Virus record (IMG/VR): IMGVR_UViG_3300045996_000987
Length of the DNA stretch: 64,000 nucleotides
From: a virus
Direction: 5' to 3' (one strand)
In this document: positions 1-64,000 of the stretch, one piece after another
Layout of the letters: each line of letters begins with the position of its first letter
Position numbering within the stretch: the first letter of the stretch is position 1
Made by a program: the position numbers and the translations under genes
Notes under the pieces: model-generated
The model's input: only the letters and a program-made list of their open reading frames with translations
The model's database searches: none
What the model was told of the DNA's origin: nothing

Positions 1-2537
1 CGGAGGCCCTTCACCGCCGCTCCCACCTCCTCGGCCGAGATACCGTGCTTGAGGAGCAGCGACGTCAACTTGCCGAGGGCCGTCGCGTACGGCCGTAGCT
101 CCTCGTCGCCCTGCTCGTCCACCACGAACGCCTCTACTGGCTGGCTGTCCGCGTTGGTGCCGACGTAGACGTAGACCTTCCGCTCTGAGCCGCTATTCGA
201 GTTCCGGAAGCTCGCCTTGAACATCGAGCCCTGCGTCTCCCGGCCACGGGTCGTGAGGTGCGTGCACGCCGCTTCCGCGAACGTCGCTCTGGCCGCGGCG
301 AGTTCCTTGCGCAGCGAGGAGATCTCGGACGTGGCGGTCCCCAACTCCATCGACAGCCGGTAGATCTCGCCTTCGCTCGTCTGAGGCCGCTCGACGTAGC
401 TCGCCGGACGCGGGTCACCCCACTCGGTTGTACCGCACTCGCAGTAAGCGAACGGCTCTTCCTTCTCGAAGGCGAACGGCTGCTTGCAGTGCTCGCAGTA
501 GGGCCAGTAGGGGATTGTCTTCGGCGTCTCGGGCGCCGGCTTGGCGGCCGGTTCCTCGGTCACCGCGGTGAGCACCTGCGCGTCCCGTGAGCCGTCTCGG
601 TAGACCGTGACACCCTTGCAGCCCGACTGCCACGCCTCCATGTAGATCGCGGCCACATCGGCGGCCGTCGCGTGGCTCGGCAGGTTGAGCGTGCTGGAGA
701 TCGAGTGGTCGATGTGCTCCTGAATGGCCGCCTGCATCTTCACACGGGCGCTCCAGTCGATGTCTGCGCTCGTGACGAAGTAGTCGGGTAGCTGAACGAT
801 CCGCTGGAACTCCTCGAACGTCTTCGGCCCTTCGGGGATGTAAATGTCCTGCCGGAGCCGGACGTCCACGGCACCCTTGTAGGCCAGCGTCAGGTAGCGC
901 GTGATGTTGTCGTTGTAGAGTTCGTAGCTCACCCACGCGTCGCCCTGCGCATCCACGTACTCCGGCGTGACGTTCTCACGCGCCGGGTCCACCTTCCGGC
1001 GGCGCTTCGTCTTGTTGGCGAAGACGGGCTCCACACCCGACGAGCAGTTGAAGGACATGATCGACGTGCTGCCCGTGGGCGCGTTCGTCAGGATCGCCCC
1101 GTTCCGCCGTCCGTTCGCCTGCATGTCGGCATAGAGGGCCGGGTCTTCCACGGCGATGCGCTGGATGAACTCGCACTTCGCATCCACCTTCGGGTCGAAG
1201 AGGGGGAAGGCGCCCCGCTGCTTGGCCAGTTCCACCGACTCCCGGTAGGCGGACAGCTTGAGCGTCCGGTAGATGACACGCGCCATCTCGATACCCTCCT
1301 CCGAGTCGTACCGGATGCCGAGGCGGGCGAGCGTATCCGCGAGGCCGTGCGTGCCGAGGCCGGTGCGACGACCATCGCGGCACTTTGCGAGGAAGCGCGA
1401 GTACAGCAGGTACTCGTCGGAGCCCCGAGCCGACTTGTCCCGGAGCGCGGTCAGCTTTTCCGCTTCGAGATCCACGAGGTCATCCGAGAGGCGCATCGCC
1501 ATCCGGGTGACGTCCTCGAAGCCGGCGACATCGAAGAACGCCTCGGCCGTGAACTCGTTCCGCACGAAGTTCGCGAGGTAGATCGAGATCAGCCGGCACG
1601 AGTCGTACGGGCACAGCGGGATCTCCCCGCACGGGTTGGTCGAAACGACGCCGAAGCCCCGGTAGCCGTTGAGCGGCAGGTTGCGCTCGATCGTGTCCCA
1701 AAACAGCACGCCGGGTTCCGCCGTCGCGCAGGCCGTCTCCGCGATGAGCGTGAAGATCTCGCGAGCGCGCACCGTCCGCGTGATCTTGCACGACTCCACG
1801 AGCGCGTTCACCGGCCAGCGTAGCGTGTACTCCTCGTCGGCCTCAACGGCGCGCATGAAGTCGTCGGTGACCTTCACCGAGACGTTGGCCCCGGTGACCT
1901 TCGAGAGATCCTTCTTCATCTCGATGAACTTCTCGATGTCCGGGTGCCGGACGTCCATCGACAGCATGAGGGCACCGCGGCGTCCACTCTGGCCAACCAT
2001 CCGGGTGACGTGCGAGAAGAACTCCGCGAAGGACCACGCACCCGTGCTCGTGATCGCGGCGTTGTTCACCGGGGCACCGGCCGGACGCAGTTCCGAGAGA
2101 TCGGTGCCGACACCGGCCCGGCGCTTGTAGAGGTTCGCCATGTCCCGAGCGACGTTGAAGATGTCGCTCATGTTGTCCTGCGGCGCGGGGAGCACCTTGC
2201 AGTTGCTCGTGCTCACCAGTTGAAAGGTGTTCCCGATGCCGAACATCGGGCTGCCCTGCGGCACGATCTCCGCGAAGTTGTCGAGGTGCGAGAAGATCTC
2301 CTCTGCGCGCCGCGCGTGCAGGTAGCGCTCCTCGATCCGCGCGAACTCACGGGCCATCCGCCAGTGCATATCCGCAGGCGTGCGCTCGTAGTAAACGCCG
2401 TTCTGGTCACGAAGGGCGTACTTCTCCACGAAGACGTTCGCGGCGAGCGTGGGATTGCTCTGCCCCTGTCGCCCGCCGAAGTACACCTCCGACGCCGCCT
2501 GCACCTCTGCCTTCTCAAAAGTCTCTCGTTCCGTCAT
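1..2537 (-). CDS. nrdJ: Class II (adenosylcobalamin-dependent) ribonucleotide reductase, partial; C-terminus runs off the left edge
   Basis: Continuous minus-strand frame from ATG at 2537..2535 to position 1, absent from the ORF track because it lacks a stop. Translation carries the TNPCGEIPL thiyl-radical motif and a C-terminal Cys cluster. CAAGTAACC plus a GAGGCGAGG RBS lie upstream. Confidence 0.85.
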   Translation of the reverse strand, partial: MTERETFEKAEVQAASEVYFGGRQGQSNPTLAANVFVEKYALRDQNGVYYERTPADMHWRMAREFARIEERYLHARRAEEIFSHLDNFAEIVPQGSPMFGIGNTFQLVSTSNCKVLPAPQDNMSDIFNVARDMANLYKRRAGVGTDLSELRPAGAPVNNAAITSTGAWSFAEFFSHVTRMVGQSGRRGALMLSMDVRHPDIEKFIEMKKDLSKVTGANVSVKVTDDFMRAVEADEEYTLRWPVNALVESCKITRTVRAREIFTLIAETACATAEPGVLFWDTIERNLPLNGYRGFGVVSTNPCGEIPLCPYDSCRLISIYLANFVRNEFTAEAFFDVAGFEDVTRMAMRLSDDLVDLEAEKLTALRDKSARGSDEYLLYSRFLAKCRDGRRTGLGTHGLADTLARLGIRYDSEEGIEMARVIYRTLKLSAYRESVELAKQRGAFPLFDPKVDAKCEFIQRIAVEDPALYADMQANGRRNGAILTNAPTGSTSIMSFNCSSGVEPVFANKTKRRRKVDPARENVTPEYVDAQGDAWVSYELYNDNITRYLTLAYKGAVDVRLRQDIYIPEGPKTFEEFQRIVQLPDYFVTSADIDWSARVKMQAAIQEHIDHSISSTLNLPSHATAADVAAIYMEAWQSGCKGVTVYRDGSRDAQVLTAVTEEPAAKPAPETPKTIPYWPYCEHCKQPFAFEKEEPFAYCECGTTEWGDPRPASYVERPQTSEGEIYRLSMELGTATSEISSLRKELAAARATFAEAACTHLTTRGRETQGSMFKASFRNSNSGSERKVYVYVGTNADSQPVEAFVVDEQGDEELRPYATALGKLTSLLLKHGISAEEVGAAVKGL

Positions 2538-2595
2538 GCCTCGCCTCTGCGGTTACTTGCTCTTCGATTACTCAGCGCACGATGTGCGCACGGTT

Positions 2596-2623
2596 TACCT
2601 CCCGGCAGGCCGTAACTAGGACA
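2596..2623 (-). promoter_or_regulatory. Promoter-like element TGTCCT-N14-GGGAGGTA upstream of nrdJ
   Basis: Reverse complement of tacctccc(2596-2603)...aggaca(2618-2623); same element and spacing as 10 other copies. Confidence 0.4.
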
Positions 2624-2675
2624 GACGAAGGGCGCCGGTTGCCCGACGCCCCCGTTCGTGCCGGACCCCTAAGTC

Positions 2676-3116
2676 CTAGTGAGCCCACATCGGGATCAGT
2701 TGCCCATCGTCTGTCATCACCCGGAGGCTGATCCCAGCCTCGGTGAGCAGCGCCAACCCCTCCGGCGAACGGTACTGCTGGCGGAACACGACGTGCCGGA
2801 CCTTCGAGTTGATGATCGCTTCGGCACACGCCGCGCATGGGCTGTGCGTGACGAACATCATTAGCTCGCCCTCGTGGTAGGGCGCCTTGATGAGCGCGTT
2901 CATCTCGGCATGGAGCTTACACCCACAGTTCCCCGGCTCGTCCCGGAGGCACCCATTCGGGAGCCCCCGAGCGCGGCCGTTGTACCCGACGCTCCATGAG
3001 ATTGTCATCTCCATGTTGGTGATGACCGCCCCGACTTGGAGCCGGGCGCAGGTGCCACGGGTGGCCACCACTTCCGCGATGCACATCCACATCTCGGGCA
3101 GTGAGGGCCGTTCCAT
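2676..3116 (-). CDS. dCMP deaminase (deoxycytidylate deaminase)
   Basis: HAEMNAL and SPCAACA zinc-binding motifs. Start refined to MERPSL (ATG 3116), overlapping the upstream stop as TGATG. Confidence 0.8.
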   Translation of the reverse strand: MERPSLPEMWMCIAEVVATRGTCARLQVGAVITNMEMTISWSVGYNGRARGLPNGCLRDEPGNCGCKLHAEMNALIKAPYHEGELMMFVTHSPCAACAEAIINSKVRHVVFRQQYRSPEGLALLTEAGISLRVMTDDGQLIPMWAH

Positions 3117-3316
3117 CACGCCGGCACCGTGACGGGTCCGGGTCCGGGCATCACCCACAGCGCCTCCTCCTCGTCCTCCTCGATCTCGTCATCGTGGTCC
3201 TCGTCCTGCTCTTCGTCCTCATCCCCGAACAGGGTGGCCGAGAGCACGAAGAGGATGCCAATGACGGCGAGGATGAGCGAGAGGTACGGCGAGGGGCTGT
3301 ACTCCACGAGCCTCAT
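3116..3316 (-). CDS. Small hydrophobic protein with acidic N-terminal half
   Basis: 66-aa ORF: acidic run (DEDEEQDEDHDDEIEEDEEE) then a hydrophobic helix; translationally coupled on both sides. Confidence 0.4.
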   Translation of the reverse strand: MRLVEYSPSPYLSLILAVIGILFVLSATLFGDEDEEQDEDHDDEIEEDEEEALWVMPGPGPVTVPA

Positions 3317-3648
3317 CGCACGGCCCTCAGTCGATCTGCGAGCTTGACGTACGGCACGCGGCCGACGAAGCTCTCGATGACATGCTGGTTGCGGACGAAG
3401 AGCGTCGTGGGGAAGGCCGTGATGCGATACCGGGCCGCCGAGGCGGGACAGGCATCCACGTTCGCCTTAACCACAGCGAAACGGCCGGCGAACTCCTGCG
3501 CGAGCATGTCGAGGGACGGCGCCATCAGCTTGCACGGGCCGCAGTCCGTCTTGTAGAACTCTAGGACGACCACATCGGACGGCAGGCCGAGCAGCAGCGA
3601 CTCAAGGTGGCGGTCGTCCGGGACGTCTATGGCTTTCGCGTTATTCAT
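3313..3648 (-). CDS. trx: Thioredoxin
   Basis: FYKTDCGPCK active site and thioredoxin-fold pattern; CAAGTAACC 6 nt upstream of the ATG. Confidence 0.8.
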   Translation of the reverse strand: MNNAKAIDVPDDRHLESLLLGLPSDVVVLEFYKTDCGPCKLMAPSLDMLAQEFAGRFAVVKANVDACPASAARYRITAFPTTLFVRNQHVIESFVGRVPYVKLADRLRAVR

Positions 3649-3847
3649 CGGGGGTTACTTGTGACATGGCATGCGCCGCATTGACGGTTTCCCGCAGTAG
3701 CTCCAGCGCGTTGCCGATGATCTCGAAGTCGAAGGCCGTGAGGTCTTCGATGCTACGTCCCTGTGACCGGGACTTGCCCACCTTCCGGCGAAGCAGATCA
3801 ATGCGATTGATCGTGCGCTTCACGTCGTGCGTCTCGGAAGCCGGCAT
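3641..3847 (-). CDS. Hypothetical protein
   Basis: 68-aa ORF; CAAGTAATCGAGG upstream of the ATG. Confidence 0.35.
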   Translation of the reverse strand: MPASETHDVKRTINRIDLLRRKVGKSRSQGRSIEDLTAFDFEIIGNALELLRETVNAAHAMSQVTPDE

Positions 3848-3857
3848 TGTACCTCGA

Positions 3858-4340
3858 TTACTTGGGGCGACGCTGCTTGGGCTTCGTCTTTGTAGGCTTT
3901 GGCGTGCGGCGCGGTGGCGGGGAGGGAGACTTCTTCGGTGCGGGCTTCTTGGCCGGTGGGGGCGTAATCGCCGCAGTCGGGGCTTTCACGCGCCAGATGC
4001 CGTCCTTGCCGATCGTGCCGGTCGCGAACCGCTTGGCGTCGGGACCGCGGAGGGTCTGTTTCTTCCGGAATGGGGCCACCGCTTCCGCGCCCACGTAGCC
4101 ATCGAGAAACGAGACGATCACCTCTGTAGGACAGGCGGGATTCCCGCACGGGTACTTGAGATTGCTCACGCCGGGGATGCCGGACGGATTCCGTGTCCAT
4201 CCGCGATGCCCGGCAAGCTCGTGCTCGACCCTCTTGGCCAGCGACGGGATCGAGAAGCAGTGCGGGCAGATGGTCTTTCCGCTGTCTGGCGCATAGGCGC
4301 ACGCGACGCGTTGGACCTTGATCTTCGGGGTGCGTGCCAT
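3858..4340 (-). CDS. Zinc-ribbon protein with Pro/Lys-rich basic tail (histone H1-like), putative DNA binding
   Basis: CPHC...CGNPAC Cys4 motif; C-terminal PPPAKKPAPKKSPSPPPRRTPKPTKTKPKQRRPK. Confidence 0.45.
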   Translation of the reverse strand: MARTPKIKVQRVACAYAPDSGKTICPHCFSIPSLAKRVEHELAGHRGWTRNPSGIPGVSNLKYPCGNPACPTEVIVSFLDGYVGAEAVAPFRKKQTLRGPDAKRFATGTIGKDGIWRVKAPTAAITPPPAKKPAPKKSPSPPPRRTPKPTKTKPKQRRPK

Positions 4341-4395
4341 CGTGCGACGGGGGTGCGGTGGAGCACGCCGTGTGACGTGCCCCGACCGCTCCCGC

Positions 4396-4851
4396 TCAGA
4401 AGGGCAGGCCGGACTTGTTGTCCGCGGACACGCCCGAGGGGCGGTTCACGGGACCACGGCCCGAGCGACGCGCGCCAGAGGGCGCCGACGACGAGGCACC
4501 ACGATCGGACCCACGCGGGGCCGACGCCTCACCGCCCATGGCCTCCTGATACTTCGCGAACGCAGCCTGCGCCATCTCCTCGACGTACTTGACACCGCGC
4601 TCATCACGAGCCTCGGCATCCACGTCATAGGCGGCACGCCAGAAGTCCGAGTATTCCGTCTTCCCGTCCTTCTCGTAGCTGCGGAACGGCGCGGCAACGA
4701 ACACGCCGTTCTTCCCCTCGATCAGCCGCACATCGCGGAACTCGATACCGATCTCGGTATCGACCGTCGTGAAGTAGGCGAGGACATTGCCCTTGCCGTT
4801 CTTCACGGGGCGCATGGCGTACTTACCGGGGAACTGGAAACGCTGGCTCAT
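4396..4851 (-). CDS. SpoVG-like nucleic-acid-binding protein with Gly/Ser/Arg-rich linker and C-terminal ...SGLPF tip
   Basis: RLIEGKNGVFVAAPFRSYEKDGKTEYSDF resembles the SpoVG core; start refined to MSQRF (ATG 4851) with GGAGCAAGTAACA upstream. Confidence 0.4.
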   Translation of the reverse strand: MSQRFQFPGKYAMRPVKNGKGNVLAYFTTVDTEIGIEFRDVRLIEGKNGVFVAAPFRSYEKDGKTEYSDFWRAAYDVDAEARDERGVKYVEEMAQAAFAKYQEAMGGEASAPRGSDRGASSSAPSGARRSGRGPVNRPSGVSADNKSGLPF

Positions 4852-4909
4852 GTTACTTGCTCCATCGAAGTGATTACTCGGCGGCATCACCGCGATGCCG
4901 CACACCCGG

Positions 4910-4937
4910 TACCTCTCGATGGGCCGTAACTAGGACA
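4910..4937 (-). promoter_or_regulatory. Promoter-like element TGTCCT-N14-GAGAGGTA
   Basis: Reverse complement of tacctctc...aggaca; sits directly downstream of the terminator at 4948-4980. Confidence 0.4.
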
Positions 4938-4947
4938 GAAACGAAAA

Positions 4948-4980
4948 GAGCCCCGGCAGCCGTGATGGCCACCGGGGCTC
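4948..4980 (-). terminator. Rho-independent terminator after gene 5001..5453
   Basis: GAGCCCCGG...CCGGGGCTC hairpin followed by a T-run on the minus strand. Confidence 0.55.
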
Positions 4981-5000
4981 GCCCGTGCGGTACTGGCGGG

Positions 5001-5453
5001 CTACTTGAGGTGCCCGCGCTCGCGTAGGTACGCCTCTGTCTCTTCCATTGCCTGATGCTCCGCGGCGTCGCCCTCCAGCACCTCATGCTTCACCGTGTCG
5101 AGATCCCAGCCGGCAAGAGCGAGTCGTTCCTGCTGCGCGATGAAGGCGCGGAGATCCGGGGAACCATCCGGCTTGCGCGGCGTGCCAAACGTGGTGATCT
5201 CGTAGACACAGACCGTGCCGACTGCGTGCTTCGGCTGCGGGCGCTTCTCGCAGAACTCCAGCATCGCCTTGAACTCCGGACGGTCGAAGGTCATACCGTT
5301 CGCCGTAGGGCCGAGATCCATGAACTGCCGCTCGGGCGGGACCGGCCCGAAGCGCTGCTCCAGCATGGCGAGTTGCTGCGCGACGGAGAGCGTGTGCAGA
5401 CCGTCTGCCCGGACGTAGAAGACCTTCGGCTTGCGGGGTAGTCGGCCTGTCAT
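5001..5453 (-). CDS. Serine-recombinase (resolvase) catalytic-domain-like protein with the active-site Ser replaced
   Basis: VFYVRADGLHTLSVAQQLAMLEQ...DRPEFKAMLEF aligns to the resolvase N-domain (YxRVSTxxQ...DRPg), but RVS is RAD; no recombinase or Zn-ribbon domain follows. Confidence 0.45.
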   Translation of the reverse strand: MTGRLPRKPKVFYVRADGLHTLSVAQQLAMLEQRFGPVPPERQFMDLGPTANGMTFDRPEFKAMLEFCEKRPQPKHAVGTVCVYEITTFGTPRKPDGSPDLRAFIAQQERLALAGWDLDTVKHEVLEGDAAEHQAMEETEAYLRERGHLK

Positions 5454-5456
5454 GGT

Positions 5457-5672
5457 TCAGGGGGTGGGGACGGGGAGGTTCTGGAAGGCGGGGCCGGTGT
5501 CCCGCACGATGCGGCCGGTCGGGGAGGTGGGGGCGGGCTTGTCGTAGCGGTGCGTCTTGTAGAGTTGGTCCGCCCACTCCAGCGCCTCGCGGGGGCTCCA
5601 GCCCCGCTTCCGCATCTGCTCGACACGCTGCTCGTGCATCTGGTCGAACTGCTCTCTCGGGACGACGATCAT
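5457..5672 (-). CDS. Hypothetical protein
   Basis: ORF with start refined to MIVVP (ATGA overlap with the upstream stop). Confidence 0.35.
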   Translation of the reverse strand: MIVVPREQFDQMHEQRVEQMRKRGWSPREALEWADQLYKTHRYDKPAPTSPTGRIVRDTGPAFQNLPVPTP

Positions 5673-6019
5673 GGCGCGCATGGAGGTGGGGCGGTGGGGT
5701 CGAGTCGAGTGGCGGTGCGATAGTACCAGCATTCGTACGCGCCTTCGGTCGGGGTGTAGTGCCGTTGGTGACGCTCGCGCTCGGCTAGGAGAGCCAGCGT
5801 CGCCGCGTTGGCCTCAACCGTACGCAGATGATTGTCGGCGGGCATTTCGATCACCACCCACTTCTCGTCGGTGACAGTGGTGTGCTCCGTCGAGGTGTTC
5901 ACCCACTCTTTCTCGTTGATCTTGACGTGCTTGCGCTCGGTGACCGTGTGGTAGAGCACGAGGTGGACCCGCACCGCGATGGTGTCGGTCTTGCGCTCGT
6001 TCTGCGCCATGAGGCTCAT
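5669..6019 (-). CDS. Hypothetical protein
   Basis: 116-aa ORF, codon usage consistent with neighbours. Confidence 0.4.
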   Translation of the reverse strand: MSLMAQNERKTDTIAVRVHLVLYHTVTERKHVKINEKEWVNTSTEHTTVTDEKWVVIEMPADNHLRTVEANAATLALLAERERHQRHYTPTEGAYECWYYRTATRLDPTAPPPCAP

Positions 6020-6020
6020 G

Positions 6021-6236
6021 TCAGTTATACCTCTCCTCGCAGGTGACGCCCCGTGCGTGCTCGATCGGGGACAGCCGGCGCTCGACGTCGCGTCGGTCCT
6101 GCTCCGACCGCGCTTCCGCCTCGATGTCGATGGGCTTGGGTTGCTGGCCGGGGGCGAGCCGGTCGGCCGCGCGCTTCTCGATGAGTTGCCATGTGCCGCG
6201 GAGCGCGAGTCGCCATACGTAGCGGTCCAGTGTCAT
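6021..6236 (-). CDS. Hypothetical protein
   Basis: 71-aa ORF. Confidence 0.3.
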   Translation of the reverse strand: MTLDRYVWRLALRGTWQLIEKRAADRLAPGQQPKPIDIEAEARSEQDRRDVERRLSPIEHARGVTCEERYN

Positions 6237-6439
6237 AGCTGTCTTTGGCGCAGCCCCGCTTCGATCTGGTCCGCCATGCTCCGCAGCATCGCGGGCAGGG
6301 CCACGGTGGTTGCGAGTGTCGCCTGCACCGAGAAGCCGCTGCCCTTGGCGCCGTTGATGACGAGGAGCGCGACTTCACCCCCGACGCGTTCGCGCACGTC
6401 GGTGGTGATGTCGTCGTATGTGCCGGGTCCGAGGGGCAT
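6233..6439 (-). CDS. Hypothetical protein
   Basis: ORF 6233..6514 with start refined to MPLGPG, overlapping the upstream stop. Confidence 0.3.
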   Translation of the reverse strand: MPLGPGTYDDITTDVRERVGGEVALLVINGAKGSGFSVQATLATTVALPAMLRSMADQIEAGLRQRQL

Positions 6440-6702
6440 TAGGAAGGTGTGTGTGGGGTCGGGGCAGGGTCCGTGGCACGGCGCAGGAACGATCCTGTAC
6501 CATGCACGCCCCATCCGAGGGCGTCGTCAATCTCCGCGCCCGTGCGGCGATCGAAGGACCACTCGTAGCAGTGGATGAGCGTGGCCGTCACCTTGGTCAC
6601 GCGCAGGGGCACAGGTATGACCCCCGCAAGGTACCGGATCACGGTGTCGCCCACCTTCACGTCGGTCAGGTTCACGGCAGGGACGTTCTCTGGCGCGGTC
6701 AT
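6439..6702 (-). CDS. Hypothetical protein
   Basis: 87-aa ORF. Confidence 0.35.
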   Translation of the reverse strand: MTAPENVPAVNLTDVKVGDTVIRYLAGVIPVPLRVTKVTATLIHCYEWSFDRRTGAEIDDALGWGVHGTGSFLRRATDPAPTPHTPS

Positions 6703-6711
6703 GTTCCTCCG

Positions 6712-6897
6712 TTACGCTAGTGCCTTGGCGAGCTTGCGGCATTTCGTGCACTCGATGGCCTCGATCCCACCAGTGGCGCGGCAAAACTCCGCGCGCTTGG
6801 CGACGATCGCCCCGCAAGCCGGGCGCAGATCCTCCGTGATGAGGTGGACGCGCCCGATCTTGTTCGAGATCGTGTTCTTATAGTACCCGATCTTCAT
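6712..6897 (-). CDS. Small zinc-ribbon protein
   Basis: 61 aa with CGA...C and C..C pairs. Confidence 0.35.
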   Translation of the reverse strand: MKIGYYKNTISNKIGRVHLITEDLRPACGAIVAKRAEFCRATGGIEAIECTKCRKLAKALA

Positions 6898-7154
6898 TCC
6901 AGCCTACCGATGCTGCGGAAGTAGTCGATGTCTTCGAGCGTCGGGTGGTTCGGACAGTCGCGGCGAAGCTCGGCTTCGAGCGGCAGGCCCATCTTGGCCA
7001 CGGCCAGCCGAAACTCCTCCGGCCCGCACAACTCCGCGAGCATCCGGCCCACCGACATCAACTGCGCCTCGCCCTGCTCCGTCCCGGTGGTCACACGGTA
7101 GCCACCGTCGTTCACGATGTCGTTCACGTCGTCCGGCGTAATCGGCTGCGTCAT
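6894..7154 (-). CDS. Hypothetical protein
   Basis: 86-aa ORF. Confidence 0.4.
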   Translation of the reverse strand: MTQPITPDDVNDIVNDGGYRVTTGTEQGEAQLMSVGRMLAELCGPEEFRLAVAKMGLPLEAELRRDCPNHPTLEDIDYFRSIGRLE

Positions 7155-7215
7155 GGCGTCCTCACTGGGGATGAATGGGTACAGGAAATGTACGGCTGCT
7201 ACGGATCAGTGCAAC

Positions 7216-8529
7216 TCACTCGTCCGCTTTCTTGGCGGACTTCCGCGGCGCTCTCGGCTTTTTCGGCGCCGGTTCTTTCTTCGGCTTGGCCGCCTTCTCC
7301 ACGGGCTCCTCGCCGCGCTGCTTGCGGAAGAAGTTGTCGGTGATGCGAGTGTCTTCGTCGGTCGTCGGCTCGATCGTTGGCGCCGGTACTTCGATTGGCC
7401 GGTGCGAGGCGTACTCGAACGCGGCCTCGGGGTCCATGCCGTCTGCGACGAGATCGTATTCGAGCCGGGGGTTCGGGCAGACTTCGGAGCCGTGGAAGGC
7501 GCAGAAGTCGCAGAGCCACGAGTGGCTGCCCTTGCTCGACCGATCGGGCTTGGCCACGGTCCCCCGTGACTTGCGGAGCACGAGCGTGTCTAGGATCTCG
7601 CGCGCCTCGCTGCGGATGTACTCCTCGACCCACTCGACGGTGCCGAGGTCGATCGGGTACATGGGCCACGGCTTGAACGGGTGCCGATAGTCATCCTTCC
7701 ATACGAAAGGACCACCGCCCGTCCATGGCGCCTCGCCCATCGCGAATGCCTGAATGTGCGACTCGACCATGACTACCTGCTTCACCCCGCGTGCCACGAG
7801 CGAGGCCGGGGGCGTCGAGCGACTGGCGAGGTACGCGTACACGCGGGCCTGCTTCACATAGTCGTCCTTGATCGCCGGGTGCAGCGTGTTCTTCGGGTCA
7901 CCCTTCACGAAGAGGCGCAGGGCGTACTCTTTCTGCGTCTTGATGTCGTGGAGCTTGCACGGCAGCACGCCTGTCTCGGCATCGAACAGATGCCAGAGCG
8001 GCTGGGAGCCGTCGAGCGTGCCGCCGAGGATGATGACGAGATCACTCGGTAGCCCCTCGGCCGTGCAGACCGGGCACTCTAGCTGCGCGTAGGTCGCGAG
8101 GTCATCGACGTCGGTGTCGGCCGGAATCGGGAAGCCGCCGTGCCCTTCACGCAGGCAGAAGCCGACCTTCATGTTCCATTCGAGCACGAAGCCGTAATCC
8201 ACGAGGCTCTTGCCGCTCGATAGGACGACCGTCGCGGCTTCCTCGATCACCGTGTGGGTGATCGTTCCGCGGAACGCGGCGTAGCACTCCTCGTAGTAGG
8301 GCGCGTAGTCTAGCTCGCGCTCGGCACGCAGGCGGCGCTTGCACGACGGGAGGGCCGTCGCGCTGACATAGCGGCCTTTGTGATGATTCTTCTGATTGAC
8401 CGCGGCGATGGCGGCCATCAGGAATGGGGAGTAGCACTGGTGCTGGCACTGCGTGATGCAGTGCTCGACGTCGTGCTGCTCACCAAAGGTCGGCTTGCCG
8501 GGCGGGCAGGCGAAGGCGGCGATGGGCAT
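7216..8529 (-). CDS. Putative Cas4/RecB-family PD-(D/E)XK nuclease with Fe-S-type Cys cluster and Lys-rich tail
   Basis: LHDIKTQK resembles the RecB-family (D/E)YKT motif. N-terminal CITQCQHQC and C-terminal CDFCAFHGSEVC clusters. Tail KPKKEPAPKKPRAPRKSAKK. CAAGTAACCCGGAGAGAC-ATG upstream. Confidence 0.45.
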   Translation of the reverse strand: MPIAAFACPPGKPTFGEQHDVEHCITQCQHQCYSPFLMAAIAAVNQKNHHKGRYVSATALPSCKRRLRAERELDYAPYYEECYAAFRGTITHTVIEEAATVVLSSGKSLVDYGFVLEWNMKVGFCLREGHGGFPIPADTDVDDLATYAQLECPVCTAEGLPSDLVIILGGTLDGSQPLWHLFDAETGVLPCKLHDIKTQKEYALRLFVKGDPKNTLHPAIKDDYVKQARVYAYLASRSTPPASLVARGVKQVVMVESHIQAFAMGEAPWTGGGPFVWKDDYRHPFKPWPMYPIDLGTVEWVEEYIRSEAREILDTLVLRKSRGTVAKPDRSSKGSHSWLCDFCAFHGSEVCPNPRLEYDLVADGMDPEAAFEYASHRPIEVPAPTIEPTTDEDTRITDNFFRKQRGEEPVEKAAKPKKEPAPKKPRAPRKSAKKADE

Positions 8530-8621
8530 GTCTCTCCGGGTTACTTGTGTCGTGCGGTGATTTGATGAAGCGTCTTTTAATAGCGGGGCGGGCTATTAAA
8601 GTTTCGGGCGCTTTCCTTTAA

Positions 8622-9821
8622 CTACCGCTTGGCGGCCTTGCACACGTCGCGCACGAAGGCGGGCCAGCGGGCCTCGTCCAGCATCGTGCGCTGGAACGCG
8701 CTGAGGAGGTCGGTCATGCCCTTCCCGGCCTCGGTCTTCTCGATGGTCGCGAGATGGTCGGAGCAGGCGCGGTCCTGCGCGATGCGCCAGAACATCTTGC
8801 TTCGGAGCCGCGCGACGTAGTGCTCCCGCTCCCGCTCGATGGCCGCGCGCATCTCCGAGCTTCCGGGGGCCGGCTGCTCCACCCGCCCGACCGTGCGCTG
8901 CGCCCGCTCGCCGTCGAAGCCGCAGAGCATGCGGAGTTCCGGGTCCGTGTGCAGGATCGAGAGCATGCGCGCGTGCATCTCGGGGAGCTTCCGCACCATG
9001 TCCCGCTTGATGCGCTCGAACTCTTTGGCGCCCAGTTCCTCTTCCGTGAGCCCGGCGATGCGCAGCACCTCGCTGTACCGGCGGGGGAAGAACAGCCACT
9101 CGGTGAGCCAGAAGATCGCAGCCGGCGCCCCGTACTCCCGCACCGCGATCTCCATCACCCGCGTGACGCCGGGGCCGAAGATGTTGCGCTCATCCTCCAT
9201 GAGCCGGTGGAACTCGGCGTTCTCCACCCGGTCCATGCTATCGTAGTCAGCGATCGGCAGTGCAACCGCTTCCGGATCGAAGGGCGAGACGCGAGGGCCG
9301 TGGCGGAACTGGCGCGCGTCCAGCTTGGCGCTGGCCCGGCCGGCGGTCGCGAGGGGGACGAGGCCGACGCGCGCCTGCTTCCGCTGCATCTCCTCCTGAT
9401 GATAGTCGGTCCCGACTCCGGCGATCAGGTCGCGGAACTCCTGCGCCGCCGCGCGCACGACCTCTTCGTCCGGCACAGGGATGTGCGGCACGTAGCTGCC
9501 GAAATCCGGAAACTCGGCCACGATGATGTCGTGGTCGTGCGTCCGGTCTTTACCCGTGCAGCCATGCTTCCGGCGGGCGGCGATCCACCACGCGTCATCG
9601 AGCCCCCGGAGGAGGGAGAAGCGGTTGATGAGGACGCGGTAGAGGCCGAAGGCCAAGGCCGATTGTAGGTACTGCTCGATGTCCTCGTCGGGGAGCGCTG
9701 CCCGCGAGATCACCTTGCGCACCGTGTTGATCCGGTGCCGGACGGCCCCGCGTAGCTGCTTGAGGAGGGCGGGGCGGCAGACGTACCCGGTGATAAATTG
9801 GCCCTGCTGAGAGGTTGACAT
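8622..9821 (-). CDS. Hypothetical protein (weak ThyX-like RHR and RKQAR-LVPLAT motifs only)
   Basis: 399-aa ORF. Motifs are reminiscent of flavin-dependent thymidylate synthase but in a non-canonical arrangement and without the N-domain. Confidence 0.4.
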   Translation of the reverse strand: MSTSQQGQFITGYVCRPALLKQLRGAVRHRINTVRKVISRAALPDEDIEQYLQSALAFGLYRVLINRFSLLRGLDDAWWIAARRKHGCTGKDRTHDHDIIVAEFPDFGSYVPHIPVPDEEVVRAAAQEFRDLIAGVGTDYHQEEMQRKQARVGLVPLATAGRASAKLDARQFRHGPRVSPFDPEAVALPIADYDSMDRVENAEFHRLMEDERNIFGPGVTRVMEIAVREYGAPAAIFWLTEWLFFPRRYSEVLRIAGLTEEELGAKEFERIKRDMVRKLPEMHARMLSILHTDPELRMLCGFDGERAQRTVGRVEQPAPGSSEMRAAIEREREHYVARLRSKMFWRIAQDRACSDHLATIEKTEAGKGMTDLLSAFQRTMLDEARWPAFVRDVCKAAKR

Positions 9822-9916
9822 GCGGCGGATACTTGGGGAGCCCGAAAACGGTTACTCGGAACGTACCGGAGACGCGCCGGGGGCAGGAACGTAACGCACC
9901 CCCGGCGGCTCATCCG

Positions 9917-10204
9917 TTAGGCACGGGCCGCCCGTTGAACGCGGGGTGGGGGAGGCCCCGACACCCGCGCGTCCGCCATCTCCTGTTCCGAGATTCCGTA
10001 GTAGGCGGCGATCCGGGCCGGGCCGGGGCATTGGTCCGCCCAGCCCCAGTGCCGCATCGAGGCCGCCGCTTCGATGTTTCGCTGGCGGCAGACGCCGCAG
10101 ACGTGCTCGTGGCGGATCTGGCCGTACAGCTTGACCGAGCGGCAGTGCTTGGCCCGCCGCAGTTTGCAGTCGGAGCAGAGGTCTACCTGTCCTTCGGCTA
10201 CCAT
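9917..10204 (-). CDS. Cys-rich zinc-finger protein
   Basis: CSDC...C and CGVC motifs; GGAGG RBS. Confidence 0.4.
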   Translation of the reverse strand: MVAEGQVDLCSDCKLRRAKHCRSVKLYGQIRHEHVCGVCRQRNIEAAASMRHWGWADQCPGPARIAAYYGISEQEMADARVSGPPPPRVQRAARA

Positions 10205-10215
10205 GCGGCCTCCGG

Positions 10216-11358
10216 CTACGTGGATGATCTAGCTACAGGGGATCGTGGTCGTCGGGTCGGTTGGAGTGGCCGAAGACCCCGCCCCGTTACTTGTGGTGCA
10301 AGCGGACGCCCTGCATGAGCGACCTCGCCCGCCCGCGCACTCTGCCGCGCCCGTACAACCTCACGTAGTGCAGGGGAGTAGTCCCGGAGCGGGTCAGCAA
10401 CGAAGGTGCCAGCATCCTCGGCGGCCTGAACCGCAAGCTCGTCCAACGGGGCCAGTGGGCAGAGCGCGCACCGCGTGGGATCGCCTAGCGGGATCTCCCC
10501 GCAGGGGAAGCCGAGAGGCGTCCCACGGTCCCACGGTGTCTGCGGCTCGATGCCGACAGGGATGTGCGGCACCGGCTGCACGCGCGCCGGGGGCGGCCCG
10601 ACGAACGGCCCCTCGTACTGGACTCCCCGCATCGTGTCCGGGTGTGCGCTCGGCGCGAGGGGGATCGTCGCGCCATTCGCCATTACTAGCCGCTGCCCCT
10701 TCACACCCGAGGCGAGGAGGAGGAGGACGGCGAGCGGATCGAGCAGGAAGGCGAGCACCGTGATGACCAGCTTGGCCAGCCCGTCCTGCGTCGTGCCGAA
10801 GAGATCCGCGGCGAACCGTAGCTCCCCGATGTCCTGCTCGGCCGTGATCTGCGAGCGCCGGAGGGTCGATAGCTCCGTGCGCTTCTCCGTGATGGTGGCC
10901 GAGAGCCGGTCGATCTCGGGCTGCACCGTGGCGAGCATCCGCCGCCGGTTCGTGCCCTGTGCCGCCGGGATGGACTCCACCTGCCGGAGCAGGCGGTCCC
11001 GATCAGCCTCGATCGCGGTGATCTCCGAGGCCACGATCTCGATGGTGCCGGCCCCGGTCACGGCCGTCGTGCGGCCCTGATCGTATGCCCGGCCGAGGTA
11101 CCCGTAGATCCCGAGCGACGAGATCCCGACGAGGCAGAGCAGGCCCACGGTGAGCAGGAGCGGGACGAGCCGGACCCGGAAGTTCTGGATCAGATGGAGG
11201 GTGATCGCGACCTTCGCCGTCTCGAAGGCGATGGCCATGACGAGGATGGACAGCCCGGCCCCGGCGAAGAGGTGGACAAGCCCCGTCGCGGAGAAGTAGA
11301 GCGAGATGCCAGCAAGGAAGAGCCCCGAGAGGAGGGGCAGATTGCGGAGGTGTCTCAC
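10216..11358 (-). CDS. Membrane protein with coiled-coil segment
   Basis: N-terminal and central hydrophobic helices plus a heptad-like region; the C-terminal part is low complexity, so the true stop is uncertain. Confidence 0.35.
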   Translation of the reverse strand: MRHLRNLPLLSGLFLAGISLYFSATGLVHLFAGAGLSILVMAIAFETAKVAITLHLIQNFRVRLVPLLLTVGLLCLVGISSLGIYGYLGRAYDQGRTTAVTGAGTIEIVASEITAIEADRDRLLRQVESIPAAQGTNRRRMLATVQPEIDRLSATITEKRTELSTLRRSQITAEQDIGELRFAADLFGTTQDGLAKLVITVLAFLLDPLAVLLLLASGVKGQRLVMANGATIPLAPSAHPDTMRGVQYEGPFVGPPPARVQPVPHIPVGIEPQTPWDRGTPLGFPCGEIPLGDPTRCALCPLAPLDELAVQAAEDAGTFVADPLRDYSPALREVVRARQSARAGEVAHAGRPLAPQVTGRGLRPLQPTRRPRSPVARSST

Positions 11359-11552
11359 TCGGAGATCTCCAACGAACTGTCGTCCACCGAGACGAGGACG
11401 CCGGGAAGCTCATCGAAGAGCACCATCGGCGTGCCGTCCGTTGCATAGGCCACGATCCGGCCGGTCGCGCCCTCCTCGATATGAAGGCTAACCTTGCCCC
11501 GCCCGTGGTGGTTGTAGACGCCCGTGTAGCGTACCCACTCTCCCACCTTCAT
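11355..11552 (-). CDS. Hypothetical protein
   Basis: 65-aa ORF. Confidence 0.35.
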   Translation of the reverse strand: MKVGEWVRYTGVYNHHGRGKVSLHIEEGATGRIVAYATDGTPMVLFDELPGVLVSVDDSSLEISE

Positions 11553-11941
11553 TCCTCAGTCTCCGTCTTCGGGTTGAGAACGGTGTGGACCGCCTCTAAC
11601 GTGGCGGTCGGGAGATCCTTCCACTTCGTCGCCCCGATCTTCTCGATCAACCGAGCCCGCAGGCGGACCTCGCGGACCTCGGCCAGCGCCTCGGGCGTCG
11701 CTTGGGCGAGGAAGGTGCGCCCGCCCCACAGACCCCCGGCGCCTCCGACGAGGTTGCCGTCCTTCCGGCGGAAGCGATCCTGCCGCGCGCTGCTCCGGCG
11801 CACGATGATCTGCGTGCCGGTCAGCCGGACGACCTTGCAGATGGTGCGCTCGATGGCGGTGTAGCCCGTGCAGACGAGCACGAGATCACCGGGGGCGAGC
11901 TTCGAGAGCCAGTCTTCGCTCTCCGAATCAAGGAAGGACAT
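11549..11941 (-). CDS. Hypothetical protein
   Basis: 130-aa ORF; CAAGTAACC 22 nt upstream of the ATG. Confidence 0.4.
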   Translation of the reverse strand: MSFLDSESEDWLSKLAPGDLVLVCTGYTAIERTICKVVRLTGTQIIVRRSSARQDRFRRKDGNLVGGAGGLWGGRTFLAQATPEALAEVREVRLRARLIEKIGATKWKDLPTATLEAVHTVLNPKTETEE

Positions 11942-12067
11942 TGCGATCTCGCGGAACGGGGTTACTTGGACACGTAGGCGGTGGACGCCGCCAAGGGCTT
12001 ACCTCTCGGCCGGGAGGAATAGGACAAGGCGACGTAACCGAAAGAGCTACGTCGCCTCGCTAGTGAC

Positions 12068-14302
12068 CTACTCGGACTCGGATCGTCCCTGCTTCTGTCG
12101 CCGGGCTTCCCATGCTCGGCGGGCGCCCTCAGCACGGGCAGGAGACATGACGGTCTTCCCGTCCCGTTTCTTCTGGCGCCACTTCCTCATATAGTCGGTG
12201 GCGTCTTCGCGCCGCCGCTCGTGGTGGGGCGCTTGCGGTTCCTTGTAGACCCCGCGGAGCTTGGCGACTTCCACGCGGGAGAGGTTTCGCAGGGCAACGG
12301 TCACCTTGCTAATTCCCCTCCGAGTGGACCCAACGGTCATTGCTTGCACCGCGAGGGGTTTTCCCGTTCCACAAACGCAAGGGCTCTCGAAGCAGGAGGG
12401 GCACACCTCCGTGGCGCGAACGCCGAGTTGGAGTGCCCGCTGATCGAGAGCGAACTGCTTTTTCTCCTCGCGCGTCATGTTCCGGCAGACGACGCTGTGA
12501 GGGGTGTTCGGGAAGTGCCGGAGCCAGATGTGAAGCTGATAGGGGCGGCCGTGGGAGCGGTCCTTCGGGTCGAACTGGATGTCGATCCGGCGCACCCAGT
12601 ACCCGATGATCCGGAGCTTGTCTTCGAGCGGGGAGTGCTCCCACGCTTCCAGCACCTCCGACGTCTCATCAAGGATCTCCTCGATCATCTGCCAGTCGTC
12701 GGTCGAGCGCATCGACGCCGACTCGGCATCCTTCACAGCCTCCTGCGCCGCCTGTAGCTCGACGCCCAACCGGGCCAGCCCGTCCCGGTGCATCTGCTTC
12801 GAGAACTCGTCCGGGGTCCGGTCGATCTCGTCGGCCTTCGCGCGTGCCGATTCGAGGATGGCCTTGACCTTGGCCTTCGCCTTCTCGACCGAGTTCTCAG
12901 ACGCCTCGACGTTGTTGACGGCCTCCTCGTAGAGCGCCTTCATGGCCAGTCCCCACGCCGGGCCGGTGCGGAACTTTTTCAGTTCGTCACGGACGGCGCA
13001 CTCCACGGACCAGCCATCGACGTGATACTCACGGCAGCCGAGCGCCTTCTGCCGCTCCCGCATCTCCTGCTTCTCGCGGTTGTAGGTGCGCGAGCGGTGC
13101 TTGTACTCGGCCGACCCGTACTGGAGAAAGTGGCCTTCCTTCCCGTTCGGCTTCCGGGTGCGGGCCGTGTAGAGGCAGCCGCAGTCCGCGCAGAACATGA
13201 TGTTCGAGAGGACACGGGCCGAGTACGGCTCCGGCCGCTTCCGGCGCTGTTGGTCCCGGCGCTCCATCTCGTCCTGCACCTTCTGCCAGAGCGAAAGGGG
13301 CACCATCGGTTCCCAGTTCGCGTCGTACCATTCCTTCTCCTGCACCTTCCGCCCGCCGTAGGGCACCTTCCCGATCAGCACCTTATTGGTGAGAACCGCC
13401 CGCACCCCCCGCGTGTCCCATAGCTCGTTGTTGTGCGAGTTCCGGTAGCCTGACTTGTTCATCAACTCCACGAGCCGGGGGAACGACCAGTGGCGCAGGA
13501 AGGCCGGGGCCAGTGTGTCGGTCCAGAACGCGATTTTCTCGTCGTGCGGCTGGAGGATGGTCGAGTTCTTCTGGCCGTAGTCGCCGGGGAGCGTCTTCAC
13601 CTCACCGAAGTCGTCGGTGTACTTCTCGCCCGTCGAGTCGCGGAGCGGCACCTTCCGGCGGGTGCAGAAGCGCACCGTACCGAACGGCGCCCGCGAGTAG
13701 ACCCAGTACCCGAGCTTGGCCCAGTCCTGCTTCCCCCGCGACGTGTCGAGCGTGAGGTTGGCCGACGTCTCACCGGCCTGCCGGATGGCCATCTGGAACG
13801 TGAAGTCATCGACTTCATCGAAGCCGGTATCGGCCACACCATTGACAAAGCGCGGCAGCCAGCCCGCCTCCCACAACTGGAGATAGACGAGCGCCGCCTT
13901 CCGGGCCTCAACGATTAGCTCGTCGTTCTTCCCCTTCCGAACCGGACGAGCGAAGCGCGACGGGTGATTGATCCGGATGTGGCACTTGTTCTCCCGTGGC
14001 TGCGGATTGGCGAGGCAGAAGGCTACCATCCGCTCGAACTGCGGGCGGTCCCACTTCCGGCCGGACATCTTGTCCCCGTAGTGCGTGGGGATCTCCGTGC
14101 CCGGAATGGTCAGCGGCACCTCGCCCCACTTCCGGTAGATCTCGTTGTGCTGCTGTGGAATGGAATGCGACTGGTTCGTCGCCTCCGCGCGAGACGACGA
14201 TCGAGCGTACACGAGGGACGTGCCCGGAGGCACGCGGAGCCCGCGGGCGGGGGTGAGCCCACCGACGAGCACCTTGAGATCGGGTCTGGCGGGTGAGGTC
14301 AT
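12068..14302 (-). CDS. Large serine recombinase (phage integrase type)
   Basis: SLVYARSSS...Q...DRPQFERM resolvase catalytic motifs, a long recombinase domain, a CADCGC zinc ribbon and a coiled-coil. Start refined to MTSPARP (ATG 14302) with GGTAACCCAA-ATG upstream. Confidence 0.8.
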   Translation of the reverse strand: MTSPARPDLKVLVGGLTPARGLRVPPGTSLVYARSSSRAEATNQSHSIPQQHNEIYRKWGEVPLTIPGTEIPTHYGDKMSGRKWDRPQFERMVAFCLANPQPRENKCHIRINHPSRFARPVRKGKNDELIVEARKAALVYLQLWEAGWLPRFVNGVADTGFDEVDDFTFQMAIRQAGETSANLTLDTSRGKQDWAKLGYWVYSRAPFGTVRFCTRRKVPLRDSTGEKYTDDFGEVKTLPGDYGQKNSTILQPHDEKIAFWTDTLAPAFLRHWSFPRLVELMNKSGYRNSHNNELWDTRGVRAVLTNKVLIGKVPYGGRKVQEKEWYDANWEPMVPLSLWQKVQDEMERRDQQRRKRPEPYSARVLSNIMFCADCGCLYTARTRKPNGKEGHFLQYGSAEYKHRSRTYNREKQEMRERQKALGCREYHVDGWSVECAVRDELKKFRTGPAWGLAMKALYEEAVNNVEASENSVEKAKAKVKAILESARAKADEIDRTPDEFSKQMHRDGLARLGVELQAAQEAVKDAESASMRSTDDWQMIEEILDETSEVLEAWEHSPLEDKLRIIGYWVRRIDIQFDPKDRSHGRPYQLHIWLRHFPNTPHSVVCRNMTREEKKQFALDQRALQLGVRATEVCPSCFESPCVCGTGKPLAVQAMTVGSTRRGISKVTVALRNLSRVEVAKLRGVYKEPQAPHHERRREDATDYMRKWRQKKRDGKTVMSPARAEGARRAWEARRQKQGRSESE

Positions 14303-14307
14303 TTGGG

Positions 14308-14490
14308 TTACCGGGTGATCCTTCGCTTGAAGGCGGTGAAGCACACCTCAATGTACTTCCGGAAGACTAGCGCCTCGTCTTCGTCCTTGTAGCGCTCTGC
14401 GATCCACGCCTTCGCGCGGGCTCGCATCTCCTCCGTGTACGGAGGAAGTGCCACCGGCATACTACTCATACGCGCACGCCGGTCAAGCAC
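14308..14490 (-). CDS. Hypothetical protein
   Basis: 60-aa ORF, likely starting at MSSMPV. Confidence 0.3.
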   Translation of the reverse strand: MLDRRARMSSMPVALPPYTEEMRARAKAWIAERYKDEDEALVFRKYIEVCFTAFKRRITR

Positions 14491-14599
14491 CCGTCCGGGT
14501 GCTCGTTGTTCTTACCGTAAAACATGATCCGGGTTACCTGATCGAGCGGTTACTTGGCGGGGGTGTCCAGTCCCCGCGGGTGGTACGTGTCCACCCACT

Positions 14600-14626
14600 A
14601 CCTCCCGATTCCCGGATCTAGGACAA
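14600..14626 (-). promoter_or_regulatory. Promoter-like element TGTCCT-N13-GGGAGGTA
   Basis: Reverse complement of tacctccc(14600-07)...aggaca(14621-26); directly downstream of the terminator at 14624-14663. Confidence 0.4.
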
Positions 14627-14663
14627 AAACTGGCGAGGCCCCGTCATCCAGACCGGGGCCTCC
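14624..14663 (-). terminator. Rho-independent terminator after gene 14693..14929
   Basis: GAGGCCCCG...CGGGGCCTC hairpin plus a T-run on the minus strand. Confidence 0.5.
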
Positions 14664-14692
14664 CTGTTACCGCGTGTTACCGTAGCGCGAGG

Positions 14693-14929
14693 CTAGAAGT
14701 GCTCGCGGAGCCACCGCCGCTTGGCGGGCAGGACGTAGCGCGCGTGGAAGGTGGGGATCGTCATCCCGCGGAACGCCCGCGGATGCTTCGGCTTGAGCTT
14801 GTTGTAGACCTCAGTCGAGGCGACGTCGTAGTTGCGCTTCACCGCGCGCCAGACGGCCTCCTTCACGTTCTCATCGACATTGCTCTTCACGCGCGGCTTG
14901 CGCGGCGCGGTACGGGCGAGTGCGGGCAT
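14693..14929 (-). CDS. Hypothetical basic protein
   Basis: Start refined to MPALART with an AGGAG RBS. Confidence 0.35.
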   Translation of the reverse strand: MPALARTAPRKPRVKSNVDENVKEAVWRAVKRNYDVASTEVYNKLKPKHPRAFRGMTIPTFHARYVLPAKRRWLREHF

Positions 14930-15036
14930 GTGGTACTCCTGATGTGGGGAGTGAATCTGCCAGAGGAAAGGGCTGAAATGACTCGGGCGAGCCAACTGGG
15001 CTCGCCCGGTCACCGACCGCGGTTGTCGTGCAAGGA

Positions 15037-16146
15037 CTACGCCGAGGGTATCGCGGGTTCTCCCCGGCGGCTGCTAAAACGGCCGCTGCTGCGCCGAAGC
15101 TCGCCCTCGCGATTGTCGCGAGCGCGGTCCTGTGTGTTGTGGTCGATACCCGGTCCCCGCTTCGGGAAGATCCCGTAGAGGTTGGCCAGCGCGAATCTCC
15201 CGCTGTCGTCCGGGTGCTGGTAGTCGGGCTTGGGCTTGGGGGGTACCCAGTCCGTCGCCTGCCGGAACTCTCCGATCCGCTTCGCGAGCCGGGCGGGCAC
15301 GGCGAGGATGTCTGTCCAGCTACGCATCTTGATCTCCCCCACGCTGATGCGTTCGCGCCAGCGCACGGAGAGCGTGTGGTTGACGATGTTCAGGACGCTC
15401 TCCCATGCCCGCATCTTGTTCACCTTGTTCTGCACCGCGAGGGCCGCGTCGATCTCCGGCCGGGCCTCGGGCACGTAGGACAGGATGAACTTGACCGCGG
15501 AGTTGGTCACCGCCGTGTCGGCCACCCACTCCTGCCACGCGGTCGGGAAAATGACCCACATCGGCGCCGTCCCGGCCAGCGTGACCAGCTTCCACGTCTC
15601 CTTCACGCCGGTCCCGAAGCTCACGCGCTGCTCCTCGTGCTCGTCGCACACGAGGTAGTCCCGGTCGGGATCGAAGTCCACGGTGGCCGTGACCTCGACC
15701 GACAGGAACTCGTCGGTCTTCTCCGCGACCTTCACGGAAAAGACCCCTTCACGGCTCGCCCACAGGACGGCCCACTTCCCGAGGTAGTTCGGGTTGTCGG
15801 TCGGCCGCCGGTCGAGCACGGTCGTCGTCCACGTCCCCCACGGCTCGCCCACCAACTCCTCGTAGGTGTCGTGGGCAAGCGTGAGGGCACGGATGGTGTC
15901 GTGGGGCACCGCGAAGTACCGCGTGCCGTCCGTGGTGAAAGGATTTGGGTACTCGTACCGTTCGAGATCCGCGAGCGGGATGTCGGCGCAGAAGACGTCC
16001 GGCCCGTGGCCCTTCACGGGTTGACTCGTGAAACACAGATGTGGATAGTCCTTCCCCGCCAGCCGGCACTCCTGCCGCATGCAGGGAAGAATCCCGCGCA
16101 ACGGCGATACCAACTCCCGTCTCGCGGTGGTGTAGTAGGCGATCAT
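15037..16146 (-). CDS. Hypothetical protein
   Basis: 369-aa ORF; no recognised motif. Confidence 0.4.
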   Translation of the reverse strand: MIAYYTTARRELVSPLRGILPCMRQECRLAGKDYPHLCFTSQPVKGHGPDVFCADIPLADLERYEYPNPFTTDGTRYFAVPHDTIRALTLAHDTYEELVGEPWGTWTTTVLDRRPTDNPNYLGKWAVLWASREGVFSVKVAEKTDEFLSVEVTATVDFDPDRDYLVCDEHEEQRVSFGTGVKETWKLVTLAGTAPMWVIFPTAWQEWVADTAVTNSAVKFILSYVPEARPEIDAALAVQNKVNKMRAWESVLNIVNHTLSVRWRERISVGEIKMRSWTDILAVPARLAKRIGEFRQATDWVPPKPKPDYQHPDDSGRFALANLYGIFPKRGPGIDHNTQDRARDNREGELRRSSGRFSSRRGEPAIPSA

Positions 16147-16181
16147 CGCAGGGGCCTCGGAGTAGATAGCGTTTCGGGTAC

Positions 16182-17378
16182 CTAGTCTGCCGGAGTATTC
16201 AGCCAGCCGTAAAGTTCAAGTGCACGCTCAGTGAGGCATTGTCCGCCGATTGTGGTGAGCAACCCCAACCGGATCAGCTTGGGCTGGATGCGCTTGAGAT
16301 ACGTGTTGCGATCCACCCCAGCGGCGCTGCACAGCGCCGTCTCAGACATCTTGTACCGCACCTCGCCTGAGCGACCGGCGAGCCGATGCGGGGAGCGCAG
16401 GAGCGCCGCAATACAATCGCGGTCCTCGCGCAGCAACCCCCGCTGATCCACCTCCATCAACCGAAACGCTTTCGCCGCATGGTCCGGGGTGATGGACGAC
16501 GCCCCCGCCACACGCGCAACCTTTCGTGCCTCCGAGAAGATGAGCTTCGCCTGCCACGGAAACAACGCTCGCTCCGCGATCTCGTACGCGGCGTCGGGAT
16601 GTACTGGCACCCCGATCGCCCCGCCCTGATCCTGCACGATGAGACTCAGGGTATCGTGGTCCGGCTCCGTCAGTCGAAGCTCGGGCTCCAGACGCCGCCG
16701 CATCGCGCCGCCGGTCGTCCGGTCCAGATCGCCCGGATCTGTGGTGGCCCCAATCCACGAGATCGTCGGCGCCACGTCCAGCCACGAACCATCACCGCAC
16801 GGGAACCGAAGACGGCCGGTGTCGTGCAGCGTGTGGAAGAGGTGTTCGAGGTTCTGGAGCGTGTGGATCTCGTCAATGAAGACCGAGGCCCACGGGTCGT
16901 GGCAGACCGCCCGCATGAACCGTTCAAGCTGCCCCGCCGTGGGCACCTGCGCGGGCAGGAGTTCCCAGTAGCTACCGGGCGGCAGGCCCATCTCCATCCG
17001 CCGCTCCTGCACCCGCAGGACCGTGATCCGGGCCAGTGTCGTCTTCCCGGTCCCTGCGGGGCCAGTGAGCAACGCCTTGATCCGGTCCCCGGTTCCCAAG
17101 GCGTTGATGTGCAACATCAGGCGTTCCTTGATCGCCTCCTGCCCCCGGTAGGGCAGGGCGCCGTCCCCCACGAAGAAGCAGTCCGGCTCGCCCTCGGGGA
17201 AGTCGAGGGCGGTGGGCTCGAAGCCGGGGTCCACCAGTGGGGCCACCGTTGTCTTCCCGCTCCCCCACAGGCCCTCGACCATGTAGGGGAAGGACTTCGG
17301 GACGAAGTTCCGGATCATGCCGCAGACGTGATCGGTCACCGCGGCGAAGGCGTCGTTTCCGTTCGGTCGTGTCGTCAT
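16182..17378 (-). CDS. RuvB-like AAA+ ATPase (Holliday-junction helicase-like)
   Basis: Walker A LLTGPAGTGKTTLARI, Walker B VFIDEIHTL, sensor IGATTDPGDLDRTT, and a C-terminal winged-helix pattern matching RuvB. Start MTTRPNG with GTAGGAGGTAACCTG-ATG upstream. Confidence 0.65.
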   Translation of the reverse strand: MTTRPNGNDAFAAVTDHVCGMIRNFVPKSFPYMVEGLWGSGKTTVAPLVDPGFEPTALDFPEGEPDCFFVGDGALPYRGQEAIKERLMLHINALGTGDRIKALLTGPAGTGKTTLARITVLRVQERRMEMGLPPGSYWELLPAQVPTAGQLERFMRAVCHDPWASVFIDEIHTLQNLEHLFHTLHDTGRLRFPCGDGSWLDVAPTISWIGATTDPGDLDRTTGGAMRRRLEPELRLTEPDHDTLSLIVQDQGGAIGVPVHPDAAYEIAERALFPWQAKLIFSEARKVARVAGASSITPDHAAKAFRLMEVDQRGLLREDRDCIAALLRSPHRLAGRSGEVRYKMSETALCSAAGVDRNTYLKRIQPKLIRLGLLTTIGGQCLTERALELYGWLNTPAD

Positions 17379-17389
17379 CAGGTTACCTC

Positions 17390-18424
17390 CTACGCGGCTA
17401 CGTGGGGAAAGGAACTCCGGGGGTGTGCACTCAGGGCCGACTCGAATGCCTCGTCTTCGAGTCCGAGATAGATACACGTCGTCCGCACGTCGGAGTGTCC
17501 GAGCATCTTGGACACGACGTACAGATCGACTCCCCGATTGAGAAGGTTCGTGGCGAAGCTGTGACGGAATCGGTGCGGCGTGATTCCCGTTTCCCCGATG
17601 CGCTCCGCGTAGACGCCGACGCGCCGCCAGATGGCGTTGCCCGGATCGTCCAGTGTGGCCAGTGGGGTCATGGTGACGATGCCGCGGCGTACGGCGTAGA
17701 AGAAATGAGCGGTGGGCTTGCGTCGGCGCAGATCATCGAACGCAGCATCAGTGCCGATCTCGGATGTTACCGTAACCGTCCGCTCATCCCCGAGATGGCT
17801 CACCGCCCAGTCCCTCAGTGCCCGGTACTCCTCGGGCGTCACGATCGTCTCGCGCTCGACGTTCCCCTTGCCGACCACGTAGAGGCGGTCCCTCTTCGCG
17901 AGGCCGGCGAGGGAGAGACACGCTGCTTCCTCGCGGCGCAGCCCCGACCCGTAGAGCACTTCCAGCATGGCCCGGTCCTGCAACGTGACCGGCGTGACCT
18001 CTTCCGCGTAGACGGCGGCGAAGATCTGCTTGAGGACGTCCTTCGCCAGCGCCTTCATCCGTGCGTTCCGTCTCGGTACGGCTTGGGTCACCAGCCCCAC
18101 AGTAGGATTAGTGTGGCACAGACCCCGCTCAGTTAGAAAGGCGAAGAAGGACCGAAGGGCAGCAACCTTTACGTTCTGCGTCGGGATGGATGCCGCACCC
18201 TTACCGGGGACTTGGGCGATGGCCTGCCGCCATGCGTGCAGGGTTTCGGTCGTGGCGTAGCTCGGGTGACCGAACTCTTGGCAGAAATCCTCCGCGTAGG
18301 TGCGGTATCGAGCGGCGGTGTCCTCGGTGCGTGGTTTCTTTCCGCTGGTGGGTACCCATGCCTCGAACTCGTCCAGCACGAGCGCGAGTGCATCGGATAC
18401 GGTGGTCGGCCTGTGGCGTCCCAT
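17390..18424 (-). CDS. Tyrosine recombinase, XerC/D-like
   Basis: HRFRHSFAT and LGHSDVRTTCIYL catalytic motifs; VLYGSGLRREEA box. Confidence 0.8.
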   Translation of the reverse strand: MGRHRPTTVSDALALVLDEFEAWVPTSGKKPRTEDTAARYRTYAEDFCQEFGHPSYATTETLHAWRQAIAQVPGKGAASIPTQNVKVAALRSFFAFLTERGLCHTNPTVGLVTQAVPRRNARMKALAKDVLKQIFAAVYAEEVTPVTLQDRAMLEVLYGSGLRREEAACLSLAGLAKRDRLYVVGKGNVERETIVTPEEYRALRDWAVSHLGDERTVTVTSEIGTDAAFDDLRRRKPTAHFFYAVRRGIVTMTPLATLDDPGNAIWRRVGVYAERIGETGITPHRFRHSFATNLLNRGVDLYVVSKMLGHSDVRTTCIYLGLEDEAFESALSAHPRSSFPHVAA

Positions 18425-18470
18425 GTGACCTCCTTGCGGTTACTCGATCGGGTTACTTGCTCGGGAACAC

Positions 18471-18510
18471 GAAGGGCTCCCCAAGTCAGCCTCAACTTAG
18501 GGAGCCCTTC
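18471..18510 (-). terminator. Terminator hairpin after gene 18555..19115
   Basis: GAAGGGCTCCC...GGGAGCCCTTC 11-bp stem. Confidence 0.45.
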
Positions 18511-18554
18511 CATTTCGGCAAGCGCTGCTGCGCCTGCCGCTCCTGCTACCGCGA

Positions 18555-19115
18555 CTAGGCCGCGGCGCCCTCGTTCATCTTCGTGCCGGTCACCGTCTCG
18601 ATCGCGTCCACGACCACGCGGGCCAGTCGCATCCGCTCGGGCAGCGCCCGGCCGTTCTCCATGATGAACGCCTTGAGCCGCACCGTGGCGCCCTCGATCG
18701 TCGCTTCGGCGTCGTCGGTGAGGCTCGGGAACATCTCCTTGATGAAGGACAGCATCTCGTCGTGCTCGCGGTTCTGGCGCTCGACCTTGAGCATTTCCTG
18801 CCGCGAGGCGCGCTCCTTCGTCGTCTGGTAGTTCAGGTTGGCCAGCGCCCGACCGATCGCTGACGTCTCGGAGTTCTCCAGATGCGACGTGCGGTTGACG
18901 GGCGACTTGCCCTCGACTTCGCGAGCGAAGCCGGAGGTGTAGACGCCGTTCACCACTTCCTCGGGGTTGCGGAAGATCCGCGCCTCGAAGATGACCTCCG
19001 GCCCCTCGACGTGACGGAGGAAGGTCTGGATGCTGCCCTGCGGATGCTCCACGTAGAACTCCTGAATGCGATCCTTGACTTCGGCGTACTTGGAGAGATC
19101 GAAATTGCCGGCCAT
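18555..19115 (-). CDS. Hypothetical protein
   Basis: 186-aa ORF. Confidence 0.45.
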   Translation of the reverse strand: MAGNFDLSKYAEVKDRIQEFYVEHPQGSIQTFLRHVEGPEVIFEARIFRNPEEVVNGVYTSGFAREVEGKSPVNRTSHLENSETSAIGRALANLNYQTTKERASRQEMLKVERQNREHDEMLSFIKEMFPSLTDDAEATIEGATVRLKAFIMENGRALPERMRLARVVVDAIETVTGTKMNEGAAA

Positions 19116-19191
19116 GCTCTACCTCGACGTGACTGTGGGTACGTGGTACTGCGTCACGTACTACCTCCCAGTCACGCCGGGTAGGACAGGA

Positions 19192-19389
19192 TCATGTAAC
19201 TCTCCTGCTGTAGCGGGCCTTCACGAATAGCTCCGCTTCCTCCACCTCGATCGAATCCTCGCAGACCTCGGAACCGTGCTTGGCCCACGTCGTCTCGCTG
19301 ATCGTACGCGCGAGGTGAGCCCTGCCCCCGCTCCAGCGCACACCGGCCGCCAGCCCATCGAGGAATGCCTGCTCTTCCTTCGTCAGTTT
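19192..19389 (-). CDS. Hypothetical protein (GTG start)
   Basis: GGAGGTGAT-GTG start context. Confidence 0.3.
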   Translation of the reverse strand, partial: KLTKEEQAFLDGLAAGVRWSGGRAHLARTISETTWAKHGSEVCEDSIEVEEAELFVKARYSRRVT

Positions 19390-19655
19390 CACATCACCTC
19401 CAGCAGTACGTCGAACATGTGGGCGGGGCGTGGCTTGTACGTGTGACCGGGCCACCGGGCGATCAACATCTTGGCCTCGGCCTCGCTCGCGGCCTTGCAC
19501 CGCCACTCCTCCTCGTCATCGAAGACATCGTAGACCGGGTGGTCGTACAGCCACGAGGCGGCTTTCTCTGAACTAGCAAAACCGCCCCGGACCTTCTCGC
19601 CCCGGTCGTCGTAGACCGCGTAGGTCGCTCGCGGCTCCTCCGACTCTGTGGGCAT
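19389..19655 (-). CDS. Hypothetical acidic protein
   Basis: 88-aa ORF. Confidence 0.4.
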   Translation of the reverse strand: MPTESEEPRATYAVYDDRGEKVRGGFASSEKAASWLYDHPVYDVFDDEEEWRCKAASEAEAKMLIARWPGHTYKPRPAHMFDVLLEVM

Positions 19656-19656
19656 G

Positions 19657-19977
19657 CTATTCCTCCGTGGCCGTCACCTCGTGCTGGATCTTGGAGAGAT
19701 CGCCGGGGATCTCGTTGAGGGCGAACCGCTCCTTCGCCTTCTGGAGCGCTTCGATCATGCGGTCGATCTCGGCCGGCGAGATCATCAACTCGAACGAGTG
19801 CCCGACGTACTGGCCCTCGGTGGCCGTGCTCTCCATGCGCCAGCCGAGGACGTCGTGCGCCACGACACCGTGCCGCTGCTTCGAGTAGGTGGCGAAGGCG
19901 GCCGACTGCACCGCCTTCTCCGCGTCGAGCGGGATGATGCTCTTCGCGCTCTTGGTCTTTTTGTTGTGGACGATTTC
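19657..19977 (-). CDS. Hypothetical protein
   Basis: Start refined to MEIVHNKK. Confidence 0.35.
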   Translation of the reverse strand, partial: EIVHNKKTKSAKSIIPLDAEKAVQSAAFATYSKQRHGVVAHDVLGWRMESTATEGQYVGHSFELMISPAEIDRMIEALQKAKERFALNEIPGDLSKIQHEVTATEE

Positions 19978-19979
19978 CA

Positions 19980-20477
19980 TCAGCGCGACGCCTCGATCTG
20001 TTCGAGGAACGTCGTGCGGACGCGCGGATCGGCGTGGCGGAAGCGCGCGTAGACGTCGATCCACATGCGGGCCTCGGCCCTGTTGCCTTCGTTGAGGAAG
20101 CCGTTCGCCCGGCTGAACGCCTCCATCGGGGCGTTCGGGCCGTGCTGCTCACCCCACTCGACCGCCATCTGCGCGATGACGGCCCGGTAGTCCGGGGTAT
20201 CGAGGCTGTCGGCGCGACCGTACTCGATCGCCGCCTCGATCGTCTTCTCGATCTCCGGCGAGTCGGTGATCGGCGTGTAGATCTCGAAGCCGTCGCCGCC
20301 CTGCCGCGCCGCGAGGTGCTGCACCAGCACCGGCCTGCCGTTCGGGGCGAGGTAGTAGTACACCGCCTTCTGCGCGCCCTGACCGGGGCGCACGAACTTG
20401 AAGCCCGCCTCTTCGAGCCGGTCGCACGCGACGTCGAAGCGGTTCTTCTCCATCAGCTTGTTGATCTGCTCGGCCAT
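19980..20477 (-). CDS. Hypothetical protein
   Basis: 165-aa ORF. Confidence 0.4.
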   Translation of the reverse strand: MAEQINKLMEKNRFDVACDRLEEAGFKFVRPGQGAQKAVYYYLAPNGRPVLVQHLAARQGGDGFEIYTPITDSPEIEKTIEAAIEYGRADSLDTPDYRAVIAQMAVEWGEQHGPNAPMEAFSRANGFLNEGNRAEARMWIDVYARFRHADPRVRTTFLEQIEASR

Positions 20478-20540
20478 TGTCGTGTCCTCGTCTGTGGGTA
20501 CTTGGGGAACTTACCCGGAACCTCGTCCTACGTACTGCGC

Positions 20541-21209
20541 CTACAACCGGCCGACGTACCCGGAGTACGGGGCCGTCACCGCGGTGACCTTCCATGTGAA
20601 GACGTACTCGTTCGTCACGCCTTGGATTTCGAGCGGGAGGAGCATCTGCAACGACTTCCCGGCGTACTCCGCGTTGTACTGTTCCAGCGACGCGCCGGCC
20701 TGCGCCGTCACGAACGTCAGGCGCGGCAGCATCGGGGAGAAGCTGTTCCCGTACTGGCAGCAGTTCCAGTTCGTCACCGGGGCGATGTGATCCTCGACGC
20801 GACCTCGCCGGACGATGATGGTCGGCGGCTGGGGCTGCGTCCGAGTAGCGTAGGTCACGCCGTTGTGCACGACGCGCTCGCTCGCGCCGTCGAAGCCGAC
20901 GATCGCGGCCTCGTCCCAGTTCACCTTGATGCTATGGTCCGTGAGGTTCGTGATGGTGAGGCGGATGCCGGTGCGCATCGGGACCGCGATCACCTGCACC
21001 AGCGAGTCCTCGAACGTGTATCCGTAGACGCCACCGCTGTCGGCGCCGCGGGTGATCTTCGGGGGGCCGTACCGCTGCTGCGCGTTGGTAGGCCGCTCGA
21101 CCTCCGTGAGTTCGAGGTCGTACCTCGCCTCCTGCGGAATCATGCCGGCGCAGGCGGTGAGGAGGAGGGCCACGGCGAAGAGCGAGAGGAAGCGGGTCGT
21201 GCGGATCAT
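20541..21209 (-). CDS. Lipoprotein (signal peptide with LTAC lipobox)
   Basis: MIRTTRFLSLFAVALLLTAC N-terminus; GGAGTAACCCCA-ATG upstream. Confidence 0.5.
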   Translation of the reverse strand: MIRTTRFLSLFAVALLLTACAGMIPQEARYDLELTEVERPTNAQQRYGPPKITRGADSGGVYGYTFEDSLVQVIAVPMRTGIRLTITNLTDHSIKVNWDEAAIVGFDGASERVVHNGVTYATRTQPQPPTIIVRRGRVEDHIAPVTNWNCCQYGNSFSPMLPRLTFVTAQAGASLEQYNAEYAGKSLQMLLPLEIQGVTNEYVFTWKVTAVTAPYSGYVGRL

Positions 21210-21297
21210 TGGGGTTACTCCTAATGGGGAGGATGGAAGAGGGGCGGCCCAAGATTCAGGCCGCCCCACGGGTACGTCAAGGGTTTACTGCGGTCTA

Positions 21298-22167
21298 CTA
21301 CTTGGCGGCGAGCCCGAACCGCTTCCGGATCTCGGGGAGCGCCGCCCGGAGCGCCACATCAGCCTCGAAGACCGTCTTGTCCTTGAAGAACGGCTTCTCA
21401 TCTCCGAAGTGGATACGCACCGTGCTGCCGTGCCGGGCGGACACCTTCACCTCGACGCCGGTTGCCCCGTGCTGGCCACCGAGGAGGTAGAAGTTGAACT
21501 CCATGCCGCCGCGGCTCGTCCAGTAGTTCATGTGCTCCCCGAGGCTGCCGTCGAACTCGTCGCGCACGAGCGCTTCGAGCACGTTCCGCGGCGTCGGGGT
21601 GTCGAGCGCAGGGGGCTTCGGCTTGGCCGGCGTCTTCTCCTTCGGCTTCTCCTTCCACGCGGTGATCTCGGCCGCCCCGTTCGGCGTCCCCTCGAACGCG
21701 AGATCGGCATCGCGCTTGACCGAGAGGATCTTCTTCGCGCAGTCGGTACCGATCCACATGCCGATCGGGTGACCGTCCTTCGTCTCCCCTACCACGGGGC
21801 ACCACGAGAACGCGCTGTAGATCGCCTTGTTGCAGAGCGCACAGTGGCCACCGTCTCCGAAGCGGCTCGTGAAGAGCGTCCCCTTCGGCCAGCGCACGAT
21901 GCCGACCAGCACTTCCCGCTCCCGAAGCTCCGTGATCTCGCCAGTGCCGTAGTTCCACCAGCGAGCAGTGCGAGCGGGGCACGTAGGGCAGCGCTCCTTC
22001 TTGTTCCACTCCCCCACCTGTCCCGTGCCGTGGCAGGTGGGGCACCGCACCTTCGTGGGCACCTTCCTCAGCACGAGCTTGAAGTCGATGCGCGCAACCT
22101 TCCACCCGTCGATCTTGGCGTTCATCAGGCGCAAGGTCGTCAGCGCCTTCTCGCTGTGCGTGCTCAT
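21298..22167 (-). CDS. Zinc-finger protein
   Basis: CPTCHGTG...CPTC and CALC...C motifs; Lys/Pro-rich linker. Confidence 0.45.
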   Translation of the reverse strand: MSTHSEKALTTLRLMNAKIDGWKVARIDFKLVLRKVPTKVRCPTCHGTGQVGEWNKKERCPTCPARTARWWNYGTGEITELREREVLVGIVRWPKGTLFTSRFGDGGHCALCNKAIYSAFSWCPVVGETKDGHPIGMWIGTDCAKKILSVKRDADLAFEGTPNGAAEITAWKEKPKEKTPAKPKPPALDTPTPRNVLEALVRDEFDGSLGEHMNYWTSRGGMEFNFYLLGGQHGATGVEVKVSARHGSTVRIHFGDEKPFFKDKTVFEADVALRAALPEIRKRFGLAAK

Positions 22168-22193
22168 GTGGCTCCTCGTGGGTACTTGGGTCG

Positions 22194-22628
22194 TCAGGCG
22201 AGATAGTCGTCGTTCGCGATGTCCGCCGCGGCGCTCTCGTACTCTTCGGCCCTACTCTCCAGATCGTCCGCGACCGTTTCGAGCGAGGTGAGGTCGAGCG
22301 AGGGCCAGTCCCGGTCGAGGTTGCTCACCTCCTCCAGCCGTGAGATGGCCTCGGCTACCATCTGCCCATTATCGCCCTCCTGCCACTTCTCGGACTTCTC
22401 GTCGTAGCTGTCCTGCATCTCCGTCGCGAAGCCCTCGGCCTCGCTCTCCGCGTTGGCCGCGGCATCGTCCGCGCGGTCGAGGCACGGCTTCACCTGCTCC
22501 TCGAAGTCGCTCGTGATCTCCACGATCAGATTGCGGACCCTCTGCGCCGCCTCCCTGAGAAAGTTGCCCGTGCGGTTCAGGTCTGCGACGATCGCCTCGG
22601 CGCGCTTCTTCTGTGCCTTGCTGGCCAT
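22194..22628 (-). CDS. Acidic coiled-coil protein
   Basis: 144-aa ORF. Confidence 0.4.
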   Translation of the reverse strand: MASKAQKKRAEAIVADLNRTGNFLREAAQRVRNLIVEITSDFEEQVKPCLDRADDAAANAESEAEGFATEMQDSYDEKSEKWQEGDNGQMVAEAISRLEEVSNLDRDWPSLDLTSLETVADDLESRAEEYESAAADIANDDYLA

Positions 22629-22647
22629 GGTTGTCTCCGATGGTTGG

Positions 22648-22866
22648 TTACTTGGTGTCCTTCGCGTCCTTCTCCTCGACCGCCTTGCGCCACGCCTTGC
22701 ACGCCAGCACGAGCAGTTCGAGGTGCGCCTTCTCGTTCTGTTCCAACTCAGCGAGCGTCATCCACGAGGGGACCGCCATCCTCCCGTCCTTGATTAGCTG
22801 GACGGTCGTGGCGGTCGCCTCGTAGCTCTGGATGGCCTGATGGAGTGGCTTGTCGATCCGCCGCAT
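22648..22866 (-). CDS. Hypothetical protein
   Basis: Start refined to MRRIDKP; the upstream part of the track ORF is Arg-rich noise. Confidence 0.35.
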   Translation of the reverse strand: MRRIDKPLHQAIQSYEATATTVQLIKDGRMAVPSWMTLAELEQNEKAHLELLVLACKAWRKAVEEKDAKDTK

Positions 22867-23084
22867 CAGGGGTACGTCTTGCCGGTCGGCCGCCGCAGGT
22901 GCTTCGGCCACACGTAGAGCGGCGTGCCGTGCTCCGGGGCGATGTAGACCTGACCGATGCTGTTGATCGACAGCACCTCGCACGCCTGCCACCGCTCGGA
23001 CGTCTCGGGCGACGCGGAGAGGGCCGCGTAGTTCACCTCGGCCTTGTCGCCCACGTTCCACTCGCTCGGTGCGCGCTTGGTCAT
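22866..23084 (-). CDS. Hypothetical protein
   Basis: Start refined to MTKRAPSEW; ATGA coupling. Confidence 0.35.
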   Translation of the reverse strand: MTKRAPSEWNVGDKAEVNYAALSASPETSERWQACEVLSINSIGQVYIAPEHGTPLYVWPKHLRRPTGKTYP

Positions 23085-23317
23085 CCGGTCACCTTGGCGC
23101 GTGCCCCCATCGCGATGTGCTCCTTCGCTTCCGCCAGCGAATCCACGCGCCCGTCGTGCTCGTGCTCCCGGAAGATGTCGTACTTGCCCTCGGGGCCATC
23201 GTCGGCGCCGGGGGTCACGTTCTCCACCTGCCACAACTCGCCGTCGTAGACGAAGTAGCGGCTGCCGTCCTTCACCGGGTCGCGCGTGAGCTTCACGTCG
23301 ATCTTCGTCTTGTCCAT
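23081..23317 (-). CDS. Hypothetical protein
   Basis: 78-aa ORF. Confidence 0.4.
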   Translation of the reverse strand: MDKTKIDVKLTRDPVKDGSRYFVYDGELWQVENVTPGADDGPEGKYDIFREHEHDGRVDSLAEAKEHIAMGARAKVTG

Positions 23318-23330
23318 GATCTCCTCGTGG

Positions 23331-23570
23331 TCAGATGTACCCGTGGACCCGCGCCCGCGCCTTCACCTCCTCCTGCTTCTCCGGCCGGAGATCTCCGAGC
23401 CGCACCCACACGTCCCCGCGGGTATTGGCGTCCTTCCAGCCGTGGTACACCACGTCGTCCGGCGCCTTGTCCGCCAGCGCCCGATCGACGTTGAAGTCCG
23501 TGTTGCCGGCCAGCATGCGGTTCCACGTCCGGAGGTAGGGGTACCGCACCTTCTTCTTCTGCTCGGGCAT
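23331..23570 (-). CDS. Hypothetical protein
   Basis: 79-aa ORF. Confidence 0.4.
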   Translation of the reverse strand: MPEQKKKVRYPYLRTWNRMLAGNTDFNVDRALADKAPDDVVYHGWKDANTRGDVWVRLGDLRPEKQEEVKARARVHGYI

Positions 23571-23630
23571 GACTAGCTCCTGAAAGGGTTCACTGTGTTA
23601 TCGCAGTGAGGGGGCCGGGTGTAAACCAGA

Positions 23631-23825
23631 TCAGATCTCCTCGATCTCGTCAGGGTCCAGCAGGATCGCGTGTCGCGCCCCGTCGAAGAACACGCGGTAG
23701 GAAGGCGGGCAGTTCTCGCCGCGGTTCACGAGTTCCGTGACGGTCCCCTGCTTCCCGTACATGGCCTCGACCAGCCGGGTGTTCGCACGCACCCGCTGCC
23801 CAATCTTGAATCGCTTCTCCGGCAT
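23631..23825 (-). CDS. Hypothetical protein
   Basis: 64-aa ORF. Confidence 0.35.
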   Translation of the reverse strand: MPEKRFKIGQRVRANTRLVEAMYGKQGTVTELVNRGENCPPSYRVFFDGARHAILLDPDEIEEI

Positions 23826-23852
23826 GTTTGGTAGGGTTGGCGGTGTGATGAT

Positions 23853-24245
23853 TTACGGGGACGCGAAGAGGGCGTTCACCCGCGCCTGCTCCACCACGGT
23901 ACGCGTGATGTGGCGGGCCGTCTCCTCGTGATCCGCGAGCGGACGGGGACGCCACGACTCCTGCTCCAGAATGGCCTTGATGAGCGGCCCCACGGCGTCG
24001 GAGAGCGCCCGGAGCTTCTGCTGCTCCTGCTCCGTGGAGATGTCGAGGTACCGGCGGATGTTCGCCGCGAGCTTCGGGCTCTTGCGGGCGCGGTCGAGAA
24101 GGATGCGCTTCACCTCGTCGCCGTCGTCGTGCTCAAAGCAGGCCGAGAAGCGGCGGGTTGACGGTCGGCCGCTGCGGATGATCGCCGCCGCAATGTCGGC
24201 GCGCTGCTTCGCCGTGGTGCTCGGCACGTAGGCAATCGCGGGCAT
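23853..24245 (-). CDS. Hypothetical protein
   Basis: 130-aa ORF. Confidence 0.4.
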   Translation of the reverse strand: MPAIAYVPSTTAKQRADIAAAIIRSGRPSTRRFSACFEHDDGDEVKRILLDRARKSPKLAANIRRYLDISTEQEQQKLRALSDAVGPLIKAILEQESWRPRPLADHEETARHITRTVVEQARVNALFASP

Positions 24246-24247
24246 GG

Positions 24248-24697
24248 TCAGATCTCCTCGTAGTGCTCCAGCAGGGAGCCGAGCTTCGACGTGGGCATGG
24301 TATGGATGCCGGCGGGCGTCCGGCAGATCGCGCTATCATCGGTCACGGCGATGAGGTCGAGGGTGGTCGGGCCAAGAGCCTCGTGCCCCTTCCTGATCTT
24401 GAGCCGCACGAGGGCGAATCGCTCCGTCGCCAGCGGTGCCTCGATCATGGCCTCGATCTGCGCGGGCGTCTCACGGACAGTGAGCGGCTTGACGTCCTTC
24501 CCCTTGATCTCGATCACCGACTGAATGTTGCCACGCACGGTCATCCACGAGTCGGGCCAGACCGGGGTGACCTTGGCGATCGTGTCGAGCGGGAGGATCG
24601 TCGGTGTGAAGATGTTGATGGGCGACTTGTCCAGCGCATGCGAACCTTCGTGGACGGTCGTCACCGTGATGAACTGGCGCTTCGTCTTGGTGGTCAT
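24248..24697 (-). CDS. Hypothetical protein
   Basis: Start refined to MTTKTKRQF. Confidence 0.4.
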   Translation of the reverse strand: MTTKTKRQFITVTTVHEGSHALDKSPINIFTPTILPLDTIAKVTPVWPDSWMTVRGNIQSVIEIKGKDVKPLTVRETPAQIEAMIEAPLATERFALVRLKIRKGHEALGPTTLDLIAVTDDSAICRTPAGIHTMPTSKLGSLLEHYEEI

Positions 24698-24987
24698 GGG
24701 TCGCGTTCGAGGTCGAGGGCGAGGTTGATGTGCATGCGGCGGGTGTGCAGGGCGCCGAGGGCGGCGAGGAACCACACCAGCGCGGCGAGTCCGTTGTACC
24801 AGTAGCTCTCGCCGGCACGGAGATCGAGCACCATGCCGATCAGGTTGGTGACGGACACGCCGAGCATGGCGAGGAAGAGCAGGACCATGACCTTCGCCTG
24901 CTTCCGGTTGATGCGGGCGAGCTTCCCGTTGTTGTACCGGATCTCTTCGAGCATCCGGGTGCGGGCCGTCTGAAATGGGTCTGTCAT
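24694..24987 (-). CDS. Small membrane protein (2 TM helices)
   Basis: 97-aa ORF with hydrophobic helices. Confidence 0.4.
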   Translation of the reverse strand: MTDPFQTARTRMLEEIRYNNGKLARINRKQAKVMVLLFLAMLGVSVTNLIGMVLDLRAGESYWYNGLAALVWFLAALGALHTRRMHINLALDLERDP

Positions 24988-25092
24988 ACCGAAACCTCGG
25001 GCTGCCTTACTACCAGTAAGACCCTGAAATGGGGGTGGAATGCGGGAAGATAGGGCGGGGCGCCCGATCCTGCGACGCCCCGTCCCGGTGAC

Positions 25093-26268
25093 TCAATCAA
25101 TCAGGCGAAGGGGCATGATAAGATTCACGCTGCCCGCGATGCCCACCGGCTCCACGAGCGCCGCGCGCTCCGGGGCCTTGAAGCTCATGCTCACGGCCGC
25201 CGTCGTCAGGACCGCGAGCGTGTCCAGCACGTACTGCCCGTTGAAGCCGATGGTCATCGGCTCGCCGGAGTAGAGAACGTCCATCTCCATCTTCGCATCG
25301 CCCTTGTCGGGCGTGCTCGCCTCGGCCACGAGCAGACCGGGCTTGAGCGTGAACTTGATGCGGTGCGTCTGATCGCTGGCCACCGCGACGATCGGCTTCA
25401 CCCGCTTGATGAACGCCTCGCGCTCCACGATGAGCGTGCGGTCGTTGTCCCTCGGGATCACCTGCGCGTAGTTCGGGTACGGCCCCTCGATGAGCCGGGC
25501 GATGATCTCGCCGCCCTCGAAGACGATCTTGAGGTGCGTCCGGTGCGTGTCGCCCTTCGTCTGCTTCCGCTCCGGCGTGACCGTGAGCGTGAGCTTCCCG
25601 CTCGTGTCCTTGCCGAGCGCCTTGACGAGCAGCTTGAAGACGGTCGGCGGGATGATGAGGTCGGGCAGCTTCTCGTCCCCCTTCACGCGCTTCGAGCAGC
25701 GGAGCGCCATGATGTGCCCGTTCGTGCCCACGGCGCGGATCTCCTGCTCGCGCTCCGAGTAGTGCACGTAGAGGCCGTTCAGGATCGGGCGGCTCTCCTC
25801 CTCGGAGACGCACTCCATCGCGGGGAGCACGAGGCCGAGCAACCGCGAGGCGGGGCCGCTCCACGCCTTGTCCGTCGTCTCCCACTGGAACGTCGGGAAC
25901 TCATCCACCGGGAGACTGAGGAGCCGCGAGCGGATGCCGTCGCGCTCCACCTCGACCTTCGGATTTCCGCCTTCGGTATCGGCCGGGATCAGCGCGAGCG
26001 CCACGGTGGCACCCTTCTCGGCCTTGCCCTTCAAGATCTCCCGAAGATCCTTGAGGGGGACCAGCACGTCGCCGTCCGCCGTCGCCTTGGCATCGGGGAG
26101 GACGAGGGTGGTCATGTTGTCGAGATCGGTCGTGGTGATGGTGACGCGCCCGTCGCGTGCCGTGAACTTGGCGTAGGTGAGCACGGGGAGCGTCGCGCGG
26201 CGGGGGCAGGAGAGGGCGGCGACAGCGAGGATCTGCGTGAGGCTGGCGCGGCTCGTCGTGATACGCAT
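25093..26268 (-). CDS. dnaN: DNA polymerase III beta sliding clamp
   Basis: Aligns along the full length with E. coli DnaN: ATLPVL, TTTDLD, SRLLSLPVDEFP, NGLYVHYSE...AVGTNGH, GPYPNYAQVIPRD, DVLYSGEPMTIGFNGQYVLDTL, MPLRL. Confidence 0.85.
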   Translation of the reverse strand: MRITTSRASLTQILAVAALSCPRRATLPVLTYAKFTARDGRVTITTTDLDNMTTLVLPDAKATADGDVLVPLKDLREILKGKAEKGATVALALIPADTEGGNPKVEVERDGIRSRLLSLPVDEFPTFQWETTDKAWSGPASRLLGLVLPAMECVSEEESRPILNGLYVHYSEREQEIRAVGTNGHIMALRCSKRVKGDEKLPDLIIPPTVFKLLVKALGKDTSGKLTLTVTPERKQTKGDTHRTHLKIVFEGGEIIARLIEGPYPNYAQVIPRDNDRTLIVEREAFIKRVKPIVAVASDQTHRIKFTLKPGLLVAEASTPDKGDAKMEMDVLYSGEPMTIGFNGQYVLDTLAVLTTAAVSMSFKAPERAALVEPVGIAGSVNLIMPLRLID

Positions 26269-26330
26269 GGTGGTGATCTCCTAGAGGATACTTGGATGAA
26301 GGAACCTGCGGTTACCTACGGGTACTGCGA

Positions 26331-26570
26331 CTACTTGGCCGGGCGCAGCCAGTCGGTCGGCCGAAGCCAGATGCGCGGCTCACTGTCGCCCGCGAGTGCG
26401 GGTAGTGCAATCAGCACTTCGCCGTTCTTGTGCCCAACTACGATGGCATCGACCTCGTAGTCCTTCGGGTCGTACGATTTGGTGAGGCGCACCCTGTCCC
26501 CGAACTTGTAGTCCGTTGCGAGCACTGGGACGGGCGTGCTACTTGTGGCGCGCTGTCTTGTTCGGGCCAT
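26331..26570 (-). CDS. Hypothetical protein
   Basis: Start refined to MARTRQ; the rest of the track ORF is Arg-rich noise. Confidence 0.3.
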   Translation of the reverse strand: MARTRQRATSSTPVPVLATDYKFGDRVRLTKSYDPKDYEVDAIVVGHKNGEVLIALPALAGDSEPRIWLRPTDWLRPAK

Positions 26571-27156
26571 TGAGGTAAAGCCCCTGTGGGTTGAGGTCCG
26601 TGAGCATGCCGAGACGATCGACGGGCACGAGGATGCGAAGCTCCGCGGTGTGGTGCATCGCCGCGTAGATCTCTCCGGCTGGCCAGCCTTCCACTGGAGC
26701 GCTGGCGAGCGTCTGCCAGCCCGGCCGATCGAGCGGCCCGAGCAGATCGAGGAAGTCCTTCGCCGCCTCGGAAAGCGGGGTCTTCGGGGTGAGCTTGATG
26801 GGCTTCCCTCCGCGTGAGGTTGGGCGGCCCCAACTCCAGATGGAGCCGGAACCGTGCGGCGTGTGACGGCCCTCCGCGGCCGTCCCGATCCAGATGCCTT
26901 TGACCGTCGTGTCGTAGCTCCACAGCGTCGGGTCCACGATGATCGCATCGTGGGCGTAGCAGTCGTGGCCGACCACGACCCACGAGTGCTGGCCGCCGAC
27001 CTTCTTCGCGCTGCCTCGTGCGACCCGGACGAACTGCTCTCCGAAGACGCCGGACTTCACGAGTTGGATGGCTGCGGCGTGGCACGCCTTCGCCCACGGA
27101 TCGAGCGAGCCGCCGAGCGCGGCCATGAGGTCTGCTTCGGGTGGGACTCCCTTCAC
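26539..27156 (-). CDS. Hypothetical protein
   Basis: 205-aa ORF. Confidence 0.4.
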   Translation of the reverse strand: MKGVPPEADLMAALGGSLDPWAKACHAAAIQLVKSGVFGEQFVRVARGSAKKVGGQHSWVVVGHDCYAHDAIIVDPTLWSYDTTVKGIWIGTAAEGRHTPHGSGSIWSWGRPTSRGGKPIKLTPKTPLSEAAKDFLDLLGPLDRPGWQTLASAPVEGWPAGEIYAAMHHTAELRILVPVDRLGMLTDLNPQGLYLNGPNKTARHK

Positions 27157-27329
27157 CTGATCTCCTCCGGCGCCAACTCGCGGAAGTCGTCCTCGGGCTC
27201 GGCGGTGCCGTTGTGCACGTTGGCGAAGTCCTCCTCGACCTTGCTCGCGATGAGGGACGCCGCGAGGTGCGCCGTGTCGCGGTTGGGCGCGTCGATGTCG
27301 AAGTAGATCTTCGTGCGGAAGCGGGGCAT
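27153..27329 (-). CDS. Hypothetical small acidic protein
   Basis: Start MPRFRTK with an AGGAGGAAG RBS. Confidence 0.4.
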   Translation of the reverse strand: MPRFRTKIYFDIDAPNRDTAHLAASLIASKVEEDFANVHNGTAEPEDDFRELAPEEIR

Positions 27330-27331
27330 GG

Positions 27332-27766
27332 CTACTTCCTCCTCTTGAGTGGAACAGATAAGGACAGCTTCGGTGGGCGCTGCCGCGGCTTCTTCTTCAT
27401 GTGCTGGCGAAGCTCCTCCTCGGCCCCGCGCTTCCAGTGGGGGTGCCGCATAAGCCGGACTCGCGTTTCGAGGTGTTGGCGCTCGGCCTCCCACGTACGG
27501 AACCGATCCGGCCCGTTCAAGCGAAAGTCGATGTAGGCCGCGACCGCCAGCTTCTCGGTATCGTCGGCGGCGTGATCCGCCATGCAGTTGAAACCGATGC
27601 GCTGCCGGCCATACCCGCGATACGGCACGACACCCGAGCACTCCTTGCAGACGGGCATGCCACAGGCGAAACAGTCCGGGATCGGCCCCTCCTGCGGTTC
27701 GAGGGCTGGTGGTGCTTGACAGTTGCCCTCCACCACGTCACACGTTGGCCATTGCTTACGGGCCAC
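27332..27766 (-). CDS. Cys-rich hypothetical protein
   Basis: CFACGMPVCKEC motifs; basic tail. Confidence 0.4.
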   Translation of the reverse strand: MARKQWPTCDVVEGNCQAPPALEPQEGPIPDCFACGMPVCKECSGVVPYRGYGRQRIGFNCMADHAADDTEKLAVAAYIDFRLNGPDRFRTWEAERQHLETRVRLMRHPHWKRGAEEELRQHMKKKPRQRPPKLSLSVPLKRRK

Positions 27767-27849
27767 TTCGGAATCCTCGTGGGTAAGGGTAGAGCCGCCG
27801 CCCGTGAGGGCGCGGCGGCTCCGAGAGTCCTGCCTTACTGCGAGTAAGG

Positions 27850-28095
27850 CTACCGGGGCTTGTGCCCTTCGCGCCGCGCCATGACCAGCACGGTCGCCGT
27901 AGCTACGACGCTCGCCGTCGTTGCCAAGTAGGGGACGTCGAAGTACATGCCGATGCCGAGCGCGATCATGCAGAGGATCACCAGCCAGAGCCCGGCTGGC
28001 GTGGGCCGGCGCAGGACGAGGCGAGCGATGGCGATGCCCACGCCCGCGGAGAAGATCGTGATGGCCGCTGCGATGATCCAGAAGGGTTGCGTCAT
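27850..28095 (-). CDS. Small membrane protein (2 TM helices; possible holin-like)
   Basis: Start refined to MTQPFWII. Confidence 0.35.
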   Translation of the reverse strand: MTQPFWIIAAAITIFSAGVGIAIARLVLRRPTPAGLWLVILCMIALGIGMYFDVPYLATTASVVATATVLVMARREGHKPR

Positions 28096-28108
28096 GTGCC
28101 GGCTCCGG

Positions 28109-28699
28109 TCAGTAGTCGTACTGTTCGGCTCGCGCCTTGTCCACACACTGCTTCAAGGTGTAGAGCTTCGTGGCGTAGAGCAAGCTGGCCCCAGTGAAAG
28201 CCAGTCCTGCCGCCATCAGGGCCGGACTCGCCGCCCCGGCCGTGAGCGCCGTGAACCCGCCGAGGTGGATGACCGTATGTCCGGTGGCGACCACCGTGAG
28301 GCCCGCCGCGATGGCCTCTCCGGATTCCTTCACGCACACGATCGGGTCTTGATAAAACATGTCCCAGTCCACGCTCAGGTTCAGCCCCTCGCCCTGCGGG
28401 CCGATGCGCCGCATGGCCGGCGCCCCTGCCGCGTCGTAGCTCAGGAGCGACGCATCGCCGGTCGTCGGGAGCGTAGCCGCGCCGTCGCCCACGTAGCTCG
28501 TGAGCACGCCGCCGCCCATGCTGGCGATCATCTCCCCGTTCCGGTAGTGCTCGACCTTGCCGTTCGCCATCACGAACACGTCGTTGCCCGAGCGAAGCAC
28601 AGTCGGTTGCTCCGGTGCAGCCGGAGCCGTGGGCGCATCGCTGCACGCAGCGAGGCCGATGAGCAGGGCAAGCGTGGCCAGTCTTCCTGTCTGACGCAT
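28109..28699 (-). CDS. Lipoprotein (LAAC lipobox)
   Basis: MRQTGRLATLALLIGLAAC signal. Confidence 0.5.
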   Translation of the reverse strand: MRQTGRLATLALLIGLAACSDAPTAPAAPEQPTVLRSGNDVFVMANGKVEHYRNGEMIASMGGGVLTSYVGDGAATLPTTGDASLLSYDAAGAPAMRRIGPQGEGLNLSVDWDMFYQDPIVCVKESGEAIAAGLTVVATGHTVIHLGGFTALTAGAASPALMAAGLAFTGASLLYATKLYTLKQCVDKARAEQYDY

Positions 28700-28814
28700 G
28701 TGCATCTCCATCCATGAGTGAACAGTGAGGCAGGTAAGCATCGTCGCCTACCTGCCCCATCATACAACGGTCGCTACTGCACGCCAGTCTCAGTGTGTCA
28801 TTACCGTAATCGTG

Positions 28815-29411
28815 TCACGGCCCTCCCTTGCTCACGTAGCCCTCGGGGTACTCCTCGCCCGTCTCGATGAAGTACCGGCCCTCGGCCGACAGCGTGTCGC
28901 GCATTGTCCGCTCGACGTACTCGCGGAGCCGGTCGAGGTCCGGCACGTTCTCGACCCCCGACGCCTTCGCACTGTCCTTGGCCCACTGGATCTCGTACAG
29001 CATCCGGTCGCGCGTCACCGGCTCCCCTGCCGCATACTGCTTGAGCGGACAGGGGTCGTTGTCGCACTCCCACTGCCCCGCGATCCTCCGCGCCTCGGCC
29101 TCGTAAATCGGGTACGGCTTGGGTTCGGTGTCCAGCAACAAGCGGCCGAACCTCGTGATCCGGTATTTCTGCCAGCGGTCCTCGTCCACGTTGCCGTCCT
29201 TCTCGATCCATCCGCGAGCGAGGGCGTTCTGCACCTGATTGAGCGTCGGCCGCCGGACCTTGATCCACCACTCCGTCGCGGGAGAGAGATCCGGCCACTC
29301 CCGCGGCTTCTTCGCGTCGATCGTGTAGCCGCCGCCGCTACCGATCTGCACGGCTAGTGCACCATCCGCCGCCGCGAGGAGCAGCACGTACATGGCGTTG
29401 CTCAGGCCCAT
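28815..29411 (-). CDS. Hypothetical protein
   Basis: Start refined to MGLSNAMYVLLLAA. Confidence 0.4.
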   Translation of the reverse strand: MGLSNAMYVLLLAAADGALAVQIGSGGGYTIDAKKPREWPDLSPATEWWIKVRRPTLNQVQNALARGWIEKDGNVDEDRWQKYRITRFGRLLLDTEPKPYPIYEAEARRIAGQWECDNDPCPLKQYAAGEPVTRDRMLYEIQWAKDSAKASGVENVPDLDRLREYVERTMRDTLSAEGRYFIETGEEYPEGYVSKGGP

Positions 29412-29415
29412 GGGG

Positions 29416-29668
29416 TCACCGCTCCAAGTGCGGCACCGCGGAGATGTCCACCCCCGCCGTGTCGCGGACAAGGTTGTAGAGGTAGCGACGTGCCGAACGC
29501 ATGGCGTCCAGTTCGTCGCGCGGGTAGAGCTTCGCGGTGCACGGCTGGTTCGGGTGCGGGATGTCCTCGATCTTCTGGAACGCCCGCTCCGGCCCGCCGT
29601 TCTGGTTGTCGCTCAGGCCGAGGATGAGCGCGATACCCTCGGCCTGTTTCTCTGTCGGCTTCCTCACT
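29416..29668 (-). CDS. Hypothetical protein (GTG start)
   Basis: GGAGGAACA-GTG overlapping the upstream stop. Confidence 0.3.
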
Positions 29669-30497
29669 GTTCCTCCATGCTCTCGTTGTTGCGGAGCCTC
29701 CGCACAAGTCTCGGGATGTCCGCCCAATCCTCGAAGTGACGCCGGGCGATTTGCTTCCGCTCCTTCACCGACCGCTCCCCATACACCTGATGGAGCGGAT
29801 CGGCGCCGGTCTGGAGCATCCGCAGGTAGTACGGCGCCCACGAATCAAACCACGCGTCAGGCCCGAACTGCGCCAGCCACGCGTCGTAGTACGGGTTGGC
29901 CACGTCGCACGACTCGTAGTGGTCCCACCCATCCTCGTCACCGCTGTCGAAGGTGTGCACCAGTCGTCCACCGTAGTCCGGGCTCACCTCAAACTTGTCC
30001 GCAATGAAGTAGTCGTGCCCACTCTCGTGCTCCTCGCACGACCTCCACCACCCGTCACCCCCATCCGTCATGGGCGACTCCCACGAGGTACCGTCGCGGA
30101 TCGCCGCCTCGACCTCGGTGCGCCACACGTCCGGCATCACCTCGTCAAGCCACCGCCGCACCGCCGGGAGAGCCAGATACGCCTCGCGCTTCTCCAGCGT
30201 GTCCAGATCGCCCTCGTTCTCCCTGCTCCAGAGCGACGCGTACTTCTCCGCAGCGCGGCGTCGCTCCTCGCGGTCGTAAAACACGTACTCGAACAGCCCG
30301 TACAGCGCACGCCGGATGCTGCGCGTGCTGTAGTCCGACTCGGCGTGCCAGATGGCGTCCTCGTCGCTGTTCGGGAACAGGTAGAAGATGTATCCATGTG
30401 GCACGCCATCCCACTCGATTGAGTACGGCTCGGGGAGCATCTTTCGCACCGACTCGACCATCTCGTACAACTTCGGGTTGCTGTCGCGCTTCGTCAT
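29664..30497 (-). CDS. Hypothetical acidic, Trp-rich protein
   Basis: Start refined to MTKRDSNP with an AGGAGAGACGACA RBS. Confidence 0.4.
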   Translation of the reverse strand: MTKRDSNPKLYEMVESVRKMLPEPYSIEWDGVPHGYIFYLFPNSDEDAIWHAESDYSTRSIRRALYGLFEYVFYDREERRRAAEKYASLWSRENEGDLDTLEKREAYLALPAVRRWLDEVMPDVWRTEVEAAIRDGTSWESPMTDGGDGWWRSCEEHESGHDYFIADKFEVSPDYGGRLVHTFDSGDEDGWDHYESCDVANPYYDAWLAQFGPDAWFDSWAPYYLRMLQTGADPLHQVYGERSVKERKQIARRHFEDWADIPRLVRRLRNNESMEEQ

Positions 30498-30661
30498 TGT
30501 CGTCTCTCCTATGGGGTGGTGGTGCCAACCCACGGGAGGTTCGACGCACTCTTACGTTGCCCCGCTTACCCCCGCGCCGTGCCCGGATTCATGCCGGGTC
30601 TGTGCTCTTGGGGAGCCGCCCGCAACCACGGGTGATCCCGTGGGTCGGCGGTTGGGAATGA

Positions 30662-30934
30662 CTACAGCTTGCCGTTGAACTCGGGATCGGCCAGCACGTA
30701 GGCGAGGTCGTTGATCTTCGCCTCGGCCTCGATCGTGAAGCTCGGGCGGTTGCCTCGCCCGGCCAGCACACGGTCACCGTCAGGTCCACTCGGGGCCAGC
30801 ACACGGCCGTCGCTGAACGTGAGACTGACGCCCTTCTTGAGAAGCCGCTGCATCGCCTCGACGTCTTCGCGGAACTCCTTGAGCAGCGTGTCCTCGAACG
30901 ACCCGCTCGGGGTGATCGTCTTCGTCTGTGCCAT
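30662..30934 (-). CDS. Hypothetical protein
   Basis: 90-aa ORF. Confidence 0.4.
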   Translation of the reverse strand: MAQTKTITPSGSFEDTLLKEFREDVEAMQRLLKKGVSLTFSDGRVLAPSGPDGDRVLAGRGNRPSFTIEAEAKINDLAYVLADPEFNGKL

Positions 30935-30966
30935 CGGTTACCTGTCCGGGATGATGGTGAACCTAC

Positions 30967-31293
30967 TCACGGGGCTACTGAGTCCACCGGATAGCCGCCG
31001 CCGGCTAAGAGCAACTGCGCGGCTACGATCGCCGCGTGCTCGGTGTTATCCGTGTTCAGGTTGAACTCGAAGCTCACCTTCTCGGTGTCCTCACGATACA
31101 CCCTGCCGACGAACCCGTCCGCCGTCGTGAGCCAGAGCTTCGCCCCGTCCACGAGGATGTACGGGCCTTGGTACTTGTCGAACGGCCGGAGGATACCGTC
31201 CAAGTGACGGGCGATGGCGGCGTGCACGTTCCACACCTCACCGTTGCTGTCTTCGCCCGTAGCCGTGTCGATGTGGTGCATCTCGCCGGTCAT
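30967..31293 (-). CDS. Hypothetical protein
   Basis: 108-aa ORF. Confidence 0.4.
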   Translation of the reverse strand: MTGEMHHIDTATGEDSNGEVWNVHAAIARHLDGILRPFDKYQGPYILVDGAKLWLTTADGFVGRVYREDTEKVSFEFNLNTDNTEHAAIVAAQLLLAGGGYPVDSVAP

Positions 31294-31499
31294 CCGTCCT
31301 TGTCCTCGATGAGTGAGAGGGTACCGACGCTGTTGCCGTTGACGTCGCGCAGCGTGATGTGCGTCTCGCGATCCTCCGGCGTGATGCGGCGCACCCTGCG
31401 GGCGCAGTCATCGAGGATCTGCGCGACCTGATACTTGAGGTCGAGTTCGTTCGGGCCGAACGAGTCGTTCTCGCAGTCGATCGTGATCTCGATTCTCAT
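31290..31499 (-). CDS. Hypothetical protein
   Basis: Start MRIEITIDCE; CAAGTAACCGCGAGGTGTCGC-ATG upstream. A 1-nt ambiguity in my reading near 31440 means the start is ±1 nt. Confidence 0.35.
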   Translation of the reverse strand: MRIEITIDCENDSFGPNELDLKYQVAQILDDCARRVRRITPEDRETHITLRDVNGNSVGTLSLIEDKDG

Positions 31500-31549
31500 G
31501 CGACACCTCGCGGTTACTTGGCGTTGCCTTACTGCCGGTAAGGCGCGGG

Positions 31550-31951
31550 CTACTTGTAGATGATGATGGCGACTTCGCCCCGATCCATCCAGCCGGTCTT
31601 CACCGCCTGAGCGACGCGCCGGAAGACAACCACGCCGACCGGATACCGGATCGCGAAGTAGTCGCCCTCGTCGTGCAGATAGCGGCCCTCGATCGGTGCC
31701 CCATCCGGCCGGGTGTACTCGTTGATGAGGGCGCCGACCCACGGGTTCTTGCCGTTGTGTTGCTTGATGCTGATGTCGTAGACCTTGCCCCGCTCGGGCG
31801 GCTTCTCGGTGGCGCGCTCGTAGGGCTTCGTCCGCGTCAGCTTGTCCAGCAGGTTCTCGGGCATGTCACACTCGTCTTCGCTGAGGTTATTGCCTTCCAT
31901 CGTTGGGCTCACCATCTGGATGAACTCCCCGACCGTGATGCGCTCGGTCAT
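31550..31951 (-). CDS. Hypothetical protein
   Basis: Start MTERITVGE with an AGGAGGAAGGGG RBS. Confidence 0.4.
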   Translation of the reverse strand: MTERITVGEFIQMVSPTMEGNNLSEDECDMPENLLDKLTRTKPYERATEKPPERGKVYDISIKQHNGKNPWVGALINEYTRPDGAPIEGRYLHDEGDYFAIRYPVGVVVFRRVAQAVKTGWMDRGEVAIIIYK

Positions 31952-32235
31952 ACCCCTTCCTCCTCTTCCGGAGCCTCGTGGTAGTGGACCCCAAGCTGCG
32001 GCTCCTTGCAGACTGGGCAGATGTTCGGGCCGCCGTAGTTCGGTTCCTCGGGCACCCACGTCGCGCACACACCCCCCATACCGCGATTGGGGGCGATGCT
32101 CTCGCAGGTGCCATCATCGTTGAGCCGCCACGCGTCGGCCGGTGCGAACTGCACACGCGGCTCGCCGTCGATGTAGTAGACGGTGCGGACGCACTCTTCG
32201 GTCGAGCCGTTCAGCTTGAGTCTGACCTTGGCCAT
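31948..32235 (-). CDS. Zinc-ribbon protein
   Basis: CPVCKEPQ motif. Confidence 0.35.
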   Translation of the reverse strand: MAKVRLKLNGSTEECVRTVYYIDGEPRVQFAPADAWRLNDDGTCESIAPNRGMGGVCATWVPEEPNYGGPNICPVCKEPQLGVHYHEAPEEEEGV

Positions 32236-32648
32236 CAGACGTCCTCGACGGTGATGATGGTGAACGGCCGACCCTCGATCTGCGGGTAGCCGAGGGCGTC
32301 GTTGAGCACGTCGTGCGCGTCGTCCCTGTTCCGCGCCGCGACCGTGAACTCCGCGGCGTCGAACCGATACCGCTCGCTCACGTCCACGGGAGCCACGTCG
32401 CCGTCGCTCAGGACGTCCATGAACTGTCGGCAGTCGTTGTGGGAGCGGAAGCGCACGGTAACCTTGAAGTCTCGCGTGCCTCGCAGATCGAGCGCCGCGT
32501 CGATCGCGTTCAGCGACGACTCGATGCCGTCCGGCACGAAGCCGCCGTTGACGATCCACTGAGTCAGCGCGCAGAGGTGGCGGGCACAGGCCACGTTGTC
32601 CTTGCCCGCCGCCGCCACCGCCTCTTCGAGCGTCTTGTCCGGGTCCAT
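32235..32648 (-). CDS. Hypothetical protein
   Basis: 137-aa ORF. Confidence 0.4.
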   Translation of the reverse strand: MDPDKTLEEAVAAAGKDNVACARHLCALTQWIVNGGFVPDGIESSLNAIDAALDLRGTRDFKVTVRFRSHNDCRQFMDVLSDGDVAPVDVSERYRFDAAEFTVAARNRDDAHDVLNDALGYPQIEGRPFTIITVEDV

Positions 32649-32649
32649 G

Positions 32650-32883
32650 TCAGCCCTCCGAGGTGAACTCGTACCAGAGGTTACTGTGTACGTGGACGAC
32701 GTACTTGTTGCCCTCTTTGTGCTGGAGCTTGGCGAAGTTGTACCTCTCCAGCGCGTTGATCGGCGCCACGTTGGCTGTCGGCACGCCGACGAAGCTGCTG
32801 TCGAGATCGTAGCGCTTCACCTCCTCGGCGTTCGTGAGGACGGCGTTGAAGCGCTTCTTGTGGGAGCGGGGGATCGTTGTCAT
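32650..32883 (-). CDS. Hypothetical protein
   Basis: CAAGTAACCGGAGTGACTGT-ATG upstream. Confidence 0.4.
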   Translation of the reverse strand: MTTIPRSHKKRFNAVLTNAEEVKRYDLDSSFVGVPTANVAPINALERYNFAKLQHKEGNKYVVHVHSNLWYEFTSEG

Positions 32884-32926
32884 ACAGTCACTCCGGTTAC
32901 TTGTTGCTTACTGGCCAGTAAGCGGG

Positions 32927-33688
32927 TCAGGCCGCGCGCCGGGCAGTCGCGATGCGGGCCATCATCTCTTCGCGCCACTCCAGCGCGAAGTCGAGCGAGT
33001 TCTGGAGGTTCGTCTGGTCGTCCGTGCTATGGTACTCCCGGCGAACACGCCGCGCTTGGAAGCTCCACGCGAGGCTGTCGCTCGATGCGAGGAAGGGGGC
33101 CGCACTGATGAGGCCCGTGACCTTGAAGCCGAAGCCGTGCAGCTTGAGCCCATGCGCCTTGAGTGTGCGGATGATGTACTGGCCCGAGAACTCCTGCTGT
33201 CGGCGGCAGACCGTGCCGACCCCGACGAGTGGGTAGGTACGAAGATCCACGCCGGCCGCTGTGTACATGTCGATGTGCCGCTCGTGGTCGCCGTGCATCG
33301 ACCATCCTTGTAGGACCGGGATGAACGGTAGCTCGGGCGCAAGATTGCGGAGACAGAGGAAGTTGTCCACGCTCCTCCGCTGGTGCTCCTCGACCGTGAG
33401 CTTCGTCTTGGCCAGCATGTCAGGCTCGCACATCCAGTCCTGCGGGGCGGCCCATGCCATCTTGCCGATCTCGTCCCGGAATCGGCGCACGAGGCGGACG
33501 TACTCGCGGGGGTCCAGCCGCCACTCCCCATACATCGAGAGTTCGCTGAATCCCCCGCTATCCAAAGCCCATCGGCCGAGCGCCCGAGGGAACGTCTTCC
33601 TCCGTTCCAACTGGCGCCGGCTGATGAACAACGGTACGTCGGTCCTCGCCAGCCACGGGACTACGTGGGTGCCGAGGTAGAACTTCAT
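32927..33688 (-). CDS. dpdA: 7-deazaguanine DNA transglycosylase (TGT family, DpdA-like)
   Basis: ALDSGGFSELSM matches the TGT LTDSGGFQVFSL catalytic segment. Further TGT-like segments FYLGTH, AAPQDWMCEP, IPVLQGWS, PLVGVGTV and SSDSLAWS. Short (253 aa) with no Zn subdomain, as in phage DpdA. Confidence 0.7.
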   Translation of the reverse strand: MKFYLGTHVVPWLARTDVPLFISRRQLERRKTFPRALGRWALDSGGFSELSMYGEWRLDPREYVRLVRRFRDEIGKMAWAAPQDWMCEPDMLAKTKLTVEEHQRRSVDNFLCLRNLAPELPFIPVLQGWSMHGDHERHIDMYTAAGVDLRTYPLVGVGTVCRRQQEFSGQYIIRTLKAHGLKLHGFGFKVTGLISAAPFLASSDSLAWSFQARRVRREYHSTDDQTNLQNSLDFALEWREEMMARIATARRAA

Positions 33689-34320
33689 GCGTCCCCGTGG
33701 TACTTGCAGTCGGGGAAGTCGCAGGCAGGGTCAGCCGGGGCGAACCCGTAAGGGCAGGCGCGCGTGTTGGCGCGAGTCGTGATGAAGTCGTCCATCTGCG
33801 GGTCACTCCCCCGCCCGCAGGCACCGCAGGGCTCGCGCTTGTTGCCCCATCCGGAGCACTCCAAGCAGGCCCCGTTGTCGTACTCCTCCTCGCCGTCGAT
33901 CGCTGCGTCGGTGATAACCTCGACGCCGGGAGCGCCGTGCGCGTTCACCGTGAGCTTGAAGCACACGAAGTCTTCGCTCGTGTCCGGGTTGTCCCGAATC
34001 TCGCGGGCCTTGGCCAGCAGCGCCGCGTCGTTCTCGAACGGTCCCTCCAGTGCGGGCTCGCTGTACTCCAGCCACACGAGGTAGGGCGTGTCCGCGATCC
34101 TCGTGATGGCGTAATGCGGCTCCTCGTCAGCGCTGCTCGCCATGCGGAGCGCCTTCGACTTCTCCGCACAGTCCTCGCAAGCATCGAACTCCATCGGGGC
34201 GGCCCGCTCGTCCGTGCTGCGGAAGTGATAGACCGCGGGCTTGCCGCAGTCCTTGTTCTCTCCGGGGTTGGGCCATCCGCAAGTGCAGATGCGGATGCCT
34301 GCGCCGCTATACTTGGCCAT
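33685..34320 (-). CDS. Cys-rich hypothetical protein
   Basis: Many CxxC pairs (CTCG, CEDC, CLEC, CGAC). Confidence 0.4.
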   Translation of the reverse strand: MAKYSGAGIRICTCGWPNPGENKDCGKPAVYHFRSTDERAAPMEFDACEDCAEKSKALRMASSADEEPHYAITRIADTPYLVWLEYSEPALEGPFENDAALLAKAREIRDNPDTSEDFVCFKLTVNAHGAPGVEVITDAAIDGEEEYDNGACLECSGWGNKREPCGACGRGSDPQMDDFITTRANTRACPYGFAPADPACDFPDCKYHGDA

Positions 34321-34323
34321 CGG

Positions 34324-34614
34324 TTACCTCGCGAAGATGAGCGCCATGTTGCGCGACTTGTTCTCGATGAAGAAGCCGTCCGGTGTCGTCCACGGGGCGG
34401 TCTGCCACGAGCCGCCGTCCCACAGGTACTCGATGCTGCCACCGAAGGGCAGGAACTCGAAGCTCAGGATGTTGACGGCCACGGCGGGTGGGGAAGACAG
34501 TGCCTCCCCCATCCGCTCGCTCACGACGACATCCTCGGCCGTGTACCCGGCTGCCACCACGATCTCGCGCAGGACCGCTGCAAGAGCGTTGGCCACGTCG
34601 AGGCGCGTCATGGT
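34324..34614 (-). CDS. Hypothetical protein
   Basis: Start refined to MTRLDVANAL. Confidence 0.35.
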   Translation of the reverse strand, partial: TMTRLDVANALAAVLREIVVAAGYTAEDVVVSERMGEALSSPPAVAVNILSFEFLPFGGSIEYLWDGGSWQTAPWTTPDGFFIENKSRNMALIFAR

Positions 34615-35006
34615 CAGCCCTTTCGCGCCCGCTTGGCCGACTGCCGGATCTCGTGCTCCGCGACGTCGCTGCGGTTGCGCTCGATCGCCTGCTTGTAGTG
34701 CTTGTTCCACTCGCCGTCCTTCATCGTCGTGACGTTCGTGGAAAGGCCGATGTGGCGCCGCACGTCCTCGAACTCGAAGTACCACGGCTGCGCGTTCTTG
34801 TGCATGAACGCGGTGACGTTGCGCTGCCAGAGGTCGAGGCGGCGCCAGAACTCGTACAGGTTGTCCTCGGTGATGCGGCCGAAGCCGATCACCATCGTGG
34901 CCAGCGTGAGCGCCCACGTCACCGTCGCCCACTCGTCCGGGTTGTGCGGGTCCGTGCAGACCGTCTCGAAGTCCTTGATCTTGCTGTAGTCGAAGTTGAG
35001 CGACAT
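34614..35006 (-). CDS. Hypothetical protein
   Basis: 130-aa ORF; two tandem palindromes directly upstream (35041-35074). Confidence 0.4.
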   Translation of the reverse strand: MSLNFDYSKIKDFETVCTDPHNPDEWATVTWALTLATMVIGFGRITEDNLYEFWRRLDLWQRNVTAFMHKNAQPWYFEFEDVRRHIGLSTNVTTMKDGEWNKHYKQAIERNRSDVAEHEIRQSAKRARKG

Positions 35007-35107
35007 GGCGATACCTTGCGTGCTTGGGTGGTTACCTGTGCCTTACTGGCCAGTAACGTTACTGGCCAGTAAGGCGGGGGTACGTCAACAGCGATGCTGC
35101 GGGTGGT

Positions 35108-35593
35108 TCACGGATAGCTGTCGGCGGCCAGCGCCAACGTGGTCATCTGGTCGTAGATGGCCGAGTTCTCCCAGTTCCCCGTTCGGATCACGACGTCGGC
35201 ACCGTAGATCGAGCGGATCACGGTCGGTGTGTCGTCGGAGCCGTACCACCGCCCCTCGCTCGGGACGTAGATCATCCTGTCGTAACCCTGCACGATCTCG
35301 CGGTAGGGCTTGCCGGGCGCGTACTCCTCATCGAAGTACAACATCACGACGACGATGCCGTGGTCGGGCGTCTGGCCCGGCTGGAGCATGCGACTGGAGA
35401 GCGTGTCGCCGTTGGCGTACCAGAGCCGCCAGCCCACGATGTCGAAGATGCCGTCGCCCTTGACCGGGGTGCTGGCCACCACCGACGCCTGCGGTTGCAC
35501 CCCCGACGCCGGGGTCGGGTCCGTGGGGACGGTGCAGGCCGCGGCGAGGACGAGCGAGAGGAGGAGCGTTGTGGAGCGGAACAGCGTGCGCAT
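35108..35593 (-). CDS. Lipoprotein (LAAC lipobox)
   Basis: MRTLFRSTTLLLSLVLAAAC signal. Confidence 0.5.
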   Translation of the reverse strand: MRTLFRSTTLLLSLVLAAACTVPTDPTPASGVQPQASVVASTPVKGDGIFDIVGWRLWYANGDTLSSRMLQPGQTPDHGIVVVMLYFDEEYAPGKPYREIVQGYDRMIYVPSEGRWYGSDDTPTVIRSIYGADVVIRTGNWENSAIYDQMTTLALAADSYP

Positions 35594-35650
35594 TGCGTGT
35601 CTCCGAAATGGAGGGTGGGTACTACGAGGGAACTGCGGGGTGCTACGGTA

Positions 35651-35830
35651 CTACACGATCGAGCGGGGCGGAATGGGATTGCCGCCCTTGCAGCCCTTCT
35701 TGTGCGGGCGCTCCCAGTCCCCGACGCGCCCTTTGGCCCACTGCCAGCGCGCCCCGCACTCTTCGCACGGCCCCGAGGGAGGGGTGTACGTCGCGTCCTC
35801 GGCCGTGATCGTGGTCGGCTCGTCCATCAC
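35651..35830 (-). CDS. Small zinc-ribbon protein
   Basis: Start MDEPTTI with a GGAGGAG RBS; CEEC motif. Confidence 0.3.
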   Translation of the reverse strand: MMDEPTTITAEDATYTPPSGPCEECGARWQWAKGRVGDWERPHKKGCKGGNPIPPRSIV

Positions 35831-36552
35831 TCCTCCATCGGCCGGACTTCCGCGCCGAAGAGCAGGGCATGGAACCGCCCCTTCTTGAAGTTCTGCTCGA
35901 CGTACCACGCCGGGGGATCGTCGGGCCGGACCTCGACACCGAACCAGTTGTCCGGCGAGTGGACGAAGTACGCGCAGACGACGCCCGTGCCGAGACTGCC
36001 CATCCGGACCCGCTCCCCGACCTTCGGCATCCAGTGCTTCGGGTGGCTCCAGCGCCCGGACTGGCCGTTCGCCTCGTAGATCGCGTGATCGACGTGCTTG
36101 CCGTCCATCAGCGTCGTGCTCGACCCGGTGTGCTCGGCCGGACCCTTGAGGCACAGCCGGTAGTCGCCGGTCTGCGGGATGTAGGCGCTCGCGATCGGCT
36201 TGAAGTAGGCGACGACGTAGAGGTAGCCGTGGCTGGCCTGCGGGTTGGCCAGCACGACGAGGTGCTGATCCTCGTACAGCGTCACCTCCTTGTCCTCGTC
36301 GGTGCGAAGCTCGTACGCCTTGAGCAGCCGCGCCGCCTCGCGCCGCTCGGCGCCGTCCACCTCGGTGTTCAGGTAGTCGAGGAGCCGCTTGCGCTCGTCG
36401 TCGGGTCCGAAGCAGTCCTGCCGGTTGTGCACCTGATCGACGTGCCCGTTCTGCTTCACGATCCAGCGGGCACCCCATGCGGCGATGACGCCAGCGATGA
36501 GGCCGCGGTTGTAGCCGAAGCTCAGGCTGGACTTCTGCGCGGTCGCTTCCAT
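35827..36552 (-). CDS. Hypothetical protein
   Basis: 241-aa ORF. Confidence 0.4.
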   Translation of the reverse strand: MEATAQKSSLSFGYNRGLIAGVIAAWGARWIVKQNGHVDQVHNRQDCFGPDDERKRLLDYLNTEVDGAERREAARLLKAYELRTDEDKEVTLYEDQHLVVLANPQASHGYLYVVAYFKPIASAYIPQTGDYRLCLKGPAEHTGSSTTLMDGKHVDHAIYEANGQSGRWSHPKHWMPKVGERVRMGSLGTGVVCAYFVHSPDNWFGVEVRPDDPPAWYVEQNFKKGRFHALLFGAEVRPMEE

Positions 36553-36573
36553 GTTGGTCACTTGGGTGAGTGG

Positions 36574-36768
36574 TTACTTGGACTGCTCGAACGTGAACGG
36601 ATCGGGGCACGCGTCGTTGGTGCACCCCAAGTCCTCGCCGCTGACCTTGCCGCCACAGCCGGGACACGTCGTGTCGGGCGGGTCGGGGCGGTCGTACTTG
36701 CCGACGCCCATCGCCTCCTCCCACTCCTCGGTGGTCGTGGCGGGCATGTCGTCTCGCGGGTCGTCCAT
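36574..36768 (-). CDS. Small zinc-ribbon protein
   Basis: CPGCGG...C...C motif. Confidence 0.35.
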   Translation of the reverse strand: MDDPRDDMPATTTEEWEEAMGVGKYDRPDPPDTTCPGCGGKVSGEDLGCTNDACPDPFTFEQSK

Positions 36769-36802
36769 GTGGCCTCCTTACTGGCCAGTAAGCGGTGAGC
36801 GC

Positions 36803-37543
36803 TCAGTAGACCGGCACAAGGTTGGCCGGTAGCTTGGGCTCGGGATCACCCTGCTCGATGTCGTCCCGATCGCGGACGATGATGGTGATGTGCGGGGACG
36901 TTGCCTCGGCGCCCTGTACCACGCCGCCGGAGCAGTGAACGACGACGGTGATCTTGTCGGCCGGCGCCTCACTGTCGTCCGTCTCCTCCTCGTCGTCCAC
37001 CGTGACGCCAGCGAGCGCGAGGGCGGCGTCCGCGTCGTCCCCCAAACTGTCGGTGTGCCCGGCATCCATCTGCCGGTACGCGAGCAGAGCCTTGGTCAGA
37101 GCCGCGATGATGGCGTCCTTGTCCCGCCCCTTGAGCGGAATCGGCTCGCCCGACACGTCGTTGGTGGGCGGGTCGAAGCCTTGAAGAATGAAGTCCGACT
37201 GGAAGATCGCGTTGAGCATGGTCTGGAAGCTCACCGCGTCGAACGGCCCGTGGAGTAGGGCGCACACCGCATCGTGCATCAGCCCGCGCATGCGCATGAT
37301 GCTCTCGGCCACCTCCTTGCCGTACACCGGAGCGATGCAGTCCGCCTCACGCTGCCAGTGCTGGCTGAGACGCGGGACCATCGGAGACGCGAGCACGGCC
37401 GCGAGCTTCCGGACGTCGCTCTGCTCCGGGTCGTGTAGGGTGATGCGCGGCTGCGAGAGCAGCATGATGAGTCGGTGAAGTCCCTGCGCCTGCTCCGTGG
37501 TGAGCACGACGGGGCCAGTCGGGGGAAAGTCGGGATGTGACAT
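36803..37543 (-). CDS. Hypothetical protein
   Basis: 246-aa ORF; acidic C-terminal region. Confidence 0.4.
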   Translation of the reverse strand: MSHPDFPPTGPVVLTTEQAQGLHRLIMLLSQPRITLHDPEQSDVRKLAAVLASPMVPRLSQHWQREADCIAPVYGKEVAESIMRMRGLMHDAVCALLHGPFDAVSFQTMLNAIFQSDFILQGFDPPTNDVSGEPIPLKGRDKDAIIAALTKALLAYRQMDAGHTDSLGDDADAALALAGVTVDDEEETDDSEAPADKITVVVHCSGGVVQGAEATSPHITIIVRDRDDIEQGDPEPKLPANLVPVY

Positions 37544-37548
37544 GGTGG

Positions 37549-37818
37549 TTACTTGTGAGTGGCGGCGAACTGGTACCCGTGCACCTCACCGTGGCGCCAG
37601 TGCTGCGTGCCGGTGTAGGGCTCGGGGGCGGGCTTACCCTCGAAGAACGCGCGGGCGCCGTCGAGCCAGCCGAAGGTGTACGCCATCGACTTGTGCTCGC
37701 TGGTGTCATCGAAGTAGGCGCGGAGCTTCTTCGGGTTGACGCGCTTCTGCGTCCCGTCGAGCGTGCGCTTCACCCGCTGCACATACTCCGGGCGAGGATC
37801 GGCCTGTGTCTCGGGCAT
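37549..37818 (-). CDS. Hypothetical protein
   Basis: 89-aa ORF. Confidence 0.4.
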   Translation of the reverse strand: MPETQADPRPEYVQRVKRTLDGTQKRVNPKKLRAYFDDTSEHKSMAYTFGWLDGARAFFEGKPAPEPYTGTQHWRHGEVHGYQFAATHK

Positions 37819-37876
37819 CGGGCGTTACTGGTCGTAAGGTGGGTGCCGGGGCCGAAGCCCCGGCCGTGGTGGGTGA

Positions 37877-38047
37877 CTAGGGGAAGCGGAACATCTGCCG
37901 CAGGATCTTCGGCCCCTGCTCGTTCTTCGGCAGCTTGGCCACCGCCTCGTCCTCCAGCTTCTCGCACTTGCGGCACTTGCCGTACTGTGCGCGTGTCGGC
38001 TTGCCGCAGCCCTTGCAGGGCATCGGCTTTCGGTTGGCGTTGAGCAT
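37877..38047 (-). CDS. Small zinc-ribbon protein
   Basis: CKGCGKP...CRKC motif; start refined to MLNANRK. Confidence 0.35.
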   Translation of the reverse strand: MLNANRKPMPCKGCGKPTRAQYGKCRKCEKLEDEAVAKLPKNEQGPKILRQMFRFP

Positions 38048-38048
38048 G

Positions 38049-38471
38049 TCAGTCGCGGAAGCAGCGCTTGAAGAAGCGGGCGTACGCGGCCTCCTCGCAC
38101 GCCCAGCGGGTCCGCTGGTCGCGATCGGGGACTGTGGCGTCACCGTAGGTGTAGCTCCGGAGCAGGAAGTAGTCGCCGTCCATGAAGTAGTTCTCGTCGG
38201 CGTTGTAGAGCCAGACGATGTACTGCTCCTTGTCGGGGTTCCAGCAGAGGACGACCCACCGATCGACCGTGCGGGACTCGGGGGCCAGATGCTCGGCCTT
38301 CACGACCTCGCAGCCGCGCTCCTCCGCGAGCTTCACCATCGGCTCGGGCAGAGCGAAGACGGCCTGCCGCACCGTCTCCTTGTCGGCGTCGTGATGCGAA
38401 AGGGCGACGAGGGCCGCCGTCCCCTCTGCGAAGAAGAGGCGGATCAGGGCGCCGCGGACACTCGTGGTCAT
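38049..38471 (-). CDS. Hypothetical protein
   Basis: ORF with start likely MTTSVRG. Confidence 0.35.
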   Translation of the reverse strand: MTTSVRGALIRLFFAEGTAALVALSHHDADKETVRQAVFALPEPMVKLAEERGCEVVKAEHLAPESRTVDRWVVLCWNPDKEQYIVWLYNADENYFMDGDYFLLRSYTYGDATVPDRDQRTRWACEEAAYARFFKRCFRD

Positions 38472-38522
38472 GGCAAGCATGTGCGTTACTCTCCAGTAAG
38501 GCTGGATGGTGGATGGGAACTG

Positions 38523-39161
38523 CTAGTAGATCATCGCGAGGCGATCGAACGGCACGATCGCCTCGTACTCCCCGTACGGCCGCGTCTCGTCAGTCGAGGC
38601 CGCGTGGTTCGGATCGTCCCGGTCGGTCCACACGACGCGGACCTTCTTCTCGAAGGCGAAGACCTCCGCGATCCGGGCGGTGGCCATGTAGTTCGTGTAA
38701 GGGACGTCGTTGCCCCACTTGCTCGTGCGGCGGGCGGTGATTGGGAACGCCTTCCCGCCGAGATCGGTCACCCGCACTCGCTCTCCGAGCTTGATGCGCT
38801 TCGGGTCGATCGCCTCGTTGCAGAGGGCGATGGCCTGCTCGTGGGTGATGCTCGTGATCGTGCCCTCGCCGCCGTCGTGCTTCACAGTGATGAGGAAGGT
38901 CACGAACGACGAGTTCTCGCGGAGCCAGTAGGCGAGTCCGTCGTTACCCGGCGGGCCGGCGTTGAGCAGGTACATCTCGGTGCCATGGGTGCGCAGGAGC
39001 CAGACGAAGCGGTCACCCGCCTTCGACTTGGCCAGTCGGTTCCGGTCGTGCTCGTGGAGGTCTTCCTTGTACGCCACGAGCAGGTGCGGGAACTCGGCGG
39101 CGAGTGCCACGAGCAACGTGTAGAGGTTGCCCGTGCGTCGGATGATCTTGGTGGTCGTCAT
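38523..39161 (-). CDS. Hypothetical protein
   Basis: Start MTTTKIIRR immediately after the palindrome GTTACTGGCCAGTAAGG. Confidence 0.4.
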   Translation of the reverse strand: MTTTKIIRRTGNLYTLLVALAAEFPHLLVAYKEDLHEHDRNRLAKSKAGDRFVWLLRTHGTEMYLLNAGPPGNDGLAYWLRENSSFVTFLITVKHDGGEGTITSITHEQAIALCNEAIDPKRIKLGERVRVTDLGGKAFPITARRTSKWGNDVPYTNYMATARIAEVFAFEKKVRVVWTDRDDPNHAASTDETRPYGEYEAIVPFDRLAMIY

Positions 39162-39178
39162 GTTACTGGCCAGTAAGG

Positions 39179-39388
39179 CTAGACGGTGGACTTGAAGGCC
39201 CCGCCGTTGTCCATGATGCGAGCAACGGTAGGCCATGCGAAACCGCATCCGAGGAACGGCGTCTCGTACGTCTCGACGCGGGCGTAGGCGAGCTTCACGC
39301 CGTACACACGGGCCGGTCGTCCATCGAGAGTGCAGGCACCCTCAGTGATGGCGCGCTCACAGAGAGCGCGCTTGTCGTCCTCGCTCAC
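39179..39388 (-). CDS. Hypothetical protein
   Basis: 69-aa ORF. Confidence 0.35.
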   Translation of the reverse strand: MSEDDKRALCERAITEGACTLDGRPARVYGVKLAYARVETYETPFLGCGFAWPTVARIMDNGGAFKSTV

Positions 39389-39891
39389 GCGTCCTCCTCC
39401 GTCTTCGGATTGTGATGCTGCACGTAGCGCAGCAGCGCATTGAGCCGGGCCTTCTCGAAGCGGCGGGAGAGCACGGGGAGCCCGCTCTTGCCCGACGCGA
39501 GGCTGCGCAGGTTGTCCTCGATCTCACGCTCCGCTCCGTCCACGATGGTCCCGGTGCTCGACAGTGCGTAGAGCGGGAAGAACTGCCCACCGTGCCACTC
39601 GGACGCGATGCGCCGGGCTGCGCTCTCGTGCAGGATGGCACAGCCGTCGTACTCCGCGGCTGCGGCGCTCGCCGCCTGCGACGCCGCACGGACGTAGCCA
39701 CGAGCGAGGTGAACACTGAGCTTCATCGGCCCCGTATCCCTCGCCGCCTTGTACTTGCGCGCCCGCTCCATGTGGACGCTGGCGCTCTCCAGCATGTCTT
39801 CGATGAAGCTCGGACGATGCCCGTAGGTGGAGCGAAGGTACTCCACGAACTCCGGGATCGTCTTGTAGGTGTAGCCGTCGATGATGTGCAT
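39385..39891 (-). CDS. Hypothetical protein
   Basis: 168-aa ORF. Confidence 0.4.
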   Translation of the reverse strand: MHIIDGYTYKTIPEFVEYLRSTYGHRPSFIEDMLESASVHMERARKYKAARDTGPMKLSVHLARGYVRAASQAASAAAAEYDGCAILHESAARRIASEWHGGQFFPLYALSSTGTIVDGAEREIEDNLRSLASGKSGLPVLSRRFEKARLNALLRYVQHHNPKTEEDA

Positions 39892-39896
39892 GAGGC

Positions 39897-40580
39897 TTAC
39901 TGGGCAGTAAGGGGCTCGTTGACGACCGCCATGAAGTCGCTCCAGTCGCGGTCGATGGGCCAGATCAGGTAGAACTCACCCGGCGTGTCGTGCGAGCCGG
40001 ACGAATACTGCCCCATCTTGAAGACGCCACTCTCGCGCGCCTTCTGCTGCAAGAGCCACGGCAGGCGCCACTCGTAGTGGGTGATCCGGTTATCGCGGTC
40101 CCGCTGGTGGCACTCCTCGATCCGCCACGGCAGCGGGTCGAGGGAGACTTCCACCATCGCCATCATGTCGTCGGTGAGGCGCGTGAACCACGTCACCTCG
40201 ACCTTGTGGTAGCTCGGCCCGTGCTTGCTGCCCCACTGATTCAGGGTGAGCACGAAGGGCGCGATGTGCGTGATGTCGTTATGCTCCGTGTCCTTGTCGG
40301 TGAGCAGGGCGGTGGGCTTGAAGCTCAGGAACGTGCCCTTCACTCGGGAGAGGTCGAGCGGGGGCAGCGTCTCCATGAGCGCGGCCACCTTGTCCAGCGG
40401 CACGCCCTCGATCGCGACCCGCGCCTTGGTGTACGTCTCGTGGATGGAGCAGCGCACCTTGTAGGCGAAAACCGACTCGGGCAGCGCCGCGGTGATGGCC
40501 GCCTCGCGCTCGATGCGCGCCTTCTCTTCCTCGAACTTGCGCTGCGCCTCGGCCAGCGCTTCCTCTTTGGTCTGTGGCAT
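39897..40580 (-). CDS. Hypothetical protein
   Basis: 227-aa ORF. Confidence 0.4.
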   Translation of the reverse strand: MPQTKEEALAEAQRKFEEEKARIEREAAITAALPESVFAYKVRCSIHETYTKARVAIEGVPLDKVAALMETLPPLDLSRVKGTFLSFKPTALLTDKDTEHNDITHIAPFVLTLNQWGSKHGPSYHKVEVTWFTRLTDDMMAMVEVSLDPLPWRIEECHQRDRDNRITHYEWRLPWLLQQKARESGVFKMGQYSSGSHDTPGEFYLIWPIDRDWSDFMAVVNEPLTAQ

Positions 40581-40612
40581 GGTCCGTTACTGGGCAGTAA
40601 GAGGGTGAGCTA

Positions 40613-41164
40613 TCAGGAAGCGTAGGGATGCAGCCAAGGCACGTACTTGTCGGGCTCCCTCGTGAACCACGAGTAGTCGCCGCGGCTGCGGTACTCGGTC
40701 GCAGGCACGAGGATGGTGCGCTCCTCGCTCGTCTCGGTGTGCCTGATGTGGACGCCGACGTAGCCCTCCGGCACGGTCTTGTGCCAGTCGCCCGATGCGG
40801 AGACGCCCTCCCACGCACCCTTGATGCGCTCCGTGTGCGCCCGCTTCGCGAGGATGTACGAATCCGCCTCGGTCAGCGTCTCCCCGGTGTGCTGCATGTA
40901 CCGATCGGGGTGATAGTTCTTCGCGGTCGCCTTCGCACTCTCCACCACCTCCGGCTTGAACAGGTGCGGGAAGGCGAGCGCCACGAGGGACCAGTCGCAG
41001 TCCTCCTCGTAGATGCCGTGCGGCAGGCGCAGGGGAGCGGGCATGGTGGCGAGCACCGCATCATCCACGATGATGCCCCCGTGACCCGCCGTGCTCACCT
41101 GCCGGATACCGGGGGCGAGCGTGTCGGAGTGCTGGACGGCACCCCACCGATGATCGTATGCCAT
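40613..41164 (-). CDS. Hypothetical protein
   Basis: 183-aa ORF. Confidence 0.4.
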   Translation of the reverse strand: MAYDHRWGAVQHSDTLAPGIRQVSTAGHGGIIVDDAVLATMPAPLRLPHGIYEEDCDWSLVALAFPHLFKPEVVESAKATAKNYHPDRYMQHTGETLTEADSYILAKRAHTERIKGAWEGVSASGDWHKTVPEGYVGVHIRHTETSEERTILVPATEYRSRGDYSWFTREPDKYVPWLHPYAS

Positions 41165-41190
41165 GTTCCGTTACTCGCAGTAAGGCGTGG

Positions 41191-41442
41191 TTACTCGGGC
41201 CGCACGAGGCCGTGCGACTGGGCGTACTCGATGACGGACTGCGTGAGATCGCGGCCGGACTTGAAGAAGCCGTCCTCGAACATCGACCGAGCGTCGTCGT
41301 CCCACCACTCCGCGACGGTGGTGTTCTCGTCGCCGTGATAGAGGTGGATGTGGAGACGGTCGCGCTCCTCCCACACGGACACCTTGCACTCCGACGCGGG
41401 GGGCGCAGCCTTGCGATGCTTGCCGGTGCGCGGGACCATCAG
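41191..41442 (-). CDS. Hypothetical protein
   Basis: Start refined to MVPRTGKH; ATGA coupling. Confidence 0.35.
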   Translation of the reverse strand: MMVPRTGKHRKAAPPASECKVSVWEERDRLHIHLYHGDENTTVAEWWDDDARSMFEDGFFKSGRDLTQSVIEYAQSHGLVRPE

Positions 41443-41705
41443 AGTGTCGTCGGAAAGAGGGTGTCGAACGGAACGCCGCGCACGATGTCGTACTTGTCGG
41501 AGATCAGGACGACCGTGGCGCCATCGCCCTCGGCGTCGAAGTCGTAGACGGTGTACGGCAGGCCGCGGTACTGGCGCCGGTCCCCGATCTTCACCCCACG
41601 GCAGGACGTGCCCTTCGCCTTGTGGTAGCGGATGTGGTCGAGCGCAGCGTTGCGCTCGTCGTCGCGCAGCCGGCGGGTGGTGATCTTCATTGCGGTGGAC
41701 ATCAA
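41439..41705 (-). CDS. Hypothetical protein
   Basis: 88-aa ORF. Confidence 0.4.
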   Translation of the reverse strand: MMSTAMKITTRRLRDDERNAALDHIRYHKAKGTSCRGVKIGDRRQYRGLPYTVYDFDAEGDGATVVLISDKYDIVRGVPFDTLFPTTL

Positions 41706-41781
41706 TCGGTCCTCGTGGTGCTTGGGTGAGTAAGGGGACCAGCAAGGCGGCAGGGCGCCGCCTTACTGGCCAGTAAGCGAG

Positions 41782-42282
41782 CTACGCCGCGGCGCCGGAG
41801 TAGATGCGACCCCCGCTGGCGATGTCGTACGCCTCGTCCTTCGACTTGCCATCCGCGAGCGCCGCCTGATAGCGCCGCTGGAACGCGATCCACGACCGGA
41901 GTTCGTCCGCCACGCTGCTGTGCGAGAACCCGATCCCCGTGATGAACGCCTCGTCGTCCTCGACCGCGGGCGTCCACGCGTTCTGGCCAAGGTGCAGGCG
42001 CATCCACTCGGCGGCCGACTCCATCGGCACGTCGTGGCTCGTCTGGCTGTGGCACCCACTGATGCTGCCGTCCTCACGGATCAGCGCACTCACGATGCCG
42101 GCGGACGAGTCGCGCCAGATGATGCCGCGGTGGCCGTGCACGGTGATGATGACCGGCGTGTAGCTCGCCCGCATCGCGCGCTCGATGAAGCGCTCGGCGT
42201 TCGCCTTCGCCTCGGCCCTCGTGGCGCCCTCCGCGTAGACGCTGAGGTACTGCACCTGCACGGTCTTCTTGCGACCAGCCAT
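41782..42282 (-). CDS. Hypothetical protein
   Basis: 166-aa ORF. Confidence 0.4.
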   Translation of the reverse strand: MAGRKKTVQVQYLSVYAEGATRAEAKANAERFIERAMRASYTPVIITVHGHRGIIWRDSSAGIVSALIREDGSISGCHSQTSHDVPMESAAEWMRLHLGQNAWTPAVEDDEAFITGIGFSHSSVADELRSWIAFQRRYQAALADGKSKDEAYDIASGGRIYSGAAA

Positions 42283-42345
42283 GATGATCCTCGCAGAAAC
42301 TTGGGTTACTTGACGTGCCTTACTGGACAGTAAGGCGGGACCGCC

Positions 42346-42639
42346 TCAGCACCGTCCGGGCGGGTACTCCTTGTCGAAGTCGGCCTTGAGGATGGCCTGC
42401 TCCGTCGCGTCCTCGTTGAACAGCCTCTCGCGGTACGCGGTGACCTCGGCCGGGGACAGCGGGGCCGGCGTGAGTTCATCGCAAAACGCGTTGTGCGTCT
42501 CGTCCGTGGCCACATCCCGCACCTCGTACATCGGCGCGTTCTCGATGTCCACCTCGGACGGGACGGATAGTTCGCGCACTATCTCCACCTCGATGTCCTT
42601 GAGGTGGGGCGCGTCGGAGTCGATCGAAGTGAAGCGCAT
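42346..42639 (-). CDS. Hypothetical acidic protein
   Basis: 97-aa ORF. Confidence 0.4.
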   Translation of the reverse strand: MRFTSIDSDAPHLKDIEVEIVRELSVPSEVDIENAPMYEVRDVATDETHNAFCDELTPAPLSPAEVTAYRERLFNEDATEQAILKADFDKEYPPGRC

Positions 42640-42657
42640 TGTACTAGTGGTTGAGTG

Positions 42658-43077
42658 TTAGCAGCCCATGCGGCGCTCGGACTCCGCGATCAGGTCGGGC
42701 GGCTCGTACTCGGCCACCTGCCGGACCATATCGACCTTGCCCGTGCCGTTGCACGTCGTGCATGTGACGTCGTAGTTACCCGCCATCATGCCCTCGAATG
42801 CCTCGAAGTCCTCTGCGATGTCGCTCGACGTCCAGACGGAGCACGCGGGGTGCACGCGGCGGCCCTCGCCGTTGCAGTCGTCGCAGATGACCCACTCGCG
42901 AATGCCCTTCGAGCGAAGGTGACGGTTGTGCTGGCGGTGGCACGAGGCCGCGGTGCAGATGAGCCGCTTCGTGCCGTGCTCGCAGCGGGTGAGGTAGTCG
43001 TCGTGCTCGCGGTCCTCGTCCTTCTCCGGGGGAAGCTCGTGCTTCTCCCCGCAGTAGAAGCAGTTGGCGTCTGCCAT
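42658..43077 (-). CDS. Cys-rich zinc-finger protein (DnaJ-type CxxCxGxG repeat)
   Basis: CFYCGEKH, CTAASCH, CDDCNGEG and CTTCNGTGKV motifs; start MADANCF. Confidence 0.4.
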   Translation of the reverse strand: MADANCFYCGEKHELPPEKDEDREHDDYLTRCEHGTKRLICTAASCHRQHNRHLRSKGIREWVICDDCNGEGRRVHPACSVWTSSDIAEDFEAFEGMMAGNYDVTCTTCNGTGKVDMVRQVAEYEPPDLIAESERRMGC

Positions 43078-43106
43078 GGGCGTTACTGGCCAGTAAGGGT
43101 GGAGGG

Positions 43107-43478
43107 TCAGATGATCGCGCCCTTCTGCACGAGCCGGGCGATCAGGTCGCACTTCTTCCAGTACGGCATCGCGACGAACTTCTCGCGATTCGCGTCGTTC
43201 AGCTTGCCCGGCTTGCCGTCGCTGCCCAGCAGCATGTCGATGCGGGCATCGTAGAACGTCTCCATCGCCCAGCCGATGCGCTTGCGAAACGCGGACTCGC
43301 TGATGTCCGTGGCCTTGGCCGGAAGGGGCTCACGGTTGTCGCCCCCGCACGAGCGGCACATACCGTACCCATAGTCGAACGGGTACGGCTCCTGCCCAAA
43401 GACCGTGTTCTCGTCGGCGTTGTTGCGCACGCCGCCGCCACAGCAGGAGCAGGATAGGATGTCGTCCACGATGTGCAT
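43107..43478 (-). CDS. Cys-rich hypothetical protein
   Basis: CSCCGGG and CRSCGG motifs; start MHIVDD. Confidence 0.35.
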   Translation of the reverse strand: MHIVDDILSCSCCGGGVRNNADENTVFGQEPYPFDYGYGMCRSCGGDNREPLPAKATDISESAFRKRIGWAMETFYDARIDMLLGSDGKPGKLNDANREKFVAMPYWKKCDLIARLVQKGAII

Positions 43479-43488
43479 GGTGTCTCCG

Positions 43489-43797
43489 TTACTCGCCCGT
43501 AAGGCGGTGAGTGACCGTCTCGACGGTGTGCTTCTGCACACGCACGAGGCAGGCGATGTGGTATGGAATGGAGAGATCGTTGGGTGCGCGGTACGCCGTG
43601 ATGACGGCGCCGGACAGGTACCACTCGCCCGCCTTCGGAGCACGCTTCTCGCCTGTCCACTCGGCTCGGACCTCGGGCCATGCGAGCTTGCTCAGGTCGA
43701 TGCTCAGGGCTGCCCGCTCTTCGCGGGTGACGTAATCGCCCACGGGGTAGGTCGCGCCCCGGCGCAGCTTCTCGGACGCGTCGCTCTGGTGTGCCAT
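43489..43797 (-). CDS. Hypothetical protein
   Basis: Start MAHQSDASEK. Confidence 0.35.
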   Translation of the reverse strand: MAHQSDASEKLRRGATYPVGDYVTREERAALSIDLSKLAWPEVRAEWTGEKRAPKAGEWYLSGAVITAYRAPNDLSIPYHIACLVRVQKHTVETVTHRLTGE

Positions 43798-43826
43798 GGT
43801 CGTTACTGGCCGGTAAGGGTGGGCGA

Positions 43827-44306
43827 TCAGGGAAGGGGACGGATGGGCGTGCGCATCTTGAGGTTGAGCGTGAAGTAGTGCGGCCGGTGCTCCTTGATGA
43901 TGTCGTGCGCGCTGTCCAGCGATGCGGACCACGCGCAGTCACCGCCGTACTCGACGCACACCGCGCAGTCGCACCGGATGTTGCAGTTCCAGCGCCACAC
44001 GGCCCACTGATAGTGCGTGCAGCGCCCGCGCTCGTCGCAGTCGTTCCCGCAGACCGTGCAGAGCTTCGGCAGAGGAACGGCCGTGCAGGACATGACGATG
44101 TGGGCGCCGGAGTGCTGACCGTTGAACTCCCGGTGCTCGGGCTCGTGGTGCATGTGGCAGACGTCCCGTGTGTCCCTCGTGCGAACCTCGCCATTGGCGA
44201 GCGTCCGGAACGTCTCGCGAAGCTCTGCGCGGAACGTGCAGCGGGTGGCAGGGTTGGCGCGGTTGTGCTGGCAGGTGCGGTGCGTTTGGGCAGGCAGCAG
44301 ACGCAT
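43827..44306 (-). CDS. Cys/His-rich hypothetical protein
   Basis: About 14 Cys; start MRLLPAQ with GGAG upstream. Confidence 0.35.
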   Translation of the reverse strand: MRLLPAQTHRTCQHNRANPATRCTFRAELRETFRTLANGEVRTRDTRDVCHMHHEPEHREFNGQHSGAHIVMSCTAVPLPKLCTVCGNDCDERGRCTHYQWAVWRWNCNIRCDCAVCVEYGGDCAWSASLDSAHDIIKEHRPHYFTLNLKMRTPIRPLP

Positions 44307-44412
44307 GGCCGTTCTCCGAAGGAACATGGTGGGGAGCTAGAAGCTAAGGACCGGGACTGTCAGTGCCAGAGGCGTAGCCCTCCCCCAAAGAGGAGGGCAT
44401 GGATGAGATTAC

Positions 44413-44555
44413 GGAGCAGCCGCGACATGGCCGATGGTCGTGCTGATGGACGTGGTGAGGAAGGACGCCGCCTCGGCCGCCATCCAGAGGAAGCCGAGAA
44501 GGAGGATCGCGCGAGAGGCCGCGCAGAGCTTGCGATCGAGCGAGCGGTTCATGGC
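44413..44555 (-). CDS. Small membrane protein (46 aa, below the ORF-track cutoff)
   Basis: ATG immediately after a palindrome copy; hydrophobic ILLLGFLWMAAEAASFL helix; GCCCTCC...GGAGGGC hairpin downstream. Confidence 0.3.
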
Positions 44556-44573
44556 GTTACTGGCCGGTAAGGC

Positions 44574-44984
44574 TCAGTCCTCGATGGGGGTGAGGAAGAA
44601 CCACGCGGCAGCGTCAGCATCGCCGGACGTGGAGGGGGACACCTTGCCTGCGTGGTGGCCGATCGACCAACGGATCTCACCGCACCCATTGATTGAGAGC
44701 AGCATCACCCGCTGCCCGTCCTCGGTCGTCCACGCGTGGCCGTAGGTGCGCATCCAGCCCGTGCCCTGCCGATCCACCGGCACGATGCAGTAGGTGTTCC
44801 CCTGCTTCGACCAGTAGATGCGGCTGGAGTCAGCGCCGGGGTAGAGGCTACCAGCGGGAATCTGGACACGGCCGTCCTGCCGCATGTAGAGGACTTCGCG
44901 CTTGCGCGCCTCGCGCTCACGCTCCGCGGCACGCTGCCTCGCACGCTCCAGCCACGCCTCCACCTTGCCGTTTGCGTCGGTCAT
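44574..44984 (-). CDS. Hypothetical protein
   Basis: Upstream context is palindrome, then CAAGTAACC, then CGTAGGAGG, then ATG. Confidence 0.4.
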   Translation of the reverse strand: MTDANGKVEAWLERARQRAAEREREARKREVLYMRQDGRVQIPAGSLYPGADSSRIYWSKQGNTYCIVPVDRQGTGWMRTYGHAWTTEDGQRVMLLSINGCGEIRWSIGHHAGKVSPSTSGDADAAAWFFLTPIED

Positions 44985-45047
44985 ACGGTTACCTCCTACG
45001 GGTTACTTGGATGGGACACGCAGCCTTACTGGGAGTAAGGCTGACAG

Positions 45048-45134
45048 GGGACGAGGCACGAATCGAACGTGCGCCTCCGCGAGAACACGCATTACTGAGC
45101 GAGTCGCGGCGCTCTGCCACTGAGCTACCCGTCC
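45048..45134 (-). tRNA. tRNA-like gene with oversized (21-23 nt) anticodon loop
   Basis: Minus strand. Acceptor GGACGGG/CTCGTCC, D-arm GCTCAGTGGCAGAGC, T-arm GCACGTTCGATTCGTGC; the anticodon stem CCGCG/CGCGG encloses ACTCGCTCAGTAATGCGTGTTCT. Confidence 0.35.
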
Positions 45135-45140
45135 GATCTA

Positions 45141-45428
45141 CTAGATGGCGACGCCGTGGCTGTAGTCGCACACCGTGACGCCACGGGCGCGCAGCTTGGC
45201 GTCGATGTCGAGGATGTTGTTGCGCATCCTCTCGGTGATGTACGAGTGGACACCGGCCTTGCACGCGGCCACCCAGTCGGCCACGGCGACCTTGCGGGCG
45301 CCCTCCAGCGTGGCCACGGCCAGCCGGTGCTCGCGCTGCTCGGCCGTCTCGGTGGCGAGCTTGCGCTGCGCGACCGACTGCTGCGTGCGGCGGATCATCG
45401 TGGCCATCGCCTTGTCGTTCGTGCGCAT
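45141..45428 (-). CDS. Hypothetical protein
   Basis: 95-aa ORF. Confidence 0.4.
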   Translation of the reverse strand: MRTNDKAMATMIRRTQQSVAQRKLATETAEQREHRLAVATLEGARKVAVADWVAACKAGVHSYITERMRNNILDIDAKLRARGVTVCDYSHGVAI

Positions 45429-45498
45429 GATCGGTTACCTCAAGCGAAGGGTTACTTGGAACGGCGGCCTTACTGGCAGTAAGGCAGGGGTACTGCGA

Positions 45499-45555
45499 TG
45501 GCATGCCGCACGAGTCGAACGTGCGCGGAGTAGTGCTCCGGTCCAGACGCATGCC
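45499..45555 (-). ncRNA. Truncated tRNA-like element (acceptor, anticodon-like hairpin and T-arm; no D-arm)
   Basis: T-arm GCACGTTCGACTCGTGC is nearly identical to the element at 45048-45134; flanked by GGCATGC/GCATGCC. Confidence 0.2.
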
Positions 45556-45605
45556 GCTTGGCTAGAGCATGGTACAGCCCTCCATTAGCTGAGGAACATC
45601 GGGGA

Positions 45606-45938
45606 TCAGGCGCACGGGCGGGAGAACGGCCATGCCGTACCGAAGGGACTCACGCTCGGCTCCGTGGGGAACCAGTCCACGTAGATCGGCTCGACCGTGT
45701 GGATGGTCAGAATCTCGCCCTTCGAGGGAAAACCGATCGTCACGGGGTCGCCCTTGTCGAGATCGCGAAGCTGGCCGTGCGTCAGGCCGACCGCCATGCC
45801 GTGCGGGCCACTGGCGATGAGGGCGAAGACCACGCCGTGCGGATCGTTCTCGTGCCCGATGAACTTGGCCACAGCCGGGGCGACGTGCGCATCGACGCTG
45901 CCGTTCCGCCGCTCGCGGGCAATCAGGATCTTGCTCAT
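45606..45938 (-). CDS. Hypothetical protein
   Basis: 110-aa ORF. Confidence 0.4.
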   Translation of the reverse strand: MSKILIARERRNGSVDAHVAPAVAKFIGHENDPHGVVFALIASGPHGMAVGLTHGQLRDLDKGDPVTIGFPSKGEILTIHTVEPIYVDWFPTEPSVSPFGTAWPFSRPCA

Positions 45939-45982
45939 GGTTACTTGTGGTGAAGGGTTACTTGCCTTACTGCCAGTAAGGA

Positions 45983-46201
45983 TCAGCGGACGACCGTCTC
46001 GAAGAGGATGACGTAGGGACCGCCCTCGAAGTTCACGCGATCCTCGCCAACGCTCACGATGGATAGGTGCTGGTTGATGGCGATGCTATTGACCGTGGCG
46101 TAGAAGCCAGACTCGGCATCGGGACGCGCGGTGTAGTCGCGCTCTTCGGTTTCCATGGAGTCAGAGCCAGTGCGAGCTATGACCCGGTATGCGAGTCGCA
46201 T
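45983..46201 (-). CDS. Hypothetical protein
   Basis: GGAGG RBS; palindrome and CAAGTCACC upstream. Confidence 0.4.
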   Translation of the reverse strand: MRLAYRVIARTGSDSMETEERDYTARPDAESGFYATVNSIAINQHLSIVSVGEDRVNFEGGPYVILFETVVR

Positions 46202-46316
46202 GTGACCTCCTACGGGTGACTTGCCTTACTGCCAGTAAAGGACTGCCATGCGCGCCCACGGCCCGACCCGTGGCGACCTTACTGGCGAGTAAGGCCGAAC
46301 CCATGCGCGCTCCACG

Positions 46317-46556
46317 TCACTTCCGGGACTGACAAGGGCAGGCGCAAATCTTCGCCATCGCCGCGTCAATCTTCGCCTGCTCGTTCCGCTGGAACCGTTC
46401 GAGGTTGTGTGCACCCATGATGAACACGACGTGCCGGGGCGCATGCTTGTGCTGGAGCATGCGGAACTCGGCAAGCTGCGCGTCGATGAGGTCCATCGCG
46501 CAGCCAGTGCAGTCGCGCCACGGCTTCGTGTAGACGGCGATCGGGGCGGAAGCCAT
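46317..46556 (-). CDS. Glutaredoxin/NrdH-like redoxin
   Basis: IAVYTKPWRDCTGC (CxxC) and PRHVVFIMG resemble the Grx fold; start refined to MASAPIA. Confidence 0.4.
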   Translation of the reverse strand: MASAPIAVYTKPWRDCTGCAMDLIDAQLAEFRMLQHKHAPRHVVFIMGAHNLERFQRNEQAKIDAAMAKICACPCQSRK

Positions 46557-46756
46557 TGCTGTCTCCAAGTGAAGGGGAAAGCTTACTGCCAGTAAGGGAC
46601 GGGGAAGTGGGCCGGCGGGCATCGAATCCCGCACACGGGGCTGTTATCGAGCGAGGGGTTGCGTGTGTCCGATCTTCGGCCCAATGCGCGCCCACGGTGC
46701 GAGCCGTGGCAGCCTTACTGGGCAGTAAGGCCGAACCCATGCGCGCGTTCCATCTA

Positions 46757-47077
46757 CTAGGCGATCTGCAAGGCAGCCATGTCAGCCTTGCGACGCTTGG
46801 CGGCGTGGTGGTAGCTGGCCAGACCGCGGACGTGGACCGCCTTGCGCTCGAACTCGATGCGGGCGGCCGTGGCGACCTTGCGGTCGAGGACCATGAGGTA
46901 GACGTACTGCTCGAACTTCGCGGCGCGCTCCGCGATGAACGCCTGCGAGTCGCGGTAGTAGGTGCCGTGGTCGGACGTGCTCACCCACGCCAGATTGGAC
47001 CCCTGCTCGCGAAGATCGGCCGCGATGCGAGCGATGGCGCGACGGATGGCGAGGAAGATGCGGACCTTGCGGATCAT
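46757..47077 (-). CDS. Hypothetical protein
   Basis: Start refined to MIRKVRIF. Confidence 0.35.
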   Translation of the reverse strand: MIRKVRIFLAIRRAIARIAADLREQGSNLAWVSTSDHGTYYRDSQAFIAERAAKFEQYVYLMVLDRKVATAARIEFERKAVHVRGLASYHHAAKRRKADMAALQIA

Positions 47078-47207
47078 GGGACGTTCTCCGGAACATGGTG
47101 ACGTGTGCCTTACTGGCGAGTAAGGCGAGGGGACTGCCATGGCGCGGCGAGGGCGCGACCCCTCGCGACCTTACTGGCAGTAAGGCCGAACCGATCCGCG
47201 CGACCGA

Positions 47208-47480
47208 CTACTCGGAAGGATCGACGTGGCCAAGCGCGACCACGTTGAGCGTGCACACGTCGCGATCGTCAAACTTCCCGTGCGGGTCGATCCGGGCGAT
47301 TTCGTGCTCGGGTTGCGTGAGGCAGTCGAGGAACGCCCGCGGCTCGGAGCCGTAGGTGAACGTGACCGCGAAGCGGCTGACGTCGGCGCGAGCGGCGAGC
47401 ATGCGACGGCCGTCGTGCTGGCCAAGGAAGAAAGCGGCGAAGGCAAGCAGAACGGCGGCGACGGTGGCGATGGCGCGCAT
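47208..47480 (-). CDS. Secreted small protein (signal peptide)
   Basis: MRAIATVAAVLLAFAAFFLG N-terminus. Confidence 0.4.
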   Translation of the reverse strand: MRAIATVAAVLLAFAAFFLGQHDGRRMLAARADVSRFAVTFTYGSEPRAFLDCLTQPEHEIARIDPHGKFDDRDVCTLNVVALGHVDPSE

Positions 47481-47689
47481 GGGACGGACTCCGGAACATG
47501 GTGGACGTTACTGGCCAGTAAGGGACGGCCCTACGGTACTGCAACGTGCGCCGTGCCTGCGAAAGCACGCGGGCGGCACCCCTGCCTTACTGGCCAGTAA
47601 TGCCGCCCGAACCGATGCGCACTGCCGTTCGACTACACTGGCGGACGGGCGCGCACGTCTCGTGCGCGTCCGGCCGGCAGTCACCACAC

Positions 47690-48403
47690 TTACGCGACCG
47701 GCATGGCAGCGACGTTCTTGCCGACCGACGTCAGGACCGCGAGAATGTCCTTGGGAGCCATGCCGTCGCGCACGCCAGCCTTGACCGCATCGGCGAAGAT
47801 CGCCGCCATCTTCACGGCGTCCATCTTGCCCGTCGTGTCCACGGCCGGCGCGTCGGTCGCGGGCGCGTCCACCGTGCCGCCCTTGCCACCCTTGCGCGAC
47901 GGCGCCGCGGCGGCCCATCCCTGCTCGATGGCGTAGAAGCTGCCGACGTTGCCCGTGAAGAAACCGACCGCGGTCGCACTGCCGTTCATGGCGTCGCGGA
48001 CGGCGCGCGTCACCTTGCTGTACCGGACGGTGAGCGAACGGTAGGCGGTCACGACGGCCGCCATGCTCTCCGGGAACGTGTCGCACGCGTTGGCGTCGAA
48101 CCGATCTTCATCGCTCGCGAACGCGTCCCACATCTTGCGCTCGGCCGGCGACAGCTTGGCCAGCAACCCCGCCCGGAGCGCGTCCACCACGGCCGCCCGG
48201 AAGCCGTCCAGCATCTTGCGCTCGCTCCACGTCGCGAGCCCCGCGGCGACGGCCGCGATGTAGAAGGACCGGGCCACGTTGTCCATCTTGCGCCCGGCCG
48301 ACCGGCCCAACGTCGCGATGTCGAGGTTGTCCGCGATGGCGCCCGTGATGAACGCGGCGGCGATGGCGAACGTGACGTTGGCGTTGCTCGTGGTCTTCGA
48401 CAT
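47690..48403 (-). CDS. Hypothetical Ala-rich protein; first gene of the leftward block
   Basis: Start refined to MSKTTSNANV with AAAGGTGACCAAA-ATG upstream. Confidence 0.4.
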   Translation of the reverse strand: MSKTTSNANVTFAIAAAFITGAIADNLDIATLGRSAGRKMDNVARSFYIAAVAAGLATWSERKMLDGFRAAVVDALRAGLLAKLSPAERKMWDAFASDEDRFDANACDTFPESMAAVVTAYRSLTVRYSKVTRAVRDAMNGSATAVGFFTGNVGSFYAIEQGWAAAAPSRKGGKGGTVDAPATDAPAVDTTGKMDAVKMAAIFADAVKAGVRDGMAPKDILAVLTSVGKNVAAMPVA

Positions 48404-48445
48404 TTTGGTCACCTTTGGAAACTGGGTTGAACAGTCGCAAGGCAT

Positions 48446-49800
48446 TCGCTTGCGACACTGGCGCGCATCGCTCCGAAACGATGCGGAACCTTGCTGCCGT
48501 TACTGGCCAGTAAGGACCGAACCTATCGCGCCGTGACGGTCGCCCGTCACTTGGCATGCGTTCCACAATCCCGGCCCGACGCAATCCCTTGTGTTGAGAC
48601 TGCCGGAATCACTGGCGAATTCCCCGTGTCACGCCCTGTCACGGCCCGGATTCATCGCCCGATATTCCACCGCTCTTGCTTCCCGCATACTTGGCCCCAT
48701 GGCGTCCGGCCGTCGCGACGTTTCACAACGTTGCCCGGATTGCGTCCGCCATTGCCTAGACCGCATTCCCCGCGATGCACTCGGCTCGCTCTTGCGGTCA
48801 CTCGCTCCACCCGGCGCCATTCTGGCGAACCTTCCGCCCGCAACCCGCGGGTTGCGTTTGAACCTCTGGCACCTTGCCCGTTTCCCTTCCCGCCCTTTGG
48901 GGTCCACCGTCCGGTCGCATCCTTTCGGGATTCCATCCCCGGCCCCATCGGGCACGGTGGCGGAATCCGTTTCGGCGCTCCGGCGGGGCCGCTTCCCGAT
49001 CCGGGGAAGCGGCACGCCCCATTGGCGCGGTGTGCCTTTCGGCACTATGTCAATCAGCATGTGGTCCGGGGCCGATACGTTGCGCATGCTTGCCGCTTGC
49101 CGCTTGTCGCGCGCCTATCGGAATGCCGTCCGCCATTCTGTGCCGTACCGTGCGCCACACGTTCGCTTGCCGCTTGCCGCTTGTCCGTGTGTCCTACGCA
49201 ACCCGCCCGCTTGCTCGTGCATCGGAGTTGCCGCCGGTACGTGCCGGTCTTCCTTACTGCCGGTAACGTTGCGTTACCGTATCCGACCCGCTTGTGTCGG
49301 TCGCGCCACGCGTTGCGCACCGGCCGGGTTGTCTTTTCTGCCCGCCGCTTTCCTTCCGACCCCTCCGCATAAGCCCTTTTACGAATGCGGCCATTTTCCC
49401 AAACCCCCCATTTGCACCGACTTACAGCGCTCGATTTGCCATGCGCAAAACGCGAATGCCCCCGGTTGCCCCCATCGTCCTCGAAGTAACTGAGGACATC
49501 ACGGGAGTAACCGGGGACAACGTGTAAGTACCCGAGAAGTACAGGCTTAAACTCAGTGAATCCGACGAAAACGACCCCTTACGCACCCCCTTCGCGTACG
49601 TATGGGGTAGCTCTCGATCAACTCATGGCCATCTCTTCGCGCTTCCTATATAGGAAAAGACGGGATCGACGTTGGAGTAGGTGATGGGGGCCGAAAAGGG
49701 TGCGGGGCCGCTGAGGGCAGTGGGCCGAAAGTGTCCTATACGGCGTAATCGAGAGGTATCAGGTACCGAGTACCAAGTAACCGATCCTCAAGTAACCGCT
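48446..49800. promoter_or_regulatory. Non-coding divergent control region between the leftward and rightward gene blocks
   Basis: No credible ORF (only Arg/Pro-rich noise frames). Contains GCTTGCC direct repeats, hairpin CCGCTTCCCG...CGGGGAAGCGG, AT-rich palindrome TTCCTATATAGGAA (about 49641-49654), GGGCCGAAA(A)G direct repeats and promoter-like element A at 49732-49758. Confidence 0.5.
49732..49758 (+). promoter_or_regulatory. Promoter-like element TGTCCT-N13-GAGAGGTA, followed by two CAAGTAACC copies
   Basis: tgtcct(49732-37) and gagaggta(49751-58), then accaagtaacc...tcaagtaaccgctc-GTG. Confidence 0.45.
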
Positions 49801-49801
49801 C

Positions 49802-50746
49802 GTGCAGCTACAGGTCATTCAGGGCGCAGCCGTGCGCTTCTACAGCCGCATCACCCACGAGGGTGAGCATCACGTCTGGAACAACCCGAGATCCGCGCGC
49901 ACGACGCGCTTTGCCGCGCCCCACGACGGGCGGCAGCAGTTCGGTGAGCCGTCACGCCTCGCATGGATGCTGCACCACGGCTGCGAGGTACCGGCCGAGG
50001 ACGCGATCCGCCGAACCTGCGAGCATCCGCGGTGCGTAAACCCGCTCCACCTCGAACGGCAGTCCGTGCTGCACGCCCGGCGTGTCGAGCAACTGGCCAG
50101 CGAGCTACACGAGCGCCGGCAGAGCGAGGAACGAGAGCGCGTGGCACGGGCCGAGCGCGACCGGCGGGAGGACGCTGAGATCCGCGCGCTACGGGAGCGC
50201 GTGAAGCCACCGCCCTACATGGTGCAGGCCGCGACGCCGGAGGAACTACCGGCGCGTCGGGAGTGCCGACACTGCGGAGCGGACACCGAGCGCGCAAACC
50301 TGATTCAGTCGCGATCTAGCAAGACGGGGCTCTACCGTCAGATAGCGCAGTGTCGGCCGTGCGCGCGGGCCACGAACGCCGGATGGTACCGCCGGAGTAG
50401 CCAGTCGCCCGGCGGGCTCGTGAAGCGCGTCGTCTCCTCAGCACGGAAGCGGGCGCGGGATACCGGCATGGCCTTCGATCTCACCCACGAGTTCGTCGCG
50501 GAGCTATACCGGCGGCAAGGCGGGCGCTGCGCGCTGACCGACATCGCCTTCGAGTTCAACGATTTCAGGACGGGCTGGCAGAGCCACCCACACAACCCGT
50601 CCCTCGACCGGATCGACTCGAAGGGTGGGTACACGCAGGACAACGTGCGCTTCGTCCTGCTCGTCGTGAACGTGGCCCTCCGGGACTGGGGGCTCGAAGT
50701 CGTGCTCCCGGCCCTGCGGGCACTCACGAAGCGGCAGGTTGCCTAG
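49802..50746 (+). CDS. HNH endonuclease-like protein
   Basis: HHGCEVPAEDAIRRTCEHPRCVNPLHLE (HNH_3-like) and C-terminal CALTDIAF...SLDRIDSKGGYTQDNVRFVLLVVN nuclease-like segment; GTG start 6 nt after CAAGTAACC. Confidence 0.5.
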   Translation: MQLQVIQGAAVRFYSRITHEGEHHVWNNPRSARTTRFAAPHDGRQQFGEPSRLAWMLHHGCEVPAEDAIRRTCEHPRCVNPLHLERQSVLHARRVEQLASELHERRQSEERERVARAERDRREDAEIRALRERVKPPPYMVQAATPEELPARRECRHCGADTERANLIQSRSSKTGLYRQIAQCRPCARATNAGWYRRSSQSPGGLVKRVVSSARKRARDTGMAFDLTHEFVAELYRRQGGRCALTDIAFEFNDFRTGWQSHPHNPSLDRIDSKGGYTQDNVRFVLLVVNVALRDWGLEVVLPALRALTKRQVA

Positions 50747-50815
50747 CGGGCACGTCTGGCCCTTTCGCTAGACTCGATTAGGTTTTCGCCCTACATGCCT
50801 GTCAGGGAGTAACCG

Positions 50816-51283
50816 ATGGCCGAGAAACCGGGAGTCGTACGCGAGTGGACGCCGGGGCAGTTGTTCCGCGTATCCACGACCCTCTCCACGTTCGCCGCGG
50901 GGCTCGTGTGGGGAGGGGTGGTCGATCATCTGTGGGTCCGCCTCGGGCTCGTGCTCGCGGTGATGGTCGTCGCGGGCTTGCTCGGGTGGCTGGGGCAGCG
51001 CCGGGCGAAGGAGCGGACGCGCGAGCTTGGGGATGACGAGGAGGACGTCACCATCCTCGCGATGGCCGTCTCGCCCCAGTTCATCGACCGCGTGCAGCGG
51101 CTCGGGGAGAAGGCCGCGCACGAGGGGAGGCCCACCGTCGAGCCGCCGCACCTCATCTGCGCCTCGCTCGCCTTCATGGAGTGGGCGGTAGACCGCCAGA
51201 GCGAAGGGCTGCACATCGCGGCCGTCGCGGAGCTTCCGCCGGGTGCATGGCGGCCGTCCGAGCCGCGGGAGCCATGGCAGTGA
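50816..51283 (+). CDS. Membrane protein (2 TM helices)
   Basis: GGGAGTAACCG-ATG upstream; hydrophobic helices. Confidence 0.4.
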   Translation: MAEKPGVVREWTPGQLFRVSTTLSTFAAGLVWGGVVDHLWVRLGLVLAVMVVAGLLGWLGQRRAKERTRELGDDEEDVTILAMAVSPQFIDRVQRLGEKAAHEGRPTVEPPHLICASLAFMEWAVDRQSEGLHIAAVAELPPGAWRPSEPREPWQ

Positions 51284-51465
51284 ACGACGACGAGATCCGC
51301 TACGAGGTCTACCCGCCGGCCGGCTCGGGCACCCTCTACGCCGTCATCGCGATCCACCGCGCCTCGAAGATCTACGCCGCCGCCGCCGCGGAGGACGAGG
51401 ACGAGGCCAAGGCGACCGCAGCAAAAAGGCTCCGGCTGCTTGCGCCCCCGAAAACCCCTGATTAG
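51274..51465 (+). CDS. Hypothetical small protein
   Basis: Start MAVNDDEIRY with a GGGAG RBS; overlaps the upstream gene. Confidence 0.35.
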   Translation: MAVNDDEIRYEVYPPAGSGTLYAVIAIHRASKIYAAAAAEDEDEAKATAAKRLRLLAPPKTPD

Positions 51466-51613
51466 GCTCCCCCCGCGGCAACGGATTCGGCCCTGTTGTC
51501 GATGTGGCTTTCCTCGTAGGGCGAACACCGTTGGTAGCTGGGGCGTCCACTCCTACTACCAGCGGTGTTCGTGCGGGGAGCACTGGCCCGAGTATCCTGA
51601 GCGGAGAGTAGCC

Positions 51614-51871
51614 ATGCGCGCCAGCACGCCCACCGTGCTCGTAGACCCGCGCGAGATCTACCGCCGAGAGCGGAACTCCCCCACGCGCGAGGGCTCGCAC
51701 GATCGCCTCATGGCCGAGGCCCAGCGCCTCTTCGACGCCGCGCTCGCAGACGACAAGGCGAAGCGCGAGACGCAGAAGAAGGGCGGGCGCCCGAAGATGA
51801 AGCCGTTGAACACCGAGACGCGGCGCCGGGCGAAAAAAGTTTTGGAGCGAGCGACCGATTCTGTCCTATAG
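51614..51871 (+). CDS. Hypothetical basic protein
   Basis: Start MRASTPTV with a GGAGAG RBS; the 3' end overlaps promoter-like element B. Confidence 0.35.
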   Translation: MRASTPTVLVDPREIYRRERNSPTREGSHDRLMAEAQRLFDAALADDKAKRETQKKGGRPKMKPLNTETRRRAKKVLERATDSVL

Positions 51872-51888
51872 GGCGTAATCGAGAGGTA
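51862..51888 (+). promoter_or_regulatory. Promoter-like element TGTCCT-N13-GAGAGGTA(AGGGGTGTAAC)
   Basis: tgtcct(51862-67), gagaggta(51881-88). Confidence 0.45.
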
Positions 51889-51927
51889 AGGGGTGTAACT
51901 GACCGCCACCTCACGCTGACTCCTCCG

Positions 51928-52209
51928 ATGGCTCCCACTTTCGCTGTACCGCGTACCACGAACGCCCTGCTCTGGCAGACCTTCCGGGATCTCCAAGCGG
52001 AGTACGACGATTTCTCCGGGTGGGAAGTCGTGGAGGAGCGGGCGACGGGGAAGGTGAGTATCCGTGCGTATAGCCCGACGATGGGCGCCACGGTCTACGC
52101 GTTGGTCCTCAAGTACGACGACCATCCCGACGTCTGGTGCCGCCGGCTCCGCGCGCAGTTCAAGGAGTTCGCGCAACTGGCGGACGACCTCCACCGCTCC
52201 CACAAATGA
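51928..52209 (+). CDS. Hypothetical protein
   Basis: 93-aa ORF. Confidence 0.4.
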   Translation: MAPTFAVPRTTNALLWQTFRDLQAEYDDFSGWEVVEERATGKVSIRAYSPTMGATVYALVLKYDDHPDVWCRRLRAQFKEFAQLADDLHRSHK

Positions 52210-52391
52210 CCCTCACGCAGAAGTCGGCCCTCGTCGGCCGCACCATCGCCGCCGTAGAAGAGAAGCGCGAGAACATCATCGTCCTCCGCTTCACGGACGG
52301 GTCCGAAGCGCGCATCACGGCCTACGGGCTCAACTGCGCCGACATCGGGATTGCGTGCGAGGTGCGAGAACCGGAGCCGGCTTCGGCGTGA
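52206..52391 (+). CDS. Hypothetical small protein
   Basis: ATGA-coupled start MTLTQKS. Confidence 0.35.
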   Translation: MTLTQKSALVGRTIAAVEEKRENIIVLRFTDGSEARITAYGLNCADIGIACEVREPEPASA

Positions 52392-52648
52392 TCGACGTCA
52401 ACGGGCGGATCGGGGACGCACCGCCACCGTCGATGACCCTCGCGGAGTTCTGCGCCGCGTACACGGACGAGCACCGCAGGGAGTTGCACGAAGCGCTCGA
52501 AGCGCTGTGGCGAGAACGGACAGCAAAGCTCCGCGCGAGCGGAGTCGAGAAAGAGGCCGCGGAGTATGCAGCACACCTCGCGGGGGTAACCGGCAGGCAC
52601 GCTCTCCAGTTAATCAGCGCGATCCACGGAGAAACCTACAAGTGGTGA
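52388..52648 (+). CDS. Hypothetical protein (GTG start; ATG alternative at 52433)
   Basis: GTGA coupling. Confidence 0.3.
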   Translation: MIDVNGRIGDAPPPSMTLAEFCAAYTDEHRRELHEALEALWRERTAKLRASGVEKEAAEYAAHLAGVTGRHALQLISAIHGETYKW

Positions 52649-53025
52649 CGCAAGTAACCGCCCCCGAGCCCCGCGATCTCTCCGCGTGGGCACGCCAGAA
52701 GACGAACACCGAACTCGCCAGCGCGCTCGATCTCCTCGCCCGCGGCGCCCCGCAGCAGCCGGTGTTCGAGCAACAGGTGGCCATCCTACGGGAGAGCGCC
52801 CACCGCCTGCGCGAGAGCGTCGTAGACGAGCACTTCACGCTCACGATCGTCACCCCGGATGGCAGCACCGACGTCACGGTCGGCTCGCTGGAATCCGTGG
52901 CCAACTTCGAGCGCAGCTACAGTGGCGATGGCTACGCGGTCGTCCGCGCCGGACACCGCACGCTCGGTCGCGTCCCGCTTACTCCCGACGAGCAGCAGCG
53001 GCTCCGCGCGATGAGGGCCGACTGA
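52642..53025 (+). CDS. Hypothetical protein (GTG start)
   Basis: CAAGTAACC lies at codons 4-6. Confidence 0.3.
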   Translation: MVTQVTAPEPRDLSAWARQKTNTELASALDLLARGAPQQPVFEQQVAILRESAHRLRESVVDEHFTLTIVTPDGSTDVTVGSLESVANFERSYSGDGYAVVRAGHRTLGRVPLTPDEQQRLRAMRAD

Positions 53026-53210
53026 TGCCCCGCTACCTCTTCTCGTACCAAGGACGGCCCGCCTACCTGCCGCCGCGGTTCGTGGTCATCGACGCGCCGT
53101 CGCTCGAAGAGTGCGCGCCGATCGCGGAACCCCTGCGCCTGCGGTTCGAGGGGTACGCCGATGGGAGCGCGGTCGAATACAACGCGTGGCCCGAGTTGGT
53201 CGCGCACTGA
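53025..53210 (+). CDS. Hypothetical small protein
   Basis: TGATG-coupled start MPRYLF. Confidence 0.35.
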   Translation: MPRYLFSYQGRPAYLPPRFVVIDAPSLEECAPIAEPLRLRFEGYADGSAVEYNAWPELVAH

Positions 53211-53830
53211 TGCAGCCCTGCGAGTGCATCCCCGGCCCCACGGTCGTGCCCGAGCCCGCGACGTTCGCGCTCGTGGCGATCGGCCTCCTCTTGCTCGCCG
53301 TGCTCCACAAGCGGCGACGGCGGGTAGGGCTCGGGCTTCTCGCGGTGCTCACGTTCGCCCGCCCGGCCGAGGCGCAGTGCCCGTGCCCGCCGATCGTCCC
53401 GACGACGCCGGAGCTTCCGGCGCCCGTGGCCGATACGACAGGCTCACGCAACCGTGTTCCGTGGTGGCCGTTCCTCGCGCCCTTCCTCGTGCTGCCGTTC
53501 ATCGGCGGGGACGACGACGACGCGGAGATCGGGGCCGGCGAAGGCACCAGTAGCCCGCCCGCGGCGCCGGCTGCGCCGCTTTCGTTCTCCGACTTCCACG
53601 AGCGCACAGTGGCCGGCAGCGAGCCAGAACTGACACCGAGTGCGCGCGTGTTCCGGCAGCAGATGCACGCGGTCCCATCTCCGACCGCGCCCTCCGACGT
53701 GCACGAGCGGCCTACGGAGCGCATGGGCGTCGTACCACCGAAGACGGCCACGGTGCTGCCGTTCGCTCTCATGCTCGGGCTCGCGCTGTCGAGCGCGGGG
53801 CTCGCGCTCCTACGAAGGAAGAAGGCGTAG
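53210..53830 (+). CDS. Membrane-anchored Pro-rich protein with N-terminal PEP-TM-KRRRR segment and C-terminal TM plus RRKKA
   Basis: VPEPATFALVAIGLLLLAVLHKRRRR near the N-terminus; C-terminal VLPFALMLGLALSSAGLALLRRKKA. Confidence 0.4.
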   Translation: MQPCECIPGPTVVPEPATFALVAIGLLLLAVLHKRRRRVGLGLLAVLTFARPAEAQCPCPPIVPTTPELPAPVADTTGSRNRVPWWPFLAPFLVLPFIGGDDDDAEIGAGEGTSSPPAAPAAPLSFSDFHERTVAGSEPELTPSARVFRQQMHAVPSPTAPSDVHERPTERMGVVPPKTATVLPFALMLGLALSSAGLALLRRKKA

Positions 53831-53919
53831 CACGCTGTCCCAGTTACCGCCTACCGGGAGGTAATACGTGAAAGGCACACCGCATCGGGGTGCCACAACA
53901 CGGTGCCCCGGAGGGCGGG

Positions 53920-54186
53920 ATGGCGAAGAACGCGCTGGAAAACGCGGAAGCGGTACACAACCTGCTGCGACGCTTCGAGGACTTCATCGAGGAGAAGGCG
54001 CTGCGCGCGGAGTTCGAGCGCACGCTGGATGAGGAGGAGCTAGAGCACTACCGCAATACGTTCGATCACGTCGGTGAGCCGCCCAGCGATCTCGCAGATG
54101 CGTGGGGCGAGGACTACGACGACTACGAGGACGAGGAGGAAGCGGGCGGGCTGCCAGACGGATTCCGGTACGATGACGAAGACTGA
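53920..54186 (+). CDS. Hypothetical acidic protein
   Basis: GGAGGG RBS. Confidence 0.4.
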   Translation: MAKNALENAEAVHNLLRRFEDFIEEKALRAEFERTLDEEELEHYRNTFDHVGEPPSDLADAWGEDYDDYEDEEEAGGLPDGFRYDDED

Positions 54187-54637
54187 GTACGTCGTCGGCT
54201 TCGCCTACGACTCCGTTGGTCGTGTCGTCCTCATCCGGAAGACGCGGCCCACATGGCAGGCGGGGAAGCTCAACGGCGTCGGCGGGAAGATCGAAGCGCA
54301 CGAGACGGCGAAGCAGGCGATGGCCAGAGAGTTCGAGGAAGAGACGGGCGTGCAGACGCTCTCGACCGCGTGGCGTCACGTCGGTACGATGATCGGGGCC
54401 GCGTATGTTGTGCACATCCTTGCATTCGAGAGTGACACGATTACACTCGAAGTAGCGACAACGACGGACGAGCAAGTGGTGGTGCGCGACGGCCGGCGAC
54501 TGCCGGAAGACTGCCTCCCGAACGTGCCCTACCTCGTCGGCATGGCGATGGATCGCGACCTCACCGGGGCTCGCCTCGTGTACGGCCTGCCCGAGCCGGT
54601 GACGCAAGAAGAAAGGTGGAAGATTTCGGCAGCCTGA
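54173..54637 (+). CDS. NUDIX hydrolase
   Basis: Nudix box GGKIEAHETAKQAMAREFEEETGV (GGx5Ex7REUxEExGU). Confidence 0.75.
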   Translation: MTKTEYVVGFAYDSVGRVVLIRKTRPTWQAGKLNGVGGKIEAHETAKQAMAREFEEETGVQTLSTAWRHVGTMIGAAYVVHILAFESDTITLEVATTTDEQVVVRDGRRLPEDCLPNVPYLVGMAMDRDLTGARLVYGLPEPVTQEERWKISAA

Positions 54638-54647
54638 CCCCCGATTC

Positions 54648-54674
54648 TGTCCTGTAGGCGAAAATCGAGAGGTA
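54648..54674 (+). promoter_or_regulatory. Promoter-like element TGTCCT-N13-GAGAGGTA(AGGGGTGTAAG) upstream of the tRNA cluster
   Basis: tgtcct(54648-53), gagaggta(54667-74). Confidence 0.45.
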
Positions 54675-54757
54675 AGGGGTGTAAGCGAAGCGGTTCCTCG
54701 TTCCCGGCGAAAGCGAAAACGAGGTGGTGGAGGGTGACTGGCAGCAGTCGCCCCTAG

Positions 54758-54852
54758 TACGAGGTGGTGAACGGATAGCACCCGATTGCGCACCGCCCTT
54801 TGAGGGCGGGAAGGCGGGCGGCCCATGCGAGGTTCGAGTCCTCGCCCTCGTA
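54758..54852 (+). tRNA. Irregular tRNA-like gene (possible anticodon TTG; abnormal arm lengths)
   Basis: Acceptor TACGAGG/CCTCGTA, T-arm CGAGGTTCGAGTCCTCG, anticodon-like stem-loop CCGCC-CTTTGAG-GGCGG; the body is about 20 nt too long. Confidence 0.25.
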
Positions 54853-54865
54853 CGTGATGTGTGAT

Positions 54866-54945
54866 GGAACGCAGCGGTACGGCCGCCGTCAGTCCTCACC
54901 GGGCGATTGGCGCACGGCGGGAGGGTTCGACCCCCTCCCCGTTCC
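54866..54945 (+). tRNA. Irregular tRNA-like sequence (T-arm GAGGGTTCGACCCCCTC)
   Basis: T-loop consensus and partial acceptor pairing only. Confidence 0.2.
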
Positions 54946-54950
54946 CTTCG

Positions 54951-55024
54951 GTCCTTCTAGCTCAACTGGTTAGAGCAGCGGACTCTTAATCCGCAGGTTC
55001 TCGGTTCGATCCCGAGGGGGGACA
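54951..55024 (+). tRNA. tRNA-Lys(CTT): tRNA-Lys (anticodon CTT)
   Basis: Cloverleaf: acceptor GTCCTTC/GGGGGAC with two G-U pairs, D-arm GCTCAACTGGTTAGAGC, anticodon loop CTCTTAA, T-arm CTCGGTTCGATCCCGAG. Confidence 0.65.
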
Positions 55025-55166
55025 TAGGTACGGATGCAGTCGGGCCGCGGGAGTACAACATCGGGGGTGTGCGCAAGCACGAGTCGTTCCCCGTCAACGC
55101 TCCGGGTTCCGTAACTTCCGTACCGCTCGATCGAGTGGAAAGACCGGCGAAGACCCGGTACGGACA

Positions 55167-55200
55167 GGCTCCGTTCGTCTAGTCAGATAGGACGCCACTC
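55167..55200 (+). pseudogene. Diverged duplicate of the 5' half of tRNA-Glu (no 3' partner)
   Basis: GGCTCCGTTCGTCTAGTCAGATAGGACGCC shares CCGTTCGTCTA with tRNA-Glu at 55427; no complementary acceptor or T-arm follows. Confidence 0.3.
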
Positions 55201-55426
55201 ACGGCAGGTGTTGGTAGCAGGTGCGGGGCTCGCTTCATGGCGAAGCAATGCGAGGCCACAACCGTCCCGAGGCCCTAAGTTCCCACTGGTAGCTCAGTGG
55301 GCGACCTCCTTCTTAGGGTGTTCCCTCTACTCTTGGAGCGCGAACTAGGTCGCCACTGTGGTCGTAAGCGGGTAGCCTCGGAGTGTCTTGTCTTGGACAG
55401 CCCGCTCGTCGCAGGTGTCAGGTGAA

Positions 55427-55498
55427 GGCCCGTTCGTCTATCGGTTAGGACGCTACCCTTTCAAGGTGGAGAGACGAGTTCGACTCTCGTACGGGCTA
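55427..55498 (+). tRNA. tRNA-Glu(TTC): tRNA-Glu (anticodon TTC)
   Basis: Acceptor GGCCCGT/ACGGGCT, D-arm GTCTATCGGTTAGGAC, anticodon loop CTTTCAA, T-arm ACGAGTTCGACTCTCGT. Confidence 0.7.
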
Positions 55499-55938
55499 CT
55501 GCTCTTCGCTGTAACTTGAAGGGACTTAGGGAAGTGTAGGACCAGTACCGGGGCCGACATGGCATCGACTGGTATGTGACACGGAACGTCGAAGTGCGCC
55601 GAGGGACTTCATCTCGCCTCGTAAATCACGGGTGGACAAAACACAAATGCCAGCGATAACCTCGCGGCAGCGGATCGGCTTCTGGCCGAAGTTCTTGGCG
55701 GCGTAGCCGTCGAGAACCCCCACTTCGCAGCGGTCTAACGACCCTCGTAGCGGGTGACGCAACCCTGACGGACTCCGATACAGTCAGGGGCCTTGCATCG
55801 GGCGACACCGGGAGAGACTGGGGGTCTTGTCAGTGTCCCTTACCACGACTGACGACGGTTGGCTCGCTCGCCACGGGACCGTAACACCCGAAGGAGCTAC
55901 GCGCGCTGAACAAGACTGAACGACGATCATATCAACAC

Positions 55939-55963
55939 GGGAGTTCGATTCTCCCCGGCTCCA
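55939..55963 (+). ncRNA. Orphan tRNA 3'-end-like sequence (T-arm, acceptor 3' strand, CCA) ending a roughly 430-nt non-coding stretch
   Basis: GGGAGTTCGATTCTCCCCGGCTCCA; no matching 5' acceptor or D-arm upstream. Confidence 0.3.
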
Positions 55964-56181
55964 CTTGCTCCACGAGGTCACCATGCAGGTCATGTATCCA
56001 CGGACGCGAGTAACCGTACCGACAATGGAAGACGTGAAGAAGACGTGGGCGAGCCTACGTCATCGTGTGAAGTACGCGGTGAGCAAGACCTACCGTGAGC
56101 AGTTGGAACGGGAACGCGCAGAGCAGCGCGTGCGGGCCATGATGTACCTGCGGACGCCACCCGTCGTATAGCTCGCGGTAC

Positions 56182-56267
56182 GCCGGGGTATCCAAGAGGC
56201 CAAAGGGTGCTGACTGTAAATCAGCCGGGCGCCACGCCCTTCGTAGGTTCGACCCCTACCCCCGGCA
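56182..56267 (+). tRNA. tRNA-Tyr(GTA): tRNA-Tyr (anticodon GTA)
   Basis: Acceptor GCCGGGG/CCCCGGC, anticodon loop CTGTAAA, long variable arm, T-arm GTAGGTTCGACCCCTAC. Confidence 0.7.
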
Positions 56268-56274
56268 CTGTGCT

Positions 56275-56358
56275 GCTCGGATGGCGAAACTGGTAAACGC
56301 GCCAGACTTAGGATCTGGTGGGCGAAAGCCCCTGTCGGTTCGAGTCCGACTCTGAGCA
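56275..56358 (+). tRNA. tRNA-Leu(TAG): tRNA-Leu (anticodon TAG)
   Basis: Acceptor GCTCGGA/TCTGAGC, anticodon loop CTTAGGA, long variable arm, T-arm GTCGGTTCGAGTCCGAC. Confidence 0.7.
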
Positions 56359-56525
56359 TGTTGTCGCGTTTCCCCTGACAGGACGGGCGGTTAGTCATCA
56401 ACCAATATTGTCTGTCGCCGGTAGTTCGGAAATGCTCTCGTTTGATGGGGCGCGCTTGTAGAGGTGCTTAAACGCCGAAACCCCCAAAGGCACCCGTAGA
56501 TGAGCGACGGGGCCGACTACCAATG

Positions 56526-56560
56526 AAAAAGCCCGGTCACCGCAAGGTGCCGGGCTTCTT
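56526..56560. terminator. Bidirectional rho-independent terminator
   Basis: AAAAAGCCCGG...CCGGGCTTCTT, with an A-run before and a T-run after. Confidence 0.6.
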
Positions 56561-56580
56561 CATGTCCACCGCGCTCGCGC

Positions 56581-56892
56581 TCAGGTGATGGCCTCGATGT
56601 TCGTCCAGAGGCCGATCGTCGCACCCTTCGGACGGATCTTGATCTGGCCGCCGAGGATCTTCGTGTCCTCGATGAAGACCTCCACGCCCGCCCGGAGCAT
56701 GATGCACCGCGACTGCGCGATGAGGCTCGCCGCGGCCTCTTGGTCGCGGTTGACGATGTAGCGCGTGAACTGGCTGTGATCTTCGCGGGTGAGGCAGGCG
56801 GCGTACCCGCTCTTGGTCCGGCGAGACTGCCCCTCGGCGGCCTCAGAGACAGCGAGAAGGGCGACGGTCGCGAGGGCGAGCTTGGCAAGCAT
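56581..56892 (-). CDS. Secreted small protein (signal peptide)
   Basis: MLAKLALATVALLAVSEAAEG; GGAGG RBS. Confidence 0.5.
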   Translation of the reverse strand: MLAKLALATVALLAVSEAAEGQSRRTKSGYAACLTREDHSQFTRYIVNRDQEAAASLIAQSRCIMLRAGVEVFIEDTKILGGQIKIRPKGATIGLWTNIEAIT

Positions 56893-57010
56893 GGAGCGGC
56901 CTCCGTGGGAAGGGGAACGGCATGAGCGCTACTAATACCACCCCCGGCCGAACCCCGCCAGAGGGGAATAGCCTCTTGCGGAGAAGAAATCTTGCCCCAC
57001 AGGACCGATT

Positions 57011-57037
57011 CTGTCCTGTAACCGAAAATCGAGAGGT
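57011..57037 (+). promoter_or_regulatory. Promoter-like element TGTCCT-N13-GAGAGGTA, then GTGTAACC, CAACTAACC and CAAGTAATCC before the ATG
   Basis: tgtcct(57011-16), gagaggta(57030-37). Confidence 0.45.
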
Positions 57038-57082
57038 AAGACGTGTAACCCAACTAACCCAAGTAATCCGGAGATCCCCGCC

Positions 57083-57475
57083 ATGCGTAAGCCTGTGGAT
57101 TTTGCTGACCACCCGGTCCCTGTGCGCGGCCTCTATCGCGCCGTGTGCAAGCACGTCGTGGACGGCGACACGTTCGACTTCCTGATCGACCTCGGCTTCA
57201 ACCAGTACGCCTACGCGACCGTCCGACTGAACGGCGTGAACACGCCGGAGATTTTCAGCGGTACGGAGCGCGAGTGGGGCAAGAAGGTGAAGACGTACGT
57301 CGAGGGCCTGCTGCTCAACCGGCAGGTGGAGCTTCGCACGAAGCCCGACGCTATCACCTTCGGGCGCTACGTGGCCGATGTCCGCCTCTACGTCGAAGTG
57401 GAGCCCGGCGTCACGCAGAGCTTCGACCTCGCGAATCATCTTCTCACCCTCGACATGGCGGTAGCGGCGCGATGA
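57083..57475 (+). CDS. Thermonuclease (staphylococcal/micrococcal nuclease-like)
   Basis: VVDGDTFDFLIDLG...VRLNGVNTPE SNase active-site pattern. Confidence 0.65.
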   Translation: MRKPVDFADHPVPVRGLYRAVCKHVVDGDTFDFLIDLGFNQYAYATVRLNGVNTPEIFSGTEREWGKKVKTYVEGLLLNRQVELRTKPDAITFGRYVADVRLYVEVEPGVTQSFDLANHLLTLDMAVAAR

Positions 57476-57714
57476 CCCTCAAGACCGTCCTGCTCAAGAA
57501 CAGCCACATCGCCGTCGTGCTCATGGAGACGAAGACGGCGGGTGCGCGCATCCTACGCACGAAACGGTGGAAGGAGCGCGACGCGGAGTACGACCGGGCC
57601 AAGCGCGCCCTCACCCCGCTCGTCGGCTTCGAGGCCAGCAAACCCGAGCTACGCTCGATGGAAGCGTGGGACGTCGTGATCGGTCAGGTGGCCCTCAACC
57701 TCGGGCTCCGCTGA
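57472..57714 (+). CDS. Hypothetical protein
   Basis: ATGA-coupled start. Confidence 0.4.
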   Translation: MTLKTVLLKNSHIAVVLMETKTAGARILRTKRWKERDAEYDRAKRALTPLVGFEASKPELRSMEAWDVVIGQVALNLGLR

Positions 57715-57716
57715 CG

Positions 57717-58505
57717 ATGCACCTCCTTCTCATCGACTTCGCGAACCTCTGCTGCCGGCTCTACTACCGGAAGGGCTGCGCGACGCCCGCCGACGTCGTG
57801 CCCCACGTCCGTCACGCCCTGCTCGGCGCCGTGCGGGAGTGGGCGGCCACGCACCTGATCGCCGCGCTCGACGCCCCGCGGTGCTTCCGCTACGACCTCT
57901 ACCCGGAGTATAAGGGACATCGCGCCAGCAAGGACGGGCCGACTGCGCAGGAGATCTGCGCGGCCGTCATCCCGCACCTCGACGCGTGGGGCGTGCAGAC
58001 GGCATACGCCGATGACTTCGAGGCCGACGACGTGATCGCCACGCTCGTGAGCCGTGCAGCGGAGCGCGGGACCGCCGTCTCGATCCTCTCCACCGATCGC
58101 GACCTCTTCGCCCTCGTGAATGACGACCACCGCGTGTGCGTGCTCTACCCGGAGCACGGCAAGGAAGTTGTCATCCGAGAGGCGGATGTCTTGGCCCGTC
58201 TCGGCGTCTGGCCACAGCAGGTGGTGACATGGAAGCTCCTCGCCGGAGACAAGAGCGACAACATTCCGAAGGTCGGCCTCGACAAGATGACGGCCGCCGG
58301 GGTGCGGCGGTACGGCTTCACACCTGAGCGCGCCGCCGAGATCCTGACTCGACCGCTCGGGTATCGCGACCTCTCCGAGAAGGAGCAGGCGTGGGTAGAC
58401 GCGTCGCGCGACCAATGTGCCACGCTTCGTCTCGTGGTCGCGCTTCGGCCGGACGCGCCGGTCGCCGTCGATGCCTACCGCTGCGCCGTGTCGTATCTGC
58501 GATGA
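57717..58505 (+). CDS. 5'-3' exonuclease / flap endonuclease (Pol I N-terminal-domain-like)
   Basis: LLLIDFANLCCRLYY, YPEYKGHR, FEADDVIATL, LSTDRDLFAL and LLAGDKSDNIPKV motifs. Confidence 0.8.
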   Translation: MHLLLIDFANLCCRLYYRKGCATPADVVPHVRHALLGAVREWAATHLIAALDAPRCFRYDLYPEYKGHRASKDGPTAQEICAAVIPHLDAWGVQTAYADDFEADDVIATLVSRAAERGTAVSILSTDRDLFALVNDDHRVCVLYPEHGKEVVIREADVLARLGVWPQQVVTWKLLAGDKSDNIPKVGLDKMTAAGVRRYGFTPERAAEILTRPLGYRDLSEKEQAWVDASRDQCATLRLVVALRPDAPVAVDAYRCAVSYLR

Positions 58506-58735
58506 CCCAGTATCGCCTCCTCTGCCAGAACTTCCGCCGCTTCGTGCGCGTCAAGGTGCAACGGAACGTGGGCGGGCACTGGTCTACGACCGGCATCGAG
58601 CAGATGCACCTGCTCTTCTTCGCCGGCTGGCGCATGGAACTACAGCAATGGGCCGACGAGCGGGGCATCACGCTCGTGTGGACCGGCAACGCCGTCACCG
58701 CCAAGGTGCGTCTCCCCTCATGCGCCCGACCATGA
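58502..58735 (+). CDS. Hypothetical protein
   Basis: ATGA-coupled. Confidence 0.35.
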   Translation: MTQYRLLCQNFRRFVRVKVQRNVGGHWSTTGIEQMHLLFFAGWRMELQQWADERGITLVWTGNAVTAKVRLPSCARP

Positions 58736-59010
58736 TCCAGCGACTCCTGATGGCCCTGACCGCCGACTGGGTGCCTCGCGCCGAGTACCGCTACATCGTC
58801 TCCACCGCGACCGCTACGCACGGTACCGTGTGGCTCCAGCAGCGGCAGGTAGATCTCGCGAACAGCCGGCGGGAGCGGTGGGTACAGGTCGGATACACTT
58901 TCGAGATCTATCGACGCCGCGGGCTCCGCGTCGGTCAAGCGCTCTCGGTCGCGGAGGTCGTCAGCGGGCGTCCACAGCCGCTCGGAAGATTCGCCTACCG
59001 CCACGACTGA
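58732..59010 (+). CDS. Hypothetical protein
   Basis: ATGA-coupled start MIQRLL. Confidence 0.35.
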   Translation: MIQRLLMALTADWVPRAEYRYIVSTATATHGTVWLQQRQVDLANSRRERWVQVGYTFEIYRRRGLRVGQALSVAEVVSGRPQPLGRFAYRHD

Positions 59011-59013
59011 TTC

Positions 59014-59040
59014 TGTCCTGTAGCGCGTAATCGAGAGGTA
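59014..59040 (+). promoter_or_regulatory. Promoter-like element TGTCCT-N13-GAGAGGTA
   Basis: tgtcct(59014-19), gagaggta(59033-40). Confidence 0.45.
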
Positions 59041-59121
59041 GTGGATGTAACTGAGCGGCACGATGCCGACCGGGCCGGACGCCCCCGCGATGGCGCCCTA
59101 CAAGTAACCCGACCGAGTAAT

Positions 59122-59943
59122 ATGCGACGCTTCTTCCCCCTCCTTGCCGTGCTGGCGCTCGGCGCCTGCACCTCCATCGACTCGACCGATCACTGCGTCG
59201 AGACGCGCTACGGCGACGTCGTGACGCAGAAGATGAAGCCGGGACTCACGACGACGTTCACGACGGCGACGGAGTGCTTCCCGCTCACGCAGCAGACGTG
59301 GCCCAGCGGCAAGGGTGAAGACGGTCAGGCATCCGCGGAGAAGGTCAGCTTCATCACGAAGGACTCCGTGAGCATCGAGAACGCGGAGATCGCGCTGCTC
59401 TGGAAGTACACGGATGCAGGGCAGGCGTTCGGCATCAAGCGCACGCACGACGCCGTGCTCGTGGAACTCTCCAACGCCGTGCGCTCCGGTGTGCGGGACT
59501 TTGGCGCGACGCTGACCCTGCCGATGCTGCTTGGCGCGGAGCGGGCCAATCTCGATGAGGCGGCACGGAAGGCGATTCAGGACAAGATGAGCCCCTTCGT
59601 CCAGATCGAGAAGGTGTACCTGCGCAGCATGGAGCCGCCGGCCAACATCAAGGCGCTGTGGTCGTCCGCGATGGCCCAGCAGGGCGAGCAGACGAAGGCG
59701 CGGGCGCAGTTCGTCACCGACTCCCTCAACGCTCGGCGCAACGTGATGCTGGCCGAAGCTCGTGCGAAGGAGACGGAGTTGAAGAACCGCGCTCTCGCCG
59801 CGAATCCGGAAGTGCTCAAGCTGGAGCGCGACCGCTCGCTGGCTGAGGCGAGCGCGAAGCTCCTCTCCTCGTGCACGAGCAACTGCTTCATCGGCGGTGA
59901 CGCGTTCACGCGCAGCCTCCTCCAGACGGTGCCGCGTCAGTGA
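59122..59943 (+). CDS. Lipoprotein with SPFH/band-7-like domain and coiled-coil
   Basis: LLAVLALGAC lipobox; LLGAERANLDEAARKAIQDKMSPFVQIEKVYLRSMEPP then a coiled-coil; CAAGTAACCCGACCGAGTAAT-ATG upstream. Confidence 0.45.
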   Translation: MRRFFPLLAVLALGACTSIDSTDHCVETRYGDVVTQKMKPGLTTTFTTATECFPLTQQTWPSGKGEDGQASAEKVSFITKDSVSIENAEIALLWKYTDAGQAFGIKRTHDAVLVELSNAVRSGVRDFGATLTLPMLLGAERANLDEAARKAIQDKMSPFVQIEKVYLRSMEPPANIKALWSSAMAQQGEQTKARAQFVTDSLNARRNVMLAEARAKETELKNRALAANPEVLKLERDRSLAEASAKLLSSCTSNCFIGGDAFTRSLLQTVPRQ

Positions 59944-60089
59944 TCCCGGCCGCTCTCGTCATCATCGGTGGCGTCGTCCTGCTGATCGCCCGCGACATCG
60001 CCCACTCCGTGCGGAACCGCGCGCTCGAAGCGCGGCTCGCGAAGATCGAGGCGGCGCTAGAGACGGCCTGCCTGCTCTCCAGCAAGTAG
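59940..60089 (+). CDS. Small membrane protein (49 aa, GTG start overlapping the upstream stop)
   Basis: VIPAALVIIGGVVLLIARDIA helix then an amphipathic tail; below the ORF-track cutoff. Confidence 0.3.
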   Translation: MIPAALVIIGGVVLLIARDIAHSVRNRALEARLAKIEAALETACLLSSK

Positions 60090-60096
60090 TAACTCC

Positions 60097-60357
60097 GTGA
60101 GTCACCGCGTGGCCCCTTCGGGGGCCGCGCCCCACGTCCTCCCGACCATGCTCAAGCTCCGCATCCTCTTCTGGTTGCTCGTCGGTTGGTACGCCCACCG
60201 GCAGTGTCGTCTCGGGCAGTACCTCGTGAACGTCGCCCCGACCGGGGCCGATCTCTGGAACATCCGCGACATGGACTGGGCCTTCCGGCTGCGCATGGTA
60301 GCCCTCTACGGCCTCGACTGGGAGTTTCCCGCCAAGGAGCACGATTATGCCCACTGA
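60097..60357 (+). CDS. Hypothetical protein
   Basis: CAAGTAGTAACTCC-GTG; possible internal ATG at 60148. Confidence 0.35.
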   Translation: MSHRVAPSGAAPHVLPTMLKLRILFWLLVGWYAHRQCRLGQYLVNVAPTGADLWNIRDMDWAFRLRMVALYGLDWEFPAKEHDYAH

Positions 60358-60835
60358 GCGCGCTGTGAAGGCCCGGAAGACGTACAACGGCGAGATCCCG
60401 TTCGACCCGTTCACGGGCAACATGATGAGCTATCCGATGCCGCAGTGGGCCTACCGGGATCTCGACACCGGAGAAGTCTTCCCCCGCTCGCAGTTCGTGG
60501 CCGGGCGGAACGCCGAGTCGGTGTGGTTCGAGCCGGCGTACGAGTTCAACCGGATCTTCCGCGCTACGCTCCAGATCACCGGCTTCGGGCGGGGGCGTAG
60601 CTCCGCGGTGGTCTACCTCCGCGTGCTGCACATCCTCGATCCGCTCGGGGGTATCGAGAAGGGCGCACAGTTCTCCATGTTCCTCTCCGACTTCACGGAG
60701 ATGGTGATGGGTGCACGGAGCATCGACGGCGGGGTGCTCGATGGTTGTTGGACGTTCTGCAAGGTGGGCGCGAACTACGGCCTGCGCTGGCTCGGGGAGT
60801 GGGACGACCCGATCGCGCACGAGGACGACGAATGA
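60347..60835 (+). CDS. Hypothetical protein
   Basis: 162-aa ORF. Confidence 0.4.
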   Translation: MPTERAVKARKTYNGEIPFDPFTGNMMSYPMPQWAYRDLDTGEVFPRSQFVAGRNAESVWFEPAYEFNRIFRATLQITGFGRGRSSAVVYLRVLHILDPLGGIEKGAQFSMFLSDFTEMVMGARSIDGGVLDGCWTFCKVGANYGLRWLGEWDDPIAHEDDE

Positions 60836-61077
60836 GCCGGGGCCTCGTTCGTGATCCCCTCGCGCGCTCCATCGAGCGAGTCGTGAAGAAAGGGTGCGAC
60901 GCTCACCTCGGAGGCCGGCAGTGCCGGTGCGGTAGCCGCAATGGCGTCACCCGCAAGACGGCGCAGATCGCCCACTCCGTAGTGACGTATAGCGAGTGCA
61001 ACGACTGCAAGACGTGGCTGATGGACTCTCCCAACCGTCACCGTATGGCGGACGCGCAGTACCGGACGAACCGATGA
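60832..61077 (+). CDS. Zinc-finger protein
   Basis: CRCGS...CNDC motif; ATGA-coupled. Confidence 0.35.
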   Translation: MSRGLVRDPLARSIERVVKKGCDAHLGGRQCRCGSRNGVTRKTAQIAHSVVTYSECNDCKTWLMDSPNRHRMADAQYRTNR

Positions 61078-61367
61078 GCGCTGTCCCGGCATACGCCGCG
61101 CTCCGGGGCATCGCGGTGCTCGACTCCTACGGGCAGACGATCCTCCCCAACGCCAAAGTCGCGTTCAACCAGAGCGGCTTCCTCCGGCTCGGCCGGGTGA
61201 AGACGGCGCGCTGCATGAGTGAGGAGAAGCACCATTGGCGGGGCGTCTGGCGGACGTGGCTCGTGGAGATCGAGGTGATCGAGCCGAACGGGGGCACGCT
61301 GCACACCGCGAAGGTGCGCAACCCGGACGGGATTATCGTGCTCCCGGAGTTCCCGATCCTCCCATGA
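61074..61367 (+). CDS. Hypothetical protein
   Basis: ATGA-coupled. Confidence 0.35.
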   Translation: MSAVPAYAALRGIAVLDSYGQTILPNAKVAFNQSGFLRLGRVKTARCMSEEKHHWRGVWRTWLVEIEVIEPNGGTLHTAKVRNPDGIIVLPEFPILP

Positions 61368-61540
61368 TGGTCGATCTCCGTGACCTCGTGGCCGCGCTCG
61401 TGCTCCTCGCCTTCGGCGGCGCCGGCTCGGCCGTTCTCGCGAACGCGGTGTGGCCGAGCATCCCGGAGGTGCCGCACGTCGTGCTGCGCGTCATCATCGT
61501 CCTGCTCGGCGTGTGGGCGCTCCGCTGGATCGCTCGGTGA
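61364..61540 (+). CDS. Small membrane protein (2 TM helices)
   Basis: Hydrophobic helices; ATGA-coupled. Confidence 0.35.
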   Translation: MMVDLRDLVAALVLLAFGGAGSAVLANAVWPSIPEVPHVVLRVIIVLLGVWALRWIAR

Positions 61541-61553
61541 GTCTGGACACGAC

Positions 61554-61590
61554 GAACGCCCCGCGGTGACTCGCGGGGCGTTCCGTTCGT
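61554..61590. terminator. Bidirectional terminator hairpin
   Basis: GAACGCCCCGCG...CGCGGGGCGTTC 12-bp stem between convergent genes. Confidence 0.55.
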
Positions 61591-61598
61591 TCGGGAGC

Positions 61599-62384
61599 TT
61601 AGAAGGTCGTCCCGAAATCGACCTCGATCAACAGGCCCCTCGGCAGCCCGGCAAGGTCGAGGAGATCCGCGAGCAGCCCGTGCATCTCAGTCATCGGGGC
61701 GAAGAACATCGTCTCGCCCTGCATGCGGCGGGTGTTGTACGTGGTCACCATCGTCCGGAGCCGCTGCCGCTGATCGTGGCCCGTGATCTTCGCGCTCGCT
61801 CGCTTGGTCGGAGGCGGGCTCACCGTCCCGACACCAACGACGGCGGTCCCGTTCTGCGCCGCCTTCCTCGCGCGGAGCTTGATGGCGTTCGGCGTCATGG
61901 AGAGCGGCTTGCCCGTTCGCGGGGAGCGAGGCACCTGCCCGTCGCTGCGCGGCGCCCTCCCCGTGGGATGGGCACCCGGACGGGGCTTCCCGGCTTGCCC
62001 CGCTGCCCGGCGTATCCGTTCGAGTTGGTCCTGTGCGAAGGCGTACTCGTAGCCGCCCGCCAGCAACTCGGCCCGGATGTCCTCCTGCGACCGCCGAAGG
62101 GCCTTCGCGAGCGCCTTCACGAGCGGCGGGACGAACGGGTGGTTCACCGGCAGTTCGTAGTTCCGCTCCATCCGCATGAGCGAGCTATCGGACACCCCGC
62201 TCGCGTCCTGCATGGCGCGGAAGCTCAGGCCCGCCTCCGTGCGCAACCGTGCGAGGTTCTTGCTGACGGCCGCCGGGGGCCGCTGGTAGAACGAGCCCTC
62301 CGCGACACTCCGGAGCGACGGAGGGAGGGCCGTGTTCGAGGCCGGCGGGGTGATCTCCCCGACGACAGGGGCGGAAGCAGCCAT
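61599..62384 (-). CDS. XRE-family helix-turn-helix transcriptional regulator with C-terminal domain
   Basis: SKNLARLRTEAGLSFRAMQDASGVSDSSLMRMERN matches the HTH_XRE pattern. Confidence 0.6.
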   Translation of the reverse strand: MAASAPVVGEITPPASNTALPPSLRSVAEGSFYQRPPAAVSKNLARLRTEAGLSFRAMQDASGVSDSSLMRMERNYELPVNHPFVPPLVKALAKALRRSQEDIRAELLAGGYEYAFAQDQLERIRRAAGQAGKPRPGAHPTGRAPRSDGQVPRSPRTGKPLSMTPNAIKLRARKAAQNGTAVVGVGTVSPPPTKRASAKITGHDQRQRLRTMVTTYNTRRMQGETMFFAPMTEMHGLLADLLDLAGLPRGLLIEVDFGTTF

Positions 62385-62402
62385 GGTGCGGATCTCCTCG
62401 GG

Positions 62403-62894
62403 TTAGGACACGGCGGCGAGCAGTTCGCTCTCGATCGCGTGCCGGAGGTCGTTGATCTGGCCCTTCACCGGGCGCATCTCCTTGAGCGAGCCGTAGCGGT
62501 CGAACCAGCGGCTCAGTTCCCGCAACGCCTGCTCGACCACCTGCTCGCGGAGCCTCGACTGCCGCATGGCCGTCTGGAGGGGGACGTACGCCTTCCGGCT
62601 GTGCGGCGTCGGCTGCACGTAGACGAATGCCTTCGTGGCTGTCTTGCGGGCGCCCTTGACGAGCACCAACTGGGACATGACCGAGCCGGTCTGCTTCGTC
62701 CGGTAGAGGTCGGCCGCCTTGGCGTCGTCGCGCTCGATCAGCGGGTGGAGGGGACTCCGGCGATCGGCCGCCTCAGCCAAGATCGTTTCCTTCGTCACGC
62801 CGCCGTGTTCCGCCGCCAACGCTTCGAGGCGGTCACCGACCGCTTGGGCGTCGGCGGTGGGGAACAGGCTTTCGTTTCGCCATGCGTAGCGCAC
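62403..62894 (-). CDS. Hypothetical protein (GTG start)
   Basis: CAAGTATCC...GGAGACGGTC-GTG context; upstream part of the track ORF rejected. Confidence 0.35.
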   Translation of the reverse strand: MRYAWRNESLFPTADAQAVGDRLEALAAEHGGVTKETILAEAADRRSPLHPLIERDDAKAADLYRTKQTGSVMSQLVLVKGARKTATKAFVYVQPTPHSRKAYVPLQTAMRQSRLREQVVEQALRELSRWFDRYGSLKEMRPVKGQINDLRHAIESELLAAVS

Positions 62895-63042
62895 GACCGT
62901 CTCCGAGTTACAGGGTCCGTGGGATACTTGTGGACAAACGCCGTAAGTGGCTGCCCGCAAGGATGATACCGAGGCGTCCCGGACGGCGCCACCCTCTGCC
63001 CCCGTGGGGTGCCCCGGAGGGTGTAACTGGTGGCCATGGGAC

Positions 63043-63069
63043 TGTCCTGTCCGGGCCGATCGGGAGGTA
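63043..63069 (+). promoter_or_regulatory. Promoter-like element TGTCCT-N13-GGGAGGTA (no ORF downstream)
   Basis: tgtcct(63043-48), gggaggta(63062-69). Confidence 0.4.
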
Positions 63070-63183
63070 ATGGGGCTATTGGGCAAACCGCAGATAGCCC
63101 GGAGGTATTGGCACTCCAGCCCGGCGGGCAAATAACACCTAGAGGTTAAAAATGCACAATTCAACCTAGAGGTTATGGCGGTC

Positions 63184-63210
63184 TGTCCTATCCGGGGAAA
63201 TCGGGAGGTA
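63184..63210 (+). promoter_or_regulatory. Promoter-like element TGTCCT-N13-GGGAGGTA (no ORF downstream)
   Basis: tgtcct(63184-89), gggaggta(63203-10). Confidence 0.4.
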
Positions 63211-63289
63211 CTGCGTGGAGGACTCCACGAACGGGATTCAGTGCCGAAAGCTGGCGCCGCGCTTTTTTCTGCGCAGGCGACGGTTGTTG

Positions 63290-63560
63290 TGGGAGTGCGC
63301 CCGCGCGCCCCTACTACGAGTTACTGAGTTACTTCAACGTCGAAGTAGCTCGTTTGCCAGAGTTACTTGAGAGTGGCAATAAGAGAGTTACTTCGACGTA
63401 ACGGTCTAACTCAGACGTAACACTGAACTCACACGTAAATCACAAGGAACTCGAAGAGCAAAGAGTTACGAGAGAGTTCTAACAACATACGCTCACGTAA
63501 CAGAGAACAGATACTCTTCACGTTACGTCAACGAGAGCGTTGAGTAGCGTTGAGCCTGTG
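63290..63560. repeat. AT-rich island with at least 10 GTAAC/GTTAC-core repeats (GAGTTACT, ACGTAAC, CACGTTAC)
   Basis: About 45% G+C against about 67% overall; copies include AGAGTTACTTG, which is CAAGTAACTCT on the other strand. Confidence 0.6.
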
Positions 63561-63582
63561 GAGAAGACGGGTGACGGGATTC

Positions 63583-63610
63583 TGTCCTACGGGGCAGGGG
63601 ACGAGAGGTA
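63583..63610 (+). promoter_or_regulatory. Promoter-like element TGTCCT-N14-GAGAGGTA(AGGGGCGTAACC)
   Basis: tgtcct(63583-88), gagaggta(63603-10); 27 nt upstream of ATG 63637. Confidence 0.45.
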
Positions 63611-63636
63611 AGGGGCGTAACCCTACAGGAGCGCGA

Positions 63637-64000
63637 ATGTCAGGTCACCCGGATTACCCGATCGTCTACGAGTATCGGGACGGGAGCGAAGTGCACCCGG
63701 AGTGGGCGGGCCAGCAGGTGCCAGTGCCGCCGGAGTGGGTGCGCCAGCGTACCGGGCTCACGCGCGGCTGCGAGTTGGCGTGCCTCTCGCCGGAGTTGAA
63801 GGATCGGTTCAGCCCGGAGATCCGGAAGGGCCTCGTCGCCTACGTGCGCGACTACGAGCGCGTCCGCCGGGACGGCGCGAACCTGCTCGTCTGTGGATCG
63901 GGCGCGAGCTTCCGTCTCCGGCAGTGGGCCGCGGCGGCGACGCTCAACGAGATCGTCATGCGGTGGTCGTCGCGGTACGACCTCTCGGCGTCGTGGCTGT
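63637..64000 (+). CDS. Hypothetical protein, partial (runs off the right edge)
   Basis: ATG 63637 after GGAGCGCGA; open frame to the window end (MSGHPDYPIVYEYRDG...). Confidence 0.4.
   Translation, partial: MSGHPDYPIVYEYRDGSEVHPEWAGQQVPVPPEWVRQRTGLTRGCELACLSPELKDRFSPEIRKGLVAYVRDYERVRRDGANLLVCGSGASFRLRQWAAAATLNEIVMRWSSRYDLSASWL

Follow-up and report, generated by a model that had tools for sequence, protein, structure and literature searches.

Elements 1 and 2, located at 45048-45134 and 45499-45555 on the minus strand of the window (the whole 64,000 nt of IMG/VR virus record IMGVR_UViG_3300045996_000987 that were analysed), are real tRNA-like sequences which cannot decode. It is highly probable that element 1 is a non-decoding, tRNA-derived gene, that element 2 is its relative without a D-arm, and that both belong to a structured family of at least eight members, consisting of three elements with a T-loop (elements 1 and 2, and IG5b) and five three-way junctions (IG4 to IG8). 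The family spans 45.0-48.5 kb, i.e., the promoter-proximal 3.5 kb of the leftward gene block, with the junctions at 46250-48531. Both elements reported in the initial annotation are real, but the block contains at least eight, and two more are situated beside the tRNA cluster. By analogy to the t-elements of plant mitochondria, the elements most likely mark sites at which mRNA is cut or stabilised.

Element 1 is a complete tRNA-like cloverleaf. ARAGORN, one of the checks proposed at the outset, calls a tRNA at 45047-45134 of the minus strand, and Rfam RF00005 aligns with every arm at 50.2 bits (gathering score 29), a 23-nt insert replacing the 7-nt anticodon loop; the default filters of Rfam missed the element. 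The acceptor (45128-45134/45049-45055; GGACGGG/CTCGTCC) comprises 7 bp, one of which is a G.U pair (G6.U67), so that its previous description as perfect was slightly generous. The D-arm (GCTC-AGTGGCA-GAGC) and the T-arm (GCACG-TTCGATT-CGTGC; 45056-45072) are present as described, in the sequence and the RF00005 alignment alike, and the anticodon stem CCGCG/CGCGG (45105-45109/45077-45081) indeed encloses an oversized loop of 23 nt (45082-45104, ACTCGCTCAGTAATGCGTGTTCT), 16 nt in excess. The variable region is AGGC, the discriminator is a C (45048), and CCA is not encoded. By inspection, all tertiary invariants are kept (U8, A14, G18G19, A21, G15/C48, G53-C61, U54U55C56/A58), and no structural determinant of the L-shape is lost. 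The minimum free energy (MFE) structure is the cloverleaf, with a modest z of -0.8. Element 1, which begins 6 nt past the stop codon of gene 45141-45428, shows the structural features of a tRNA (cloverleaf, score above gathering, invariants), in contrast to element 2.

Since its anticodon loop is replaced by a 23-nt segment with a palindrome core, element 1 cannot read a codon. The arrangement U33-NNN-R37 occurs in none of the eight enumerated 7-mers composed of a prefix and a suffix of the loop, the sole options with U33 having GUU followed by C37, and no 16-nt excision gives a usable anticodon loop. Element 2, with a 5-nt loop (CACUA), likewise lacks a 7-nt anticodon loop. Group I introns are self-splicing, have a length of roughly 200 nt or more and contain a P1-P9 core; the insert of only 16 nt is far below this size, and zero matches to Intron_gpI or other ribozymes were obtained from Rfam. 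The bulge-helix-bulge consists of two 3-nt bulges on opposite strands with a 4-bp helix between them, usually at 37/38. In the MFE structure of element 1 an extra helix adds about 6 bp to the anticodon arm, the only bulge (UCU, 3 nt) being on the 3' strand and the 5' strand having none, and the host is bacterial, as the tmRNA found by ARAGORN indicates, so that an archaeal or eukaryal intron was rejected as well. To our knowledge, bacteria are without a tRNA splicing endonuclease. Of the earlier suggestion of a tRNA with a mini-insertion, the tRNA body and the 16-nt, palindrome-related insertion are retained, but not the decoding tRNA, because no excision yields U33-NNN-R37 and the signatures of group I and bulge-helix-bulge introns are absent.

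That element 1 is a functional tRNA all the same, its insert being removed or tolerated by an unrecognised mechanism as in tRNA-Ser(GCT) of Streptomyces, appears very improbable. The ARAGORN call is of the intron type, and in 16 Streptomyces species a loop of about 23 nt, the size of that of element 1, occurs together with a compensated extra helix in an otherwise invariant body, but excision restores a canonical loop neither there nor in element 1. Moreover, the insert of element 1 is a copy of a local palindrome, and discriminator C73 without G-1 matches no bacterial identity set. Similar to element 1, the Streptomyces variants and an Aquabacterium gene (L175) combine intact acceptor, D- and T-arms with a longer structured anticodon arm, and in the T-arm region the latter is identical to element 1 over 21 of 21 nt, GTGGCAGAGC being likewise common to both. 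Unlike element 1, they are stand-alone chromosomal genes with inserts unrelated to the phage palindrome, and CCA is encoded in L175. The gene context of L175 was uninformative, and no description of these anticodon-less genes was found in the literature searched.

The palindrome-core copy in the loop of element 1 (ACTCGCTCAGTAA, 45092-45104, minus strand) is identical in 12 of 13 positions, with one gap, to the core of palindrome variant CCTTACTCGCCAGTAAGG (P = 0.003 for shuffled loops; P = 0.012 in comparison to random 23-mers of the window, most of these being true palindromes). Of its two halves, the right half-site CAGTAATG agrees in 7 of 8 positions, and the left one is poor. The likeness of the insert to an operator half-site, which had been pointed out before, is real and even stronger than claimed. 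A palindrome referred to as P2 follows 8-22 nt downstream in six of the seven elements tallied. In case of element 1 it is CCTTACTCCCAGTAAGG (IG1; 45024-45040, minus strand), 8 nt after the element and ahead of CCAAGTAACCC, GGAGGTAACCG and the start codon (ATG) of gene 44574-44984; in case of element 2 it is CCTTACTGCCAGTAAGG (IG2; 45468-45484, minus strand), located 15 nt after the element.

Element 2 (45499-45555, minus strand) was delineated by its MFE structure, its T-arm identity and covariance model R1, which was built from IG4 to IG6. It folds into the 7-bp helix GGCAUGC/GCAUGCC, an 8-nt linker, the hairpin CGGAG-CACUA-CUCCG and a 6-bp T-arm with loop UUCGACU, which abuts the 3' closing strand, and the discriminator is an A at 45499. 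The MFE corresponds to z = -2.85, with 2 of 200 shuffles equally stable, and to z = -2.06 with flanks. R1 matches the element over its full length but weakly (14 bits), zero Rfam matches were found even at E<=10, and a D-arm is absent. The T-arms of elements 1 and 2 are near-identical, differing in one loop base, and the 17-mer GCACGTTCGAYTCGTGC occurs in exact form in these two elements only within the window; the acceptor helices differ in sequence and both are fully paired. MFE structure and 17-mer are in good agreement with what had been noted of this element, i.e., the near-identical T-arm, the acceptor-like pairing GGCATGC/GCATGCC and the lack of a D-arm. The unusually long intergenic gaps noted on the same occasion amount to about 156 and 177 nt around elements 1 and 2. 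The 50 nt upstream of element 2 were considered as its missing 5' half and rejected, with no match to a tRNA model and five of seven possible outer pairs. Similarly, a UCAG(C)UAAU hairpin common to IG1 and IG2 was discarded; both regions contain the sequence but pair it in different registers, and with z = +0.99 the stretch in IG2 does not fold stably.

The T-arm is that of actinobacterial tRNA-Arg(CCT) and tRNA-Ser(GCT). A derivation of element 1 from an identified host tRNA was nevertheless rejected, and no parent tRNA was identified, because the acceptor and anticodon stems are unlike those of the tRNAs with the same T-arm. The proposal that the elements are attP-like sites, i.e., host tRNA fragments used for integration, is close to refuted. 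It can draw on a T-arm 19-mer identical to tRNA-Arg(CCT) of uncultured Actinomycetes/Thermoleophilia and to Streptomyces tRNA-Ser(GCT), and on genuine att-type duplications of the tRNA-Arg 3' half in those MAGs, but element 1 is a complete cloverleaf rather than a fragment, element 2 possesses a 5' closing strand of its own, the stems differ as described, and two copies are present, far from the sole recombinase (serine type, 31 kb away). In addition, the likely host phylum is Gemmatimonadota, as suggested by the similarity of the clamp protein, and no T-arm match was found in Gemmatimonadota.

The five junctions share one topology, all on the minus strand. IG4 (46250-46310), supported by MFE, alignment and pair counts, and R1 (90.7 bits, as a training sequence), consists of the closing helix GCGCGC/GCGCGC, the linker AUGGGUU, a palindrome hairpin as arm 1 and CCACGG-GUCGGG-CCGUGG as arm 2. 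IG5 (46686-46746; MFE, alignment, R1) follows the plan of IG4 with the arm 2 loop CUCGCA; in both IG4 and IG5 the closing strands (GCGCGC) are self-complementary and at the same time direct repeats. In IG6 (47142-47201; MFE, pair counts, R1) the closing helix GCGCGG/CCGCGC and arm 2 CGAGGG/CCCUCG include three doubly compensated pairs in comparison to IG4 and IG5. Model R1 recovers the two junctions outside its training set in full length. IG7 (47546-47622; 40 bits, E = 3e-7; MFE z = -2.67) has the closing helix GUGCGC/GCGCAC, a longer arm 1 tipped by the palindrome and the arm 2 CGUGC-UUUCGCAG-GCACG. IG8 (48461-48531; 33 bits, E = 1.6e-5), which is situated not between genes but in the leader preceding gene 47690-48445, the first of the leftward ones, has a 5-bp closing helix and the arm 2 GCAUCGUU-UCGG-AGCGAUGC, and an independent MFE prediction gave the same topology (z = -1.99). 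The third element with acceptor and T-arm, IG5b (46608-46683, minus strand), was obtained in a minihelix scan and pairs UGGGCCG/CGGCCCA and GCGGG-AUUCGAUG-CCCGC around a non-canonical middle. It is located 2 nt past the IG5 junction, as in tandem tRNAs, and is the weakest member; confidence in it is moderate, because the MFE structure retains the closing helix and loses the T-arm.

All members follow a common plan of closing helix, arm and T-arm-like hairpin, the hairpin directly adjoining the closing strand on the 3' side. Closing helix and arm 2 form a stack of 11-13 bp with 0 mismatches and UCG in every arm 2 loop (seven elements tallied), a pattern into which IG8 fits with 5 + 8 bp. Over the eight elements about 95 bp of closing helix and arm 2 are mismatch-free, in spite of widely different sequences. 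In IG4 to IG6, 100% of the aligned cells are paired, the three pairs changed on both sides lie in the closing helix and arm 2, and register slides reduce pairing to 29-52%; this comparative evidence stems from paralogues within one genome, of which only these three align unambiguously. Like that of element 1, the MFE z-scores of the other elements are modest (-1.4 to -2.9). Furthermore, the five junctions are without a canonical 7-nt T-loop or a D-loop partner, and the N-1 and discriminator bases are not conserved. In the window, the minihelix scan detected 11 acceptor and T-arm architectures compared to 3.1 (maximum 6) in shuffles, with 5 of the 11 being true tRNAs and the tmRNA. As modelled, the common denominator of the family is the 11-13-bp coaxial stack, i.e., a predicted tRNA "minihelix". 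Since element 2 and IG5b lack the palindrome arm 1 and keep closing helix and T-arm, this minihelix and not the palindrome P1 is common to all eight.

The initial annotation had also offered decayed tRNA copies as an explanation. In its extended form, a tRNA-bearing intergenic module was copied between genes, a palindrome entered the anticodon loop, and functionless copies have been eroding since. We regard this as unlikely, although several observations fit it. The tRNA-likeness is graded from element 1 via element 2 and IG5b to junctions with T-loop remnants, the loop of element 1 is disrupted by palindrome-like sequence, "GGCGCACGTT|GCAGTACC" of IG7 looks as if downstream sequence had been joined to the 5' half of the T-arm of IG2, a tract reading GT(A)CCCCT..GCCTTACT is common to IG1, IG2 and IG6, and more tRNA-like debris is found beside the real tRNA cluster. 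Unlike in an unconstrained pseudogene, however, decoding is lost while the helices are perfect in 8 of 8 elements and compensated; decay leaves these closing helices and T-arm-like hairpins unexplained, and it fits neither the approximately 95 mismatch-free base pairs at such sequence divergence, nor the double compensation between IG4/5 and IG6, nor the intact tertiary invariants of element 1. Besides, the flanking genes are unrelated, so that the copies did not just spread together with duplicated genes.

Arm 1 of the junctions is a palindrome typical of protein-binding operators, and thus the junction "structure" may partly be a by-product of DNA symmetry. Conserved inverted repeats are also known from Streptomyces phage phiC31. 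Accordingly, the palindromes could be putative repressor or activator operators and the GC hairpin, closed by a helix, a factor-independent terminator or an insulator separating small transcription units, tRNA-likeness being an evolutionary leftover without bearing on function, a reading at the DNA level which we consider doubtful. It is in agreement with the occurrence of about 30 palindromes in the genome, nearly all directly upstream of leftward gene starts, with the P1-P2 spacing of 53-132 bp in IG4 to IG7, to which the degenerate copy in element 1, 62 bp from P2 and near the 61 bp of IG6, conforms, and with the presence of a palindrome that precedes a GC hairpin elsewhere, too (41.7 and 27.8 kb). 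It is at odds with the retention of closing helix and T-arm in element 2 and IG5b, which have no palindrome in arm 1. Neither intrinsic terminators nor sigma-70 promoters were predicted on the minus strand between 44.4 and 47.8 kb, and no U-tract follows any element. Finally, an operator needs neither compensated closing helices nor G.U pairs, which occur on the sense strand only (in the acceptor of element 1 and in the arm 1 flanks of IG4 to IG6); the reverse strand yields a far lower R1 score.

All elements are located on the sense strand, either in gaps between co-oriented genes or in their leader. Of the eight, four begin 6-10 nt past a stop codon, and element 2 and IG7 start 50-67 nt past one. 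The flanking proteins, e.g., those of genes 44574-44984 and 47690-48445, are ORFans that are not paralogous, and for this reason the elements are conserved independently of the genes; a co-duplication of gene and intergenic region was rejected, since no paralogy was observed among the proteins. Unrelated ORFans of the same orientation parted by conserved structured repeats bring to mind cassette boundaries, i.e., sites for homologous or site-specific recombination, comparable to the attC sites of integrons, which fold when the DNA is single-stranded, or to the "boundary sequences" of phages. Structure is more conserved than sequence, as would suit such sites, and G.T pairs would be tolerable in folded single-stranded DNA. 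Even so, this origin is improbable: the only recombinase seen is the large serine type 31 kb away, a tyrosine (IntI-like) recombinase was not found, and the full cloverleaf, the tertiary invariants and the T-loops are left unexplained.

Relatives of this genome were detected neither by megablast or blastn in the phage collection nor by tblastn with the recombinase. With the clamp protein, tblastn gave only matches of <30%, and the best non-self match of this protein is cellular and 40% identical. Searches of IMG/VR and the metagenome collection for exact and composite palindrome signatures returned only chance or unrelated hits among the matches listed. Contig L001 represents the same phage, and due to its identical sequence it gives no covariation information.

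Against this background we tentatively favour the interpretation that the elements are non-decoding, tRNA-derived signals for RNA processing or stability, of a type recognised by RNase P and RNase Z. The leftward block would be transcribed as one polycistronic RNA, in which each element could fold and be recognised by the host enzymes that process tRNA ends. Cleavage by RNase P would presumably occur where the closing helix begins on its 5' side, a few nucleotides past the upstream stop codon, and cleavage by RNase Z or an equivalent past the discriminator. The small early genes would thereby be split into individual mRNAs with defined, structure-protected ends, and expression might be affected accordingly; the next mRNA would then have the hairpin of palindrome P2 close to its newly formed 5' end. 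None of the bona fide tRNAs of the genome encodes CCA. tRNAs of this kind imply a host RNase Z/CCA-adding pathway acting on acceptor/T-arm minihelices. Among about 50 ORFs scanned, no RNA enzymes (Ro60, CCA-adding enzyme, RNA ligase, RNases) were found, only a NUDIX hydrolase and a TGT/DpdA-like protein; the lack of an RNA-processing gene of the phage is not decisive, since host enzymes would suffice. Of the three options in the initial annotation, the tRNA mimic comes closest, but the evidence favours cis-acting punctuation of RNA and not a demonstrated regulatory mimicry.

Punctuation by tRNAs has precedents in organelles. In mitochondria, tRNAs between ORFs reportedly serve as cleavage signals in the polycistronic transcript (Ojala et al., 1981), and t-elements of plant mitochondria were reportedly described by Hanic-Joyce et al. 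(1990). Element 2 and the junctions, with closing helix, linker, arm and T-arm, resemble D-armless mitochondrial tRNAs, but mitochondrial tRNAs also decode, which the phage elements cannot. Plant t-elements are non-canonical cloverleaves with a conserved T-arm which lie in mRNA precursors beside coding regions, are cleaved by RNase P and RNase Z, and whose ends coincide with mRNA termini; these organellar ends were mapped experimentally and carry non-encoded C or CA (Forner et al. 2007, PMC1920247). Elements 1 and 2 and IG5b resemble them in anatomy and placement: an acceptor helix and a conserved T-arm in a non-canonical cloverleaf are present in all three, whereas IG4 to IG8 keep just the 11-13-bp stack and a remnant of the UCG loop. 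By position, the elements adjoin coding regions on the sense strand, an assignment supported by the G.U pairs and the R1 scores. In contrast to plant t-elements, they belong to a phage-like bacterial element, and five members lack the T-loop consensus and carry a palindromic, operator-like arm.

Non-decoding tRNA-like folds with a reduced anticodon arm also occur in mascRNA/MALAT1 and MEN-beta, where they serve solely as the RNase P/Z signal by which the preceding RNA obtains its 3' end; unlike the phage elements, they belong to nuclear lncRNAs of eukaryotes. RF01684 gave chance-level matches only (13-16 bits near 54.8-54.9 kb) and none at elements 1 and 2. Among phage small RNAs, C4 antisense RNA (P1/P7) and the stable "species 1/2" RNAs from the tRNA cluster of T4, which are tRNA-like, are matured by RNase P via mimicry of acceptor and T-arm, and C4 acts by exposed loops on complementary mRNA sites. 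Sequence or structural homology to these RNAs is absent, and C4 is a single regulator and not a repeated intergenic family. In YrlA the acceptor end of the tRNA-like module is closed, and the termini of the RNA lie in the Ro-binding stem. A relation to YrlA (RF02553) or to the tRNA-like domain of tmRNA was rejected, the only match (14 bits, chance level) being located at 54921-54976 and not at the elements; a Ro60/TROVE protein was not found in the genes scanned. "tRNA-Other" of Bacillus cereus is a pseudo-tRNA outside translation with a cellular role (PMC3399842). It differs from the phage elements in being a single chromosomal gene with a near-normal anticodon arm, in serving no intergenic punctuation and in not belonging to a phage.

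If the transcript is cleaved as proposed, this would be, as far as found, the first tRNA-type punctuation in a bacterial virus: the phage would cut its early polycistronic transcript with the tRNA-processing enzymes of the host, by means of signals ranging from a full cloverleaf to minimal junctions, and stages in the conversion of a tRNA gene into a pure RNA-processing signal would be visible. If only decay or operator/terminator modules are involved, a useful description of the regulatory architecture remains for a genome without sequenced relatives found in the collections searched.

Rather far-fetched is the idea that RNase P/Z would excise element 1 as a stable, tRNA-shaped small RNA acting in trans. 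Its loop would display CAGUAAU(G), i.e., the right half of the palindrome and the complement of the left half C(C/A)UUACUG, with potential left-half targets directly ahead of the start codon in about 30 genes; to CAUUACUG at 47595-47602 the loop would be perfectly complementary. Pairing of loop and site could open the palindrome hairpins and tune translation or processing of most leftward genes, or element 1 might be an RNA decoy for a putative palindrome-binding protein. In a wider sense, there may be a class of anticodon-less tRNAs, so far unrecognised, in which a functional arm replaces the anticodon, and to which element 1, the Aquabacterium gene and the tRNA-Ser variants of Streptomyces would belong. 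Since element 1 was missed by Rfam in default mode and the 16 Streptomyces variants were missed by ARAGORN, anticodon-less tRNA-like genes are probably under-counted.

Both tRNA-like elements proposed in the initial annotation, element 1 (45048-45134, minus strand) and the D-armless element 2 (45499-45555, minus strand), are present in the sequence, and its account of them was borne out by the minus strand of 44700-45900. ARAGORN, named there as a check, calls a tRNA at 45047-45134, labelled Glu-CTC with the anticodon put at an impossible loop position. In a search of the 1-kb region with lax filters, element 1 scored 50.2 bits against the Rfam tRNA model (gathering score 29), with an alignment that spans the acceptor, D-arm, anticodon stem, variable region, and T-arm and contains a 23-nt insertion in place of the expected 7 nt. 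Due to its speed filters, the default-filter, gathering-threshold Rfam scan of the whole window missed this match. On inspection, all tertiary invariants are kept (U8, A14, G18G19, A21, G15/C48, G26/A44, G53-C61, and U54-U55-C56-R57-A58). The acceptor stem, described before as perfect, is present and contains a single G.U pair; C occupies the discriminator position, and the element does not encode CCA. The near identity claimed for both T-arms was recovered as an exact 17-mer, found in the window only at elements 1 and 2.

The loop of element 1, ACUCGCUCAGUAAUGCGUGUUCU, offers no U33-NNN-R37 reading, and any contiguous 16-nt deletion from it results in C33 or U33-GUU-C37. Judged from its sequence, element 1 appears incapable of decoding, and a spliced or otherwise functional tRNA is close to excluded. 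In the MFE structure, a second helix (A-U, C-G, U.U mismatch, C-G, G-C, C-G) prolongs the anticodon stem, capped by UCAGUAAU and with one 3-nt bulge in the 3' strand only. Two types of introns were rejected as origin of the insert, a group I intron due to the far too short length and the lack of any intron or ribozyme match in Rfam, and a bulge-helix-bulge intron due to the absence of the motif. Loop nucleotides 1-13, ACTCGCTCAGTAA, can be aligned with a single gap to the core of CCTTACTCGCCAGTAAGG, a variant of the palindrome situated at 47108-47125 and 46277-46294, and agree with it in 12 of 13 positions (P = 0.003 against shuffled loops). The noted likeness to an operator half-site thus holds, and the insert goes beyond a half-site, being a degenerate copy of the palindrome itself. 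UGU, which TGT enzymes recognise as their motif, occurs in the loop as well. A TGT/DpdA-like gene is located at 32927-33688 (minus strand; strong match to the phage ‘queuine tRNA-ribosyltransferase’ family PHROG 1279, E = 9e-83), and its product is probably a DpdA-type 7-deazaguanine DNA-modification enzyme.

The window derives from a JGI metagenome contig of ~66 kb, has a G+C content of 65%, and carries genes directed leftward to ~49.5 kb and rightward beyond. Besides this gene, a large serine recombinase, a RuvB-like ATPase, a beta clamp, an exonuclease, an HNH endonuclease, four tRNAs, and a tmRNA are encoded, and most remaining genes are ORFans. The palindrome, CCTTACT-N(1-4)-CAGTAA(G/C)G (16-18 bp), occurs in ~30 copies between 27.8 and 49.3 kb, nearly all just upstream of leftward gene starts (e.g., 45024-45040, 45468-45484, and 47108-47125) and often 0-6 nt from the ATG without a Shine-Dalgarno sequence; half-sites gave 66 matches compared to 6.6 expected. 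Its appearance is that of a family of operators, similar in that case to the conserved inverted repeats of phiC31, or of an RNA hairpin that serves leaderless mRNAs as a signal. Enrichment on the coding strand was also observed for a second motif, CAAGTAACC. The intergenic regions IG1 and IG2, which hold elements 1 and 2, respectively, have the order T-arm, palindrome, CCAAGTAACCC, GAGGTAACCG, and ATG in common. Across the window, CCAAGTAACCC has 43 matches with at most 2 mismatches compared to 7.5 expected (e.g., 45000-45010, 45449-45459, and 11959-11969), almost always on the local coding strand (minus to 49 kb, plus beyond) and ahead of the ribosome-binding site; it might serve as a promoter or leader element specific to the phage.

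The combination of a T-arm and, directly behind it, the 3' strand of a 7-bp helix was observed 11 times in the window compared to 3.1 times (maximum 6) in shuffles. Five of these architectures are the true tRNAs and the tmRNA, and the others include a third element, IG5b in IG5 (46608-46683), and two beside the tRNA cluster. The long intergenic regions IG4-IG8 of the leftward block show a clear relationship among themselves and a weaker one to IG1 and IG2, with pairwise z-scores of up to 38; GCCAT(C/G)GCAGT(A)CCCCT-GCCTTACT is common to IG2 and IG6. By folding, IG4, IG5, IG6, and IG7 each form the same three-way junction, consisting of a 6-bp closing helix, a 7-nt linker AU(N)GGUU, the upstream palindrome (P1) as a 10-bp hairpin (arm 1), and a 6-7-bp GC hairpin (arm 2) that directly abuts the 3' closing strand. 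When element 2 is folded alone, GGCAUGC and GCAUGCC pair as a 7-bp closing helix, which encloses an 8-nt linker, a hairpin of 5 bp with five loop nucleotides, and a 6-bp T-arm (loop UUCGACU) that abuts the 3' closing strand (z = -2.85); no Rfam model matches it. The IG4-IG7 topology is that of element 2, of element 1 minus its D-arm, and hence of a D-armless tRNA. The tRNA-like family is real and larger than the two elements of the initial annotation, which were both correct as part of an incomplete set: elements 1 and 2, IG5b, and the junctions of IG4-IG8 make up eight members.

IG4, IG5, and IG6 can be aligned unambiguously, and each of the 66 cells of this alignment is paired, compared to 29-52% if the 3' partners are shifted by 1-3 columns. 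Three pairs, of which two belong to arm 2 and one to the closing helix, are changed on both sides, and two arm 1 flank pairs alternate between G-C and G.U. The closing helix of IG6, GCGCGG/CCGCGC, remains complementary and is no longer a direct repeat, which argues for a real helix rather than a duplication scar. The covariance model R1, trained on IG4, IG5, and IG6 only, recovered IG7 (40 bits, E = 3e-7) and the new member IG8 at 48461-48531 (33 bits, E = 1.6e-5), both in full length on the minus strand, compared to ~20 bits on the opposite strand of these loci; folded independently, IG8 forms the same junction. Element 2 was aligned by R1 in full length, albeit weakly (14 bits, E = 0.66). 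In a structure-guided tally, closing helix and arm 2 are free of mismatches in all eight elements and stack to 11-13 bp, compared to 12 bp in the acceptor/T-arm minihelix of a tRNA, and each arm 2 loop contains UCG (UUCGAUU, UUCGACU, AUUCGAUG, UUUCGCAG, GUCGGG, CUCGCA, GUCGCG, and UCGG). The downstream palindrome, P2, begins 8-22 nt past the element in 6 of the 7 elements tallied without IG8. Between the stop codon of the gene 47690-48445 and the IG7 junction, 67 nt are filled by a long irregular hairpin (47623-47692, minus strand; tip GCGCACG-AGA-CGUGCGC, z = -2.49).

Passive decay of tRNA copies would account for the graded series of tRNA-likeness and for the palindrome in the loop of element 1, but leaves ~95 perfectly paired, compensated base pairs between unrelated genes unexplained and is considered unlikely. 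Hardly more likely are DNA-level operator and terminator modules: they would explain the palindromes, the spacing between P1 and the downstream palindrome P2, and the degenerate copy in element 1, which lies 62 bp from P2 as in IG6, yet elements without P1 still keep the closing helix and T-arm, and terminator-like U-tracts are absent. Structured repeats separating ORFans might also mark recombination sites at cassette boundaries, but no matching recombinase was found, and this reading is very improbable. Paralogy among the flanking genes was not found, and two flanking genes tested had no homologue among 5.8 billion proteins.

Common to all eight elements is the minihelix and not the palindrome. 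Minihelices are the smallest substrate that RNase P, RNase Z, and the CCA-adding enzyme accept, and since the phage's own tRNAs lack an encoded CCA, a host RNase Z/CCA pathway is implied. The elements are on the sense strand and separate small, unrelated genes near the promoter end of the block. Four of the eight begin directly after a stop codon (6-10 nt behind it), and where two occur they are arranged in tandem (2 nt between the IG5 junction and IG5b). This placement fits cis-acting processing or end-protection signals of a polycistronic early transcript, and we tentatively propose such a tRNA-type function, in which the minihelix fold would lead to cleavage and cleavage to an effect on expression; we infer both steps. 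Mitochondrial punctuation, t-elements, and mascRNA are known tRNA-like processing signals. The closest described analogue are the t-elements of plant mitochondria, cloverleaves that depart from the canonical form but have a conserved T-arm; their ends coincide with those of mRNAs, and RNase P/Z cleave them (PMC1920247). Non-translating pseudo-tRNAs are known from bacteria (PMC3399842), and phage surveys list ‘tRNA-like’ candidates without assigned function (PMC10690425). If true, a repeated tRNA-derived family punctuating a phage operon, from full cloverleaf to minimal junctions, would be a novel form of these known signals, one that has taken up the phage's own palindrome as ‘anticodon’ arm.

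DNA and protein searches of a phage collection, scans of IMG/VR and a metagenome collection for exact and composite motifs, and protein searches revealed no relatives, only the source contig, an identical 1-kb fragment from another sample, and chance matches. All comparative evidence therefore comes from paralogues of one genome, which is the main weakness of the case. For the beta clamp (25093-26268, minus strand), the best non-self matches are cellular proteins of Gemmatimonadota (Longimicrobiaceae, Gemmatimonadales) with ~40% identity, which confirms the lineage as unsampled; they suggest Gemmatimonadota as host phylum.

A genome scan with the T-arm 19-mer GCGCACGTTCGAYTCGTGC gave 119 loci in five groups: tRNA-Ser(GCT) of Streptomyces (the majority), tRNA-Arg(CCT) of uncultured Actinomycetes, Gaiellales, and Thermoleophilia, bare 3' halves of tRNA-Arg(CCT), a tRNA-like gene of Aquabacterium, and matches in coding sequences that look like chance. 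The bare halves, at seven loci in MAGs of Actinomycetes and Thermoleophilia, begin in the anticodon loop, reach the 3' terminus of the tRNA, and have unrelated sequence in front of them; they are classic att-type duplications left behind by integrated elements. Element 1 shares only D-arm and T-arm with tRNA-Arg and differs in acceptor and anticodon stems. A parent tRNA cannot be named, and an att site does not fit and is close to excluded. At the same tRNA-Ser(GCT) locus, 16 Streptomyces species carry an invariant tRNA-Ser body with a loop of ~23 nt, the ends of which form an extra 4-bp helix (99% paired, both-side changes in two pairs). None of these 16 variants was called by ARAGORN, and no excision gives back UUGCUAA. 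In Aquabacterium sp. A7-Y (locus L175, 6284-6370, minus strand), the T-arm region is identical to that of element 1 in 21 of 21 nt; the gene encodes CCA and has a reduced D-arm and a long closed ‘anticodon’ hairpin with a GCA triloop (z = -2.55), and its neighbouring genes are uninformative. The window is therefore not the only place with tRNA-like genes that lack an anticodon and retain an intact body, and no description of this kind was found in the literature searched.

Two further anticodon-less tRNA-like folds, both with weak Rfam matches, are located just upstream of tRNA-Lys on the plus strand: 54758-54853 forms a cloverleaf of four arms, in which a UUG triloop closes the 7-bp ‘anticodon’ stem and the T-arm reads CGAGG-UUCGAGU-CCUCG, and 54866-54946 has the acceptor GGAACG/CGUUCC and a 7-bp T-arm. 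The region 55160-55300 (plus strand) is similar to the 5' half of tRNA-Glu next to it (GGCTCCGTTCGTCTAG...) and includes a D-arm-like GGTAGCTCAGTGGGCGACC; it contains no complete tRNA, folds no better than shuffles, and is likely tRNA debris. Directly upstream of the tRNA/tmRNA cluster, a NUDIX hydrolase is encoded (54074-54637, plus strand); as NUDIX enzymes include RNA 5'-pyrophosphohydrolases, a role in RNA turnover is conceivable. The tag peptide predicted for the tmRNA itself (55550-55966, plus strand), ASDNLAAADRLLAEVLGGVAVENPHFAAV, is unusually long.

Follow-up and report, generated by a model that had tools for sequence, protein, structure and literature searches.

A 33-copy palindrome found mostly in a leftward phage gene block, possibly an operator, is combined with RNA hairpins and start signals in five composite intergenic units

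The window analyzed, 64,000 nucleotides of an uncultured phage (virus record IMGVR_UViG_3300045996_000987), carries a leftward block of co-directional, minus-strand genes that spans approximately 25-48.5 kb. Small open reading frames (ORFs) with no assigned function lie at the start of this block, and the gaps between them hold repeated units. An earlier note suggested that these may be terminator-plus-operator cassettes, recombination hotspots for gene shuffling, or small structured RNAs. Which of these functions does the arrangement of the units support?

The hairpins, boxes, palindromes, start-associated sequence and Shine-Dalgarno (SD) sequences listed in the earlier note were all present on the minus (coding) strand, and a multiple alignment of the five gaps was good well beyond the palindrome, with a common order of parts. 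The composite units lie at 46202-46316, 46557-46756, 47078-47207, 47481-47689 and 48404-48560 (units 1 to 5). Each runs from the upstream stop codon through a box, GCGCGCATGG-GTTCGG, palindrome A, a GC-rich hairpin, a second box, GCGCGCATGG-CAGTCC, palindrome B and a leader to the SD sequence and ATG; the second box and second palindrome were found in four of the five units. The gaps described earlier were real, but some of their boundaries were not: gene starts were reset from 48445, 47140 and 46634 to 48403, 47077 and 46556 on the basis of better third-position GC content, the positions of the SD sequences and a common 26-nt leader, CACCATGTTCCGGAGNNCGTCCCATG, that is 92% identical. Two gaps therefore become 46557-46756 and 47078-47207, with palindrome B inside them. 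A palindrome before the next gene was confirmed as a second copy in four units, but the unit at 48.5 kb has a single palindrome.

Unit 1 fills the gap from the gene end at 46317 to the gene start at 46201. Box 1 (GCGCGCATGGGTTCGG, 46295-46310) is followed by palindrome A (CCTTACTCGCCAGTAAGG, 46277-46294; 14-mer core 46279-46292, RNA hairpin -8.4 kcal/mol), a GC hairpin, CCACGG/CCGTGG, with a 6-nt loop (46256-46273), box 2 (GCGCGCATGGCAGTCC, 46240-46255), palindrome B (CCTTTACTGGCAGTAAGG, 46224-46240; 13-mer core 46226-46238), and the leader CAAGTCACC, a variant of the start-associated motif, with the SD sequence AGGAGG (46202-46223). Unit 2 consists of box 1 (46731-46746), palindrome A (46713-46730), the GC hairpin (46691-46708), box 2 (46682-46691) and palindrome B (46581-46597), and ends in SD GGAGA and the ATG at 46556. 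The same SD precedes the ATG at 47077 in unit 3, where box 1 (47186-47201), palindrome A (47169-47185), the hairpin GCGAGGG/CCCTCGC (47147-47166), box 2 (47131-47146) and palindrome B (47108-47125) are arranged alike. Unit 4 opens with a long GC hairpin with 21-nt arms (47637-47681), followed by box 1 (47607-47622), palindrome A (47585-47602), a structured GC-rich spacer (47525-47584), palindrome B (47506-47523), SD GGAGT and the ATG at 47480. Unit 5 is the 5' leader of the first gene (ATG 48403) and contains the hairpin GTGACGG-GCGA-CCGTCAC with a GNRA loop (48533-48550), box 1 (48517-48532), the single palindrome (48498-48515) and two more hairpins (48464-48485 and 48434-48456).

Identity of 80-90% among the units had been claimed, and it held for three of the five (84-89% over 37-63 nt). 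The repeat search aligned 63 nt at 89% identity between 46248-46310 and 46684-46746, and it found a 37-nt stretch (84%) and a 27-nt stretch (89-93%), each common to three units; for the units at 47.5 and 48.5 kb, similarity over 61 nt was only approximately 70%. Among the eight proteins whose genes surround the units, blastp detected no similarity of one to another (all E > 0.5), and the view that these gaps have been homogenized was upheld.

The palindrome, of the form CCTTACT-N3/4-AGTAAGG in the composite units, proved not to be special to the five gaps. The pattern TTAC-N5/6-GTAA gave 33 matches compared to 0.11 expected, and CTTACTG-N0-3-CAGTAAG gave 10 compared to 0.00 expected. The family ranges over 25.0-49.3 kb with one further copy at 63.4 kb. 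Thirty-one copies are at gene junctions of the leftward block; one, the variant TTACCGGCAGTAA (49252-49268, minus strand), is in the 1.3-kb non-coding region that separates the two gene arms, and one, TTACTTCGACGTAA (TTAC-N6-GTAA, 63388-63401), is in non-coding DNA upstream of an Xre-type helix-turn-helix (HTH) operon. All 33 are non-coding, apart from an overlap of one copy with the last codons of a gene, and they are densest in the five composite gaps. The palindrome's spread through the gene block had been missed previously, as had the separateness of the start-associated family, which occurs on both arms.

Outside the units, 13-mer copies lie at 45965-45981, where AAGTAACC follows twice ahead of the ATG at 45938; at 45468-45484, in a gap shared with a tRNA-like minihelix (45500-45555); and at 45024-45040, 9 nt downstream of a tRNA gene (45048-45134). 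The tRNA and the minihelix lie in the next two gaps after the five units. Start-proximal copies were found at 44555-44572 (TGA-gcc-TTACCGGCCAGTAA-cgcc-ATG, without an SD), 43801-43818 (ATG 43797, 5 nt on), 43487-43504 (ATG 43478, 10 nt), 43081-43098 (ATG 43077, 5 nt), 41169-41185 (a 13-mer; ATG 41164, 6 nt), 40585-40602 (ATG 40580, 6 nt) and 38484-38501 (ATG 38480, 5 nt). The copy at 39895-39912 supplies the upstream gene's stop codon with its own TAA, 5 nt before the next ATG, and the copy at 39161-39178 lies 1 nt before the ATG at 39161. At 36776-36793 the right arm continues into the SD (AGTAAGGAGG), with the ATG at 36768 9 nt on, and at 42318-42335 the palindrome is followed by AAGTAACC, an SD and the ATG at 42282. 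Three copies adjoin GC hairpins: that at 41761-41778 directly precedes GGCGGC/GCCGCC (41746-41762); on the minus strand at 37823-37864, a hairpin with a cUUCGg tetraloop (37845-37864) precedes the palindrome (37825-37837) and the ATG at 37818, 6 nt on; and at 27792-27849, also minus strand, the palindrome (27835-27847) precedes GAGCCGCCGC/GCGGCGGCTC (27792-27821). The remaining sites are a tandem pair at 35041-35074; a copy at 32906-32923, which directly follows the dpdA gene and precedes AAGTAACC and the ATG at 32883; a 13-mer with left arm TTACC at 31527-31543; and the copy most distant from the start of the block (25005-25021), 19 nt before the ATG at 24987.

The palindromes and the GC hairpins of the same gaps are conserved in opposite ways. 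In the GC hairpins the sequence drifts at the same place and pairing is retained, with two compensatory pairs among three units. In the palindromes, invariance of the TTAC and GTAA tetranucleotides was built into the search pattern, and strong conservation also extended to the fifth position of the arm and to the C...G flanks; the central 3-4 nt are free (GGCC, GCCC, GGAG, GTCC, CGCC, GGC, GCC, CCC, CGC and others). Conserved arms around a free center suggest recognition of two half-sites by a dimer. Predicted RNA hairpin strength was not conserved, ranging from -1 to -10 kcal/mol: copies with GCC...GGC flanks reached -8 to -10 kcal/mol, and ATG-proximal ones only -1 to -4.6 kcal/mol.

We therefore tentatively favor the palindrome as an operator present in many copies and recognized by a dimeric DNA-binding protein, similar to stoperators or to the conserved inverted repeats (CIRs) of Streptomyces phage phiC31, and joined here to RNA hairpins and start signals. 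This reading draws on the 33 non-coding copies, nearly all in one co-directional block, on the lack of conserved hairpin strength, on the GC hairpins as an internal control, and on the paired sites in the first four gaps and at 35043-35056 and 35059-35072, which are 2 bp apart. The element encodes two integrases and is hence plausibly temperate, and a long lytic block would then need silencing. An unrelated, bacterial-looking contig carries the identical 14-mer in two copies separated by 7 bp, immediately upstream of a TTGACA, which hints that proteins with such specificity may exist. Precedents are the L5 stoperators, the phiC31 CIRs and the C repressor of phage 16-3. Operators of the 434 type, ACAA-N6-TTGT, have the same geometry as the 14-mers, in which half-site centers are 10 bp apart.

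Of the three functions proposed earlier, the terminator-plus-operator cassette came closest to the evidence. The palindrome is conserved like a protein-recognition site and the GC hairpin like a structural RNA, but every hairpin checked lacked a U-tract, and the canonical terminator fell away. An Rfam search gave no support for the units as small structured RNAs. The site (C)C-TTAC-N5/6-GTAA-(G/C)G, 13 or 14 bp, would be bound as double-stranded DNA by a dimeric HTH-type regulator, either phage-encoded or taken from the host. The candidate is an Xre-family protein (61599-62384), the only regulator candidate detected, encoded in the sole Xre-HTH operon detected (61599-63164, minus strand). From palindromes filling the short gaps of this early or middle block (25-48.5 kb), the bound regulator would block transcription initiation, elongation or both, in the prophage state or as an early shut-off, as for L5 stoperators and phiC31 CIRs. 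In the composite gaps, the GC hairpin bracketed by two sites would act in RNA as an attenuator, 3'-end stabilizer or processing site, and the start-associated motif and SD would close the unit. The outcome would be a portable "insulator plus start" cassette, homogenized between unrelated genes. The sequence itself shows the copy number, the positions, the conservation pattern and the contrast with the GC hairpins; protein binding, the identity of the binder and repression by binding are what we infer from these patterns.

Several observations count against an operator. Spacing is fixed in most dimeric operators, and here 13-bp (13 of 33) and 14-bp (20 of 33) forms are mixed; the phage 16-3 C repressor accepts spacers of 4 and 6 bp. 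No phage homolog of the HTH protein was found, nor any recognizable promoter beside the palindrome sites, nor a relative in which co-variation of site and protein could be followed. The five arm deviations all fall in the upstream (left) arm, and 12 sites have C rather than G at the +1 flank, so the site is not fully symmetric and its constraints are tied to gene direction. Its half-site, AGTAA(C), is similar to the start-associated motif RGTAACC, a separate, strand-specific family (sense:antisense 42:2) with a gene start within 30 nt of 35 of its 44 copies. At approximately 10 junctions, 1-7 nt separate the end of the right arm from an ATG without an SD, and the stop codon is 2-12 nt upstream; this is a translational-operator position that a DNA model leaves unexplained.

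That position fits a rather doubtful alternative, in which the palindrome is an RNA translational operator. Its 3' arm (AGUAAC/G) would coincide or overlap with the next gene's start-associated signal, and this signal would be hidden in polycistronic mRNA by the hairpin, either by itself or with a phage protein bound. Downstream translation would then need an upstream ribosome (coupling) or be shut off at a set time, as with T4 RegA or the MS2 coat protein. Placement between stop and start, the directional asymmetries, the right arm AGTAACG of start-proximal copies, close to RGTAACC, and a loop free to vary in length and sequence all fit, and the neighbors are clearly RNA elements (GC hairpins with UUCG or GNRA loops, cUUCGg and GCGA, the tRNA and the minihelix). 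However, the stem is conserved rather than co-varying, with no G-U pairs and with C-A mismatches in the sense RNA from three of the five arm deviations, and the ATG-proximal hairpins are the weak ones. RNA-hairpin-binding proteins usually recognize loops, which are not conserved here. For approximately 20 copies the ATG is 19-160 nt away and has an ordinary SD in between; masking the motif at such places would have no effect. Neither the copy at 49254 nor that at 63388 is beside a start.

An unlikely explanation, compatible with operator, RNA-operator and promoter functions alike, is that the 60-130-nt units are chiefly evolutionary, serving as homologous recombination sites that swap, insert or delete genes. 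Near-identical cassettes between unrelated ORFs are compatible with the gene-shuffling hotspots of the earlier note, as are the small ORFs around the units. Such a role has been described for the PeSLs (promoter-early stem-loops) of T4-type phages, small, composite, conserved intergenic stem-loop/promoter cassettes that flank unrelated small early ORFs (PMC2839356; PMC4122927), and recombination between repeats was also inferred in Cluster O mycobacteriophages (PMC4351075). PeSLs combine a terminator with a sigma-70 early promoter, whereas the units here have neither such a promoter nor a U-tract, and their conserved core is the palindrome. Searches for relatives found no related genome that could display a unit-bounded insertion or deletion, and single palindromes of 18 nt are short for homologous exchange.

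It is improbable that the palindromes are hairpin-type or other phage-specific promoters, with initiation approximately 12 nt downstream of the center and, for start-proximal copies, mRNAs that have no leader or a very short one. The N4 virion RNA polymerase initiates at hairpin promoters, and the stem with a 3/4-nt loop resembles the geometry of N4 early promoters. In 8 of 11 start-proximal sites the center is 11.5-13.5 nt before the A of an ATG without an SD. No sigma-70 consensus was found within 44-50 kb, and a promoter-like motif that heads operons elsewhere, CTGTCCT-N13/14-GRGAGGTA, is missing from the 19.2-48.5 kb block. Against this, no gene for an RNA polymerase of any type was recognized in the window, the ATG distance is 19-160 nt at the other 20 sites, and a density of 31 promoters over 23 kb, with two only 53-80 nt apart on either side of a hairpin, is hard to rationalize; palindrome A would send transcription straight into the GC hairpin. 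Least probable is RNA processing. Here palindromes A and B would pair into a 16-18-bp duplex with the GC hairpin at its tip, and RNase III-type cleavage of this duplex would release single-gene mRNAs from the early polycistronic transcript, as happens in the T7 early region. The minimum-free-energy fold does join A to B in units 1, 3 and 4, with the GC hairpin enclosed (z-scores -2.3 to -3.2), and the tRNA and tRNA-like element would be processing signals too, but two palindrome copies give this pairing automatically, A and B are 132 nt apart in unit 2, unit 5 has one copy, and approximately 22 junctions carry a lone palindrome too short for RNase III.

As an operator, the palindrome system resembles known phage systems and introduces no new principle. 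The phiC31 CIRs are reportedly palindromic repressor operators with many highly conserved intergenic copies in the early region and also at the repressor gene, in a phage with a large serine integrase. The palindromes here are likewise numerous, highly conserved and intergenic, with one copy near a regulator gene, but CIRs are 17 bp, with fixed spacing and an unrelated sequence, and in the present phage a variant copy lies near the HTH gene, with the HTH protein a candidate repressor only. In Cluster A mycobacteriophages (L5, Bxb1), more than 20 short conserved stoperators lie in short intergenic spaces of lytic operons, with extra copies at promoters, and repressor-bound sites silence transcription (PMC9283540). 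The arrangement along operons is alike; stoperators are asymmetric 13-mers, monomer-bound and oriented with transcription, whereas the putative operator here has dyad symmetry over 13 or 14 bp, is restricted to a single block and, in the first four gaps, stands on both sides of an RNA hairpin.

Cluster O mycobacteriophages carry more than 30 copies of a 17-bp repeat, TGTTCGGNNNCCGAACA, in which inverted arms of 7 bp flank a variable 3-bp spacer; it is enriched in the short gaps of the leftward operon and absent from the host, and a dimeric regulator is suspected (PMC4351075). About one third of those copies are inside genes, and the spacer does not vary in length; here it can be 3 or 4 nt, coding overlap is limited to the one copy, and the right arm merges with the start signal. 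In Cluster K mycobacteriophages, an asymmetric short motif, the start-associated sequence (SAS), lies in one orientation a few nt upstream of some non-structural gene starts, and inverted repeats with a variable spacer precede approximately half of these (extended SAS; PMC3203893). The SAS, GGGATAGGAGCCC, includes an SD core and RGTAACC does not; the arms of the extended SAS are imperfect, 17 bp long and separated by 4-13 bp, compared to nearly perfect arms of 5-7 bp, 3-4 bp apart, here, where inverted repeat and start motif overlap in the start-proximal class. The largest ORFs in the window encode a ribonucleotide reductase and a serine recombinase.

The palindrome TTAC-N5/6-GTAA was found 33 times in the window, against 0.11 copies expected, and occurred in two lengths (20 14-mers and 13 13-mers). 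The leftward (minus-strand) genes extend from approximately 48.4 kb as far as the window's left end, the rightward genes begin at 49.8 kb, and the two arms are separated by a 1.3-kb stretch free of ORFs. Thirty-one of the 33 copies are located at gene junctions of one block of the leftward arm, 25.0-48.5 kb. One further copy lies at 49254 in the inter-arm non-coding region, and another, TTACTTCGACGTAA at 63388-63401, lies in non-coding, generally GTAAC-rich sequence approximately 225 nt upstream of an operon encoding an Xre-type helix-turn-helix (HTH) protein, where it is a variant candidate autoregulatory site. Junctions at 46.2-47.7 kb carry two copies and those at 38-46 kb about one; copies are sparse over 25-37 kb, and both the sequence below 25 kb and the rightward genes lack them. 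The palindrome was present in about 24 of approximately 31 gaps of at least 20 nt in 25-48.5 kb, whereas none of approximately 17 such gaps in 2.6-25 kb carried it. No copy was intragenic; that at 39897-39910 provides the TAA stop codon of the upstream gene.

Two classes of site were distinguished by position. In the first (about 20 sites), the right flank is GG and the ATG lies 19-160 nt downstream, with CAAGTAACC-type motifs and an ordinary Shine-Dalgarno (SD) sequence in the interval. The second class comprises about 11 sites at 38-44.6 kb and is flanked by CG on the right; the stop codon of the preceding gene is 2-12 nt before the palindrome, and the ATG follows within 1-7 nt in nine of the 11 sites and at 9 and 10 nt in the remaining two; an SD is missing from most of these junctions. 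A pyrimidine-rich YCACC tract was observed 1-8 nt upstream of the left arm of many palindromes (43503-43512, 36792-36801, 40601-40610 and 37838-37846, for example), giving sequences such as CUCACCGCCUUAC, and the tract together with the left arm resembles the 3' tail of 16S rRNA, CACCUCCUUA. The right arm, AGUAAGG, matches the 5' portion of an extended SD, and 36778-36799 reads AGTAAGGAGG.

A second family is the start-associated 7-mer RGTAAYC (typically CAAGTAACC or AGGTAACC, with CAAGTACCC variants), of which 44 copies were found. Forty-two are gene-sense and two antisense, compared to approximately 9 expected per strand, and a plausible gene start lies at most 30 nt away in 35 of the 44. 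The motif is placed 0-25 nt upstream of start codons, often where an SD would be expected, and on both arms it is often paired at a distance of 13-17 nt; examples are located at 45945, 45962, 37553, 34328, 30942, 18444/18457, 14538/14554, 2557/2572 and 49776/49791. Of the 79 starts curated, an SD was present at 44, RGTAAYC alone at 14 and neither at 21, and in eight of the 14 RGTAAYC-only starts the motif is the right arm of a palindrome. The earlier note had listed a start-associated sequence as one part of a repeated intergenic unit; the motif is real, but it is a separate, directional family that extends over both arms. RGTAAYC resembles a conserved stretch of 16S rRNA, AAGGUAACC, rather than a complement of the anti-SD. 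Use of its TAA as the upstream stop codon was rejected, as this holds in only 4 of 44 copies.

The third family, gatt-CTGTCCT-N13/14-(C)GRGAGGTA, occurred 14 times, invariably gene-sense and often followed by AGGGGTGTAAC. Nine copies are on the rightward arm (49731, 51861, 53835, 54647, 57011, 59013, 63042, 63183 and 63582, plus strand); the leftward arm has the other five, all below 19.2 kb (19189, 14626, 12027, 4938 and 2624, minus strand). They sit in longer non-coding gaps, many of which are apparent operon heads, and the family looks like a non-sigma-70-like promoter class. It is missing from 19.2-48.5 kb, the palindrome region, which argues that the palindrome block is a distinct expression class. 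A scan of viral contigs with this motif returned isolated chance matches only.

The first gaps of the leftward block carry the palindrome within five composite units, 46202-46316, 46557-46756, 47078-47207, 47481-47689 and 48404-48560 (units 1 to 5, minus strand). Read on the coding strand, the order of parts was confirmed to be identical: upstream stop codon, box 1 (GCGCGCATGG-GTTCGG), palindrome A (CCTTACT-N3/4-AGTAAGG), a GC-rich hairpin, box 2 (GCGCGCATGG-CAGTCC), palindrome B, leader, SD and ATG. The first gene's leader, unit 5, carries one palindrome only and three unrelated hairpins. An identity of 80-90% had been claimed for all five repeats; it was borne out for units 1-3 (89% over 63 nt, 84% over 37 nt and 89-93% over 27 nt), but units 4-5 reached only about 70% over 61 nt. 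Gene starts at 48403, 47077 and 46556 are favoured by third-position GC, by SD positions and by a common 26-nt leader, and with these revised starts two of the gaps become longer and palindrome B falls within them. The units are surrounded by genes for eight proteins that are mutually non-paralogous (all blastp E > 0.5), so tandem gene duplication does not account for the likeness of the gaps and was rejected as the origin of the units. Cassette shuffling is compatible with all of the molecular models, the unrelated flanking genes being the sole feature that points to it.

An intrinsic (Rho-independent) terminator consists of a GC-rich hairpin followed by a U-tract. The suggestion that the units include terminators did not hold in this canonical sense, as no terminator-like site was detected in any unit and the unit hairpins are followed by GCGCGCATGG or C-rich sequence rather than a U-tract. 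A search of 44-50 kb for sigma-70 promoters likewise yielded no promoter-like sites; canonical terminators and sigma-70 promoters were therefore both rejected as the identity of the units. An Rfam search of 44.9-49.9 kb returned one tRNA and no other known RNA family. Also rejected were a tRNA-like fold of the box, for which Rfam gave no signal; antisense mini-ORFs starting from an ATG in the box, which only five of nine boxes have; and DNA looping by helical phasing of palindromes A and B, whose centre distances (53.5, 60.5, 79, 132.5 and 16 bp) share no phase.

Palindromes and GC hairpins were found to vary in different ways. The hairpins keep a constant place in each unit and retain their pairing while the sequence drifts, CCACGG/CCGTGG in units 1 and 2 becoming GCGAGGG/CCCTCGC in unit 3. 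Two compensatory pairs were identified among the three hairpin sequences, a statistically weak result that 45 of 500 shuffles equalled. Unrelated hairpins occupy matching positions in units 4 and 5 and beside the palindromes at 27.8, 37.8 and 41.7 kb, and RNA tetraloops are present at 37845-37864 (cUUCGg) and 48533-48550 (GCGA). The GC hairpins thus appear to evolve as RNA structural elements do. In the palindromes, the arm sequence and the outer C...G are conserved, the central 3-4 nt are free, and the half-site centres of the 14-mers are 10 bp apart. Fixed arms, a free centre and this spacing are the pattern expected where a dimer reads double-stranded DNA. As RNA, the palindromes have predicted hairpin stabilities of -10 to about -1 kcal/mol, the start-proximal class being marginal. 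In the folds of units 1, 3 and 4 (z = -2.3 to -3.2), palindromes A and B pair with each other and enclose the GC hairpin. This duplex has an RNase III-like shape, but such pairing is automatic for any two copies of a palindrome and was not general among the units.

Function is inferred here throughout from position and conservation in one sequence. At somewhat less than even confidence, we rank first a role for the palindrome as a many-copy operator on double-stranded DNA. This ranking was based on the pattern of arms and centre, on the additional copies between the arms and upstream of the sole HTH operon, on a tandem pair of palindromes 2 bp apart at 35 kb, and on the presence of two integrases on the element, all of which are compatible with an operator of the kind represented by L5 stoperators and the conserved inverted repeats of phiC31. 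Searches for a binding protein with Pfam and PHROG (approximately 60 proteins) identified one HTH protein only, the Xre-type protein at 61599-62384 (minus strand), which had no match in phage records. Sites for LexA, CtrA and IHF, whose half-sites or spacing we take to be mismatched to the palindrome, were rejected.

An operator on DNA does not explain the variation in length between 13 and 14 bp, although the C repressor of phage 16-3 reportedly tolerates 4- and 6-bp spacers. Nor does it account for the directional asymmetry of the sites (the five arm deviations all fall in the upstream arm, and 12 sites have C as the +1 flank), for the near-constant distance of 4-6 nt between the right arm and a following ATG without an SD, or for the likeness between half-site and start-associated motif. 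These same features point to a role at the RNA level, in which the palindrome would be a translational operator or would hide the start motif; we consider such a role somewhat doubtful. A further proposal, which we regard as improbable, is that the palindromes and the CAAGTAACC motif form a phage-specific, non-SD start code. AGUAAC would then serve as a start signal, recognised by a factor of phage or host origin, the palindrome would consist of this signal joined to its own complement, and about 30 early genes would be gated post-transcriptionally, either through opening driven by ribosomes or a protein or through leaderless mRNAs made from hairpin promoters. If true, such a code would offer a mechanistic handle on the long-unexplained SAS/ESAS (start-associated sequences and their extended form) and Cluster O type repeats of other phages. 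Hairpin promoters of the N4 type have a 5-7 bp stem and a 3-nt loop, are centred approximately 11-12 nt upstream of the transcription start, and are read by a giant virion RNA polymerase. The features that an operator on DNA leaves unexplained could also fit promoters of this kind yielding leaderless mRNAs, a reading we regard as unlikely. Of the 11 start-proximal sites, 8 have their palindrome centre 11.5-13.5 nt from the ATG, a geometry that fits, but the window, part of an incomplete contig, yielded no recognisable RNA polymerase gene.

The palindrome was compared with known repeat systems. REP/BIME elements are dispersed as the same palindrome across a host chromosome together with a RAYT transposase; genome and metagenome scans here gave single chance-level matches, the pattern of the genome scan being itself absent from the window. 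Integron attC sites are imperfect palindromes of 57-141 bp with RYYYAAC...GTTRRRY cores, and the IntI gene lies beside the array. An attC cassette array was rejected, because the arms read GCCTTAC...GTAAGGC, boxes 1 and 2 are direct rather than inverted repeats, IntI is absent, and the sole tyrosine recombinase is 28 kb away. The conserved inverted repeats (CIRs) of phiC31 are of fixed length, with many intergenic copies in the early region and one at the repressor gene. The family described here is likewise an inverted repeat with an intergenic distribution, and TTACTTCGACGTAA, in its GTAAC-rich region approximately 225 nt from the Xre-HTH operon, could correspond to the copy at the repressor gene; unlike the CIRs, the family comprises 13 thirteen-mers and 20 fourteen-mers. 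Stoperators of the L5 type occur as more than 20 copies of a short site, placed in the short gaps between genes of lytic operons, and the site is an asymmetric 13-bp sequence whose orientation tracks transcription and which, when bound by the immunity repressor, stops elongation (PMC9283540). The many junctional copies, 31 of 33 within 25-48.5 kb, are similar, but the site here is a dyad of 13 or 14 bp. The 17-bp repeat of Cluster O is TGTTCGGNNNCCGAACA (PMC4351075), a different sequence, so that the likeness is in kind only. In Cluster K, the SAS has the 13-bp consensus GGGATAGGAGCCC and the ESAS consists of imperfect 17-bp inverted repeats separated by 4-13 bp (PMC3203893). RGTAAYC (42:2) is similarly an asymmetric motif of single orientation near starts; the motif here is CAAGTAACC, however, with arms of 5-7 bp and a spacer of 3-4 bp. 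Promoter-early stem-loops (PeSLs) combine a stem-loop with a sigma-70 early promoter, flank unrelated small ORFs and mark indel breakpoints (PMC2839356; PMC4122927). Stem-loops and unrelated flanking ORFs are present here as well, but promoter-like sites were not found in 44-50 kb.

By kind, the family groups with stoperators, CIRs, Cluster O repeats, SAS/ESAS and PeSLs; by sequence or defining features it is a member of none of them. It is distinguished by a dyad with two spacings, by confinement to one gene block, by its occurrence in pairs flanking an RNA hairpin in the first gaps, and by overlap with a non-SD start motif in about 10 genes. To our knowledge, the many-copy intergenic repeats of phages comprise stoperators, CIRs, Cluster O repeats and SAS/ESAS, all from actinobacteriophages, with a mechanism established for two only. 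The present element belongs to an unrelated, uncultured, GC-rich phage-like lineage with tRNAs, a tmRNA, DpdA and a ribonucleotide reductase (RNR), and carries three separable repeat families in one genome: a block-confined dyad, a strand-specific start motif on both arms and a promoter-like motif at operon heads. Since dyad and start signal overlap in about 10 genes that have no SD, the choice between a DNA and an RNA operator is directly testable, and the answer would bear on the unexplained actinophage repeats. The five units indicate that homogenised regulatory cassettes between unrelated genes also occur outside T4-like phages.

The window (65% GC) is part of a 66-kb JGI metagenome contig. 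Domain scans (Pfam/PHROG) identified a large serine recombinase (12068-14344, minus strand) and a tyrosine integrase (17390-18424, minus strand), so that both recombinase types are present on one element. Other genes encode a class II RNR that runs off the left end (3-2537, minus strand), a DnaN-like sliding clamp (25093-26268), the 7-deazaguanine DNA transglycosylase DpdA (32927-33688, minus strand; Pfam E = 1e-75), which implies 7-deazaguanine-modified DNA, and phage-like proteins including an AAA/clamp-loader-like ATPase, a DUF7007 protein, an HNH endonuclease, a NUDIX protein and a 5'-3' exonuclease. Since no virion genes were recognised in the window, the contig is probably the non-structural portion of a larger genome. 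No close relative was found in any collection searched. Megablast of 44-49 kb against phage records gave zero matches, exact look-ups of the window proteins found no record, and a homologue search with the first gene of the leftward block matched only itself. Pattern scans of viral, genome and metagenome collections returned isolated chance-level matches only, two of these scans, including the sole scan of genome contigs, being weaker because the 18-mer used, CCTTACTGGCCAGTAAGG, is absent from the window. The DUF7007 protein had matches of at most 45% identity in unrelated phages without such repeats. Distant relatives were limited to those of DnaN (23-29% identity), which span diverse phages with the best matches in phages of Alphaproteobacteria, and of DpdA (43-58%), in uncultured viral contigs that lacked the palindrome, the start motif and the promoter-like motif. 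Two exact copies of TTACTGGCCAGTAA, 7 bp apart, were observed at 10653-10687 of an unrelated, bacterial-looking metagenome contig (Ga0209023_10002383; 68% GC), at the end of an Lrp/AsnC gene and directly upstream of a TTGACA and a chemoreceptor gene; the pair may be a bacterial operator of the same specificity, or chance.

Several other elements were observed. The ORF-free inter-arm region, 48561-49730, contains an exact 21-nt repeat, GCTTGCCGCTTGCCGCTTGTC, at 49088 and 49165 that is iteron-like, together with several hairpins, a TTGACA and one variant palindrome, and is a candidate origin or control region. The densest GTAAC/GTTAC cluster of the window (nine in 210 nt, including four GAGTTACT(T/G) and several ACGTAAC) is in non-coding sequence at 63310-63530, upstream of the Xre-HTH operon (61599-63164, minus strand), and is a candidate operator array, replication origin or regulatory RNA. 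Five tRNAs and one tmRNA are encoded in the window. A tRNA gene at 45048-45134 (minus strand; Rfam 50 bits, Glu-CTC by ARAGORN) has a 23-nt insertion in the anticodon loop, and a tRNA-like minihelix at approximately 45500-45555 (minus strand) has an acceptor GGCATGC/GCATGCC, a T arm GCACG-TTCGACT-CGTGC and one extra hairpin; the two occupy neighbouring gaps of the early leftward operon, each with a palindrome a few nt downstream. Four tRNAs (Lys, Glu, Tyr and Leu) are clustered with a one-piece tmRNA at 54951-56359 (plus strand); the predicted tag of the tmRNA is unusual and ends ...HFAAV.
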